Source of the DNA: Strigamia acuminata | Lineage: Eukaryota | DNA: 64,000 nucleotides | Assembly: GCA_949358305.1 (NCBI GenBank) | Contig: OX442314.1 | Span: forward strand, 29,264,001-29,328,000 | Reading direction: 5' to 3' | Shown here: in pieces, positions 1 to 64,000 of the stretch | How the letters are laid out: every line of letters starts with the position of its first letter | How positions within the stretch are numbered: position 1 is the first letter of the stretch | Notes under the pieces: generated by a model | The model's database searches: none | What the model was told of the DNA's origin: nothing | Seen by the model: the letters and a program-made list of their open reading frames with translations, nothing else | Translations under genes and position numbers: made by a program

Positions 1-2311
1 GAGACGCGGTAGGAATTTCATTCATTTTCCTTAAATCCCAACGATGACAACTCGTTGGGCAGTAAATGATGCGGGAATCATCCTCGCCATCATCGTCAGC
101 GTTGATAGGATCTGACACTGGTGCCCGTGACAGAGCATCAGCCACGACGTTATATTTGCCGGGCTTGTATTGAATGGTCAAGTCGCATGCCATCAGTTCT
201 AACTGCCATCTGGCTAGTCGACCGGCTGGCTCCTTTAATTTCATCAGCCATTGTAACGCTTGATGATCTGTGTGGACTACAAATTTGGTATATTCGAGAT
301 AATCTCTGAATTTCCTTATAGCCCACACAACTGCCAAACACTCCAACTCTGTGGCGTTGTAATTTGTTTCAGCGCCTTGGAGTTTGCGACTTATAAACAT
401 GCACGGCAGGTCTTGTTCGACTCCGTCGCGCACGTGTGTTTGGAGCAGTGCTGCTCCCAACCCAACTCTGCTGGCGTCCGTGTGTAATATGAACGGCCGG
501 TTCAAGTCGGGTAGAGGCATGACTCCAACTTCAGTCAACATCCTCTTTATCGCATTAAATGCGATGTTACAATCGTTTGTCCACTCGAACTCCATTTCAG
601 TTTTCAGGAGGTCGGTTATTGGAGCTGCGACCTCAGCAAGACCTGGTAAGAGTCTGCCGAAGAAGTTTATCATCCCCATAAACCTCTGAACCCCCTTAAC
701 GTCTTCGGGGGGTGGAAAACGATAAATCGCATCAATTTTCTCGGGGCCGATTGCTAGCCCGTTGACACCAATGCGATAACCCAGGAAAGCTAATTCTTTA
801 CGGCAAAACTTGCTTTTTCCTGGATGTACGTGCAACCCAGCTTTCGCCAGCCGGGTGAGCACTTGGTCGATATGCTCAATGTGCTCTTCAAATGTTTTTG
901 AGGCGATGACAATGTCATCTAAGTATGCCCACACAAACTGATGCAATATATCACCCAATACGCTCTCGATTAGTTTCTGAAAGGTACTGGGAGCATTCAC
1001 TAAACCAAACGGCATGACGTTGAACATCAACCGTCCAATTGGCGAGTAAAATGCTGTCTTTAGTTTATCTTCTGGCCTCATTTCTACTTGCCAGTATCCC
1101 TTTGACAGATCCATCGTCGTAACCCAAGAAAAGGGGCTAAGCTCTCTCAAAATGGATTCGATAGACGGCATCTGTATAGGATCTATCTCTGTCACCGCGT
1201 TTAATGGGCGGTAATCAATGCATAGACGTGGGTCCGAGCCTGGGCGCATCACTAACACAACTCGCGTCGCGTACTCTCCCTGGGCCTCGGAGACAATGCC
1301 ACTGTCTAGCATTTCTTGGCACATTTTTTGCACTATTTCACGTTTTTGCGGGTTCATTCCCTTATACGCAACTCGTATAGGTTTATTATTCGTCAATTTA
1401 ATTTCGTGAATAGCCCTATTCGTTCGACCCGGTTTTTTCGACAGAATCCCCTCGTATTTAAGTAGGACCCTTCGTAGGGCTGCCGCTTCGTTTAAGTCTA
1501 AAGCGGCGTCGGCGACAAGCGTTTCCACTACATTGTCCCGTTGCAATTCTGTTACGAATGCTTTAAAATCGTAATCTTGAACGAATTTCTTTAGGCCTTT
1601 TTCCCACTGTGTCTTGTCGGCCGCTTCTTTTACAAGAGCTGGTGGCACGACAATTGCGGGTCTTTCCTTATCATTTCTGATATAATTCCAAGATTTCGTT
1701 ATTGGATTTGGTTGTATTTCCATTGACGCCATGAGTTCTAAGCCCAACAGAAAAATTCTGTCGCATGTGGGCAGGACCAGGAAAGGGTGCTGTTCTACCC
1801 CTCCGAGCCACTCCATGGTCAATAATATAACTCCTTTTGGACGCGCCATTCCGTTGGCGGTTTTTAGACGTACATTTTTATTAACGCCTTTTATCTTATC
1901 GGTGAGACCCAATGATGCTACTATGTCTTCGGAAACGAACGAGCGATCTGCTCCCGAGTCTAATAGTCCCATAATTTTTTCGCGTTCTATTGTCATGGGC
2001 AGCATACATAGGCGGCTGGTGTATTCGACCGCCACGTTGCACATGAAAACACGAAATTCTTCTGTCTCTTCGACTACTTGAGGTAATTCTTCAAGCAGTA
2101 GGTTCGGTTCTTCCGCCTCAGCCTCAGCGTTTGCGGTAATTACCTGCAAAGCGTTGTTGGCCCTGTCTTGAATTTGGGCGTTAGCTATGTCACTACCCAT
2201 TTCTTTGACTGGTGGCGGCTTATCGAACCCTTTGTTAAACCCCTTCTTCTTCATGAATGGCGCAGACGGTCGAGAAGTTATTTCTTCGCCGCCTGCGCTG
2301 ACTCGTTTTTT
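1..2311 (-). CDS. pol: Gypsy-1 Pol (protease, RT, RNase H), truncated by window edge, in -1 frame relative to gag
   Basis: Spot translation gives GLLDSGADRS (~1960), WAYLDDIVI (~920), HTDASRVGLGA, ELECLAVVWA and NVVADALSR (~130). Absent from the ORF track, probably because no stop falls in the window. Confidence 0.93.
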
Positions 2312-5061
2312 GACTCGTTTTTTGCCATGGCGAGTTTAATCTCTGCCATCTGCTTCATTATTGCGTCAAACTTAGCGTCCTCTTTTGCTGTTCTTGGGCA
2401 CTCATTGGAATAGTGACCCGGTTGGTTACACTTGAAACAGCGAATATTTGATTTGTCTCTTGGGGCTTCAATTGATTTTTTCTTTTCAGGGTCTGCTTTC
2501 GACGGTGGCGTGTAATTTTTTCGAAAATACTTTGGGATTCGGCCGGCATTTGGTTTTAACCTGGCGCGAAATTCTTCTACCGCTCTATCTCGATGGATGA
2601 GATGCACTAGCGATCCTTCTTCATCGCAACCCGTTGATAAGGTATCGCGATAGCTTCGTATTTCTTCGTCCGTCGAATAATCGTCTTTTTCTTCTTTTTC
2701 GTCTGATTTTCCGGCATCTTGTCCGGCTTCCTCCCCCTCCTTGACCTCCTCCAGTGTCGCTTGCATTGCTGACGCTGTCGGTGCCTTTTTAGGGGCGGCC
2801 AAAGGGTTGGAAGGCAGCGTGGAAGTCAGTTTATTTTTTATTTGCAAACCAACGCTAGCTTCTGCCAGCTCCATTATACCGCTAAGATATTCAGTAGGGC
2901 GCATGATTTTGTCTGTCGCCCCATATCTTTCCGCACTCAACTTGAGACGGTTAGCGGTTGCTGCTTTCTCCGCTTCTGGTAAAGCAGAATAGTATCTCTT
3001 CTCGATATCTATCGTGTTCTCGAACAGGAAGGCGCTCATTTCTTCGTAGCTGCCTCCTGTCGGTGCCCTTTCTTCCAGTAGCACCCGTTGCGAGTACTCC
3101 GACAAACCGCCGAGAAAGAAAAGGTTGAATCCCGTGGCATGAAATTCCATCAGGGCCTTTTCGAACAACAATCTGGCGCGAATGTCGTAATCCATTATGG
3201 TTTCACCAGGCATCTGGCGAAGACCTCGCATCTTTCGGCTCACCTCTTCGGGTGTCTCGCCGTAGCGTAGGTCGAATCTCATTAAAAAGTCGTCCCAATT
3301 GACGCCTTTCAATCCTTGGTACCACTCACGTGCCGAGCCTGTCATTAGCTCGACAATACCGTGGGTGAGCATGTCTCCTACGGTGGCTTTAGTGGCAGTC
3401 TTAATTCGAATTACTTCGTCAAGGAAGCAATCTCCCGCTTTCCATGACCCGTCGAAACGGTTCTGAATATAAAATTGCCACCTAATATTCCCGGTAACAC
3501 TCATGGTGTCACGTCGGGAGACAGCGTATTTTTTCTTTACGCGGTCGCCAGTGCTACGATTACGATCGTTTCGTTTGCTCAGATCGATTCCCTCGGCTTT
3601 TAACGAGCCAAGCAGGGCTCTTCCAAGCTCTCCCATCGTATACTGCCGACCCGTCGAATCGGTAAACGCGCTTTGTCGGGGAAGGTCCTGAAACTCCTCC
3701 CGTCGGTGGTCGCTATTTTCCGATCGACGTCGTTTCTCTCTATCGCGCGGAGAGTTGGATCTCTTCCGGCGATTACTTGATTTATCATTTCGTCTGTCGT
3801 CGTTGGACGAGGGGTCGGAGCTGGGGTCGGGAGACGGTGAGCGGCGTGGCGGGTTGCGCCGTGAAGAGTTTGACTCTTTCCGGCCCCTACGACGGTCGTC
3901 ACGTTCCCTTTCCCTGCGTTCATCGCGTTCTCTTTCCCTTCGTCTCTCTCCAGAACCTCTCTCCGAATCGTGATGACTGGGTGCATTCGACTCCAGTCCA
4001 TCCGACGACGAATCACTGTTTCCGTAGTGATACTGTTGCTGTCCTCTCTCGCGTTGACGTTCCTCTCGTGACGAGGTGCGGTCTTCGGAATGTTTTCTCG
4101 AAGGTCCGTCGTCTTTGAGGATGGGCACCGGCTGTGGCCAGTCGCTACCCCGCGGGTCGTCGCGTTGTCGGCTCGTGTGAGTCTGTTCTTCGTTACGACG
4201 CGCGTTGTTCGCGTTTATTAATCGGTTGATAGCGTTGTTAGTATTATCGTCTAACGCCATCATGCGAGGTCGAACGCGTTGTCCGGTCGAAACTTCCCGT
4301 TTGCGTGGAGTGACTGGCACTTCCTTTTTTCGCTCGGGTTTGGGGCTGACCTTCGGCGTGCGCTTCGGGTCGCCTTCGACGCTCTCGTCGGACAATTCGG
4401 ACGAGCTAACTTCTGGCTTGCGAACGGATTTTGGTTTGTCTCGTTGCAGCCTAGCCATGAAAGCTTGTTCAGCTTCTTGCTGAGAATGGAATGCATAACG
4501 ATGTGCATGTAAGGCTCGATCAACTATTTCAACCTCTTCTGGAGTGGTCGGAACGCGCTGGGATTTGCCGTACTCGAGAGCTCTCGCTTCTCTTTCTGCC
4601 AGCTTCCGCTTTCTCTCGCGGATGGCTTGTCGGGCCTCATTCTCGGCATCCGCTTCGAATTGAGCGGAATCTACCATTTGTTGAGCGTATGCGTTTTCAA
4701 CAATGGTGATTTGTGGGGATAACCTGTGCGCTCTTAAAGCTGCACGTACGATTTGCAATGTTTCGTACACAGTTATTTTTCCCGTTGGCAGAGTGTATCG
4801 TACACCTTCTGCCTGTGCCAACTGCATCGTGTCAACCAATGTGGCCGAGACGCTGTAAGGCTGGCTCGGAACACGCTCAGTTTTTGACGCATTGGACTTG
4901 TGTCCTTCAGACCTGACCGAAGCTGGGCGGCTTTGCGTAATTGGCGTGTTTAGTGCCGAATTAGCTGTCGTATTTGAGGCCGTCTTTTGTATCGGAGACG
5001 CCGCTTTCGGACTGCCCACCTCGGTGTCGTGCATTAGACGAGGCGATTGGTTACGGGACAA
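2278..5061 (-). CDS. gag: Gypsy-1 Gag (927 aa; R/S/D-rich low-complexity region, capsid-like region, CFKCNQPGHYSNEC zinc knuckle)
   Basis: ORF track; CX2CX4HX4C knuckle; capsid-like LMTGSAREWY...WDDF...F...Y motif. Confidence 0.92.
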   Translation of the reverse strand: MSRNQSPRLMHDTEVGSPKAASPIQKTASNTTANSALNTPITQSRPASVRSEGHKSNASKTERVPSQPYSVSATLVDTMQLAQAEGVRYTLPTGKITVYETLQIVRAALRAHRLSPQITIVENAYAQQMVDSAQFEADAENEARQAIRERKRKLAEREARALEYGKSQRVPTTPEEVEIVDRALHAHRYAFHSQQEAEQAFMARLQRDKPKSVRKPEVSSSELSDESVEGDPKRTPKVSPKPERKKEVPVTPRKREVSTGQRVRPRMMALDDNTNNAINRLINANNARRNEEQTHTSRQRDDPRGSDWPQPVPILKDDGPSRKHSEDRTSSREERQRERGQQQYHYGNSDSSSDGLESNAPSHHDSERGSGERRRERERDERRERERDDRRRGRKESNSSRRNPPRRSPSPDPSSDPSSNDDRRNDKSSNRRKRSNSPRDREKRRRSENSDHRREEFQDLPRQSAFTDSTGRQYTMGELGRALLGSLKAEGIDLSKRNDRNRSTGDRVKKKYAVSRRDTMSVTGNIRWQFYIQNRFDGSWKAGDCFLDEVIRIKTATKATVGDMLTHGIVELMTGSAREWYQGLKGVNWDDFLMRFDLRYGETPEEVSRKMRGLRQMPGETIMDYDIRARLLFEKALMEFHATGFNLFFLGGLSEYSQRVLLEERAPTGGSYEEMSAFLFENTIDIEKRYYSALPEAEKAATANRLKLSAERYGATDKIMRPTEYLSGIMELAEASVGLQIKNKLTSTLPSNPLAAPKKAPTASAMQATLEEVKEGEEAGQDAGKSDEKEEKDDYSTDEEIRSYRDTLSTGCDEEGSLVHLIHRDRAVEEFRARLKPNAGRIPKYFRKNYTPPSKADPEKKKSIEAPRDKSNIRCFKCNQPGHYSNECPRTAKEDAKFDAIMKQMAEIKLAMAKNESKNESAQAAKK

Positions 5062-5390
5062 AACCTCGTTTCCGCTCGTCTCGCCGGCAGTTTGGAGTGA
5101 GATTGCTCTTCACCCCGCTCTGTCTCGTCCGATCGCTGCCTCGTCTCGGCGTGAGACGGGTGCGATGCCTCTGATGCGCTTCTGCGATCGGGTTTAGGCT
5201 TGCGCCGTTTTTGCCTCGCTTCGTGCGCTGAGGCTTTGGGTAAGGGACCTCCAGATCGCAAATGATAATCGGCGCCTTTACGGCTACCGGCTCTCTTGTT
5301 TGCGTCGGAGTCGGAATCCGTTGCTCGGATATTGTCTGCCATTTTTGGGTATGAAAATGATCTCAAGTTCTATTCGAGTCGTTTAAATCG

Positions 5391-5408
5391 ATCCCGGACA
5401 GGCCCCCA
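5391..5408 (-). promoter_or_regulatory. Primer-binding site, tRNA-Pro-like (TGGGGGCCTGTCCGGGAT)
   Basis: Lies 2 nt inside the LTR end ...GCGACA; matches 16/18 of the canonical tRNA-Pro PBS TGGGGGCTCGTCCGGGAT. Confidence 0.85.
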
Positions 5409-5410
5409 CG

Positions 5411-6405
5411 TGTCGCGCTCAACTCGGTCTGTCGCTAATACGTGGTATGAGTCACTCTCTAATCTCGCAATACCGCTTTACTCAAGCGGTTACCCAAATA
5501 ATGTAACACGGCAAGACAATGTAAAAGGTAAATATAATAAATGTATTTATTATACGGGAATATACAGTTAAAAGGGAATAAAATATGTAAGGGAATAAAA
5601 AGGTAAAAGGAAAGGTGTGTGAAGTTGGCGGGAAACTGGTCGAGGTCGTCCTTTGTCGCTGTGGATCCAAGATGGCGTCCGCGTGGCAACGTGGTGTCGT
5701 CTTGGGCCGGCGTGGCAATGAATGGCGTCCTCGTCTCTCGTTTCTTGGTCGGTCCTTCGGGCTCACGCTGGTCGGGCGCGAGTGAATGCCTAAAAGGTCT
5801 TACTTCTGGTCTGTTGTCTAGGTTTAGGGTTTTGTTTAGGTGTCCGGCGATCACACAGCGGCGGACGCTTGGTGGTTCCCGGCGATACACACAGCGGCGG
5901 GAACGCTCGTCGTGGTTACTGCAATTTAGGCTTGTGCGACCGTTTGTCTGCACAACTCGCTAAATTGGAGTAGGTTTACTATTTCTAGCTGGCTTGCTAA
6001 AATAGTGTGGTAATCTTATTTCGCAGGTTACTCTGCGGAGGTTAACACAAATCAATCGTACTCACGTTAGAAGTCCCTTGTCCTAGGTCACTCCTGAAGT
6101 CTTTGTACTTAGGCTTGATCGTTTTAGGACGTTTGGCTTTTACGTGTATCTTGGTTGATTTTTGTGTTGGTTCTGCCCGCTCAGTGCAAGGCAAATTCCT
6201 TTGCACAAAGCGGGGGTGACAGGTGACTAAAGCCACCCAATGGTGGAGAAGACGAATCTCCCCCACTCCCCCAGGGCAGACGCCCGTCCATTGACTGGAT
6301 GTCAATGCTCTGAGGGAAGGGAGGCGCGCGTGCGACTCCCCCTCTTTACCCGTATGTAGGCCACGAGAGAAACTCTTCGTGCCCCACCCCAGTCGGGTCA
6401 CCACA
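5411..6405 (-). repeat. Gypsy-1 5' LTR (~995 bp)
   Basis: Ends ...CGCGACA next to the PBS; minus-strand AATAAA near 5546. Putative start TGTGGTGACCCG resembles the Gypsy-2 LTR start TGCGGTGGCCCG. The partner LTR is outside the window, so the outer boundary is inferred. Confidence 0.75.
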
Positions 6406-7167
6406 ACGTCATTTCCTTCGCGCCGGTTCGAAATCTACTTTGCGAAATAGTACTTGTCCCAAGTACTATTTCGCCCGCGATTCTTGTCGCAGCCAATCCC
6501 GTGAGCTGTTTGAAATGACGTCATTTCATCAACATTTTTGGTTGCTGTGTGAATGCTGTGGAATGACGTCATAAGTTTGAATTTGCATGTGTGTAGCACT
6601 GCGCGCAATTCACAGCGCGATTTTGATTGCGACGCGACGCGAAATCGCGGTATGGTTGCGCCCAGCATTATAAATTAATAACCAACAATAAGAGCGTGGG
6701 TTTTGCGCTTATCCTAGTGCCAACCACGTAAACTAATTTGTAATTGGTATCTTTGAAAGTTTGGATGTTTGTAACCAGGGCTGGACTGGGTACAATTTGC
6801 GGCGATCCGGGTCTTACTACTCAATATTTAGAATAAATATCAAGTACCGGTAATCACTGTTGAGATGCCGAATAGGACTTCTACTCAGCGGCCAAGTTTG
6901 TCTAGGGGAAATTATTTAACACATGAAATATAATATAAGAAAATCGATTTAATTGTTCTAATATACAATAAAATTTTAAAGCAATGAAACGGGGAAAATG
7001 TCTTCTCGAATATACACTCACGGTTGCTCAGCTCCAAAGATGGCGTCGATGGCGTTGCGTGAGCGCGGATTTTGGCAGAGCAAGCTCAACGCTAAAATCT
7101 ACCTCGAAATTTACCCTAATTTCTGTGGAGCATGCTCAACACAGAAATCACTTCTCGAGCACACAGC

Positions 7168-7458
7168 TTATTTTTGTGGAGCACGCTCAACACAAAGATC
7201 CTCTTTGATTAACAGAGCAACCTCAATGTTAATCCACACAGCAAATGGGGTTGTTCTTGCACGTTGGGCATCGGCCATCACACGGGCGTTGCAATCCTTG
7301 CAAAAATAGGCGTGTGCACAAGGTAACATTAGTGTGGTCCTGTCCTGTAGCAGGCAGACCACACATTTTGATGTTGCCGGCGGAGCAATCACTGGTGCGG
7401 CATCCAACTCATCAACCGCATCTGCCTCATTCACCACATTCGCCGCGGCCGCTAACAC
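7168..7458 (-). pseudogene. C3HC4 RING-finger fragment (IAP/Mdm2/Neuralized-like), apparently frameshifted
   Basis: CVVCLLQDRTTLMLPCAHAYFCKDC; the last Cys pair is missing in frame, but 'PIC' occurs in another frame near 7245. Confidence 0.55.
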
Positions 7459-8311
7459 TGCGACATTTGCAGCTCGCTCAGCTCGGACAACGGCTTGCCG
7501 CTCAGGTACGATCGTGTTACGGCACGCGTACGCAATGCATACGTGACGTCGCGCTTACGAATACTTTCGTACGTCGCGCATAGGAATTGCGGCAAGATTC
7601 GTAAGCGCGACGTTGCGTGTGCGAATACGTGCTTCGTACAACAGGATTCGTAACCGCGGTTACGAATATCGCGCGTATTATTCAACACCAATACTGTGTT
7701 GGCTCTATGGTTATGTGGAATATATTCTATTTCAACTTTAAATTAAATAAAACAAGAAGTAAGCTATAGTTTTATTTATTAAACTATTTGGAAATATGGT
7801 GCTCACTCAAATGTGTATATTTGAGGTCACCACAAAATTTAGTACCGAGATATCTGGATGGGTCAAGCCACGATGGGCCCGCCGCGGGCCACCGGGTCAC
7901 AGGCCACCGGGTCACAAGCCACCGGAAAATTTCATACTAATGAAGTAGATTGTCTAGGCAGAGTGTAGAATAGAAAATAATAATAGCATAATTAAGGTAA
8001 ATTCTGTTTTTTTAGGATGTTATTTTCATAGTGGGTATGGTGATCTGGATTTATTTCTGTGTTTTTGTTGTAAATAAATATCACCATTTAAAAGATAATT
8101 GTCTTATTTTATCTCACAATAGTCTGGCATGTGCCAGACTCAGTCATGTGACTTGGGGGAGAAAACTCCCCAAGCACATTTGACCCCAAATTGATTGGGG
8201 CTTGCAGCTAATTAACCGTTTTGGTGCAACAGAATCCTTTGTTTCGCCAAACTGAGCTAATGGCGCAAGTTTACTGTGCAACTCAGAAGTGTGCCAGGTT
8301 TGGAACCCCAA

Positions 8312-10222
8312 TGTGACGGTGACGACCACAACTCCCATTTAACAATGGTACCGGGAAGAGATCGCAATAAATAAACAGTGAATACAATACGAGATAAATA
8401 CAAGACAGTTTATTGTTGGCAAACAATATGGATGAGCTAAATTATACATAGGACTAATGCCGACATTTGGCAAGTTAAATCAGCTATTAAACTATACAAA
8501 GAATTGGCCAACTGGCCCTAGAATAATATCACTACGGGTCTGGAATATGGGAGCGGTTTCCCCATCGCTCGACCTGATTATAGATGTCATCTTAAGCCGG
8601 ATGGCTGTGTCCTGGAGTCCGATACGGCTTCGCTGGTTTCCTTGGTTCGCTGTGTAAACTATCGCACGTCGATAAATCGAATGATCTGAGCATTGCGGTT
8701 GACTTTGTCTGCACCGCCACAACTTTGGGAGGATATTGGTGTAAGTAAATGTATTCATTTACTTATCAATATTCCACTTATGAATTATATTTAATTCATA
8801 TCGTTGTGAATTCTTATTTAGATATTTCGGGAATAAGTTGTCGTCAACTTATCGGTTATATTGAGTTCAATATGAGATTAAGTCTTCTGACTTGATTTTG
8901 GTCCAACTGGTTGTCGAGTTTAAGTTTTTCTGTTATAAATAAAATGAAGATTAAGCTTCCCGTCGCAACACACAATTGCCATCGATTAGAATATACGCCT
9001 TGCCATGCAGAACGGTATCAAGCGTCCCCGGCGTCGCAGCACGGTCGTCCATCGAGTGGTTGACGGTACCACGTACACAGGGGTCGATAGCTCGCGGCTC
9101 CGCACAGCAGTTTTATCTCTCGCGGTACTAATAATAGACCGACTGCTTTGGCATCGAATACCATGAGAATCAGCTTGCCAAACACTTGGTGCTACTCGTG
9201 GTTACTGTAAAACAGACTGCTTTGGCACCATCAGGTGAAGGAACCGATTCTCAACAATACCGATGCTACTCGTGGTAACGGAATACGTTCATACCGAAAA
9301 AGACAACTTGGTCCTGTCCGGAGGATACTGAATTGCACAACGGCGGGTTCTCCTTCGGCGTCGCAACCGTAGACTGTAACATTTATGCAACATAATAATC
9401 CCAGCACTTCGACTTCAATTGCCGGCGGTGGCATGATTCTGTAGAATCATGCAACGGTTCTTTGCGAATAAATCAACAAAGAACCAAAAGGTTTTTTACG
9501 TGAACAACGAATCATACTTCTTAAGTAACAATACCAAACAGAAATAATCAAACAGAGCTGCGGAATGGCCGATTGTTTGGGTTTATATAACCTGACTGGA
9601 TTTAAGGATTAATCCAGTCATCCAATTGGAACATGGGTTCCACGAATCCCTCCAATCCCGTATCACCGGAAGTGGATACGGAGGAGCATTTATGCAAATT
9701 ATGCTAATCCTTGTTACAACCGGAACTGGATACCCAGGACCGGAAATGGGTTCCACCAATCAGATTGATCGGTTGACCGATTGATCGCTAAACATTCTGT
9801 CCCGCAGAAATGGAAGTTACATTGTATTTAACAATGTCAGATATTTAATATATATTTATATTAATATTTAACACAATTTATTCACTTGATTAAATATACG
9901 TTTATATTTAATCATGAGGTTTTCAAGTTCGTATTCGAATTTATCGCTAATTGCGATCGCGCCATCTAGTGGCAATATGGAGCATTGACAAATGCGGGTT
10001 TTAGCAGACGAATCTTCGTAATTATGCCGTGATACTTTAGTATCATGTGGAAATTAGTGTTTATTCTTAATAAACGAACATCTTTGTATTTGAAACATCA
10101 TAAATGACTTTATTCTAGACATTTATCAGTTTTACACAGAATACTGTAAAAATACCGTCATAATGACACAACAGCGCTTTTCTATAGAAAATAGGCATTT
10201 ATAGCCATTAAAAACCGTCACA
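8312..10222 (-). mobile_element. Solo LTR, 1.9 kb (Gypsy-type)
   Basis: Termini TGTGACGG...CCGTCACA, 4-bp TSD CCAA, minus-strand AATAAA near 8410, no long ORF. Confidence 0.8.
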
Positions 10223-10714
10223 CCAATTTTGGCACACTCTTGAATACACACTGAAACAACACACACCTTTTTGGTGTTTTGGCGTGTAACAGTCGTTACA
10301 CGCTTTTATCTTTGTTTCCGTGACAGAATCGCACTTTCTATTATTGTAATTCCCTTTCATTTTTTATATTCATTTCATTTGTATAATTACACCCGATTAA
10401 AATACTGTTCATTTGATTTAAACCTTACTTGTGTTTATTTCCTTAAAACTCCTACACAACCCACATTTGATTATAAGTTCTATAAACGGCATTCACATGC
10501 GAGTTAACTGAGCTTATCTATTTTAAGTTAGTTGAAATACCCGAATCGCAACATTAGTTACAGTTTGTGTTCTATGAACAGAACTGATTTTTAGAGAGGG
10601 TTTCAAACCCAGGTTGCACCATTTAATAAACAGAGCGAGGGTACTGTACATACAATTGTTTAATCTACAAACGTATGTTAATTAACTGAAAGTTGATCAT
10701 AAATGTTTTTGCAG

Positions 10715-13700
10715 GCTACTGGGGTAAGAACTAATGTAACATGGAGTAAAATAGCTATGCCAACTGGAACATGCTTTCAATCTGACATAGGTACACATCT
10801 AGACATTTTATATAAATTGTACAAGTACATAAAATATTAATGCGAGAATTATCTTGTTGCAGCACCACGGAAATTTGCCGGAACTGCGTCACTAATATTT
10901 TTTAGTCTACAACCAGTGAAAGATCAAATATGTAATCAGCATGAGTACGAAGTAATGTACACCTATGGCCAAAAAAATCTTCACTTGCTCTCACGCTGCT
11001 CCAGCTCTAAATGAGCAGTTCAATTTTCCGCCACCGGCGGCCAGAGCAGTCTACTTTTCCTGGGGGCAACTGCAAGTTTAAATGCAACTAACACTTAGAT
11101 TTTTAGTGAATTTAAAAGCAAATTTACCATGTTTTTGCACATATTTTAACACGTTTTTGCACACATTTTAACACATTTTTGCACACATTTTGTCACGTTT
11201 TGGCACATATTTTACCATGTTTTTTCACACATTTTACCATGTTTTTGCACACATTGTGCCAAGTTTTTGCACACATTTTGCCACGTTTTGGCACACATTT
11301 TACCACGTTTTCGCACACATTTTGCCAAGTTTTTGCAAACATTTTGCCACGTTTTGCACACATTTTGCCACGTTTTGGCACACATTTTGCCAAGTTTTTG
11401 CACACATTTTACCACGTTGTTGCACACATTTTAACACATTTTTGCACACATTTTGTCACGTTTTGGCACATATTTTACCATGTTTTTTCACACATTTTAC
11501 CACGTTTTTGCACACATTGTGCCAAGTTTTTGCACACATTTTGCCACGTTTTAGCACACATTTTGCCAAGTTTTTGCACACATTTTACCACGTTTTTGCA
11601 CACATTTTAACACATTTTTGCACACATTTTGTCACGTTTTGGCACATATTTTACCATGTTTTTTCACACATTTTATCACGTTTTTGCACACATTTTACCA
11701 CGCTTTTGCACACATTTTGCCACGTTTTGGCACACGTTTTGTCAAGTTTTTGCACACATTGTGCCAAGTTTTTGCACAAATTTTGCCACGGATTTGCACA
11801 CATTTTGGCACACATTGTGCCAAGTTTTGCTACATTTTAATACGTTTTCGCACAAAAATGGTGTTTTTCAACAAAAGTAATGTTTTCAACAGAACAAAAA
11901 TATGTTTTTTTTAGGCCAAAATGGTGTTTTTTAATCAAAAATTGTATTTTTATTTGCTGAAAATAGTGTTTTTGAATTTTAAATTGTTTTTTGCCCAAAA
12001 AGTGTTTTTTTTGCTCAAAAAGTGTTTTTTTTTGCCCGAAAAATGTATTTTTACACCAAAAATATCAAAGATACATGTTATTTTTTTTTACTTCTGATCC
12101 AGTGCCCAATTTTCATAATAAAAGTTAATTTCATTGGCATTTTCTGAAGAAATACTAAAAAACTCATCATGTATTTATATGTATGGCTAGAATTTTTTTT
12201 AGATGTTTTTATATATTTTGCAAGCTTAATTCTCCATTCTTTAGGAAATATTTCATGTTGTTCTCTCACCCCTCCATCCAGAAGTCCAGTTAATCGATTT
12301 TGCTGTTCTACACTTAATTTTGGTGCCATTTTTTGCAAAACAAAGTGTTTAATTCTTTTCCTTTAACCATGTTAGGAGTATGCAAATTTTGTGTGAAGTC
12401 AAGAAAATAAAATACAACAAAAGTTATGATTTATTTTTTATTATATATTCAAAAATTTAATTTACAATAACCTGGTCCTGTTTAAGTGGATTTGGAATGA
12501 TATTTATTTAATGTTCACATCAAACTGTATAGAAGAAGAAATTCATCATAAAAACAAATAATAAACCTGAAAATCTAGTAATAGTTTTATTTTATTGAAA
12601 GAAGCAAATTCTAAAATAAATTTTTTAATTTGAAAAGTTTGTTATTATTTGAAATCACAACTTTTCTTAGGAAACAAAAAAAACGTGGTAAAATGTCGGC
12701 AAAAACTTGGTAAAATGTGTGCAAAAACGTGATAAAATGTGTGCAAAAACTAGGCACAATGTGTGCCAAAACGTGATAAAATGTCTGCAAAAACGTGGTA
12801 AAATGCATGCAAAAACTTGGCAAAATGTGTGCAAATACGTGTTAAAATGTTGCAAAACTTTGGCAAAACGTGTGCCAAAACTTTGCAAAATGTGCGCCAA
12901 AACGTGGCAAAATGTGTGCAAAAACTTGGCATAATGTGTGCCAAAACGTGACAAAATGTGTGCAAAAACATGTTAAAATATGTGCAAAAACTTGGCAAAA
13001 TGTGCGCCAAAACGTGGCAAAATGTGTGCAAAAACTTGGCATAATGTGTGCCAAAACGTGACAAAATGTGTGCAAAAACATGTTAAAATATGTGCAAAAA
13101 CTTGGCAAAATGTGTGCAAAAACGTGTTAAAATGTGGCAAAACTTTGGCAAAACGTGTGCCAAAACGTGGCAAAATGTGTGCAAAAGCGTGGTAAAATGT
13201 GTGCAAAAACGTGTTAAAATATGTGCAAAAACATGGTAAATTTGCTTTTAAATTCACTAAAAATCTAAGTGTTAGTTGCATTTAAACTTGCAGTTGCCCC
13301 CAGGAAAAGTAGACTGCTCTGGCCGCCGGTGGCAGAAAATTGAACTGCTCATTTAGAGCTGTAGCAGTGTGAGAGCAAGTGAAGATTTTTTTGGCCATAG
13401 GTGTACAACTCCTTGCCTAATAAATGGAATATTGGTCAAAATAAAGTTCATGTCATGACCAATTTTCATACAATTTTTAAAAGATAACAAAATAAAGGAA
13501 TGAATCATGGTGTTAAGATATGATTCTACATTCGACCATTATTTAGCTATAATTCAGTTAAAAGAGAACTGGAAAATGTTGTTGCAATTTTAAGTAATCC
13601 GTACGGTAAAAATGACAATATATGTAGGCAAGTGAAGCGCAAAACGGTGCGAATAACACCGGTGGAAGCGTGTATTTAGCACGGAAGGCGCCGTCTCGAC

Positions 13701-16700
13701 CCGAGACGAACGTAACACGGACGTTTTGCCGTGAAAAACAAGTGCGCGTGGCCTAATGCCACTTATCTGCGCAAAAACTATAAACTAAGCACTTATAAAC
13801 GTGCTAGGTTAACTGGCAATGAGTTAAAACAATAAAATATAATGTTTAATCGAAATAATGCTTACATGTAATGTTCCTATTCATTTGAAATGGTTGGAAA
13901 ACATCCTCGCACCTGTGTGCGGCCATCTTGGGTGAGAATAACAAACGATAACACCATCTGGTGTTAGAATTGGGCAATATAAAAAGGAAAATATTACAAG
14001 ATGCATGATGCCACATGCATTTGATGGAAAACTAACAGCAAGGTGCTTAATGCACTTAAATATAACACAATCACGTACAATTGTACGGAATACAACTTGG
14101 AACATATCCAAAATAAGAAATACATTGAAAAGAGTCAATAAAAAGTAAATAACATAATGAATACTGAATAATCATTGATAACATCGACTCAAATAATAAT
14201 TTGTGATCCGTACCGAATCATATGACCAACAAATCCCCCCATGATTCGATACTGATCTGGGAAACTGGATAAACAACTGAAAAAGTAACACGAGAATTAT
14301 GGTGTACCGATGTGTGAAAACCAAAAATAATAAATCGAATCATCGTGCCGGGTACTGTAACACAATCACAATAAAGCCCGAAAATTCCCACAGAACACGA
14401 CGATCCTCGAAGTCGGTAGAATAATTTAAGAATGTCTTAGTCGGTTAAAGTTGAAAAATCCCTCCAATCAGTTTGTTAAGACGGTCGGACGACAGCCATT
14501 TGGTAAAAATGTCTGCAATGTTGACGTCGCCGGGAATTTTTCAAAGTTGAAATCGCTTGGCCACATACCACTCCCTCAACCAATGGTACCTCACGCGAAT
14601 GTGCTTAGTCTTGCTATTCTCGACATCGTTCGACGTGAATTGAATCGATGCGAGAGCGTCGGAGTATACGATTGGCGATGATAAACGATTAAGAAATGGG
14701 AGTTGATGGAATACATGATCGAGCCAGTATAGTTCTTTCACGCATTCCACGAGGGCGATGAATTCAGCCTCCATCGTGGAACACGCTACTGACGATTGCT
14801 TTTTACAGCTCCATCCGATGGGTATGTTGCCAATAAAGGTAATGAAACCGCCGAAACTCAGAGATGTTGCGGTGTCGGAGGCCCACGAAGCGTCGGTACA
14901 TGCCCAAAGTTGGCTCGAGTTGCATCCGGAAAGTTCGATCATGTAGTCGGCCGTATTTGCTACGTATCTCAAAACTTGAAGTAATGCCCGAATATGTGAT
15001 TCATCGTAGCAGTTGTTGTATTGGGACAAAGCGATGATCGAATACAAAATGTCCGGACGTGTTCTTGAAGCCAAAAAGAGTAATGATCCGATTAGCGAGC
15101 GGTATGGAAAATCTGGTAAATTTTCCTTCGATCCTTTCACGAGCGTCGTTCCTACTGTGACCGGAACTTTGATCATCCGATCCGGTGTGATATCGAACTT
15201 CTTGAGAATTTTTGCAATATATGCACGCTGTGAAATGAAAGTTCGGCCCGCGGATCTAATAAACTCTACGCCGAGCAACTTCGAAATGGGTCCGAGATTG
15301 ACGATTTGAAATTTCGTTGAGATCAATTGAATAAGGTGCGTTAAGACGTTGTCGGTTGCGTAGAATAAAACTATATCGTCCACGTAGACTAGCATAATAG
15401 CCGATTTCCCGAATACGTAAACGCAGTTGCACGCCGGTAATTTGCGGAAACCGAGTGCACGAAGAGTCTCATCAAGCTTTTCATACCATTGTCGGCCTAA
15501 TTGGTGAAGGCCGTACAATGACTTGATCAATAACCAGACGTTGTTCGGGTTCGAGCAAGTAGCGCCGGCTGGAATTCGCATGTAGACGCGATGTTCGAGG
15601 TCCCCGTATAGGTATGCGCACTTTACATCCAAGTGCGCATCCTTCCATCCGAGTAGAGAGACGAGGAGACAAAAGAAGAATCGAATCAATACAAAATTAA
15701 CGACGGGACTGAAGACTTCATCGTAGTCCACTCCAAGCGTCTGGCGAAAGCCTTGTGCGACAAGTCGGGCTCGATAACGAGAAATCTTCCCGGTAGTGTC
15801 GGTCTTTAGCTTGAATATCCATTTGCATCCGAGAATCGTAGTGTCGGGCGGTCGTGGTACTTCCTGATAAACCTCACGTTCTTTAAACGTTCCCAACTCC
15901 TCGTCTATGGCTTCACGCCATTTCGGTGCATCGTGGAATTTTGGAATTTCGGCGAAAGATGCGGGTTCCGTTCGACAGAAATGAGCCACATGTCTGGCAG
16001 GGATCGTAGGCGTAGTATATTCAATACTGCCAAAGAAAAAGAGTTCCGGATTATATTCGAGATGATTAAATTGACAATATTTCTCGATGTCCCCGCGTGA
16101 ACGTAGTCGCACATCCGGTTCCGGGAAATAATATACATCGGTGTCAATCTTTCCGGGTCTCTGATCCTTGCGGAGATGTTCTTCACGTCTCCAACGTGCG
16201 CAATGCGAATCTCCCCCGACATATCTCCATATGTGAGCGGTCCTGTGTGCAGATGTAGGTGCTACTTCAGTCCCTTCAGTTCCTTGGAGGGGAGCTGGGG
16301 ACATAGGGGCAGCATCGAAGACCGGTATCGTATGTTGGAGAACGGAGGTACCCGCTCTTCTTCGTGTCGTCACGAATCTGCGTGGAGAACCAGGTTGAGA
16401 CACTGGGGGTGATGTTTGAGGTGAAGTTTGTGGTGACATGTGAGGAGAAGTGTAGTTAGACATTGGCACGAGAGAAACTTCATCGATATCATCAATGTCC
16501 CGATCCGTGTCATCACCTAGATTGCTGTCGGAACTCGGCAATCTCAAAGCACACGCTTCTTGAAATTGACGTTCCGGTGTCTGGAATTGTGCAGATGCAG
16601 CCGAACTCGAACTCTCTTCTAGAGGAGGCATGTCAGATTCTTCATCTGACGACGAGCTGCCATCTTCCGAATCTGCTGTTTTCGACCAGCGGACATATGT

Positions 16701-19700
16701 GATGTTATCGTCGAAATTGACATGAGGTCCAGATTGGTTAGGTGGACGTTGGGGCGACTCGAAAGATGTTCGGTTCCCGTTGCGCAATGATTTGCGGTAA
16801 GTAATTCGTTCGTCGATCTTTACGTGTATGGATTCGACGACTTTATTATCAACGGGATTCCAAATACGATAACCACGAGTACCAGTGGCGTATCCGACCA
16901 AATATCCCTCCCATGCACGTGCTTCGAACTTATTCCTGCCCGGTGCAGTGTAATGCACCCAGCATTTGGATCCGAGTTTACGAAGGTGACGGAGAGACAA
17001 TGCACGTTGACGCCAAAGAATATACGGTACTTCGTTCTTAAGACGGGAATGAGGCGATCGATTTTTGAGATATGCGAAAGTCACTGCGAATTCGGCCCAA
17101 AGTTCATCCGGAAGGCGGGTTTCCTCAAGAGTTGCACGAACATTATCGATCATCGTGCGGTTAATGCGCTCTGCCGTTCCGTTCATCTGAGGGCTCGATG
17201 GATTAGTCCGTTGACCTTCAATTCCCTTATCTTTGAGGTATCGGAGGAACTCGTTTGACATAAATTCCCCCCCTCGGTCGGAACGAATAGCTTTGATGCG
17301 TGTGCCGGCGACGTTTTCGATCCGAGCGACAAAGTCTTTAAACACACCAAAAACCTGTGACTTTTGGGCCATCGGGATGATCCAAGAATAGCGGGTCGCA
17401 TCATCGATAACAGTAAGAACGTAGCGTGCACCGCCAAAAGAAGTCATAGGCGCCGGTCCCCACACGTCCATATGGAGCAGATCCAACGCCGTTGTTGAAA
17501 CAGGATGTGGATCGGGTTTATGAGACGCACGAATAGATTTGGCGATACGACAATGGTTGCAAGCCAACTCTTTGGAGACTTCTCCGGATTCGACGCCATA
17601 AACTTGTTCGTTGGCAGCCAAAAGGCGCATTGCAGCCGTGTGTAAATGTCCAAGACGGCTATGCCAAATGCCCGTCGCATCCTGCTTGGACGTAGGAGCG
17701 GCCACCTTCTTCGGATTTGACGGCGAAGAGGTGTTCGGAGGGGAAGTCGAGGAGATTGACTTGAGGGCATTGGTATAGGACTGGAGAGGAGGAACGGCTG
17801 CGGGAGGAAGTGATGTAGAAGGAGGTAAAGGAGGTGAAGTCGACTGCGGTGCAGGAATGGCATCAGGAATGGGCGGAATTGGGGTCGGCGGAGGTGAGTT
17901 CGCAACGTCGAATCGAAAATCCGTAATGTGTCGAGGTTGAGACTTCTTCTTCGACTTCGGGATTTTGACAAAATCTTCCTCGACGGTAACCATTGTTCGT
18001 ACCGGAGGGGTTTGTGAGGAAGTCGGCGGCGGAACAGTCGAAACAGTCGTAGAAATCGTCGCAGAAGAACATAAGCCATCGACATAGTAAAGTCCACCCT
18101 TTTCCTTAGCACGTAGCACCGGACAACGAGCGTCTGTCTGATATATGTTGACTTCTCCTTTAAAAATATGAATATGATGTTCGTTTTTATCGATCTTCGA
18201 AACGGAGATAAGGTTGGCCTCGAAGTTTGGAGCAAAAAGGACATCTCGAAGGTTAACGATGCACTCGCATCCATCGATGAGCGTTTGAATGCGAACCGTG
18301 CCTTTGCCGGTGACCTGAGAATGGCCCTGTCCGAGTTCGATGTCGAAAGGCACAACTGTCACAAAGTCGACAAACCACGACTGCACGTGTGAAACGTGGT
18401 CGGTTGCCCCGCAGTCTACAATCCATTCATGGCCTTGCATGAAATGCACCGTCGGAGATTGAACCAGATGCGGAGGGGCGTTCACGAAAAAGTTCGATTC
18501 TCTTCGGACTTGAGAATTGCCTCGTGGTTTACCGTCTGCCGGTTTCGAAGCGGTGTTCTTGTTGCGGCGTCGGCTCTTACTTCGCGACGGACGTTGCAGA
18601 GATACAGCCGGAAGTGGTTGGCGATTGTCCTGTCGCGGTTTAGGGCACTTATTAGCGTAGTGTCCTTTTTCGCCGCAATTAAAGCATGTCACGGATTCAA
18701 TTGGACGGGGTGTTCGGTTTCGATTACGACCACGGTCCGATGCGTAGGCAGATGAGTTACCGGAAGTATCACGTGAAGAATATGTCTTAAGACGCATATA
18801 CTTCGAAAGGAGCTGATCCGAGACGATGTTAGGTTTGAATTTGTCGTCATCCCAGTGGTAAATGGCGAAGGAAACTTGAGAATATTCGGGAGGTAACATG
18901 TCCAAATATTGATAAGCTTGGTGGTCGGGTGAAACTATTTCTCCGATGTCGGTGAGTTTGCGGACGTGGTAGTCCACCCGGCCAAGGAAATCAGCCATTT
19001 CTTCGTTTTTGTCGATATGAAGATTGAGGAATTCTCGTCGAAGAGCGGCTTTGCGCGCGCGGGAACTGGGCGCGTAGATTTTGGCTAATGCGTCCCAGCC
19101 TTCCTTCGGGGTTTTGACAGAATCGAGGGCTGATTTCTTCGCTTCACTCAAATGAATGTAAAGCAGACCCAAAGCTTTATCCTTTTTTCTTTGAAATTTG
19201 AGTTTCTCCTTTTCGGTGGCCGTAACAAGAAAGTCTTTTTCATTTTCTTCGGTGATGTGGTGCCAAAGCCCCTCAGCTTTGAGGAGCATTCGCATCGATC
19301 GCGACCACATCTCGTAGTTGCCGATGGCGAGTATCGGTACGTGACCACCGGGAGTATTCGAGCCTTTCTGCATCGTGATGAAGACGAAGGCACAAACGCG
19401 GAGATAAACTAGTGTTGGGAGTGGCGATGTCGGCGATAAGCGATAAATCGAAGCACGAAAACCGACGAAATAGCACTAAAACGGCGCACAAAACACGGAT
19501 TCCGTAGCACAAACACGACACGGCACTGTTCCCACGTGGATCGAAGCGGAATACCAAAAATGGGCGACAACTTCTGAAGTTGTCAAATAACCTCCGGTTG
19601 CCAGTCTGAGAGGGTCCGTTCGACTGCCTGGAGCCGCGGGAAACCTCACTTGTACCACGACAAGCACAACCGGAGAATACAACGGCGCTTACTCGGATTC

Positions 19701-22254
19701 GAGTGAAGGGCGCCGAGGATACTAAGTGTCCCACACCAAAATCCCCCTTAAAAACTAACAAAGGTAATACGACTACTGAAAGGGAAGTATTGATTAATTC
19801 GGTGCGGTGAAAAACCGATTGATGTGCGATTATTTGGCCAAATCGCATTTGATCGCCGAAAAAGCGATAAATCGTCGAAAATCGATATAAATCGTCGATA
19901 CTGCCGTGCACCGGGGCACTAAGCAGCGGGAATCGCCCGTTTCTAGTGGTAAACGTCGCGAAGACGTTGTCGTACAAGGAAAATCGGCGAAAAACCTGAA
20001 AAATATGAAATTTGCCGGAAAATTCGCGTAGCCCGCGGAATTTTCGGCAAAATTAAGGAATGAGGCGTCGTAAGAACGTCGAATCAACGTCGCTAAGACG
20101 TTGGCAAGACGAAAATCGGTGGAAAATAGTGACGAAAATCTGAAAATAGATAAATGCTGCAAAAATTCGCGATAAACGCGAAAATTTTGCAGTAAATTAA
20201 CGAAAATTGCACAGTGGATCGTCTCCAGCGCTCTGCTACCACTTGTAGGCAAGTGAAGCGCAAAACGGTGCGAATAACACCGGTGGAAGCGTGTATTTAG
20301 CACGGAAGGCGCCGTCTCGACCCGAGACGAACGTAACACGGACGTTTTGCCGTGAAAAACAAGTGCGCGTGGCCTAATGCCACTTATCTGCGCAAAAACT
20401 ATAAACTAAGCACTTATAAACGTGCTAGGTTAACTGGCAATGAGTTAAAACAATAAAATATAATGTTTAATCGAAATAATGCTTACATGTAATGTTCCTA
20501 TTCATTTGAAATGGTTGGAAAACATCCTCGCACCTGTGTGCGGCCATCTTGGGTGAGAATAACAAACGATAACACCATCTGGTGTTAGAATTGGGCAATA
20601 TAAAAAGGAAAATATTACAAGATGCATGATGCCACATGCATTTGATGGAAAACTAACAGCAAGGTGCTTAATGCACTTAAATATAACACAATCACGTACA
20701 ATTGTACGGAATACAACTTGGAACATATCCAAAATAAGAAATACATTGAAAAGAGTCAATAAAAAGTAAATAACATAATGAATACTGAATAATCATTGAT
20801 AACATCGACTCAAATAATAATTTGTGATCCGTACCGAATCATATGACCAACAATATAAAGATGGAATATTCAATTCAAAAAATCTGGTAGAATAGTAGCT
20901 ACCAATATCTGCAATTCCAGATCTTAATCAAACTGACCACAAGACTAAACAGATCAGTGTGCCAACTTTTCTGGCATCATGTACGATGTCTTGATCAATT
21001 GTCTAATAGTCCTGCAGTACAGATTGGTTAGGGTGACTGTACTTTATAATATTTTTCACCACTGAGAGTATGTGAAAAACGTAACGTAATATACGTTTTA
21101 GGGAAAGTCATAGTTAACGGTAAACTGCTTAGATAAATGGGTTCAATGGTGTAAATAGCCCAGCATTTCTACTGTGGTTATGTTTAGTTACATGTGTTAA
21201 TGTAGAAATTGTTTGTAATTGTAATTTCTTTTGTAGATATACTTTCAACAAAATGATGCTGAAATACCATCAATTCTCAGAAGTAGAAGAAGTGTTGTAG
21301 ATAACACCTTTGTCGTTATTCATTTTAAAATGATTAAAGTAATACATCAGTTTATTACATATACACTTTTCAAACATTTGCTCTATTTTAGACCGTTCGA
21401 TTAAACTTACGAGCACAACCTTGTTTTGACCATGACAAATACAAACAATGCCAGGATGATTGTTACAAAAAAATGATTTATAATTTTGTTCGATGCAAGT
21501 GAGTCATAATTCTTTACAATTGAATGTGAGCATGTTGTTGCTTGGGCCCTCAAAATACAGGAGTTCTAGAGTTAGAAATAAAAATTCTCTACCAGAGTTC
21601 AGGGAGTGCGGACTGCACTGGCTTACACCATCAATCAGGGTGACATCACAATGCAAAATAAGACTGTCGTGTGTCTATCTCAAATTCTATTGTTATTATT
21701 TTAGTCCCTTGTAAATTTAGAATCTAAATTTACAAACATTACTAAAGTTTCTGTATGGGCTGGTACAAGAGGACTCGGAGGAGGTCCATGGGGAAAGTCG
21801 AAGGGGGTGACACCATGAGTTACTGCACCGGGTTGTAATAAGTTTTTATAATTTTAGGCTACCATTTTTGCATAATGCAACAAATAATACCTGTTCAAAT
21901 GCTGAGGAAGCAATTTTTTCATTACAACTATTCATGAAGAATTCCATAAAAGTTGACGTAACGAAAGACTGTGGATGTCATCCTCCTTGCGAAGAACAAA
22001 TATTTGACACTTACGTTTACTTGCAACATCCTAAAGCATTTCCACTCAAAGTTCTTGCTATAAGTCCAATCAATAATATAATTGAACAGATTACTCAAAT
22101 ATTATCCTACACTGCAGTTGCATTGTGTTGCGATATTGGAAATTCTTTTGCACTAATGCTTGGACTTTCAATTCTTGCAATTCCAGAATTATTTCAAAAT
22201 ATAGTAAATCAGTTTATGGTACTCCGGCAGTGGCATAACTGCCGGACGCTGTAA
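10715..22254 (+). CDS. DEG/ENaC (ASIC/pickpocket-family) gene, last 5 exons; paralogue of the second repeat of the 30976-35596 gene
   Basis: Exons 10715-10790, 10863-10951, 21237-21338, 21392-21498, 21858-22254 have GT/AG ends and the same phases and nearly the same sizes as in the paralogue. Motifs: TGTCF, CGCHPPCEE, TM2 DIGNSFALMLGLSILAIPE. The 5' exons were not found in the window. Confidence 0.85.
10960..13403 (-). mobile_element. Tc1/mariner-type non-autonomous element with foldback-like long inverted arms made of ~22-bp tandem repeats
   Basis: TA|CACCTATGGCCAAAA...TTTTGGCCATAGGTG|TA. About 165 bp of unique TIR, then inverted arrays (11125-11860 and 12680-13240). Central possible transposase N-terminal remnant MAPKLSVEQQNRLTGLLDGG. 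Confidence 0.8.
14541..19373 (-). CDS. Copia Gag-Pol (knuckle, PR, GAG-pre-integrase, IN, MBD, RT, RNase H); in-frame TGA just before ADIFTK
   Basis: CFNCGEKGHYANKC; WIVDCGATDH; WHSRLGH; LLHMDVWGP, SDRGGEF and ERINR; YVDDI; TDASWA. Reading continues KIPGDVNIADIFTK after the stop. Confidence 0.95.
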   Translation of the reverse strand: MQKGSNTPGGHVPILAIGNYEMWSRSMRMLLKAEGLWHHITEENEKDFLVTATEKEKLKFQRKKDKALGLLYIHLSEAKKSALDSVKTPKEGWDALAKIYAPSSRARKAALRREFLNLHIDKNEEMADFLGRVDYHVRKLTDIGEIVSPDHQAYQYLDMLPPEYSQVSFAIYHWDDDKFKPNIVSDQLLSKYMRLKTYSSRDTSGNSSAYASDRGRNRNRTPRPIESVTCFNCGEKGHYANKCPKPRQDNRQPLPAVSLQRPSRSKSRRRNKNTASKPADGKPRGNSQVRRESNFFVNAPPHLVQSPTVHFMQGHEWIVDCGATDHVSHVQSWFVDFVTVVPFDIELGQGHSQVTGKGTVRIQTLIDGCECIVNLRDVLFAPNFEANLISVSKIDKNEHHIHIFKGEVNIYQTDARCPVLRAKEKGGLYYVDGLCSSATISTTVSTVPPPTSSQTPPVRTMVTVEEDFVKIPKSKKKSQPRHITDFRFDVANSPPPTPIPPIPDAIPAPQSTSPPLPPSTSLPPAAVPPLQSYTNALKSISSTSPPNTSSPSNPKKVAAPTSKQDATGIWHSRLGHLHTAAMRLLAANEQVYGVESGEVSKELACNHCRIAKSIRASHKPDPHPVSTTALDLLHMDVWGPAPMTSFGGARYVLTVIDDATRYSWIIPMAQKSQVFGVFKDFVARIENVAGTRIKAIRSDRGGEFMSNEFLRYLKDKGIEGQRTNPSSPQMNGTAERINRTMIDNVRATLEETRLPDELWAEFAVTFAYLKNRSPHSRLKNEVPYILWRQRALSLRHLRKLGSKCWVHYTAPGRNKFEARAWEGYLVGYATGTRGYRIWNPVDNKVVESIHVKIDERITYRKSLRNGNRTSFESPQRPPNQSGPHVNFDDNITYVRWSKTADSEDGSSSSDEESDMPPLEESSSSAASAQFQTPERQFQEACALRLPSSDSNLGDDTDRDIDDIDEVSLVPMSNYTSPHMSPQTSPQTSPPVSQPGSPRRFVTTRRRAGTSVLQHTIPVFDAAPMSPAPLQGTEGTEVAPTSAHRTAHIWRYVGGDSHCARWRREEHLRKDQRPGKIDTDVYYFPEPDVRLRSRGDIEKYCQFNHLEYNPELFFFGSIEYTTPTIPARHVAHFCRTEPASFAEIPKFHDAPKWREAIDEELGTFKEREVYQEVPRPPDTTILGCKWIFKLKTDTTGKISRYRARLVAQGFRQTLGVDYDEVFSPVVNFVLIRFFFCLLVSLLGWKDAHLDVKCAYLYGDLEHRVYMRIPAGATCSNPNNVWLLIKSLYGLHQLGRQWYEKLDETLRALGFRKLPACNCVYVFGKSAIMLVYVDDIVLFYATDNVLTHLIQLISTKFQIVNLGPISKLLGVEFIRSAGRTFISQRAYIAKILKKFDITPDRMIKVPVTVGTTLVKGSKENLPDFPYRSLIGSLLFLASRTRPDILYSIIALSQYNNCYDESHIRALLQVLRYVANTADYMIELSGCNSSQLWACTDASWASDTATSLSFGGFITFIGNIPIGWSCKKQSSVACSTMEAEFIALVECVKELYWLDHVFHQLPFLNRLSSPIVYSDALASIQFTSNDVENSKTKHIRVRYHWLREWYVAKRFQL
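16029..16200 (-). other. Methyl-CpG-binding domain (MBD) between integrase and RT
   Basis: WRREEHLRKDQRPGKIDTDVYYFPEPDVRLRSRGDIEKY...PELFFF matches the MBD pattern W.R....RK......DVYY..P....RS......Y...F.F. Confidence 0.88.
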
Positions 22255-22754
22255 GGGGCTCCATCTGTAGGGGAAGAAAATAATAAAAAATTTATAAGAA
22301 TAATTTTTATTGATTTTTAATTTCTTATTTTTAAGCCATGTTGAGCAATATATTTTGTGGTACTGGGATTTTTTAATTTTTAATTTTTAACTTTTAATTT
22401 TTTTGTAATGGGAAGGGGTGCTACAGGTGGAGAACATCTTTGATGTCCTTGAGTCAAAAGGTATTAGTAGTTATAGTTAAATTTAGTCAACTTTGTAAAG
22501 TATTTAGCTTTAAATGTAACTTTATAATTAGTAAACACACTTTACAAGCAATTTTCCCATCATATTCCCATATTAAATACACCAGATACTAATTCAGACC
22601 ATCAAATCTGAAATTACCTAAAATGCATCTCTCCAATTAATAATTATAAATTATTTTCACACTGTTTATCTAGTTGCACTGACTGAAAAAATCTGTACGT
22701 TGAAATAGCTACAGTTTTATAATAGGCTCACAACACCCTATTCTTAGAAGTTTG

Positions 22755-22989
22755 ACATTTTACTGTATTACTTCTATAAAACTCGAATTTAACATTTTAC
22801 TGTATTACTTCTATAAAACTCGAATTTAACATTTTACTGTATTACTTCTATAAAACTCGAATTTAACATTTTACTGTATTACTTCTATAAAACTCGAATT
22901 TAACATTTTACTGTATTACTTCTATAAAACTCGAATTTAACATTTTACTGTATTACTTCTATAAAACTCAAATTTAACATTTTACTGTA
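22755..22989. repeat. Minisatellite, 37-bp unit, ~6.3 copies
   Basis: Unit ACATTTTACTGTATTACTTCTATAAAACTCGAATTTA. Confidence 0.9.
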
Positions 22990-24642
22990 CTAGTAGACAC
23001 AAAATTGTAGAAAATATAAAAATAAACTTGATGATAAACATTAAAAAGTAATCAATAATGAACAGTCACAAACCAAACCAGATGCAGACTGTAGTTCAAG
23101 ATTCTTGTTGCAATAAGGAATGAAGCAAGAGACATCTTAGTCAACATCTGGCACAAACTTTAAATAATAAATACACAGAAGACAGACATTGAGACAGTTT
23201 TGTGTTCACATGTCAAATTATCATTAATTTGATGACTTCAAAAGGAAGAAAAAACAGTCCAACAAACCTTCCAACTGTCAGAGTCATGTACGCGCTGTTT
23301 ACTTTAGACTTGTATGCTTCTGCGAACTTACATGTCATGTTGAAATGTTGACAGTGACCATGATGTTTGTATTATAAACTGCTCATTCAACCACTTGGTC
23401 CAGCTGTTGTAATATTGGTAAGAACAAAAACACAAATTTATTCCAAATACAATTAAATGCAGTTGCGTTATTTAAATAGCCTGGATTTAGCATCGGTATT
23501 AGGCTTTGGAGTCGATTCTACAAGTACCCATTGCACTTGGAAGACTCAATGAATCCGTAGTTAGTTTGGCATCGGTTAAAAGTAAGGTGTAACTTACTTA
23601 ATTTGCAGGTGAATCACCATAATTATTACTGGTAAAAATCTGTATTTTTGTTCTATAAATTTACTGCATATTTACTGTTTGTTCTGTTAAACAAACGGAA
23701 TTGCCTGTTTTCACAAAAACTTACAGAACATCCGTTTCTTAACACCAAATTTAGTTTTTGAGATGGTAAATGGCAGTCGCTTAAGTCTTTATGGATTGTT
23801 TCTATCCGTTTCTGTGTGAGAATGAAAGAAGATTGGCAGTGGAAGAGTGTACTCGCACATGAGTCCTAATGAATGAGTTGACCTTGAATGCTGCTGTTGT
23901 TGTAAATCTGGATATAAAAGAATAATTCCACGTGTAAAATGGAAAATAAGGCTTATCTATTCATGTGCTCCTTGGCAGAATAAAATACACAACCTGTGCA
24001 ATACGGTATGTGAGAGTACAAACATAGCTTAACAGGTTAATGTCTGGATCACAACTGCACACTTGTGGAAAATCTCTACAGGTAAACATAAGCCATCACC
24101 TGATTGGCCTTAAAGACTGTTGCGATCCGGGCGTTTGGTCGATAAATACTTACCTTTTGCTGCAATCCGGGTTTTACCTGCTTAATTTCTAATAAATCGA
24201 GCAGATTTACCGCAGTTGAATGCCACGAAGGACTTATATCGGCGGCCTAAATTATCTAGGGTTAATTTACGGAAATAAAATACAAGTTTTATCAATAAAA
24301 GCACACAATACTTTATTCGGTTAAATACAATATAAAATGGAATAATAATACGAACGAAGGTAAGCTTAATAATAAAAGCGACAAGTCGCAAAATAATGGA
24401 AATGAAAGCGCGCGACGGACTGTTACGCGCAAACACGGCAAATGGCGTGTTAAACAACGGGGTTGTTTCTTCACTCACGTACGATGGTCCTCGTAACACA
24501 GGACGATGGTTCACGCGAGTCTACCGCTTGGCGTACGACGGCGATGGCGACGATAAGTATCGGCGCGATGGCGGTGGTTCACGTCGGGCAGGCTTCCATT
24601 CGGCGTACGACGGCGATGGCAACGAGGAGACTCGGCGCGATG

Positions 24643-24964
24643 GGTAGAATGACGGTTTACGGGCGACTCGAATTTTCATTGTTGTTGTTGCTGTTGTCGC
24701 TGACTTAATGACGGGTATTTCGCCAGCGACGGGTTTGTTGGGTATTAATTCATCAACGTATCCTGGGTTGGGTTGCCCTAACCTAACCTGACCTAACCTA
24801 ACCTGACCTGTCCTAACCTAACCTAACCTAACCTAACCTAACCTAACCTAACCAGCGAGAAATTCCAGATAATGTAGGTCGGGTCGGGTCGAGTCGCCCA
24901 TAAAGTGTACTGCCAGCGCTCCCAACAATGAAAATTCGAGTCGCCCGTAAACCGTCATTCTGCC
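24643..24964. mobile_element. MITE with ~42-bp TIRs, 8-9-bp TSD and an internal (CCTAA)n tract
   Basis: TIR GGTAGAATGACGGTTTACGGGCGACTCGAATTTTCATTGTTG and its reverse complement; GCGCGATG(G) on both flanks. Confidence 0.85.
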
Positions 24965-25917
24965 GCGCGATGGTAGGGCGGGAACGTCTTCTCGAAGGCG
25001 GAAATTAGCTGCGGCTAATTTACGCTAGAATGGCTTGCCTTGCACTTACTGTACAAAGAAAGCTGGTGAGTCTCGAATCTGATTACGGTACCCTATCAAT
25101 ACTTTTGGCAGAGCAAGAAGCAGTGATGTTGGGTGTTTGTATTTCAGATCAAGAGTCCCGTTTGAAGCTAGGGCGTGAACCCGGCATGCTTCGAAATTGC
25201 GCAGATAACCTGCGCAATTAGTTAAAACTGGTGCAACAAGGGATTATTGCACCATAAAGGCTAATTGCCGCTTTCACCTCGGACAACCTGGGGTGATATG
25301 TGCCTAGGGAAGTTTCCTCCCCTTGGTCACATGATCTGACTTGGCGTGTGCCAAGTCAAATTAATTAGAAGTTAAAATAAATTCACCTTCTAAGTGGTGA
25401 AACAGTTTGAGATCACCACATTTTTATCAACCAAATTGCAATCGAGATGCCGTTTATAGGCCTTAAACTCAGTTGCCTGTAAAAATTGTCTAGGGGTGAT
25501 TTTTATGAAATAAGAACTCAAGTTTGGTTGAATAAAAATAATACAAATGAACTTTATTCGGTGAATTTACAATTTGATTTATACGAAATATAATAAATGA
25601 GAATTAATTAAGGAATTAATGACTATAATTAGAGATTAATAAACGAGAAAGGTTTGAAATGTGAGCTACAATGCTCACAAAAGACAAAGAAAAGCACTAA
25701 CAACAACAGTCAGTTGTTGAGCGCAAAAATTGGCGAGTCGGACTCGCCTAGAAAAAATTGCTCTCGTTCGTACGATGGCAAGAACTGCAAGCTCCGGAGG
25801 GACTCCGCGGCGGTTTGCAGACGCTGGCGATGGTTCGCGGCGAGAGGTTTGCTTGTGGGGACGACAGTGTGCCCGGACAAGTCACGGAGCACACAATAAT
25901 CGACAGCTAGAGGGTAA

Positions 25918-28220
25918 TGAAGTGTTTCTCTAAATGGATTCGGATCGATGGTGTTGGATTGGAAATGAACGGACTAGAAGACGACCATGTTGAGTGGGCT
26001 TATTTGCATAAGTGCCTTTTAATTGAGTAACAACGTAGGTGGCGCTGCAATCGGCAGCGTCACAAATTATCATAAACAAATAAAGTGGAGTACGAGATAC
26101 TCCATCATTCCCCCAATTGTGAAACAAGGGTAAACAATTAAAACATTGAAAGTTGAAATAAGACATGGAATGTAATATACTAACAATAAGCAATTGAATT
26201 CTGACAAGGTGTAACAAAGAATACTCGAAGTTTAAATCTAATTATGTTATTCCGAAAAACCATAAAACTGAGTTTGCTTGCGACCACGGCGAGATCTTCG
26301 ACTTTGCGCTGGCGGTACAGGAATCGGCGGCGGAGTCTGAGGACGCGGAGGAGGAATCGCAGCCGGGACTGGAACGTTTTGTTGAGCCAGAACAAGTTTT
26401 GTCGGTGTTGGCGTTCGCACTGCTGTTGTGGTCAGTGCTGAAGTCGCAGTTGACGTGGACGTTAACGCGCTTACGCATCGGGTCCATCACCGTGAGGTCG
26501 GGCAGCAAACGAGGGTCGAGCGGGTGCAGTCTCGGAGCAGCAGGCGTCGCAGGGGAAGCAGCTGCAGTTGGAGCAATAGCAGGCAAAGGTGTGATGGGCG
26601 GAGGTGTGGGCACAGCTCCTACACTCGGCGTGAGGGCGTACGCGACAGCACCAACCGCGCCTTTCGTCTTCTCGATGAGGCCAAACGCGTCCAGCCAGTC
26701 GCGACCTAGCAACGGGACGGTGCCTGAAGTCGCCACACACAACGGCAAGGCGTGGGAGCGATCGCCGTAACGCACTGGAACGGTGCAGACGCCTTCCATC
26801 GGCAGGACGTGTCCATCGTAGGACGACATTTCGATGTCCAGCGGTTCTAGAGGAAATTGAGAAAAGCATTCGTTATACAATTTTCTGCTGATGAATGTGG
26901 CACCAGCGCCCGTATCCAACTCCATCCAGAGCTTGGTGGACGCGACGATGACTTCGATGACCAGCGACTTGATGCGTTTTATCGTCGCCGAATTCACAGC
27001 TGTCGCAGGCGGAGCAACTGAAGGTGTGATCGAGTAGAAGGTCAACTTCCTCGTGAATTGCCTCGGTTCCACGTCGATTGCGTGAAGTGGCGCCGATTTC
27101 GATGCAGTAGACATGCATGCCGACTGGATGTGGCCTTCGCAGCCGCAATTGTTGCATTTGTAGGCGCGAAATTTCCATTCCGCACGTCTGTGGCCTGTTT
27201 CACCGCACAACAAGCATTTGTCGGGGTCGCGTTGGTCTTTCGCACCCGATGGCTTGTGTTGGCGACCAGTGGTACCCTTCGTACGCGCGTTCGTCTTTGT
27301 TTGGTGGCGTTGCCGACCTGATGCACGGACGTAGGCGTCTCGGTGAAGCTCATAATGTCAGAGCTAGCCAACTCAGCTGCTATGGCGGCAGCCAAAGCTC
27401 TCTCGAAGGTGAGATTAGTCTGCAAATACAGCGTTTCTTGGACCGCACGCATGTTTAGTCCAAAAATAAACTGGTTTCTCAACTCGTTGTTGAGATTTTT
27501 GCCCAGTTCGCAATATTTAGTAAGCGCCTGCAAGGCGTTAGCAAACTCCATAACCGTCTCGCCTTTGTTGCGACGACGCGATCGAAAACGAATCAGCTCA
27601 CCTTGCGCCAGCGGCTTCGGCTTTTGGTGTTTTTCCACAAGTGCCACGATTTCGTCGTATTTCATCGTTGAAGGATCTTTGGGTCGGACCAAATCCACAA
27701 TTTTCTGCACGGTAGCCATTCCGACACAAGCCAAAAGGTGGTTGACCTTGTCGGCGTCCAAAGTGATTTTGTTGCACGCGAAGACACACTTCATTTGGAA
27801 CACATAAGTGGACCAATCGTCTGATGGATTGTACTTCTCGGGGTTCCCGGTCAGCAGCATTGTAACGGCAAAGAATACGAAAAGATGAAAACGTGTTGGG
27901 AAAAACTCACGGAGACGTGTTAGGCCTAGCGCACGAGCGCGTGGTCAAAAAGTCCAAAAATCGTCAAAAATCGCATTAAAACAATCAAAACTTGTGGATA
28001 TTGTTCTGGAAACGAATGTCCCATCCTCGTCGCCAATGAAGTGTTTCTCTAAATGGATTCGGATCGATGGTGTTGGATTGGAAATGAACGGACTAGAAGA
28101 CGACCATGTTGAGTGGGCTTATTTGCATAAGTGCCTTTTAATCGAGTAACAACGTAGGTGGCGCTGCAATCGGCAGCGTCACAAATTATCATAAACAAAA
28201 GTGGAGTACGAGATACTCCA
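25918..28220 (-). mobile_element. Mini LTR element A (Mag-like Ty3/Gypsy), Gag-protease only
   Basis: LTRs 25918-26104 and 28037-28220 (one substitution and a 3-bp indel seen); TSD GGTAA; PBS TGGCGACGAGGATGGGA (tRNA-Ser GCU); PPT-like GGGGGAA. Confidence 0.92.
26242..27860 (-). pseudogene. Element A gag-protease, frameshifted near 27300
   Basis: Gag ORF 27042-27860. Tandem knuckles and MELDTGAGATFIS...LLGRDWL lie in ORF 26242-27213. No RT motifs. Confidence 0.85.
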
Positions 28221-28860
28221 GGTAAAAATTCCTCTGTTCATTTGATGGCGTAAACTGTAAACTCCAGAGGGACTCCGCAGTGGTTTACAGCCGTTTGCGG
28301 TGGTTCACGAGCAGCGGTTTGCTCTGTCGGCAATGGCGAGTCTCGGACGAATCAACAAGACTCAACGATGGTCGGCGGTGAGCGTTTTTCTCGGGCTATA
28401 CTCGAGATTTGTAACAAGCGCAAATGGGGCTGGTCTAAGGAATAAATAGAATAAATGCAAGTTGGTTAAATATAAAAAATGACAAAACAGTTTATTCGGT
28501 TTAATTTACAAATGAATCAATAAATTAAAGATAAATACTGAATAATGAGAATGAATAAATAGGCGACAACGGTCGCGAGAATAAAAGAAAACAAAAGGAA
28601 AGCACGCGCAACAACGGCTCGTTGTTGAAAATGGCGACGTCTTCGCATCTCAAATGCACTCGCACGTACGGCGATGGCAGGAGTTCCGGAGAAGCTCATG
28701 GTGGCTCCTACAATGGCGGTGGTTCACAACAAGCATAGGGCTTTGGGCGCTACTCGAAGATCGCTAAGTGTATGGTCGATACACACAAAGAGGCTGATTA
28801 AGCAGCAGAGTCTCAACAGATCAAACAAACACTGTAAAAACTGACTGAAAGAGGAGTGAG

Positions 28861-29712
28861 ATGGCAATACACATAGTCGAACGTGCGCCAAGGTGGGTTG
28901 GCTTTTGGGAACGAATGGTGAAGTTAACCAAGTCTAGCTTGAAAAAAGTCCTAGGAAAATCGTCCCTGAATTTTGAGGAGTTGACAACCATTCTCTCGGA
29001 AGTCGAGTCGTGCATAAATTCGCGACCACTCACCTACGTATACACCGAAGACGAAGATAGTCACCCGATAACTCCGCTCATTTCTTGGTCGGAAAACGAA
29101 GCTGTAATTTACCAGATCCCAGTCAAAAAATTAGTCAACATCTACCATCGACATCGGCCGTGATTTTAAAGCATTGGAAACTACGCCAGCTAAAGTTGGG
29201 ACATTGGTGGTTGCGATGGCAGCGGGAATATCTCACCAAGTTGAGCGTTCACCGTAAGAGTTCACGATAAGAGTTCACGAGAAGTACAACCGGGAGATGT
29301 CGTACTTATAGAACAATTGAATTAGCCCCGGATGACCTGAAAGATCGGAAGAGTTGTGGAAATTTTCCGCATGTGAGATAAAATTATCAGTCGGAAAGAA
29401 CTTGCGGCGACCAGTACAGCGATTGTGCGTTCTGGAAACTCACGACATGGAAGAATTGAGTGGAGTTACCACTCCGGCCCCAGTGTAAAAACTGGTGTTT
29501 TAGTACGAAGCAGGGACAGTTCGAGCGGAATAAAGTGTTGACGTGCGGAGAAGCCAACAATCAGCAGGAGTTTCTGAGCGATAACGAATGACGCGCAACA
29601 GGAAGTCGGCAAAAAATGTCAGAAATTATGCTAAATTATCCTTTGTTCTCTTGAATATTGAAATGTAAACCCCAAGAAATTACAATAAACTTGTTCTCAA
29701 CCTAAGAAGACA
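28861..29712 (+). mobile_element. BEL/Pao 3' remnant (integrase C-terminus, frameshifted) with probable 3' LTR 29484-29712
   Basis: APRWVGFWERMVK...LNFEELTTILSEVESCINSRPL and WWLRWQREYL, followed by a TG...AATAAA...CA segment. Confidence 0.8.
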
Positions 29713-30975
29713 TGTTTTTATTGCTCGAATAGAGAAAGCTAGAAAATCAGTAATTATACAGTTTTTAATCAAAATTAATGAAAATCGACTTTGTGAATCT
29801 TCAAAAACACGATCAATACCTGATATTTTTCAGAGCAGTGACGATGTGTTTCCAGTTTGATGTTGTAGTTGAGAGTGGGCTCAAACTCCAAAATTTGGGG
29901 CTTAAGCACACTCTGGTCCTGCGCAATAAATGTGGGCAACAAATTTGGTGCAACAAAGGAATTGTTGCACCAAAACAGTTGCTCCTACAAATTACCCCAA
30001 CCAAATTGGGGTGAAGTGGATTTTGCAACCATAATCATTTCGATTCATGTGAAAAACAAATTACGTAAATTGAATTACAATTGTAATCCAAAAAGACAAA
30101 ATTAAAAAGACACTTTACAATGAGCACGCACAATAACTTTATAGTTTGTAAATTTCAAATTTGTCAGATTTAACAAAAAATTTAATTTTAATTTAATTTT
30201 AAATTTGTCAGTTTTAACAATAAATTTAATGTAATTAAAATTCTTTTTTTAATTTATTATAATTTATTTCAAAATATTAACATGCAAATATTTTCATTAT
30301 TCTATGAAAATAAGTCTCATAAAAATAAATCTCATGAAAATAAATCCTATGAAATTTTTAAAAAATCTCACACATCCATAAGATATGCAGAGGATTCATA
30401 GCCTCAATCAGAAAAGTGAACAAAATCAACAGAAGGAAATGATACAAGCTCGCATCAATGTCCTGATTGTTAGATATTCTAAAACCAAATTAAAATGTAA
30501 AATTACAGAATTTGTATCAACTTTTTGTTTCATTTAACTCCAACAATGATATTCTAATTAAGTTTTGAAGTAAAATTGATAGAACCAACCCCATATTTAA
30601 CAAATGTAAATTTCTTAGTTTTTTATTTTTGAAATATATCGCCAGCTGGTGATAAACTAAGAAATTAACTTTACAAGTCATTTACAAGCAACTTAAATTT
30701 AATGTAAATGTCGAATTTACACTTGAAATTTACAAAGTGTGTAAATTCAATGTTAAATACCGGTATCTAATTTGTCTTCGATTTTACAACAACTTTACAA
30801 AAACTGTAAAGCTCACATTTCCACATTAACTTTTGGAACATTTACAATTTGTAAAGCCATATTTTTTTCCAGTGCAAGTTAATTAATTTTTTCTACCGTA
30901 TCATTTAAGTACCATCGATGTAAAACGACATATAAGTTACGCAGTTTTATCTTTTAAACTTGATTTGTAGATAAA

Positions 30976-33900
30976 ATGCCTGCTCCTAAAGCTTTGCGCA
31001 TTCGCCGGATCCGTATCCGTACTCGCCAATTTGTGCAACAAGAATTGCAAACTTCCCTGTCGGGCAAAGATAGTTTGCGATTTATAAACAAAGTTCTCGA
31101 GAACACTGGAATAGTTCGTGCAGTTTGGTTGGTTGGTTGGTTGGTTTGTTTCGCCATTTGCGGTTATCAAACTTGGGAAAGATTTCGCTTCTACATGTCT
31201 GGACCCTTCAAAGTTGAAATTGATTTTGTTCTAATACAAGAAAGTAGATTTGCTGAAATTAGACTCATGGCGCTTGATACTCCTCTGGTGTCGGAGTACT
31301 GGGACAAAATACCAGAAGATAATTTACTTGATGATGTAAAAGAGAGAATGAGAGCTTGCAGGATCCCAGTGAGAGGAATCATTTTGAAGAAAGTCAAAGT
31401 TAAAAATTACACACACTTGTGGGAACATTCCAACATTTCAGAAAATATGCAGCACTTTAAGGTCAGACAGGTAAGTAACCTTGGATAAATAAAAGAGCTA
31501 TATTAAAAGATTTTGTTGCCAATAATTTGTCAATAACTATTTTTTCAGGGCAAAACTATATTACTTGAGACCAAGATGAGAAGTGGCAATTACACAAACC
31601 AGGAGACAACAGTCGAATTAAAATACAAGAATTCTGTTTTCGGCAGTACACTGATTATGAAAACAGGTAAAATTAATATAATCATATTTTCCATTTATAT
31701 AATCTTTTTGGCCGTATTATTATTATTATTTTTTTTTAAAGATTTACAACAGGCTTCAAAGAGAAAATTGCATATCCTTTTTAAAAAAAATGGAACCTGT
31801 GACTTACCAATGGTTGCAGTCAGTTCACTTTGTCAAATTGGGGATCCGTAATACGTGCAACATTTTTACGCGCGAAAATACCAATCACATCTAAGAATGG
31901 TGTTGCATAGTGCATATATTCGTACGTGCGACGCGTACAAATCACGTAGGCATCCGTGTGCTCCCTCAGTTCGCTCTTGAGGAAACTCTGGATAAAATTC
32001 GTCACATTAACCGTAATATTTTTAGCCAATCATTCCGGTCGTAATCGTTCATAAACTCGACCAACGTGATGAGCAAGTGGGCGATCCCGTTCTCGCTCTT
32101 GTTGCAATCACCCGAGTCGGCAGACATCATGCATGTGCATACATATAAAAGTCGCCGTCGTGCCTATGAATGCTTACAATGTGAACATGTGCGATGTTGC
32201 GCATGTAGATACTTACAAAACTTAACGTCGCACGAATGCATGCAAACAGTATGCATAATCGCGACGTTGTGCGTAAGAATATCACGTATATTATAGAGGC
32301 CCGTCAAATTGATTTTCCTTCAAGGGGATGGCAAATTTCGTTCAATCCTGTTCGTAAAAAATGTTCACACTAACCTGATTTAGCATGGCTAACCGAATAT
32401 ACCATGAACAGTTTATGCGACTGGGATTGTACAATTGCGGTCATAAAAATTGTTCATTGCACTTCCACCGTTTAATACTAGGTGTCTCTGAAGGATGGTG
32501 TCATGCCCTATCGATACACTTTGCCCGTGCAGATGGGAATTGAAGCTGAATTTCAATTTATTTTGCGTAAAGTGAGTTAATTGCTTGTCTGTTTAGTTCT
32601 AGCAATTTATTCAATGATGCAGCAAGATTACAGATATCTTGTGACAGTTATTAATTTGTATTGCAAATGGATACATTTAACAAAAATAGTGATATTGTAT
32701 TTCTTTTCTGCAAGTATCAATTTTTGCCTTCAAGAAAGCCCTACTGTGAGCCAAGCCTGATAAAGCAAACCCAATGTTATGAAGACTGTGTGACAAAACA
32801 AACTCTAAAAAAACATCCACAATGCAGGTCTGTAAACTTAGTTCACTGAAACAATTGATAATGCTGATAGATTGTTAACTTAGGTTGCCTTATATGGCTG
32901 ACAAAAATCTGCCAGACTGCAGTTTAGAAGCAAACAAGTCAATTGTGTTTAAAGTGTATGACGACTCCTACCAACCCGAAACATTCATGCTGGCAACAAT
33001 TGAATGTGGTTGCCTAAGACCTTGTCAAACGAGTGTTTATATCCTAATAGTGCGGACTGATACTAGTTAAGTCAAACAATTTCATATTTGCGCATAATTA
33101 TAACAAAATTAATCATCTTCATTGTTAGATTTTGAAGATGAACCCAGTAGTAAAGATTTAGTAAGTTTTAATCTTAAAGTAATGGAAGAAACATTTGTCA
33201 GAATGACAGAAATCTACATTTACAAAATGCCTGATTTGATGATCGATTTTGCCGGTAATCTAGGATTTTCTTTGGGATTTTCTCTTCTCTCTATAATCGA
33301 AATTGTACAGTTTGTTTCGCTTTTGTGCTACAATAAGTATATTAGACCTGTTCGACTACAAGCTCACATAAAAACAAAAGTCATTAATCAAATCAGAATG
33401 GCAAATTTGAAGAAAAAGGCAAAGGAAACTTTGCCTCAAACCTCGCCCATGCTACAGCGCACGTTGTTTTTCATTCTCATTTTTATTTGCGTCTCCTTAG
33501 CAGTTTATGTGAGCAAAGAAAGAATTACATTATATCTGAGTGAACCGACAAGATATGTGGTAAATATTCAAGAAAATGACACATTATATATGCCCAACGT
33601 TATTGCATGTATGGACGGACCCTTAACGACACGCTACAGGAACCGATATGCCAACATTACAGGCATTCCAGAATGCAAAATTCACTTTGTTGATTTAATG
33701 AATACAACTGTCAATGGGAAAAAGCCATCAATGGAAGATGTATGGCGCTATCAAACACCTTTAATGGATACGTCTACCTTGGAGGCTGCTGCAAGTGTAA
33801 GTGTTTGGTCCGATGTCCAAAAGTGTCAAAGAACAATAATCGTCATCCGTGGGATGGGATGACATTAAATCCTGGTTCTTAACTTTTGTAGCAGTTGGCA

Positions 33901-35596
33901 CTCCTTGACTTTTTCAATCTCTGCTCACAGCTTACCAAAAGAAAATATTTTTGAACTAAGTTTTTACTGGTGTTACTGAACCACTTATGAAATAGCGTTG
34001 CAACTCCAGGTGGTACATGCACCATCAGTTAAGAAACGCTGCATTGTATACTTGTAGGTTATAGGCAGGAAATGGGTCAAAGAGCATAAAAAAACAATTT
34101 CTACCATCCAAATCCCAATGGGTCAAAAACTGTGGCAGTGATTGAATACGCAGTAGCTCGGATTTGCGTTGGGTCAAAAGGCATTTGATAAACCTATTTT
34201 ATACCTGTTAGGTAAACTGTGCGAGTGCTAGGTCAAACTCGCTCTTTCTACCAAATTCAATCGTATACAGGAAAATTGTGCATAAAATGTATTTTCTTAA
34301 CAGAACCTAGGAATAAAAGCAAACGTATCTTGGAGCACAATAGCTATGCACACAGGAACATGCTATCAATCTCAAATAGGTGATTAAAAATTTGTACAAA
34401 AATTATATTTGTATAACAATTATAATGACATTATTTTCTTAGAACCACTAATATATGCAGGAGTTGGTTCAGCAATATTTTTTAGTTTTCGACCAAACTT
34501 TCGTCAAATCTGTAAGCAGAATGAGTACGAGGTAATGAAAAAATTCCATTTTTCATCAACTATTAAATTTTGCACGGTACTCGAATAAATACACAAGATG
34601 CACAATACTTATCCATTGGGCGGACAAAAGTCGACGTCAAGAGTCTTAGTAATTAATCGTTTTGAGAAGTTACTAAAGACATTTGCAGTAAGCACAGAGA
34701 TGAAATGTACCTACACATGCTTGTATTTTTGTTAACTGTAGGGTTGTTTGTTCAGAACTAACTTCATGCTAAATATCAAGAATACGATAACTGTAGTTTT
34801 CTTTTTGTAGGTGTACTTTAAACAAAGCGAAGCGACGATTCCATCAATTCCCTCAATACTCAGAAGCAGAAGAAGTATTAAAAGAGACACATTTACCATT
34901 CTCACATTCAAAATGTTTAAAGTATGTTTGTAGATTATTATATAAACAAAACTGCTAAATTGATTGTTTTAATTTAGACCCTTCGATTAAATCTGAAATC
35001 TCAACCTTGCCTTGACCATGACAAATACATAAGATGCCAAGATGATTGCTACGAAAAAAAGATTTATAATATACTCCAGTGCAAGTGAGCATTTCTTTTT
35101 CTTTTAGGGAGTTACTGTTGTAAAAATCTGTGTTTTGGACAGATGAAATTTTTAAACCTTACATTAAAGGTTTTATGATGTAATTTGTAATACATTTTAT
35201 TTAAATTTTTTTAGGTTACCATTTTTGGTCAACATCAATAAGAATAATTGCACCAACCTTCAAGACACTAAAACTTCATTGGCATTGTTCATGAACCGTT
35301 CATTATCTACCAATATAATGATAGACTGCGTTTGCCATCCACCTTGTGAAGAGCAAGTGTTTGACACATTTGTTTTCTTTCAAGACACACAAGCATGGCC
35401 ATTCGAACTTCTTTCTATAATTCCAATGAACAACATAATTGAAGAGATTAAGCAAATATTATCCTACACTGAAGTTGCATTGTGCTGTGACATTGGAAAT
35501 TGTTTTTCACTAATGCTTGGCCTTTCAATTCTTGCAATTCCACAGCTATCACAAAAAATATTTTTGCAATTTATGCGGCTAACCAGAAAAAACTGA
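30976..35596 (+). CDS. Two-repeat (4-TM) DEG/ENaC-family channel, 12 exons, 833 aa
   Basis: Exons 30976-31470, 31549-31666, 31742-31812, 32482-32571, 32715-32827, 32884-33065, 33129-33796, 34304-34379, 34443-34531, 34811-34921, 34978-35084, 35215-35596. All GT-AG, 2502 nt, open frame. Two sets of TM1, Cys-rich ectodomain and TM2 (GxS). Confidence 0.85.
31841..32302. mobile_element. Mutator-like MITE in DEG/ENaC intron 3
   Basis: 9-bp TSD GTCAAATTG; imperfect TIRs GGG...CCC; a related fragment lies at ~7505-7690. Confidence 0.75.
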
Positions 35597-35685
35597 AAAA
35601 TACTATCACATTTCTCAAATAATATACACTGATATAAATAAAAAATTAAACGACAATTAAATCTAAAGCATACCCTAATAAATAA

Positions 35686-35716
<31 letters not shown>

Positions 35717-35830
35717 GTAAATAAATATAACAAAAAATCAACACACACAATGGTACATAAGGAGCAGGGCTCGCTAACTCACTAATCCACACAATACAGC
35801 TAAACTTTTCTATAAATCACCCATAAACTC

Positions 35831-38419
35831 TAATGTGTTCCTTGGTTTGATATTGTTGATTACAAAGTGGGTTATTACGGAGTCGTGAATAAAGCAGCCA
35901 TCTTGGTTAGTAGAATTAACATAAGACATTTATTTGCATGTTTTTACACAGGTGGCGCTGACAGTTGACCAGCGTCACAAATTGACATATTGAAAGATGG
36001 AGTGCGGACACTCCAGTACCCCCTTAATTGGGATCCAAAAGGGAGCAATTTTACAAAATGAAATATTAAAACATTGAATTTAAATGTAAATAAGGAATAA
36101 AATAACATACAATTACAAAGTTGAATTGGCTCATTAATTTGATGGGAAACCATAAAATTCCGTCGGGGACTGCTTACGGAATTCGGAGGCGGTCCAGGCG
36201 GTGACACAGGAGCAACAGGCGGCTGAGAAGGCAGCGGTGGTGTTGACGGTTTTGCAGGTGAGGTTGCAGTCCGAGTTGCGGTTACAGGTTGAGCAAGTGT
36301 CGGGGAAGCAACTGCACTCTGAGGGCTCACAAACGGACCAATGTGCCAATCATCCCCCTTAATTGGAAGTGGCGTTCCAATTGATAAGTCGTGTTGCAGT
36401 TGGTCGGTGTGTCGTGACCAAATGACGGCGGAAGTCTTGCGCAACGAACGAAATGAAACCAAGAATTGGTCCACGGAATCTGCCAAAGAGAGTTGAGATT
36501 TGGTTAATTTCTCCATTTCGTCATGGAAAAAGTTGCGGTGCTGCAACAATAACGTGTGGAACGGGTCGAGCGCGTCAGTGCTTGCCAAGCAGTCTGTGGA
36601 AGCCAGCGCCGTCGCTGCAGCGGCAACAATCACGTTTGGAGTAGACTCGTTCGGCGGGGAAGCTTCTACATCCAGTCTAGGGACGGTGAATTTAGCAGTC
36701 GTGTTTGTTGGAGGTTGAGTGCGCTTTCGAGCAGCGCGTCTTCGTGCAGACTTTGAAGTGGTCATGGCGGTCGAATTCACAACAGCACCCATCGAAATAC
36801 CAGCTGGGGACAACAAATTGAAGGTGTCCAACCAATTTCGACCCATGACTGGCACTGACCCAGTCGCAGCAACACAGAGCGGTAGGACGTATTTGCGGCG
36901 ATCGTGCTGCACCGGCACATGGCAAACCCCGTCCATCGGGAGGACGTGTCCGTCGTAAGTGGACATCTGCGAATCGAGCGGCTGCAACTGAAATCGAGAA
37001 AAATTACGATTATACATCTCGCGACTGATGGTTGTCGCTTCAGCGCCCGTGTCGATCTACATGAGCAGCAATGTGTCCGCTACTCGCATTTCCCGAACCA
37101 ACGGTTTGGTCGGTTTGATGCTGATCGAATTTATCGCTTTTCCAGCCTGTCGAGGTGTTGTTCGTATCGAGTAGAAAGTGAGCTTCCGAGGCGCAGCAAT
37201 TACAGCATGGTGGGAAGCAGTTGTAGCGGTTGACATGCAGGCCGATTGTGTGTGCCCTACGAGGCCACAGCCCTGGCACTTGGTGCGACAATGTTCGCAA
37301 TCGTCTCTGCGGTGTCCAGTCTGTCCGCACGATCTGCATTTTCCGTCGACATGACGTGGCTGGTGCCCAGTGCCGTTGCACAATTTGCACTTGGTGTTGT
37401 CGTGCTGTTGTAATGGTTGGTCTTGTTGTTGATCGGTGGTGCCCCTCGAGGAGCGTTTGCCACCTTCGTGCGAGTTCGCATTGGATCGTGAGAAGTTTCC
37501 GCCGTTCTGAAGTTGGTGCACCGACTGCTGGGTGTCGAGAAAACTGGAAACGTCCGCTCCGGCGATCTCGGCGGAGGTGGCTGCCTCGAGAGCCAATGCA
37601 AAAGTAAGATCTTTTTGCGTATAGAGCGTCTCTTGGACGTGACGCATGTTAAGACCAATGACGAACTGGTTCCGCATCTCGTCGTCTTGCGAATCACCAA
37701 AGTCGCAATATTTCGTCAGCGAGTGCAAAGCGGACGCAAAATCGCTCACCGACTCGCCCTTATTGCGTTTACGAGCACGAAAGCGCACAATTTCACCCTG
37801 CTTGACCGGCTTTGGCTTTTGATTTTTCACCATTAAGTCGGTTAGTTGCTTGAATGTCAACTCCGTCGGCTTTTTAGGTCGGGCCAGATCCACAAATTTG
37901 GCAAAAGTTGCCATTCCCACGCAGGCCAAAAGCGTATTTACTTTTTCTGCGTCCGCGACGATTTTGTTGCATGAGAAGACGCATTCCATCTGGAGGATGT
38001 AGGTTTCCCAATCGTCGAGCGGGTTGTATTTTTCCGGAGCCGCAACCAAAGGCATATTTGAACGATGGAATTGATGAATTCAAGGCAAAACTTACAGGTG
38101 AAAATTCGGGCCTAACGGTCAACGCGTGGTCACGAGCGTACGGTCAGTGGCGAAAATCTCATCAAAACGACAAGAAAACACACAAAAGTTCAATAGTAGT
38201 TGATGGTTCGATTATACTCATCCCTCGTCGCCAATAATGTGTTCTTTGGTTTGATATTGTTGATTACAAAGTGGGTTATTACGGAGTCGTGAATAAAGCA
38301 GCCATCTTGGTTAGTAGAATTAACATAAGACATTTATTTGCATGTTTTTACACAGGTGGCGCTGACAGTTGACCAGCGTCACAAATTGACATATTGAAAG
38401 ATGGAGTGCGGACACTCCA
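35831..38419 (-). mobile_element. Mini LTR element B (Mag-like), Gag-protease plus Pol scars
   Basis: 185-bp LTRs at 35831-36015 and 38235-38419 (1 difference seen); TSD AACTC; PBS TGGCGACGAGG; PPT-like AAGGGGG; termini TG...TA on the coding strand. Confidence 0.92.
35944..38055 (-). pseudogene. Element B gag-protease with in-frame TAG at 37057-37059
   Basis: Gag with CCHC knuckles, then LLM*IDTGAEATTIS...VMGRNWL in the same frame. Confidence 0.85.
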
Positions 38420-38583
38420 AACTCAGTTTCACTTTAACAATTATCTTTTGATTTGACATAAACTTGGACGACTTTGGTCAGCGGGGCAAGTTTGACCATG
38501 AGCGTAACATACTGTTGTCATACATACTTTTAGTTGTTACAGAGTGGTAAAAGATCTTTAAAAATGTTTAAAAAGTAAAAAGT

Positions 38584-38798
38584 TGTAGTGAACCGGAATC
38601 TTATTACTAAAACTGACTCACTATGGATTGCCGTTTATAGGACTTACAAAACTCACTATCACTAAAATTTATATTTAGTCTAATTGGCCTAAGTGAATTT
38701 AACTAACTAACTAATTTTAGTGATAGTGAGTTTTGTAAGTCCTATAAACGGCAATCCATAGTGAGTCAGTTTTAGTAATAAGATTCCGGTTCACTACA
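38584..38798. repeat. Perfect 86-bp-arm inverted repeat (43-nt loop) in place of the 5' LTR
   Basis: 38584-38669 is the reverse complement of 38713-38798; 38584-38717 is the reverse complement of 51766-51899. Confidence 0.95.
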
Positions 38799-38924
38799 CT
38801 TGGGGGCCTGTCCTTTTGAACCTTAAGTGGATTTGCATTTTGTGTAAAATTCTAGGGACCTCCAGAATTTTTTTTTGTAAAATCTTGTTAGTATTAAGTC
38901 TGTTTCTGTCTTCACTCTTTTTAA

Positions 38925-41900
38925 TTGACCATGGATCAAGAAAGAGACAGTAGAAGAGGAAAGGGCCCGACGCGTAAAGCCAGACGAACAGACGGAGCAA
39001 CGGAAGACCATCACGACACACGCTCGCGATCGTCGTCACGGTCAGCCGACGGCGGAAGAACGCCAAATCCGCTCAGTCAGGACTTTTGGCCTGCGACAAA
39101 TGACGTTGTGCGCCAACTTGTGTCACGTCCACCCTCTCCCACGTCGATAGCAGAGAATGTTAGTTCTACTGCCAGTTTGAAGGCCGACTTATCGCATTTA
39201 TCACGCGAAGAGTTGCTAGTTGTGGCCAAAAAAAGGGGTCAATTATTGAAAGCGCACCGTATTGCCGCGTCCAGGAGTAGGGACATTAGCGCTGTTACGT
39301 CTGGAACCAGTACTCCGACCCAGGAAAGATTGGAAAAGGTCCGCCAACGCATTCACGATCTAATGCAAGCAGCAGCTACCAGTTTGACGGAAGCGCAGCT
39401 GAAATATCTGGCAGGCGGCCCAATTACGGATGAAGAAGCAGCAGAGCGAGTGGCAGCAATACAAGCACGTGAAGATGACATTCGAATAGCTGGCTCAGAG
39501 GAGTACCAACTCATGAAACAAATGAGGTTGGAGGAATGCCAATTCAAAAATTCCAAATTGGAATTGGAGCTTGTTACGAAGCAGAAAGAGAACCGACTAC
39601 AACAAGAAAAAGACCAAATGGAAGCTTTTAAAGTGCGCTTGGACACTCGGCAACAAGCTTTGTTTGCAAGAGAAAAGGCAATGGAGACCACAGTTCAAGA
39701 TGAAAATGTCCGTCTTCGTCAAGCAACTCTGCAAGCGCAAGAAGATGCCGAGCGGATGCGCAAGGAGCTAGAAGATATGAAGTATCTCGCCCACATCAAT
39801 TATCCAAGAGCTGTGGAGCCGCAGAGAAGCTCGCGTCCAGCAGATACTGGACAGAAAAGGACTGATTCTTTTGGGACTTCGTCCAAAAGAGGGAGGGAAG
39901 GTGCTGAAGAAGATTCAGCAAGTAAAAAATTGCTATCGTCACCAACTAGGAATTTATTTGAAGTCATTGACCAGTGGAGTGCTCAACATTGTCCCAACAA
40001 CCAAGGACAGACCACTCAACACAGAACAAAGACAACAGAAGTTAATTTGCAACCGGAAACCGTCACAATTCCAGCGACGAAAGGACAAAATGAACGTTCA
40101 CGCGACGTGTACGCAGGAGATTGGCCAGGAAAATATGACCAACACCAAATTGGTGCGTCAAATTTCGAACAATCGAAAAATCCGAAATCCAACAGAACCT
40201 TTCGCCCTTGGGAAGACGATTCGAACAAATTAAAAAATACAGACGATGGAAAACAAGAACAGGGCGCTTCAGCAAATCCTTTCGCGTCAAGTCAAGATGT
40301 GGATGAGCGACACCTTCCACAACGAAACGAGGGAAGGCGCCAGACTGAGCATTATCCCTCACAAGGTGACCAAGTAGTCCCAACACAAGAATTTCCAGAA
40401 AGAAATCGCCATTATGAAATCCGAGATAGGCGTCGTGATGACGTTTCACATCAACAACGTGACCATTATTTGTCATCACGTGGTAACACACATGAAAGAG
40501 ATTCACGTTACCAATATGAAGATCAAAATTATGACCGGCGATATTATACTAATGACTCGCGCCGAGAAGACGATTCACATTACAGGGATCGATCACGGCA
40601 GAGAGGTAATTCGCAACAACGCGATGAGTCACGTCAAAGAGGTGGTTCTCATCAAGACGATGAGCAATCTCGTCAAAATGAATGGCAAAGAGGCCGCAAT
40701 AGTCCGCCACCAGGAGGCACACGAAATGAAAAAGACGAACGAAAATACTCAAATTCGGAATATTTCCGACAAAATGAAGGAAATGACTCACGAAATTTCG
40801 GACAACGTCAACAGCGATCCGAATATCGTTCAGATGAGCACAGAACACCTGCTGGTGAAGCTAATGCGTCTCAAATGACTCCTGCACAGTGGCGAGAATT
40901 CATTAATAGTCAAATTGACGAACGTTTAGCAAGAATTCCATCCAAAGCTCAAGAGATGGAAGAGGTTTTGCAAAAAAGAATTAGAAAATATTGTGCTGGA
41001 AATTGGTCACACACAGTTACTGACCCAAGTCAAATAAAATGGGATAGAATAACACCAGACCCGTTTGATGGAACTTGGCAAGCCGGAACTCAATTTTTTG
41101 ATGACGTAATGCAAATTGCAAGAAGTCACGGCATTGACCCGAGAACCACATTAGACAAGATTATTCCCAAAATTCTGACTGGTGGTGCGGCAAAATGGTT
41201 CTATAGTCGCTCATTTGCATCATGGAACGAATTTGTGCGTGCTTTCATGAAAGAATATGGAGAATCAAATGCAACTTTGTACCATAATTGGGATAACTTG
41301 AAACAAATGTTAGGTGAAGATCTCCGCTCGTATTTGCGAAGGACGGAGGAATTACTTGATCAATTACCATACAATGTTGATGACTTTTCAGCTGATCGCC
41401 AATTCCGTCGAGGTTTAACGGAATTCTCAGAGAAAGTGTTGTCAATGGTCAAAGCACCTTTGGCGAATTCTTTTGAGAAATTGGCTGAATTTATGAGGAC
41501 AAATCAGATGTACATTGACGACCGTTACATCAAAGATTTGCCACCGGAGGAGCAAAGGGGACAAGAGGAGTTGCTGCGACGTCAAGCAAACTTTGCTAGA
41601 GGAGGTACGAAAGTGATGCAACCTCGATCACTATTCACCATGCCTCGCAAGGAAGTCACATTTCAGCGCGGCAAAGATAATGAACCAACTCCTCACCCTC
41701 CTCCAAAAATTCCAACTAGACCCACAGCTAGATGGGTACAGGAAGTTGATGATCAAAGAGATATGGCAAGTAACCAAATAATCTGCAATGCAACCAAAGT
41801 CAACAGTCTCTAGTGACACCAAAGAAGGTCAAAGTCATACGCCAAAGACTTTTTCACTGGAATTTCCAGCTAAAACTCAATCACAGGAAACTGAAAGCAA

Positions 41901-42129
41901 TAGTCAAGTAACGACTGCATCAGTTAAAAGTGAAGGAAGTGTAGAAACAGCTACTACACCAAGGATGACGCCTGACAACGCACCTTGTCATAACTGCGGT
42001 GCATTAGGACATTGGGCAAGACAGTGCCCACAACCAAAAAAGCAGTCTGCACCAAAAATGGACATTGAAAAGTTGGTGGACGCCCTCACTGAAGCCGTGC
42101 AAAAAAACTTGCGAGCGCGGGACCAGTAA
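38925..42129 (+). CDS. gag: Gypsy-2 Gag; main ORF ends at 41813, zinc-knuckle tail in the +1 frame (41782-42129)
   Basis: FDGTW...ILTGGAAKWF...WNEF is homologous to Gypsy-1 Gag; CHNCGALGHWARQC is in ORF 41788-42129. Confidence 0.85.
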
Positions 42130-45100
42130 ATCAGGATCCCGCGCCATCAAATAAATCGGAAGAATTGCAGGAAAGTGAAGGCGTAACTGCAAATAAAAAA
42201 GAAGTGTCACCCTCTATCGATCCAGAGACGGGGAAAAGTAAAGGAGAAATGATTTGTGAAATCATTGGCGGAGAAATAGTGTCAATTAGATTTCCGCCAC
42301 CAGAATTGGCATCTCCTAAAGTTGAAAAGAAAGAAGTACTTGATAATGCTCTCGTTGCAAAGGACAATATTCCTTGTGTATTAACGCCTCCAGAAGCCAT
42401 AGGGACAATGCGAGTTGCTCAAGATGAAGTAACTTGCAAACCTGAAGACGGTAAAATTGTCAAATTACAATTTCCATTATCAGAATTAACAACAATTCCA
42501 GAAAGTGAGGAAATTACAGAAGTTGACAACACATATTTTGTGAATGAAATTACACAAGCACTGAAGGAGGTGGGACTTGATGAGGAAAACGAAGCGACAA
42601 TTTTTTGGGCCAATGTGAAAAATTCATATGAGAATGACCCCTCAGAGGCGGCTTGGATGGTGAACACACCAGTCGAACCTGTCGAGTGGGATCCATTACT
42701 GTACGAACTTCCAAAGCTAGCCCCGGAAGGAGGCCCAAGAATAAGAGCCTTCAATGTTTTAATCCCCGACGACGAACAACTAGGAGGAATGACAACAATG
42801 GACATTCTCACTGAAAGTGGAAGCATAGCAGCAACATTAGATTCGGGTGCCAACAGAAGTTGTGTGTCACTGCCGCTAGTGAAAGCAATGGGTTTGGAAG
42901 ATAAAATTACCAAAGTTGGGCCTAACATGGCCATAAACACGGCGGACAAAAAAGTTCAGCCGATTGGTTCAATTCGAATATTATTCCGCTGGACACATGG
43001 CATGATGTTACACTATTTTTTGGTGTTGCCACATGAGATGCATTTCATGCTCATGGGGAATGATGTCATGAAAAGAATGAGAATCCAGCCGAATCCCCTC
43101 AGCGGAAAGTGGAATTTCATAACCACTTTGGAAGTACCAACTCCATACGTTCCGCAGTCCGTGCTGGATAAATGGGAAAAAACGTTAGAACAACCAGAAT
43201 CAACATTCCGGACTTTTGCAAAAGAAACATGTTACAATGCTTTCAATGCAAGATTGAGAATGGACAATGGCGTAGACAACTTGGTAGAAGAAGCCAAACT
43301 TCAGCTAACAGAGGCTCTTCAGTTAGAAGCAGTGCTTAGAAAGCATGAGAAAATTCTCACCAAAACGCCAGGGAAAACACATGTTTTGCAGCATACAATC
43401 GAATTGGACACAAAAAAGCCTATCAGAGTGCCATTTCGAAGCTGGAATCCGCAAAAGCGCGAAATTTTGCGCCAACTCTGCCAAGAGTTCAAGGACAAAG
43501 GTTTTGTGTCGGATGCGGAGGGAGATTATGCTGCGCGGATCGTATTAGTGTCAAAAACCGGATCAGATCCTCGGTTATGCATCGACTATCGGCCGATAAA
43601 TGAGCATACTTTGTATGATCCGCCCCAAATGCCCACGATCACGGAGATTCTGCGAGAACTAGGAGAGTTCAACTGGGTGACGACAATAGATCTGACCAAG
43701 GGTTACTGGCAGATTGAGTTGCGCCCAGAAGATAGACCAAAGACGGCGTTTTGGAGCCCGATTGGGCGCCTAATGTTTAATGTCATGCCATTTGGGCTCG
43801 TCAACGCGCCCACGACATTCCAGCGCCTAATCGAGAAAGTGCTCGGCGATGCATATCGCAAATACGCCTGGGCGTACTTGGATGACATCGTCATTGTGTC
43901 GAAAACATACGAAGAGCACATGCGCCATGTTGACGACGTCTTATCAAAATTGGAAAGAGCTGGCTTGCACGTGAATCCTGAAAAGTCGAAATTTTGTCGC
44001 AAAGAGCTAAAATTTTTAGGCTATAATTTGGGAGTCAATGGTGTGAGTGCAGATCCGAAAAAAGTGGACGCCATTACTAAGTTTCCAGCGCCAACCAATC
44101 TCACCGAGTTACAGCGCTTTCTTGGAATGGTGAACTTTTTTCACAGACTTTTGAAGGATTTGGCCACTGTGGCCGAGCCCCTGCGTCCGCTCTTAAAAAA
44201 GGGCATTGATTTCGTGTGGACAGGAGACCACCAACGAGCGTTTGATGAAGTCAAAAAATTACTCACTGACTCAGAAACAATGGCGTTGCCAGACTTAACC
44301 CGTCCATTTATTGTCTACACCGACGCAAGCAAAAAAGGGCTCGGAGCGGCATTAATGCAAAAGAACATGGTCAACGGGCAAGAACTCGAGGTCCCCTGCG
44401 TGTATGCTAGTCGCAGCCTGCAGGCAGCAGAACTGAATTACAGCGTTACAGACCTCGAATGTCTGGCGGTCATTTGGGCGCTACGAAAATTCCGAGAATA
44501 TCTGGAATTCACCCATTTCACTGTACAGACTGACCATCAGGCCTTGAAATGGCTCATGGGATTGGATGAACCCACTGGTCGTCTTGCCAGATGGCAAATG
44601 GAACTCATGTCGTATAGTTTTAAAATCCAGTACGTCAAGGGTCCAACCAATGTGCTTGCTGATGCATTGTCGCGTGCGCCAACAGATTTGGCAAGTGGTG
44701 AAGATGAATGCGGAGAAGCTGACGGTGATATCCGTTATTGCCCGACAGAGGTCCATTCTTGGGAAATTAAGAATTGGAACCAGCTGCCTACGCCGAAAGC
44801 CCCTGACGATCCAATGGTCGCTTATTGGTGCAATTTGTATGTTGCACCAACGGCAGAGACAAAGCAAAAATTGCGCGAGGAGGAAGAATGGCGATACATG
44901 CCAAAATCCGACAATGCGATGGCAAATGCCTTCATCCTCAAAGTGACAGAGCAATTAAATTGCACTCCACCTACTCGCGAGGAATTTATAGCCGAGCAAA
45001 AGGCAGACAAACATTGTCAAATCATCCGCTTCTATCTGGAAACACAACAATTCCCACCACATGTCACGACGCGCCTTCAAAGAAGAAATTTCAAAGTATT

Positions 45101-46997
45101 AGCAACCAGACATATCCTCGAGGAAGATCTGCTCATGCGGTATCAACCGACGATTTCCGACGAGCTAGGCGAGGATAATAGTGCACTAAAAGTTGTGGTA
45201 CCAAAGTCGTTGAGATTTCGAGTACTTTGGTTAATGCACGGCCACCCATTGGCGAGCCATAGCGGTATCGCAAGAACGCTTTACCGGATGCGCTGCATTT
45301 ACGTTTGGGACGGCATGAAAAGAGACACGGCAAAATTCATCAAGCACTGTGTCAGATGTCAGGCGTGCAAACCACGACCAAAAACTAAAGTTGAGCCGGC
45401 TGAAATTGGGCCTTATGCACCATTTGAGTGCTTGAGCATTGATCTGACAGGCCCAAAACCAAGGACGATCGAAGGGAACAACTATATTTTGGTTATTTTG
45501 GATGTTGCGACTCACTGGCCAAAATTGTACCCATTGGAGGACCCCACAGCCCAAATAATATCTGACTGTGTTTACGACACGTCCATGGACTGGGGATTTC
45601 CTCTAAAAATAATATCCGACAATGGCCCGCAATTTAAAGCGCGAATCTACAAGGAGTTTTGCAAACGTTTCAAAATTATCCCAAAATTCACTTCCCCGTA
45701 TCATCCACAAGCCAACCCAGTCGAAAGGCTCAACAGAGACATCAAATATGTCATTGCAATTTTTACTGACCTGCACCGCCGCTGGGACGAATATTTAAGA
45801 GAAATAGCGTTCAGCATCAGGTCAACGGAGTCAAGGGGTCGAGGATACTCTCCTGCCTATCTCAATTGTGGCAGAGAGCTTCGTATTCCTTGGGACCCGA
45901 GAGTTCTCGATGGAATTCTTCGGATTGACCCAAAACGGCCCCACGAGTATGTCCAAAGATTACAAAGAGTGATAAGCGACACGTACCACCACATGATGGC
46001 GCATATTGTAGACTTAAGAGAGAGAGTGCGCAATCATCAAGATGATGCCAAATTTGAGAACTTCAAAATCAATGATCTTGTTTGGAGAGAAAACCACGCG
46101 CTCTCAAAGGCCTCAGCTGGTATTTCTGCGAGTATCGCGGACAAGCGTACTGGCCCCTATGTTATTACCCAAATACATCAGGGTGGAGCTGCCAGATTGC
46201 GCCGGCTAAAAGACAATCGAATTTTTAACTCAATTCACAAATCCGAATTGTCACCCTACTTCCCTGAATTTAACCAAGAAATTTGGTTAAAAGGCCAAAC
46301 TAAAAGTAACCCCAATGCTGAGGTGGTAAACACCTTATTCGATGACATTCCAGCAAGAGGGGAGAATTCAGAAGTAGTGGAAGAGGCAGAAAAGGTGCCA
46401 AGTACGGAAGTCGCAGAAAATGTGCAAACGTCAACTAATGCACAAGAAACACAAAAACAGTCAGACTTGCCAAATTCGCAAAATTTTGAAGTCAATTTTG
46501 ATTTGGGGGAAGTCGTCGAAACGCAAGAAATTGCAAATGCACAAAGTGCAGACGACATGCAAAATCAAGAACGTGCAGAAAACGTTCACGATAACGACAG
46601 TGCGCAAGGCGCAGAAAGTGTGGAATCTGTGCACAGAAATGTGCAAGATGTCGCACGAGATATAGAAATTGCACAAACTAGTGCACAAAGTGCAGAAAAT
46701 TCACCAAATGCAGAAAAGGTGCAAGGTGCAGAAGCTGCAAATGAGTGTGCAGAAAAATGTGATGTAGAAAGTTCAAACGACACGGATGCAGACATTCCAC
46801 TAATCACCCCAGAAAATGATGGTTTTGGAAATGAAAAGCAAGCTGCTTCATTTTCCAAAAAGAGGGGAAAGAGAGTGGAAAAGAAAGTTGAAATCAAAAA
46901 GAAATATCAACAATTGAATTCTCGCGAAAAAAGAAAGGCTTTGAAACAATACCCACTTCGCGATAGGGCGAAGATAAAGCCTCCGGAGTATCTCTAA
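42108..46997 (+). CDS. pol: Gypsy-2 Pol (PR, RT, RNase H, IN with HHCC/DDE/GPY, acidic tail)
   Basis: LDSGA; YLDD; TDAS; ADALSR; H..H..CVRC; SDNGPQF; ERLNR; GPY. Confidence 0.96.
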   Translation, partial: LASAGPVNQDPAPSNKSEELQESEGVTANKKEVSPSIDPETGKSKGEMICEIIGGEIVSIRFPPPELASPKVEKKEVLDNALVAKDNIPCVLTPPEAIGTMRVAQDEVTCKPEDGKIVKLQFPLSELTTIPESEEITEVDNTYFVNEITQALKEVGLDEENEATIFWANVKNSYENDPSEAAWMVNTPVEPVEWDPLLYELPKLAPEGGPRIRAFNVLIPDDEQLGGMTTMDILTESGSIAATLDSGANRSCVSLPLVKAMGLEDKITKVGPNMAINTADKKVQPIGSIRILFRWTHGMMLHYFLVLPHEMHFMLMGNDVMKRMRIQPNPLSGKWNFITTLEVPTPYVPQSVLDKWEKTLEQPESTFRTFAKETCYNAFNARLRMDNGVDNLVEEAKLQLTEALQLEAVLRKHEKILTKTPGKTHVLQHTIELDTKKPIRVPFRSWNPQKREILRQLCQEFKDKGFVSDAEGDYAARIVLVSKTGSDPRLCIDYRPINEHTLYDPPQMPTITEILRELGEFNWVTTIDLTKGYWQIELRPEDRPKTAFWSPIGRLMFNVMPFGLVNAPTTFQRLIEKVLGDAYRKYAWAYLDDIVIVSKTYEEHMRHVDDVLSKLERAGLHVNPEKSKFCRKELKFLGYNLGVNGVSADPKKVDAITKFPAPTNLTELQRFLGMVNFFHRLLKDLATVAEPLRPLLKKGIDFVWTGDHQRAFDEVKKLLTDSETMALPDLTRPFIVYTDASKKGLGAALMQKNMVNGQELEVPCVYASRSLQAAELNYSVTDLECLAVIWALRKFREYLEFTHFTVQTDHQALKWLMGLDEPTGRLARWQMELMSYSFKIQYVKGPTNVLADALSRAPTDLASGEDECGEADGDIRYCPTEVHSWEIKNWNQLPTPKAPDDPMVAYWCNLYVAPTAETKQKLREEEEWRYMPKSDNAMANAFILKVTEQLNCTPPTREEFIAEQKADKHCQIIRFYLETQQFPPHVTTRLQRRNFKVLATRHILEEDLLMRYQPTISDELGEDNSALKVVVPKSLRFRVLWLMHGHPLASHSGIARTLYRMRCIYVWDGMKRDTAKFIKHCVRCQACKPRPKTKVEPAEIGPYAPFECLSIDLTGPKPRTIEGNNYILVILDVATHWPKLYPLEDPTAQIISDCVYDTSMDWGFPLKIISDNGPQFKARIYKEFCKRFKIIPKFTSPYHPQANPVERLNRDIKYVIAIFTDLHRRWDEYLREIAFSIRSTESRGRGYSPAYLNCGRELRIPWDPRVLDGILRIDPKRPHEYVQRLQRVISDTYHHMMAHIVDLRERVRNHQDDAKFENFKINDLVWRENHALSKASAGISASIADKRTGPYVITQIHQGGAARLRRLKDNRIFNSIHKSELSPYFPEFNQEIWLKGQTKSNPNAEVVNTLFDDIPARGENSEVVEEAEKVPSTEVAENVQTSTNAQETQKQSDLPNSQNFEVNFDLGEVVETQEIANAQSADDMQNQERAENVHDNDSAQGAESVESVHRNVQDVARDIEIAQTSAQSAENSPNAEKVQGAEAANECAEKCDVESSNDTDADIPLITPENDGFGNEKQAASFSKKRGKRVEKKVEIKKKYQQLNSREKRKALKQYPLRDRAKIKPPEYL

Positions 46998-48000
46998 AAA
47001 TAGAGCTAGGACGTCGCTCGGAAGTCCGGAAATGGACGACGTCATTGCTGCGTTGTGATTGGTCGCCGAAGGGAACAGCTGTAGTTCGAGACACTTAACC
47101 AAAACAACAAGTGTGAATTATTAAAGCTCTGAGGATATTTGACAAAAACAAAACAAAATTGGATATTCTTGACTGAAACCAACCACAACTGGAGCGGAGA
47201 AAACGTGTGTGACGACCAACAACAACGAAAAGCGGAGATTAATCGGGAAAGATGTCGCGAGAACGTCAAGCAGACGGTTCGGATGATGAACGTCAGAAAG
47301 AAAAGGAAATTTTAGACAAGGTAGTCAAAAGTTGAAAAAATATTCAATTAGAAATGCGACAAATAAGTCGATAGAAAACGTTTCCTTCACATAAATGTGT
47401 ATGTCAATGTGATCAAAGTTAGAAATGAGAAAGTTTATTAGAGAATTAAAAGGTTCACTCTCAGAAATGAATGGTAAAAGGGAAAAAATTGTCCGAATTT
47501 TTACTATTCATAAGTTAAAAGGCAAAACGATTCATAAAAAAGAATTTTAAAGCATAAATTTGAGACGTTTAATTGAAAAATATAACAAAAAATTAAATGC
47601 GGGTACGGGAATCGAAGTGAAAATTGCCATAAATAGCATGAGAGCGGACGCCATCTTGCGTTCAATTACGGAACCAAAATGGCAAAGTTTGAAACAAAAC
47701 TTAAACACATTGACATGCACATGGAAGAAACAAGAAGTGTGTGACAAAATAAGGAATTAACGATAAAAGAAAAAATTAGGCAGATTTTCGAGTCAGAAAG
47801 ACAAAATTGTCTAAAATAATTTCGTCAAAAAAGATAAAACTCCGCATGCCATGCAGAGGGGACGCCATCTAGCGGCCCGAAATCAAATTAGAAAACAATA
47901 TTTTATCGAAAATGCTAAAATAAATGTCACACACACAAGGAATTGTTATTATATCGAAAATATTTATTAAATAACATTCTTTTGATAGACTGAACAAGCC

Positions 48001-50439
48001 ATGGCGTCCTGGGAGGCGATTCCAGAAGGTGCAATTATTAGACTAAACATCTTCCGTGGAAGGATCCCGGACAAGATTCAAATAGTGTTCAAGCGACTAG
48101 GATATGACGCTTGGATAACTCGGAAGTGGCTCACCAACCAAAGCAAAAAATATTGGGGGACCACGAAGCGAATCTGCCATGGAGACACATTGGAAGCGCA
48201 CGCCTTACGTCAAATCATATCCGAACTGGAAGACCCGCATGGACCCATTTTCAATGAGTTACTGGCGGAATTATATCCAATGGTTTACGAAGAGGCAAAG
48301 GATTATGAAGTGTATTGCGACCCGACAACAAATCGGCAAAAGTTTGCCAAGCGAGTCATGGCGAGGATCAAGGCGGAAGCTGGCCCAGTAGCAGCAGAAT
48401 TTATAGTCAAACAACAAGCTTTTTTAGAAGAGCAGGAAAAGCTAGGAGGCCCGCCTGTGACGTCACCACCCGAACATTTCGCAAAAACGCAGACTCAGAT
48501 GCATCAATTGCATCTAACTGGAGCCGTGGGGAATCGAGTTGCAAACACCAACCGAAATCGACCGCGCAGACGATATGCTCCAACTAAAGCGATGAAGGAT
48601 TGGGAACGTCTCGAAGATCAGCGCGCGAGAAGAAGTCGACATTCTCCCATCGAGTGGCATGAAGAAGCACGCGAAGTCACGCCACCAAAGAGAGCAAAAA
48701 AATGCAGAAGGTCGCATAAAAAGTCGAAGGCACAACGCGAAATTACTCTGCCGATGTCAAGAAAGGATGCACTTTTAATCAAAATCAAGGGCACCTGCGA
48801 CCCCGACGAGCCCATCATCCCGTTGGTTGAGTGGGACGACTCGTGGCAAGAGGATTTCGTGATTGTCGACGAGGCAGAAGAATCGGAGTATTCGTCGGAC
48901 GCAGGGAAGGAAGCAGTCGCTACAGGAGGAGAAGACTCGTCGGTGTTCCAGAGTCCAGCACCACACAAGGATGTACCTGACACTCCATCACCACGGCCAT
49001 CCTCACCTGAGGAAACGATGACCATTCAGGTACCAAGCTTGACTCAAGAGGCATCAGTAGAGCTGGAAGCCCCACCTCCACCTCCCCAATTGCAAGAACT
49101 GATGGCGCTGAAAGTCAAACCACCTAAAGCGAAAAAGAAGCCAAAAATGTTGCGTCCGAAAAAATCGATTGAACGTGATCGTTTGAAGGAAAAGAAGACG
49201 CCAGCTGTAGATCCACACACGTTGCCAATGGAGGGACCCATTCCACTGATGGACCACTCGATTCCGGTCCCAGAACTCGCATTGTGCCCAGGGGAGCAAC
49301 CAATGAGACCCCAAGAAGACTATGACAAGGATTTCTACAGATTGTGGCGCAGCTACTTGAAATACCCGCTGAACACCCAGAAACTGGTCCTCACAAATTT
49401 GGATGGATATCAGGCCGCCCAGCTCAATGAAGCGGTGAACGAGATGAAGCGTTTGGCCAGGGAATTTGTGCAAGTACCACTGAGGGAGCAAACTGAACGC
49501 TGGCTGCAAAAATTCCAGAAGAAAACAGTGAAAGTGCAGCAACGCCTACTGTTTCCGGGGTTATTCTACACCGATGAGGCGTCGTTCATAGGCGATACTG
49601 TGTTGTATACAACGCCATTAGGAATTCCGCCTGAAATGCTTACCAACTGGAAGTCAATCCTCTATGATGCGGTGTTGCTTCGGAGCAATTTGGTGTATGC
49701 AAATTTGGCGAATGGAGAGACATGCAATCAGAGCGCAACACGTCTGAGACAGGAGTGGACGATGAGGTTGGAGGAAATGGAAAAGCGTCGAGACTCGCAA
49801 ACGTTCGGCGCACAAGCTTGTGCATTGTGGAGACCTGCGGGGGCCCCATTTAGACCAAAGGCAGCACCGACAGTTGCAATCGCCCCTGCCACCACGGCAT
49901 TTGCTCAAGTCAGCCGCCCTTATGTGACATACATGCCGTCAGTCACCTATGTGCCAGCAGTGTATCGGGCGCTGACCTCAACCACCAACGCGACAGAGTC
50001 AGGGATCTGTTCAGTGGGGCCGTCCGCCAGCGGAAAAGAGGAAGTACAAACCGTTTCTATGATCCAAAATATGGAGTACGGCAAAATCAGGTACTATTAC
50101 CCCAAGTTAAAGTTTTCCGATGGCACGAGAGCTTTGTTAAAGAACAGCTCCACTCTTTGCAAAGAGGCGTTTAAATGGCTTGAAAAATCTGTGCGCGAGT
50201 TGCAATACCGATCGCGTCATCGCCAACTCATTGCAGTACGCCGAGCCCCGAGCAGCGAGGAAGAGAAATTCGAAATGAATTACGACCATGTTCTCAAGAA
50301 GACGGCAGACATTCGTGACGTTTGGTTACACGTCAATACGGGGATGATGTCTGGCCCAGCCCGCGGATTGCCAAAGTTCTCAATTTCCGAGAATGCAACT
50401 CCCGTGGCTATTCCTGAGACGAAAGGGGTTGTTTGGTAA
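48001..50439 (+). CDS. Extra ORF3 of Gypsy-2, 812 aa, unknown function, not Env-like
   Basis: Intact ORF between pol and the PPT; Kozak GCCATGG; no obvious signal peptide or TM helix. Confidence 0.85.
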   Translation: MASWEAIPEGAIIRLNIFRGRIPDKIQIVFKRLGYDAWITRKWLTNQSKKYWGTTKRICHGDTLEAHALRQIISELEDPHGPIFNELLAELYPMVYEEAKDYEVYCDPTTNRQKFAKRVMARIKAEAGPVAAEFIVKQQAFLEEQEKLGGPPVTSPPEHFAKTQTQMHQLHLTGAVGNRVANTNRNRPRRRYAPTKAMKDWERLEDQRARRSRHSPIEWHEEAREVTPPKRAKKCRRSHKKSKAQREITLPMSRKDALLIKIKGTCDPDEPIIPLVEWDDSWQEDFVIVDEAEESEYSSDAGKEAVATGGEDSSVFQSPAPHKDVPDTPSPRPSSPEETMTIQVPSLTQEASVELEAPPPPPQLQELMALKVKPPKAKKKPKMLRPKKSIERDRLKEKKTPAVDPHTLPMEGPIPLMDHSIPVPELALCPGEQPMRPQEDYDKDFYRLWRSYLKYPLNTQKLVLTNLDGYQAAQLNEAVNEMKRLAREFVQVPLREQTERWLQKFQKKTVKVQQRLLFPGLFYTDEASFIGDTVLYTTPLGIPPEMLTNWKSILYDAVLLRSNLVYANLANGETCNQSATRLRQEWTMRLEEMEKRRDSQTFGAQACALWRPAGAPFRPKAAPTVAIAPATTAFAQVSRPYVTYMPSVTYVPAVYRALTSTTNATESGICSVGPSASGKEEVQTVSMIQNMEYGKIRYYYPKLKFSDGTRALLKNSSTLCKEAFKWLEKSVRELQYRSRHRQLIAVRRAPSSEEEKFEMNYDHVLKKTADIRDVWLHVNTGMMSGPARGLPKFSISENATPVAIPETKGVVW

Positions 50440-50479
50440 AGATGTCGGTTTTGGGAAAACCTCCCAAAAAGAGGGGAAG

Positions 50480-51899
50480 TGCGGTGGCCCGGGTGCCACC
50501 GGGAAATTATGTTTTATTTTATTGCTTCGGAAACAAGACAATTTCGAGCAAAAGGAAATAAACAATTCCGAATTTTATTTATTTAGTGCATTTAGCAAAA
50601 GTTTGCTTTATTTTATTATTATTTTGCATTTTTATCTCGAAATAAGTTAATTCGAGTTCAAGGTCATTATTTTGTATGAAAACCGAATAAAATATATGCA
50701 TTTGAATTATAAACCAGTTGAATTTATTTTGAGTCTTGAAAGTTGCCAAAATTGGCAGTTTTATTATTATTTTGTGCCACAAAATGACAGCAGCATAATT
50801 GAGTAATTAGTAGCTATTTTTAGAACTCTGCCTGTCTGCAGAAAACAGCTGAGCGGGAGGTTGCCAGGGCAACCCACCCACAAGCTAAGCAATACAGGAA
50901 GTGTTTCCTGCTAATAAGGAAATTTAGCAGAAACACTTCAGTCTTACTTTGAAAACCTTGTTGAAACCACCACGTGAAATTGCATCCAGAAAAACCTGAA
51001 AACTCTGCTGTGATTTTGTGGCTAATTTGCCAAGATTTTTAAGACTCATCATTTTCTTGTAATAGTGAACCCACTATTACGAGATATTTTCTTGTGATAA
51101 CCACATTGTTATCACGAGAGCCCGTTTCTTGCAACAACCTGCTTGTTGTTGTGAGATTTCTTTCTTGTCGCTAAACAGGCGACGAGATATTTGTATTTTG
51201 CCAAGTTTGGCGACCCGCCGTCAAGGTCGTCACTCGTGCCGGCGTGCCGAGTGAGATCCGAGTCGTGGGTGTCGTCCAAGTTGGATTTGTGTAACGTAAC
51301 CGAGACGTTTTCGCCACCGTCACGGTCGTCTGTCGCGCCGTCGTGCCGAGCAGAGACCCGAGTCGTGTGGGTAATCGTTTATCGAGGTGAATTAGTGGTG
51401 AAGGTGCGGACGTTTGTGAGACGTCGCGTTTGAAGAAAACGTCGGGAAAACGTTCCGTCGGCGTACGAGAACGTTCCACCAACGAGACGGAGTCGAGAAG
51501 GAGGAAATCCAGCGCCCAGCCGTCGCAGGATTTGGAGAAGAACGCGCCGAGACGAGGACCGAAAACCAGCGTCTTCGCCGCCATTTTCCTATTTTCCTAA
51601 TTTCGATAAGTATTTTGTTTAGTATTTTGATTATGTTAACGGTAAAACGTAAAGTTAAGTAAGCTTTGTAGTTTCGTATATTATTTGTAGTTTTGTGATT
51701 TATTCAAGACTGAGAATAAATCTCTATTGGGAGTTTTTAAAAGAGAAAAACATTTGTATTCTTTGAAATTAGTTAGTTAGTTAAATTCACTTAGGCCAAT
51801 TAGACTAAATATAAATTTTAGTGATAGTGAGTTTTGTAAGTCCTATAAACGGCAATCCATAGTGAGTCAGTTTTAGTAATAAGATTCCGGTTCACTACA
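50480..51899 (+). repeat. Gypsy-2 3' LTR (1420 bp)
   Basis: Starts with TG directly after the PPT; AATAAA at 51715; ends CA followed by the TSD. Confidence 0.85.
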
Positions 51900-52138
51900 A
51901 AGTGTCATTTCAGAAGAATTTAGTCTCTCGGTTTGTATTTTAAGACATTAATTTTTCAACTACTACTACTGTAATATAATATTTTACCTATTGTGTTGTG
52001 CTATTATAGACTTTACCCATATATATTTTTATTCTTAAAAATTGGCAATACCACTACCCGAGATTCTATAATAATATATAATAATAGGATAATAATATAC
52101 CTGTAGAATAATAGTATAATAGTATATTATAATAAAGT

Positions 52139-52247
52139 TTAGTATAGTATAGTGTAGTATAGTATAGTATAGTGTAGTATAGTATAGTATAGTGTAGTAT
52201 AGTATAGTATAGTGTAGTATAGTATAGTATAGTGTAGTATAGTATAA
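52139..52247. repeat. (TAGTA/TAGTG)n microsatellite
   Basis: Pentamer repeat visible directly. Confidence 0.9.
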
Positions 52248-52379
52248 TAGCACAGTATAATAGGATTGCACCAAATTTGGCTATGCGAAATAAAATTTAT
52301 GCATTTATCCTCGCTGTAACACGCATTACATCTTTTATTACGGTTTTTAAATAGTTGTACCAAATATTTAGTTTTATTT

Positions 52380-53323
52380 TTACACTGGATATCCGTAAAC
52401 TTCCAGTTCACATATGGAAAGAATATTATAATCCGGTAAATCACATTCGGTACAATTACGAACTATTTGAACACTCAGATATTGACCAGCGAGACAAGGT
52501 GCGCAAGTGAGATTAAAAACGTGTCCTTTTTCGAAACCGCCGCCTTCAATTTCGGAACACAAGTCGTTTCGAGAGAATACTTCTCCTAATTCGTCTTCAA
52601 CGTGGTTTCCAACTCTGACTTGCATATCGTGGTATCTATCGGCTAAATTCAACATCCGTATGAATTATCGTTAAAAAATTATCGATTTTTTGACAACACA
52701 TTTCCAAAATTCCAAAGCACTCAATTTTTAAATGTGGGAAAATCAAGAAAAAGGATTTTGAGTTTGAGGATTGAGTTTATTTTTGCTTTTTGGAAATTTA
52801 TTCCCAAAATTAGCATAACTTGTTACTTATTTTTTACGCACCACAGCAGGGATCGTCCCGAGAATAAATCACAACTTCCGTGACGACATATCGTTTTCCA
52901 AAATCGAGCCGCAGCCATGGAAATTTTTCATCTTCTACAATATGTTCAGCAGTGTGTGAACACGTTTCACCGGTCCAGAACTTCTGTTCTCTATTTCCGT
53001 CTATTGCCAGACTGGCGTTTCCACCGTGTTTGTAATTCGTGCTTTGGAATGCTGTTGAACATCTTGCTACATTTCTTACTGGGCCTAATTAACAAATTTA
53101 AACAAAAATATATCTGTATGCATATCCAATTTCGACATATCTTACTATATTGTTGATAAGGACACGCCTGATAATCCATTGGATGAACTGTACAAAAATA
53201 AAAAATAAAAAATCTCAAACAAATGTATAAGATTTTAAAATATATTTATAACGTGCCGCAAAGATCATTATTGTTTTCCAATTCTGCCGAAACTAAACTC
53301 AACGTTCCCAGACAAAACAGCAT
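52380..53323 (-). CDS. F-type lectin (fucolectin/tachylectin-4-like, single FTP domain), probably secreted
   Basis: Exons ~53323-53255, 53187-53146, 53084-52842, 52642-52380. Motifs NVARCSTAFQS, ASLAIDGN, CSHT, PWLRLDFG, SRDDPCCADR, GQYLSV, ICELEVY. Start and first donor are uncertain. Confidence 0.88.
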
Positions 53324-53357
53324 ACGCTGTAGATTCTGAAATAGAAAGAAAAATGGC

Positions 53358-53609
53358 AGTGGCTACTTTCATGTCCGACATGAACGTATTATTTTATTGA
53401 CGCGCCGTGATTGGTTGAGATCTATTGATGTCGGTTCGTTTCCAGGTTTTATCTTGTTTTTTTCTTCTATGCTCCCCTTGACCCCCCAATCCTAATCTTA
53501 TTCGTTTTTAGCAACATAAACTAAACCGAGACTTTTCATCAATGTATCTCAACCAATCACAGCGTGTTATGAAAATAATACGTTCCTGTCGGACATGAAC
53601 GTAGCCACT
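53358..53609. mobile_element. MITE-like inverted repeat (~60-bp imperfect TIRs)
   Basis: AGTGGCTACTTTCATGTCCGACATGAACGTATT...AATACGTTCCTGTCGGACATGAACGTAGCCACT; no clear TSD. Confidence 0.65.
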
Positions 53610-55361
53610 TTGAAGAAAAATATATGAAAGAGGCAACAAAAGTTTTTTTTAAGTGGCAGAGTGTGACCACTTGGCCACCTAAGGGTGACCTGTGTCATTA
53701 CCACACACCGCCCAATGGCCCCAAGGTCACCCATCCTTACAGAGTGGGATGACCCAGTACGGGAAGGAAGGAGCTGAGTGGTGTAGGGAGAGAGAAGAGC
53801 GCTGGGTCTCAACTGAGACAGGTATGAAGTGAAGTCCTGAAGCCAGCAAGAGCAGTTGTGCCTTGTGCTGACTCTGCTCTCCTCCCTATTTACTACTGCG
53901 ATGCTAAGTGGTGAGATGTATCCACCACAGCCTCCATCAGCGGTTGCATGGATGAGTACAGCAGAATAGTTATGTCCAACTGGTCACGTCATTCATTTGC
54001 ATCCCTCCCTGTGTGTAACGGGTCGGTTGCTGGTGTGGCGTGCCTTTACGGCACAGCCAACACGCGGGTAGACGGGAGACTCCAAACCCTAGACGAGATT
54101 AAAGGCCAACAACCCAACAATCTGGAGTCCTTGTCTTATTTACGTGAGTATGCATCCCACCCTATGGTAACCAGTCCCCAGGCTGCCACAAGAGTCGTAA
54201 AAATTTCTAAATCCAACACTCAAAATAATCAGTAAAACGCCATTGTACAAGTAATGCTAAGTAGGACCATTGATAGCTGGCCTCAGTGAAAAAATAATTT
54301 TGGGGTCTAGGAGCCCACGGTCCTACTCTGCGCTAATCCTTCCTCCTCTCTGTTTACCACTGTGACGCCCAGTAGCCTGGCATGTTTGAGTTTGCAGCCT
54401 CAATGACCATGGGCCGTAGGTAAGTACTGGGGTGTTCTTCACCCCCAACTTTGACATGTGTGTTACAGTTTGTTGATGTTATCTGTGAGGTCACCATATG
54501 TGGGGCACTCCCTTGTTAAAACGTAAGCAATAAAGCAGCGAGCATCGTCTAAAATCTGTCTCTCTATTTCTAACATACAAAATGCAACTACAAAACACTC
54601 CACGTACGGCAGAGCAGTTTCAGTATTCTGACCACTATACATGGGTCTTCCAGCTGTGTGCAGGGAATCAGTAGCTATATGGCATTCCTTAGGGCCCAGC
54701 TAGCATGTAAGCAGATCTCTAGACAACACAGTTAAATCTCTAAACTATCATTAATTTGGTGTCTCTTCATGTCTCTGTGAGTGCGTGTCAAATATTAGGA
54801 AAACCTGACCCTAGACTTGCCTCACTTATATAAAAAACAAGAAAAAAATATTTTTACCTGTAACTGTGGATGTATTAACATTTTCAGAAAGTAGATGCTT
54901 GACAGCCATATAATTTCAAGAGAAGCAAGCATTATAAAGTAAGCATTATATATATTCTTGTATACACAAGTATTTTTATGTTGATGATTCAGCTGTATGA
55001 TTTTTTTCAAATAGATCTACTCTCAATTGAATTTGTCTACTATTATATTGCCAGAAAAGTTTAATCTTCTTATTGCACAACCATTACTTTTTTCTTTTAG
55101 TCAGCTGAGTTCCATGACGCTAATGGAAGGATACAGGTGCGAGACAAAACCGACTCAATGTTTAGAACATTTGGATGAATAAATGTGAGAACCGAGACTT
55201 GTGAAGATGAAGCGACTAATGAGTTTATTTCAGGCTGAATAATTTTAAGGAAGGGTTGGGCAATGTACAAGTGCAAAGTACAAGAATTCGTTTTTCGATA
55301 TTATAAGAATGTAGCGATATTAATCGATAATACATTTAAACTACACTAGCGATATAAACCT

Positions 55362-56789
55362 TGTGACGATTCTACCTTTTCAGGATATTTCATATCCTTT
55401 TTGAGATAAAACTAACCTACCGAAATAAGCTAAACTAACTACATGTGTGCGTGCCAAGTGAAAATACAATGCGAATAACTTACAATACAATATCGATAAT
55501 TACTAGTGTTTATTAACAAAGAGTCCGGGTTCTAAATACACGTGAAATAGCGGGTGGCAACGTCTGGCTGGATGTCCTGGGCGGGCCGAGGGATAGGGCT
55601 GACTTTCTGCATCGTCACAAATAATAATTAGAGCTAGGCCTAACTTTTAGGTCTATGTAACAATATCGCACGGGGATGCGAAGAATTCTTCGCATCGTTA
55701 TTGATCATTGATAATGATCGAAGAATCGAGAATCTACCGATTCTTTTAATACTTCGGAAAATATAATTAAAACTGTTGGCGGGGCTTGTCACAATGGCGC
55801 TCAACCATTGTGGGAGGAAAACCTCCAAACCGCCGAAAGATGCCTTACGACCGAAGGATCGCGGGATCCATGGCCGGGTGTTTTTATACACGACAAGTCG
55901 CTGTCAGTGGTACCAACCACCAGGTATTTGTTTAAGTGCGAGGTTAACGCGTCGGTGGTACCAACCACCGGGTATTTGATTGAGTGCAAGAGACTTGCGT
56001 CGGTAATACCAATCACCGGGTAAATAATTATGGAATTACCAAGCCAAGTCAGTTTGTTGGGTCTTGCTAGCCGAGTATCCAGCAGGGCCCAACAGGACCG
56101 GGTATTGTTAGTTTGTATACGACGTGTCGTAGTCGGTCGCTACCAACGACCAGGTAATTGTTTAACGCAAATATTCGAGATATTTGCTCACGGGCTACCA
56201 ACCCGGAGTTTCGCAAGCTGTCGGTAAATGATCCATTCACCGTACTATTTCATACGGACGGACCTTCGTCGCAATGTAACAAGTAAATGAAACAAGACAA
56301 CGAATCACCCTGGAGAATCCCCAACCGTGCTGCAATCGCAAGTCACGAAACGTTGGGGCGATTCCTCGGTTTTACAGATAAGATACAAGACCAAACAGAA
56401 AACCAAGAGAACCTTTTATCTGGTGGAAAACCAGAGCTTAAATAGTTCCAGAGAACAGAAGGATTAGTGATAACCAATCGGACATCAGAATCCATGGATT
56501 TGCAGGTCACTTTGGGATTAGCGAGTCCGGACTTTACTTAGAACTAGGTCCACAAGAACCCAATTGGTTCTTTTCAGCGGTAAATATTAACATTAAATAT
56601 TGATTCAATGGAATCAATATTACTTATAATAAATACTTTATTATGTTTTAAATAAATATTTTATATTTATTCACGTCATTTATAACAATAAATTACACTT
56701 CTCGTAGCTCTTTCAGAAATACGAACTTTTAGTGCAAATAGCGCCATCTGGCGGTAAATCGCCATTTATACGGTTTTATAACCGTCACA
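55362..56789 (-). mobile_element. Solo LTR, 1.4 kb, similar in architecture to 8312-10222
   Basis: TGTGACG...CGTCACA, 4-bp TSD ACCT, internal GTGGTACCAACCACC repeats. Confidence 0.72.
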
Positions 56790-57078
56790 ACCTGTATAAA
56801 ATTATTATTGTTTATTTTCCACAATAAACTCATGTTTCTCTAAATTTATTTATTTCTTGTTTTTTCCTCTTGCTGTTGACTTATTTAAGTAATCCGAATC
56901 AGGTTTCACGTCTAACCCGATCAATTTCAGGTTTTACGACTACCCGAGAAATGTCAGGTTTTAGAGTCTGCCCGCTCAACGTCAGGTTTTCCAAAGACCG
57001 AGTTAATCCCATCTGAACAAAGCTAATTCAGAAATATAGCAACAACTCCCAACCCTAAAAAAAATAAAATCAAATAAA

Positions 57079-59378
57079 ATGACTTCAAGATCCGTTGTGG
57101 ACACGGAAGTGATGACTATCAACCGGTTTGTAATGGAGAACCAACGGAAAACTAACTCAACGGGCGAATTGACTCAACTACTCAACGCAATTCTAACTTG
57201 TATAAAAGCCGTTTCGGAGTACGTTTTAACCGCTGGAATAGACAAACAGTAAGCAAATAAAATAAAAATCCAAACAAAAAATACAACTGATTCTATTGCA
57301 TCCAGGTTAAACGATACATCCGGGTACGATTACCTGGACAAACAGGCCAATAAACTCTTCATAAACCTGCTTCGCTCGTCGTTCACGACGTGTCTGATGG
57401 TGTCCAAGGAGGCGAAGAATCTGATCGAAGTCGCTCTCAAAGACCAAGGCAAATACGTGGTTTGTTTTGACCCAATCGACGGGTCCGCCAACATCGACTG
57501 TCTGGCTCCTGTCGGCTCCATTTTCTGCATCTACAGACGGGTATTATCGTTGAATATGTTTGAATACTTCAATTTTAAGTCGGTTGATTTAAGTTACCGG
57601 ATCCGCTGCCAAATTCTTGCGTTGTCGGTCAACCGTGTCCGAAAATATGGCCGACAATAGAGGACGCGTTGCAGCCTGGGCGCAATATTGTTGCAGGAGG
57701 GTACGCGGTTTATGGGAGTTCGACTGTTGTTGTGTTGTCGACGGGTCAAGGAGTGAATGGGTTTTTGTTGGATCCGGTAAGATGGGGTGATGATTGTGGG
57801 TGATGGAGATTTGATTTTGTTTGGTTTTTTAGTCGATAGGGGAATTTGTGCTTTGTCTGCCGGATATACGGATCAAACAGAAAGGACAATGGTATAGCAT
57901 CAATGAAGGACATGCGAATACATGGGATAAAGCTGTGACGCAGTATATACATGAGAAGAAGTTTCCGAAGGTATTGCAAATTTCGATGTTTGATTCTCGT
58001 GGTGGTGGATTTGTGTTCGAAGTGTACACAAGTATGGATTAAGGATTTGGGAGGCGTATGACAGGGGGGATTATGGATATTCAGGAGTGACATCAATTTT
58101 GAAGCAAAATAAATGCATTTGCAGATGGAAAATGCGTTTTGGGGTGATAGAATTGCATTTTGAATTGGAAAAATTTTCTTGGGAATATTCGGGTAAAATT
58201 TTCATGTGAAAAGAAATGCATTTTCAGACAAAAATAATTGCATCTTCAGACAAAAATAATTGCTTCTTCAGACAAAAATAATTGCATCTTCAGACAAAAA
58301 GATTGCATCTTTAAACAAAAAAATTGCATCTTCAGACAAAAAAATTGCAGTTTTTGACAAAATAATTGCATTTTTTGACAAAATAATTGCATTTTTTGAC
58401 AAAATAATTGCATTTTTTGACAAAATAATTGCATTTTTTGACAAAAATATTGCATTTTCAGACAAAAATTGCTTTTTCTGACAAAAAAATTGCATTTTTA
58501 GACAAAAAAATAAAATTGCATTTTCTGACAAAAAATTGCATTTTCTGACAAAAAATTGCATTTTCTGACAAAAAATTGCATTTTCTGACAAAAAATTGCA
58601 TTTTCTGACAAAAAATTGCATTTTCTGACAAAAAATGTTGCAATTTCAGACAAAAACTTACATTTTTATCTGAGAAAATGCATTTTATACGGAAACAAGG
58701 ACCCTTTAGAATCGGGTGGTTCAGTGCATTTGCCCTCTTGACCCCCTCCACCTCCTTAATCAGGCCCTGGGTACACCCATGGACAAAAAAAATATTCCTG
58801 CACTACAGGTGTTTGAGCAGTGAGCACACAAACCATTCAGATCTAATGCCATCTGCATTGGCCCAGTCCATTTTCTGGACAGTTTTGGGACCAGGCAAAA
58901 CACGGACGTCATTGAACACCACTGATTCACAAACATCTGTCCTGCAGAGAATTTTTTTGGTATCTTGGGAGTCAACTGTACTATACGATACTTAGTCAGG
59001 TAAACCATACATGGCTCGATACATTGGATCAATGGTGGCAGATGTTCATCGTGTGCTCATGGAAGGAGGAATTTTTCTATATCCGAAAATTCCACAAAAA
59101 GTGAGGCGGAAATTGCAATTTTTCAAACTGCACCATCTAATGATGATTTATTGCAGTTGAGCTTGATTTACGAATGCAATGCAATGGCGTACATCATAGA
59201 GCAAGCTGGTGGGAAAGCGACCACCGGTGACGCGTGGGTTCTGGACGTCAAACCACAAGCTCTTCACCAGACCACGGCTATCTACTTGGGTTCGGCGAAC
59301 GATGTCGACGACGTGGTCACCTTGTTTGAAAAACAGAAATCTGCGGCGAAACTGGCGGAAAAGAAGTTTTGGCAATAG
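57079..59378 (+). CDS. fbp: Fructose-1,6-bisphosphatase class 1-like, divergent (350 aa, 6 exons)
   Basis: Exons 57079-57248, 57306-57540, 57594-57776, 57833-57970, 58996-59100, 59157-59378. Motifs [41 protein letters not shown]. Confidence 0.93.
58217..58652. repeat. Intronic minisatellite, 20-22-bp unit TGCATTTTCTGACAAAAAAT
   Basis: Tandem array visible directly. Confidence 0.9.
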
Positions 59379-59851
59379 TGCGATTGATAATATTTAAGTA
59401 GTAAATATAAATAAATTTTAATGTCACAATGTTTGTATATTATTTTTAAACAAGTACAATAAATTACGTACAAAAACATGAGAAATCAATTTTTATTTCA
59501 GCCAATTTTCGTTTAACGTTGACAAATTTGTAATATCTATTAAAAACACTTTGTCCGTACAGTTCCTGAAAAGCAAAAGTCAGTTTTAATATATTTAGTT
59601 TTTCTTCAAGTATTAGTTGCATTCAATGTGAAACGTTTGTACTAATTAAATAATGCAGAAATATATTATTTGTACATAAATAATGCAGAAATATATTATT
59701 TGTACATAAATAATGCATTCAATAATACATCGCAAAACATTTCAATATAATTCCAATGTATTTTTGAACCATATGGGCCCACTAGAGTGGTTTTTGGTTT
59801 TATAAAAACACAAAACAAAACTTTGAATGCATCTATTGCAATTTCTCTTAC

Positions 59852-60457
59852 CTTTTACAAGATATATTTTCATTTCCACTTACACATTGAAGCATTACGA
59901 CATTGAGGCATGTATCGGGTACTATAAAATCACTTTGAGTTGATTTCGAATTCTGTAAACAGTTGTTGTACACTAACACCCTCGACCAAATCAAATCTGT
60001 GCATCGATTCAACGCGGTTTTGAATTCGAGACTATTTGTCCAGTTTGAGATCATCTTTTTTTGCGTTTTTGCCTTCGTAAAAATAACAAAAGAAAAAATT
60101 AAAAATTTCATTTTTCACATTTTCTATTAAATTACCTTACTTTTGTTTTAATCGCTTAAGTCGACTCGACCAATCTTTGTCGTAGCTTGAAATACACACA
60201 ATAAACGCCAGAAAGGGCCAGCAAACGGATATAAACATCCAAACACTGCCGTAAATTTCCAAAACAAACCCAAACAACACGAGTATGAACGCAAAAATCA
60301 ATAAAAACGCGTCGAATCGGTTCCAAACGGTGACACAGACAAGAAGGGCCGAGAAAAGTGCCAACAAACTGCAGCTGACGAAGAAAAAGTCTACGAGAAG
60401 TTGCAGAACATCGTAGAAGGCAATCCAACACAGTTCATCCCAGTCAAAAAAAATCAT
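59852..60457 (-). CDS. Possible small multi-TM membrane protein, spliced, unknown family
   Basis: Hydrophobic 106-aa ORF ending at a GTAAG donor, then a Cys-rich ORF also ending at GTAAG; head-to-head with the EndoG-like gene. Confidence 0.4.
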
Positions 60458-60851
60458 CTGTACATTGCTGAAGACTTGAAATTTGGAATTTAGGGCTAAG
60501 AACTAAACAAAACCCAAACAACAACAATCACGTCATTTCATGTCCAAACCTATATCCGCATTTCCCGCACTACACGGACTAAAAGGGAAAAATTCAATCC
60601 GAACGAGAATTCGACGAAACACGACCACGAAAAAGGCAAATTCCACGACTGATTATTCGGCCGAAACACGGAAATCTCATCACACAATCCCGCCGATGCA
60701 CGGCGCTTCATTCTGCTTTTCTCCAACAATAAAACCGCGCGAAACAATAACAAAAATAAAAGACAAAAACAACAAAAAATCAACCGCATTGCAAAATCCA
60801 AAATTTCCAAGTATACAAAATTCGAAAAATCGCAACTAACCACAAACTTCC

Positions 60852-63800
60852 ATGTCTTGCTTACGAGCACTGCGTTTCGCAACGTCCACCGGCTTCGGCG
60901 GATGTTTGTACGCGACTTTATCGCACAAACTAAGACGAAATTTCACCAAAGTCAACGCGGACGACCAAGACGTCACATTCAGCCAGTCGTTTCTCGACCA
61001 GTCGTTCGTCGAACCGCCCTACCCCGTAGAATACATCGAACCCTCGCATTATACTTTAAACTATAATGCAGAAACCTCGCTCGGCGACGGCTCAACGGAC
61101 GATTCGGCGGATAACGCGCGTTACCATTCGGCCATCGCCGACCAACCGACGCCGTCGTTTTACGCAGACAAGACCATTGGAGATTCTTTTGTGGAGGTAT
61201 CGTGCGACCAATGGATATATCGGATGCAGCATTCGGCGTTTGATAAGTCTCCCGACTCGCCGCTTGCCGAGATGCCGCCGCCCGCCGAGAAGAAGCCGCC
61301 CGCCGAAAAGACGCCGCCCGCCGAGAAGACGCCGCCCGAAAAGGTGATCGTGAGGACCGAAGCGTCGTTCTTCGACAAAGAGCGCGATGTCCAAGGACTG
61401 TTCGACTTCTTCGACGAGGTACCCGTCCGCGAGAAGACTCCCGTGGCGCTGGACAAGAATAAAAAGGAGATTCCGAAGGCAAAGAAATGGCGGATGCCGA
61501 AAGAGGCCGAACCCAAAGTCGACGAGCGACCGGAGTTCAGCAAGACGACCGGACAGTTGCCGAGTCACGGCATCTACATGACGCCGGCGGAAGTGGCGGA
61601 GCAAAAGATAGCGTACGAAAAATGGGTTGAGAAGAAACGACAGGAATGGGTCGGAGGGTACATGCAGGACTACCAAAACTTACTCGCCAAACAAAGAGGC
61701 GAACTCGAAGACATTCCGGAAGACGTTCCGGTTTTGGAAGAAAAGGACGTCGAGGCGAGTCCGGGCCGGTTGAAACCGCAGACGAGTAGACGGGCCTTGC
61801 TCGAAGAGTTTCCGGAGGACAAGTACGGGGAAATGGAGCTCGACGAGCCGATTAGGCCGGAAGACTGGTGCCCCGGTGCGACGAGTTCGCCGAGTTCGCC
61901 GGTGAGCAAACCGGTCGCGAAGACCAAGGTGAAGCCGGTGGACATTACGCCGCCAATGGAGTGGTGCCCGGGTACGTCGAGTACGCCGGTGAGCAAACCG
62001 GTCACGAAGACCAAGGAGAAGCCGGTGGATAAACCGATCGCGAAGGCCAAGGGGAAGCCGGTGGACATTTTCGGCGACCCTGTTGAGGATGACTTTGAGT
62101 TCGAAGAGTACGAGCAAGAGAATTTGGAGTTTACGGGTTCCGTCGACGCGAAAGGGGCTCAACAGAAACTCAAAAGCGAGAATTACGCGTGGACTAAAAA
62201 AAAGGACCCGGACGCTGAGGAGGAATTCAAAATGCCACTCCAGTGCAGGTTTATGGTGACCGGCACTTCGAAAGACTTGGTCGATCCGCAGAAAACTCGC
62301 ATTTACGACAAATCCCACATCCCGGCGAAACCACGCTTCAAGATTTACGAAGACGAACCGGCGGAACCGGCCAAGACACCAAAGAAAGCCAAAAAAGATG
62401 AAGAAAAGGGCAAAGAATTGGCCAAAGAGCAGCAAATGGTAGATTCGAAGCGTTTAAAGGAGAAAGCGTCGGGTGATGAATGGGACCTTAAATCCAGGCG
62501 GGAACGACGTGCTGCGGCGTCCAGAGATGTGGATGAGAGACGCCAGTTGCCGCCTACGATTCCTAGGCGAGGAATCCATAAAACGACGAGAGAAAGTGGG
62601 GAAGTTGGCCCGAGTAGGGCGCCTTTGCTTCCGTCAGGGAGCGGGCGTGCTTCGCGAGGGGTTTGTGGAGAGGGAAGCGTGCATTTTCTCGATAGGAGTC
62701 CGTATGTTGGTGGGAAGGATATTTTTCCGCATTTTGAAGTGCCTGTTAGGAGCGTTTTGAAGTTTAAGGATTTTTTGCTGTGTTATGATACTCAAACTAA
62801 GACTCCGGTTTGGACGTTGGAGCATGTGACGAAGGAAAATGTGAAGGAGATGACGTGGTATCCTCCTACGACTAAAGCGGATTGTAAAATTCCTGCGGAG
62901 TTTCAGGCTGGGCAACAGGATTATTGGAAAGTGATGAATAGGTTCAGGGAGATGTTGGTTGTGAATGTAGAATTGCATTCTGATCATGCGGAAGAAGTTT
63001 GTGTGTACACTAATGTGGCGCCTCAGGTAGAGATAATTGGGTTAGTTCCATTCAAAGTTTCTGTTTGTATAATAGTGAAAAACGAAGACAAAAATGAATT
63101 TTTGGTCCGGAAAATAAATTTTTAATTCGGAAAAATGACTTTTTGGTCCAGAAAATGAAATTTTGGTCCGGAAAAATGAAATTTCGGTCCGGAAAAATGA
63201 ATTTTCTGTCCGGAAAATGAATTTTCGGTTTGGAAAATAAATTTTTGCTTCGGAAAAATAAATTTCAGTTCGGAAAAATAAATTTCAGTTCAGAAAAATA
63301 AATTTCAGTTTCGGAAAACGAATTATCGCTTATCGGTTCGGAAAATAAATTTTTGGTCCGGAAAATAAATTTTTGGTCCGAAAAATAAATTTTTGGTCCA
63401 AAAAATAAATTTTTAGTCCGGAAAATAAATTTTTGGTCCGAAAAATAAATTTTTGTTCCAGAAAATAAATTTTTAGTCCGAAAAATAAATCTACGATTTA
63501 TAAAATAAAATCAGAAACTTTGAACAGCTCCTATTCAACCAAATTGTTATTTAATGTATTTTGGTGTTGACTTTGTCTTCTTAGGCAACAGGTGGCAAAA
63601 CCCACGGAGCAAAAACCCTATGGACCGAATTGCAGGAATACACGGCTCATCTATTAAAAAAGCACGACCACATTTGGATTTTATCTGGTGTTTTGTATTT
63701 ACCAACGTAAAGGATTTTTGCTGCATTTAAGCCAACCTTTCATTAACCTCTTTCCATTCGTTCAGGAGGAACAAAGCGCGTAAACTGGTCGTGAAATACG

Positions 63801-64000
63801 AAACCATCGGCAAGCAGAGAGTGGCAGTCCCATCGCACTTTTTCAAAGTGATACTCGCCACGACTGCAAACCGTCCTGGCTTTCGTCTTGAATGCTACAA
63901 ATTTCCAAACGAAGTCCTTCAAGATCTCAACTTGTCTTGCCACCACGTCTCAAGATCCGAGTTGGAGATGGATGCTGGCTTTAAGATATTCGAGCGCGTC
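60852..64000 (+). CDS. Endonuclease G-like protein with ~620-aa low-complexity N-terminal extension; runs off the right edge
   Basis: Exons 60852-63026, 63585-63706, 63766->64000. Motifs YDTQTKTPVWTLEH, TNVAPQ, SGVLYLP, VKYETIG, VAVPSHFFKV. Confidence 0.85.
63093..63490. repeat. Intronic minisatellite, ~20-bp unit GAAAATAAATTTTTGGTCCG
   Basis: Tandem array visible directly. Confidence 0.9.

What the first reader, a model, noticed from the sequence alone, without database searches (positions are those of the whole stretch)
30976..35596. Natural two-subunit concatemer of a DEG/ENaC channel
Seen: one exon (33129-33796) reads without stop or intron from a TM2 (YKMPDLMIDFAGNLGFSLGFSLLSIIE, ~33233-33328) through a ~43-aa basic linker into a new TM1 and post-TM1 motif (RTLFFILIFICVSLAVYVSKERITLYLSEPT...MPNVIAC). 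Each half has its own Cys-rich ectodomain and GxS filter. The intron phases 0-1-0-0-2 recur in both halves, so this does not look like a gene-prediction merge. Known: DEG/ENaC/ASIC subunits have 2 TMs and assemble as trimers. Inference: an old tandem duplication-fusion made a 4-TM protein that cannot form a simple homotrimer. It may fix a 2+1 heterotrimer with a separate subunit, or cross-link trimers.
Basis: partly seen in the sequence, partly recalled or inferred. Interest (0 to 1): 0.88.

Follow-up and report, generated by a model that had tools for sequence, protein, structure and literature searches.

The report
Centipede double-subunit sodium channel gene
This gene, likely from a centipede, has a reading frame that joins two different sodium-channel (DEG/ENaC) subunits head to tail inside one exon, a design shared with about twenty predicted Strigamia centipede proteins; the double subunit likely fills two of the three places in one channel, but no transcript or current has been shown.

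Summary
Observation confirmed. Exon 33129-33796 is open from TM2 of one DEG/ENaC unit (A) through a 43-residue basic linker into TM1 of a second (B). My 12-exon, 835-aa model has all GT-AG introns; four of five shared introns fall in the same alignment column and phase in both halves. The gene is not a one-off: 22 of 42 database hits carry the same TM2-linker-TM1 junction, and all 19 of those I looked up are Strigamia maritima gene models. A halves group with A halves and B with B, so the fusion predates the family's expansion. Sister copies in three DNA runs show only frame-keeping indels in this exon. The closest solved channels are the single-unit centipede homotrimers BRTNaC1 and PDPNaC1. 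B halves have a distinct pore helix. A separate Strigamia clade appears to have three units per chain. Most likely A and B are neighbours in one trimeric pore, completed by a third subunit (inferred). Weak points: no RNA evidence, near-neutral substitutions among close copies, assembly untested.

The parts
30976..35596 (+). Two-unit DEG/ENaC gene, 12 coding exons, predicted 835 aa, 4 TM
   Evidence: spliced model without internal stops, all 11 introns GT-AG
30976..31470 (+). Exon 1: N-terminus, TM1 of unit A (about 31108-31170), start of ectodomain; no HG motif, no FPxxTxC
31549..31666 (+). Exon 2 (phase 0-1); GxC cysteine replaced (FGST)
31742..31818 (+). Exon 3 (phase 1-0), best candidate, not proven
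32482..32571 (+). Exon 4 (phase 0-0)
32715..32827 (+). Exon 5 (phase 0-2), thumb cysteines of A
32884..33065 (+). Exon 6 (phase 2-1), thumb cysteines of A; followed by the intron that B lacks
33129..33796 (+). Exon 7, the junction exon: TM2 of A, linker, TM1 and first ectodomain part of B
33233..33328 (+). TM2 of unit A (Ile at degenerin site, GxS = GFS)
33332..33460 (+). 43-aa basic linker, predicted cytosolic (11 K/R, 1 D/E)
   Evidence: in-frame indels in sister copies
33461..33523 (+). TM1 of unit B, followed by YLSEP and MPNVIAC
34304..34379 (+). Exon 8 (phase 0-1), holds GTC
34443..34531 (+). Exon 9 (phase 1-0)
34811..34921 (+). Exon 10 (phase 0-0)
   Evidence: best of 15 alternatives by 13.6 bits; conserved in the window's paralogue
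34978..35084 (+). Exon 11 (phase 0-2), thumb cysteines of B
35215..35596 (+). Exon 12: thumb of B, TM2 of B (about 35477-35548; G-N in place of G-G, Ser four before GLS), stop
10715..22254 (+). Paralogue: five exons matching exons 8-12 (10715-10790, 10863-10951, 21237-21338, 21392-21498, 21858-22254), 60% identical, open; its 5' part was not found in the window

Best explanation
The gene's reading frame joins two different DEG/ENaC units (A then B) through a short basic linker inside one exon, and the predicted four-helix chain likely supplies two neighbouring subunits of one trimeric cation channel that a separate single-unit subunit would complete. Shown: the open junction, the duplicated exon pattern, the recurrence in Strigamia gene models, the age of the fusion relative to the family's expansion, and a different pore helix in A and B. 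Inferred: read-through translation, cytosolic position of the linker, A and B sharing one pore, and the identity of the third subunit (candidates: single-unit paralogues such as T1JAY0 or T1IGW0, or a one-unit exon-skipping product of the same gene). The fusion would fix two of three subunits and their order, giving an asymmetric pore. A sensory role (protons, heat, chemicals) is a guess from the closest characterised relatives.
For: Junction in one exon, open far beyond chance. No acceptor in the linker scores above 1.6 against 6.3-13.8 for model sites, and no poly(A) signal there. Same junction in 22 of 42 hits, gaps 36-70 aa, all basic; 19 of 19 looked up are S. maritima; the closest, T1ITA9, is 63% identical across it. 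A and B labels each need 2 changes on a 37-row tree against shuffled means of 8.2 and 11.0; one clade for all A or all B is not rejected, a within-gene pair is (p 0.017). dN/dS 0.34 (0.23-0.50) over 251 codons of half B against the window's paralogue. Sister copies in runs X1-X3: deletions of 3, 9 and 3 nt in the linker and one compensated +1/-1 pair, no frame-breaking indel listed in exon 7; single contigs join TM2 to TM1 across an unlike linker. AlphaFold models of two relatives, pTM 0.63 and 0.62; in the one I searched, each half superposes on a whole DEG/ENaC subunit (ranges 46-382 and 423-784; best Z 21.2, rmsd 4.9, 325 residues, BRTNaC1). Pore helix: second Gly of GG is Gly in 16 of 16 A halves read (19 held) but Asn/Ser in 6 of 7 B halves; five of six chains with both helices carry exactly one Ser four residues before GxS, none two; that site sets selectivity in PDPNaC1 (PMC12714832). 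Linkers of 8 and 19 residues added between subunits give working engineered ASIC concatemers. Single-unit S. maritima paralogues exist. All solved relatives are listed as multiples of three chains per entry or described as trimers.
Against: No transcript evidence of any kind was obtained. Among the 40 best-supported differences in exon 7 (of 180), 13 are synonymous, 27 not, 0 stops, close to the neutral expectation of 29/68/3%; 5 and 18 among the coding rows. One sister copy shows a 1-nt deletion in exon 2 in runs X2 and X3 (9 further indel rows were not shown). Half A of this copy lacks FPxxTxC and the GxC cysteine and has Ala for the first Gly of GG where nearly all sister depth reads Gly, so this copy may be drifting. 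I could not see model coordinates, so the A-B angle is unknown; pTM 0.62-0.63 is only modestly above my rough ceiling of about 0.45-0.5 for two unplaced halves. The S. maritima proteins are automatic gene models whose exons I could not inspect, and some may be pieces of one gene. Tree support is modest (A group 65, nine-row B group 94 SH-aLRT, long branches). A weak donor (score 6.7) lies in the linker after 33379. Engineered ASIC1a dimers pass current without an added partner.
Confidence: 0.45

Rival explanations
1. The AB chain is made whole and assembles with itself: three chains would give two linked pores (A2B plus AB2, or A3 plus B3), or two chains would give one trimer with a fourth unit left outside that can cross-link channels.
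For: Engineered two-unit ASIC1a chains gave currents alone (PMC4529235). Among the hits, junction-bearing Strigamia models (19 named) far outnumber named single-unit ones (T1JAY0, T1IGW0). The 43-aa linker is predicted flexible (pLDDT under 50) and could reach a neighbouring pore.
Against: The query was the junction itself, so single-unit paralogues are under-sampled. In the ASIC1a work lower-mass by-products were present, so monomers may have completed the channels. The one-Ser-per-chain pattern fits A and B sharing a pore, but is weak.
Confidence: 0.27
2. The gene works as a polyprotein: the basic linker is cut in the cytosol, releasing equal amounts of A and B that assemble as ordinary subunits.
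For: The linker is rich in K/R in every junction (7-17 per gap) and poorly ordered in both models. Engineered concatemers give monomer by-products.
Against: No conserved cleavage motif is visible in alignment A1. Basic residues flanking TM helices on the cytosolic side are expected anyway (positive-inside rule, own knowledge), and furin-type proteases do not reach that side (own knowledge).
Confidence: 0.1
3. This copy is not expressed as a full chain: it is a decaying member of a fast-turnover family, or only one half is made.
For: Near-neutral substitution pattern among close copies; a frameshifted sister copy in exon 2; motif losses in half A; LTR elements close on both sides.
Against: 835 codons open over 12 exons with canonical splice sites; dN/dS 0.34 in half B; both partners of the first ectodomain disulfide are missing together and all eight thumb cysteines are kept; only frame-keeping indels in exon 7; 63% identity to T1ITA9 with a linker gap of 45 versus 46 aa.
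Confidence: 0.1
4. Two AB chains form a four-unit pore (ABAB), as two-pore K+ channels do, departing from the trimer rule.
For: Two units per chain tile a tetramer exactly; one cross-linking study argued for ASIC1a tetramers (PMC4529235).
Against: The nearest solved relatives are trimers (PDPNaC1 homotrimer; BRTNaC1 three chains per entry); a related Strigamia clade appears to have three units per chain, which fits a trimer.
Confidence: 0.08

Closest known systems
[quoted passage not shown]
   Same: Best sequence hits for the family profile (E 1.6e-49 to 6.6e-40, two stretches) and best fold hit (Z 21.2); same compact ectodomain and TM2 pattern.
   Different: 431 aa, one unit, two TM helices, three separate chains per channel; about 20% identity; gating of the window's protein is unknown.
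PDPNaC1, proton-dissociation-gated channel of the same centipede (PDB 9JF7; PMC12714832)
   Same: Profile E 3.7e-34, Z 19.7; also lacks the HG motif; its selectivity residue Gly378 lies four before the GxS, the site that differs between A (Gly) and B (Ser) here.
   Different: 421 aa single-unit homotrimer with a symmetric pore.
Uncharacterised S. maritima UniProt models T1ITA9, T1JD34, T1ITL7, T1IPM9, T1J963, T1IP81, T1JF12 and others
   Same: Same A-linker-B design; T1ITA9 63% identical over the junction exon.
   Different: Unnamed automatic models, many partial; no description found. T1IZL2, T1IU28, T1IL99, T1ITG7 form a separate clade with similar repeated units, apparently three per chain.
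Engineered ASIC concatemers (PMC4529235, PMC10329638)
   Same: Head-to-tail subunits joined by a cytosolic linker; functional in oocytes.
   Different: Artificial; mostly three units; here a natural two-unit chain with very divergent halves.
Heterotrimeric ENaC (alpha/beta/gamma) and internally repeated channels such as K2P, TPC, Nav/Cav (recalled, own knowledge)
   Same: Fixed, asymmetric subunit order; repeat fusion as a route to it.
   Different: ENaC uses three genes; K2P, TPC and Nav repeats divide evenly into a tetramer, whereas two does not divide three.

Membership tests
DEG/ENaC subunit (each half) | Pfam ASC (PF00858) match | tested here: met
   Exon ORFs: 48.7 bits with two stretches in exon 7, 23.9 bits in exon 12, 19.4 bits (under the 23.6 cut-off) in exon 1; complete relatives 111-118 bits. 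The spliced protein itself was not scanned against Pfam.
DEG/ENaC subunit (each half) | Two TM helices flanking a large ectodomain | tested here: met
   Four hydrophobic segments, order TM1-TM2-TM1-TM2
DEG/ENaC subunit (each half) | Cysteine-rich thumb | tested here: met
   Eight aligned cysteines in each half
DEG/ENaC subunit (each half) | GxS in TM2 | tested here: met
   GFS in A, GLS in B
DEG/ENaC subunit (each half) | Post-TM1 FPxxTxC and GxC cysteines (motifs as listed in PMC8438182) | tested here: inconclusive
   B has MPNVIAC and GTC; A of this copy has lost both cysteines (FAEIRLM, FGST), while A halves of most relatives keep them
DEG/ENaC subunit (each half) | Pre-TM1 HG motif (common, not universal) | tested here: not met
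   Absent before either TM1; also absent in functional PDPNaC1 and present in only 43% of insect PPKs, so it does not exclude membership
DEG/ENaC subunit (each half) | Subunit fold | tested here: met
   On the relative T1JD34, not on the window's own protein: each half superposes on whole ASIC/BRTNaC1 chains
Canonical DEG/ENaC protein (whole chain) | One unit, two TM helices per polypeptide | tested here: not met
   Two units in one reading frame; shown at DNA level only
Canonical DEG/ENaC protein (whole chain) | Trimeric assembly round one pore | not testable with these tools
   Needs biochemistry or cryo-EM
Canonical DEG/ENaC protein (whole chain) | Cation conduction, gating stimulus | not testable with these tools
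   Needs electrophysiology
BRTNaC1/PDPNaC1-like centipede branch | Closer to these than to ASIC, ENaC, FaNaC or PPK | tested here: met
   Top hits by profile (E 1e-34 or better against 7e-20 for the next family) and by fold (Z 19.7-21.2 against 14.5); only solved structures were compared, and no tree with them was built
Strigamia A-B tandem family (unnamed) | TM2-basic linker-TM1 junction; B half in the B group; G-N/G-S pore helix in B | tested here: met

The most novel reading that the evidence does not exclude
Geophilomorph centipedes have turned a trimeric channel family into natural concatemers twice: an old A-B two-unit family, expanded to many diverged genes, that hard-wires an asymmetric pore and takes a third subunit, and a younger clade with three units in one chain that is a complete single-chain DEG/ENaC channel. 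This would be the trimeric-channel counterpart of the step from Kv subunits to K2P, TPC and Nav chains.
Probability: 0.5. Interest if true: 0.88.

Novelty: new variant of a known kind. Interest (0 to 1): 0.76.

Why it matters
DEG/ENaC channels are described as trimers of one-unit, two-helix subunits, and subunit order in heteromers has had to be studied with artificial concatemers. A natural, old and expanded two-unit family poses a clear puzzle, since two does not divide three, and it can be tested directly in oocytes and by cryo-EM. The halves differ at pore-lining sites, one of which sets selectivity in the centipede channel PDPNaC1, so the family offers natural asymmetric pores. The nearest relatives are antennal heat and acid sensors, so this may be a large unrecognised sensory-channel repertoire of a blind centipede lineage. 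It also shows that some multi-ASC gene models, easily taken for merged neighbours, can be real.

Tried and rejected
First gene model: exon 10 at 34598-34687 rejected (13.6 bits worse, not conserved in the paralogue); exon 3 at 32384-32439 rejected (poor splice scores, indels in sister copies). First paralogue boundaries were off by 1-2 nt and its dN/dS is void; one search replaces it. Sequencing runs: no RNA holder listed; I first thought X1-X3 might be RNA from their word share, but they cover introns and show no splice joints; X6 covers only the first bin. Word-index protein searches were insensitive: nothing among longer proteins, 3 hits for alignment A1, only T1ITA9 among near lengths. Complex prediction of T1JD34 residues 50-779 with the ectodomain of T1JAY0: 'no answer', score 0.12 against a mark of 0.34, alignments not used; no evidence either way. 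ESM Atlas: single-unit arthropod ASC clusters for T1JD34; for the junction of T1ITL7 one 643-aa arthropod cluster aligned at TM 0.70 over 137 residues, a lead not followed. The first tree (50 of 72 pieces) was distorted by the chimera-like T1IS61; the tree uses 37 pieces, leaving out short fragments, near-duplicates, T1IS61 and the crustacean, insect and snail proteins. An upstream third unit for this gene: no TM1 or TM2 match between 22300 and 30970, though an acceptor-like site precedes the ATG. Earlier scan notes: none on this design.
Full report
1. Is it there? Yes. The window holds a + strand gene from ATG 30976 to TGA 35596. My final model has 12 exons, 835 codons, no internal stop and 11 GT-AG introns of 56-663 nt. 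Exon 7 (33129-33796) runs from the end of one DEG/ENaC unit into the start of the next. Pfam ASC matches its ORF in two stretches (48.7 bits), and also exon 12 (23.9 bits) and, under the cut-off, exon 1. The other two frames of exon 7 hold 18 and 14 stops and 0 of 20000 shuffles stay open that long; the linker alone would be open by chance in about 5%. No AG in 33230-33530 scores above 1.6 as an acceptor, against 6.3-13.8 for the model's own sites, and there is no poly(A) signal; one weak donor (6.7) lies after 33379 (the matrix was trained on the model's sites). Four of the five introns shared by the halves fall in the same alignment column with the same phase; A has a sixth intron that B lacks. 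The halves are 16% identical (58 of 360 columns). Exon 10 was fixed by a family HMM and by the paralogue. Exon 3 is the least certain.

2. Relatives. A full HMMER search with exon 7 gave 42 hits. In 22 of them a TM2 block is followed by a TM1 block 36-70 residues later, always through a basic stretch. I looked up 19 of these 22 and all are Strigamia maritima UniProt models; three were not looked up. The best, T1ITA9, is 63% identical over 216 of 223 residues. I infer that the window comes from a related geophilomorph centipede. T1JD34 (791 aa), T1ITL7 (805 aa) and T1IPM9 (907 aa) have the complete TM1-TM2-TM1-TM2 order and begin about 50 residues before TM1, as the window's gene does. These are automatic models; I could not see their exons, and some may be pieces of one gene. 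What argues against merged neighbours is that the window's junction sits inside one exon and that theirs match it in length and make-up.

3. Age and selection. On a 37-row tree of separated halves the labels A and B each need 2 changes, against shuffled means of 8.2 and 11.0. Holding all A or all B together is not rejected; holding the window's A with its own B is rejected (AU p 0.017). Supports are modest and branches long. So the fusion likely came first and the family then expanded to about 20-25% identity. A paralogue in the window (exons 8-12 only, at 10715-22254) has the same phases, is 60% identical, and gives dN/dS 0.34 (bootstrap 0.23-0.50, 251 codons). Three DNA runs from two studies (one may be the window's source) hold many variant contigs of the gene. 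In exon 7 the listed indels are deletions of 3, 9 and 3 nt in the linker and one compensated +1/-1 pair; single contigs join TM2 to TM1 across an unlike linker. Against: the 40 best-supported of 180 substitutions are 13 synonymous, 27 non-synonymous and 0 stops, close to neutral expectation; one sister copy has a 1-nt deletion in exon 2; the window's half A lacks the FPxxTxC and GxC cysteines together and has Ala for the first Gly of the GG pair where nearly all sister depth reads Gly. The family looks constrained over the long run and fast-moving among close copies; this copy may be drifting. No RNA evidence was obtained.

4. Structure. The spliced window protein was not folded; two complete relatives were. 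AlphaFold2 gave mean pLDDT 68 and 67 and pTM 0.63 and 0.62, with the linker under pLDDT 50. In the T1JD34 model each half separately superposes on a whole DEG/ENaC chain. By my rough arithmetic two unplaced halves would cap pTM near 0.45-0.5, so the halves are probably placed relative to each other, but I could not see coordinates and cannot state the angle. The closest solved channels by profile and fold are the centipede proteins BRTNaC1 and PDPNaC1, both single-unit; PDPNaC1 is described as a homotrimer.

5. The pore helices differ by half. The second Gly of the GG pair is Gly in 16 of 16 A halves that my pattern read (19 held; three not matched) and Asn or Ser in 6 of 7 B halves. Four residues before the GxS, five of the six chains with both helices carry exactly one Ser, usually in B, in T1JD34 in A; none carries two. 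That position corresponds by count to Gly378 of PDPNaC1, where Ser or Gln raised Na+ selectivity (PMC12714832 section 10). This fits A and B lining one pore with a limit on bulk, but the sample is small. HG is absent, as in PDPNaC1.

6. How it most likely works. Translation gives a four-helix chain with both termini and the linker in the cytosol (inferred from family topology). Two units cannot tile a trimer alone. I put 0.45 on A and B being neighbours in one pore completed by a separate single-unit subunit. Candidates exist: T1JAY0 and T1IGW0. Because the intron phases repeat, splicing from an A donor to the matching B acceptor would give in-frame one-unit proteins of 419-433 aa; the model T1IS61 looks like such an A/B chimera, but it may be a misprediction. 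Rivals: self-assembly into two linked pores or a trimer with a spare unit (0.27), linker cleavage (0.10), a decaying or half-expressed copy (0.10), an ABAB tetramer (0.08). About 0.9 in total goes to the fusion being a real, used design at family level.

7. A second clade. T1IZL2 reads TM1-TM2-TM1-TM2-TM1 and T1IU28 reads TM2-TM1-TM2-TM1-TM2; their middle units are near-identical to each other and to T1IL99, so together they outline a three-unit chain. With T1ITG7 their units form their own clade (support 100), a separate and younger repeat, with canonical pore helices. No single model is complete and merges are not excluded. Multi-unit models also came up in a shrimp, a midge, a beetle and a leech; I did not test them.

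8. Is it known? The design is present in public gene models, all 'uncharacterized'. Ten full-text searches found no paper describing natural multi-unit DEG/ENaC proteins; one search was ineffective because its family term matched nothing. What I saw: passages of PMC8438182 (plus the first part of its supplement and a word search of it; it counts 46 insect PPKs with 3-5 predicted TM helices, and I saw no comment on fusion), PMC5203786, PMC7067487, PMC9974506, PMC4529235, PMC9822975, PMC10329638; passages and section 10 of PMC12714832; listing only for PMC12804983. Vizueta et al. 2020, which reports DEG/ENaC candidates in S. maritima, is not held, and the BRTNaC1 structure paper did not appear in the searches; these and unseen supplements could mention two-unit models. 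The comparison with K2P, TPC, Nav and ENaC subunit order is from my own knowledge.

9. Verdict. A real tandem two-unit DEG/ENaC reading frame, one member of an old, expanded and apparently undescribed centipede family. Each half passes the family tests; the whole chain fails 'one unit per polypeptide', so I file it as a new variant of a known kind. Interest 0.76, held back by the lack of transcript, protein and assembly data.

Noticed in passing
window 10715-22254 (+): Paralogous DEG/ENaC gene: five open exons matching exons 8-12, 60% identical; its 5' half was not found in the window and may lie upstream of position 1 beyond LTR elements or be lost.
   Followed up: yes
window 10956-13407: Foldback-like element with 269-nt terminal inverted repeats (95%) and internal 22-nt tandem arrays, inserted a few bases after the donor of the paralogue's second exon.
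   Followed up: partly
window 13626-20853 (-): Copia-type LTR retrotransposon in the same intron; 1644-codon gag-pol frame; two 607-nt LTR stretches identical, so a recent insertion.
   Followed up: partly
window 35831-38419 and 25916-28199 (-): Two short LTR elements (185-nt and 165-nt repeats, 99% alike) flank the gene; the first has a gag/zinc-knuckle ORF and no reverse transcriptase match and starts 235 nt after the gene's stop codon.
   Followed up: partly
window 1-5109 (-) and 38925-46994 (+): Gypsy-type gag and pol frames.
   Followed up: no
window 47989-50436 (+): 816-codon open frame with no Pfam match at E 0.001.
   Followed up: no
window 60840-63122 (+): 761-codon open frame with a weak DNA/RNA non-specific endonuclease match at its end.
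   Followed up: no
window 57253-57657 (+): Exon-like frame matching fructose-1,6-bisphosphatase.
   Followed up: no
window 7171-7554 (-): RING-finger frame among the transposon remnants.
   Followed up: no
P0006, P0008, P0029, P0033 (S. maritima T1IU28, T1IZL2, T1IL99, T1ITG7): Separate clade of repeated DEG/ENaC units that together outline a three-unit chain, which would be a whole channel in one polypeptide.
   Followed up: partly
P0016, P0035 (Halocaridina rubra), P0022 (Polypedilum vanderplanki), P0005 (Callosobruchus chinensis), P0014 (Helobdella robusta): Gene models with two or three TM2 blocks in other animals; may be merged neighbours or independent fusions.
   Followed up: no
window exons 1-5 and 8-12: Repeated intron phases mean that A-to-B exon skipping would give in-frame one-unit proteins of 419-433 aa; S. 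maritima model T1IS61 looks like such a chimera.
   Followed up: partly
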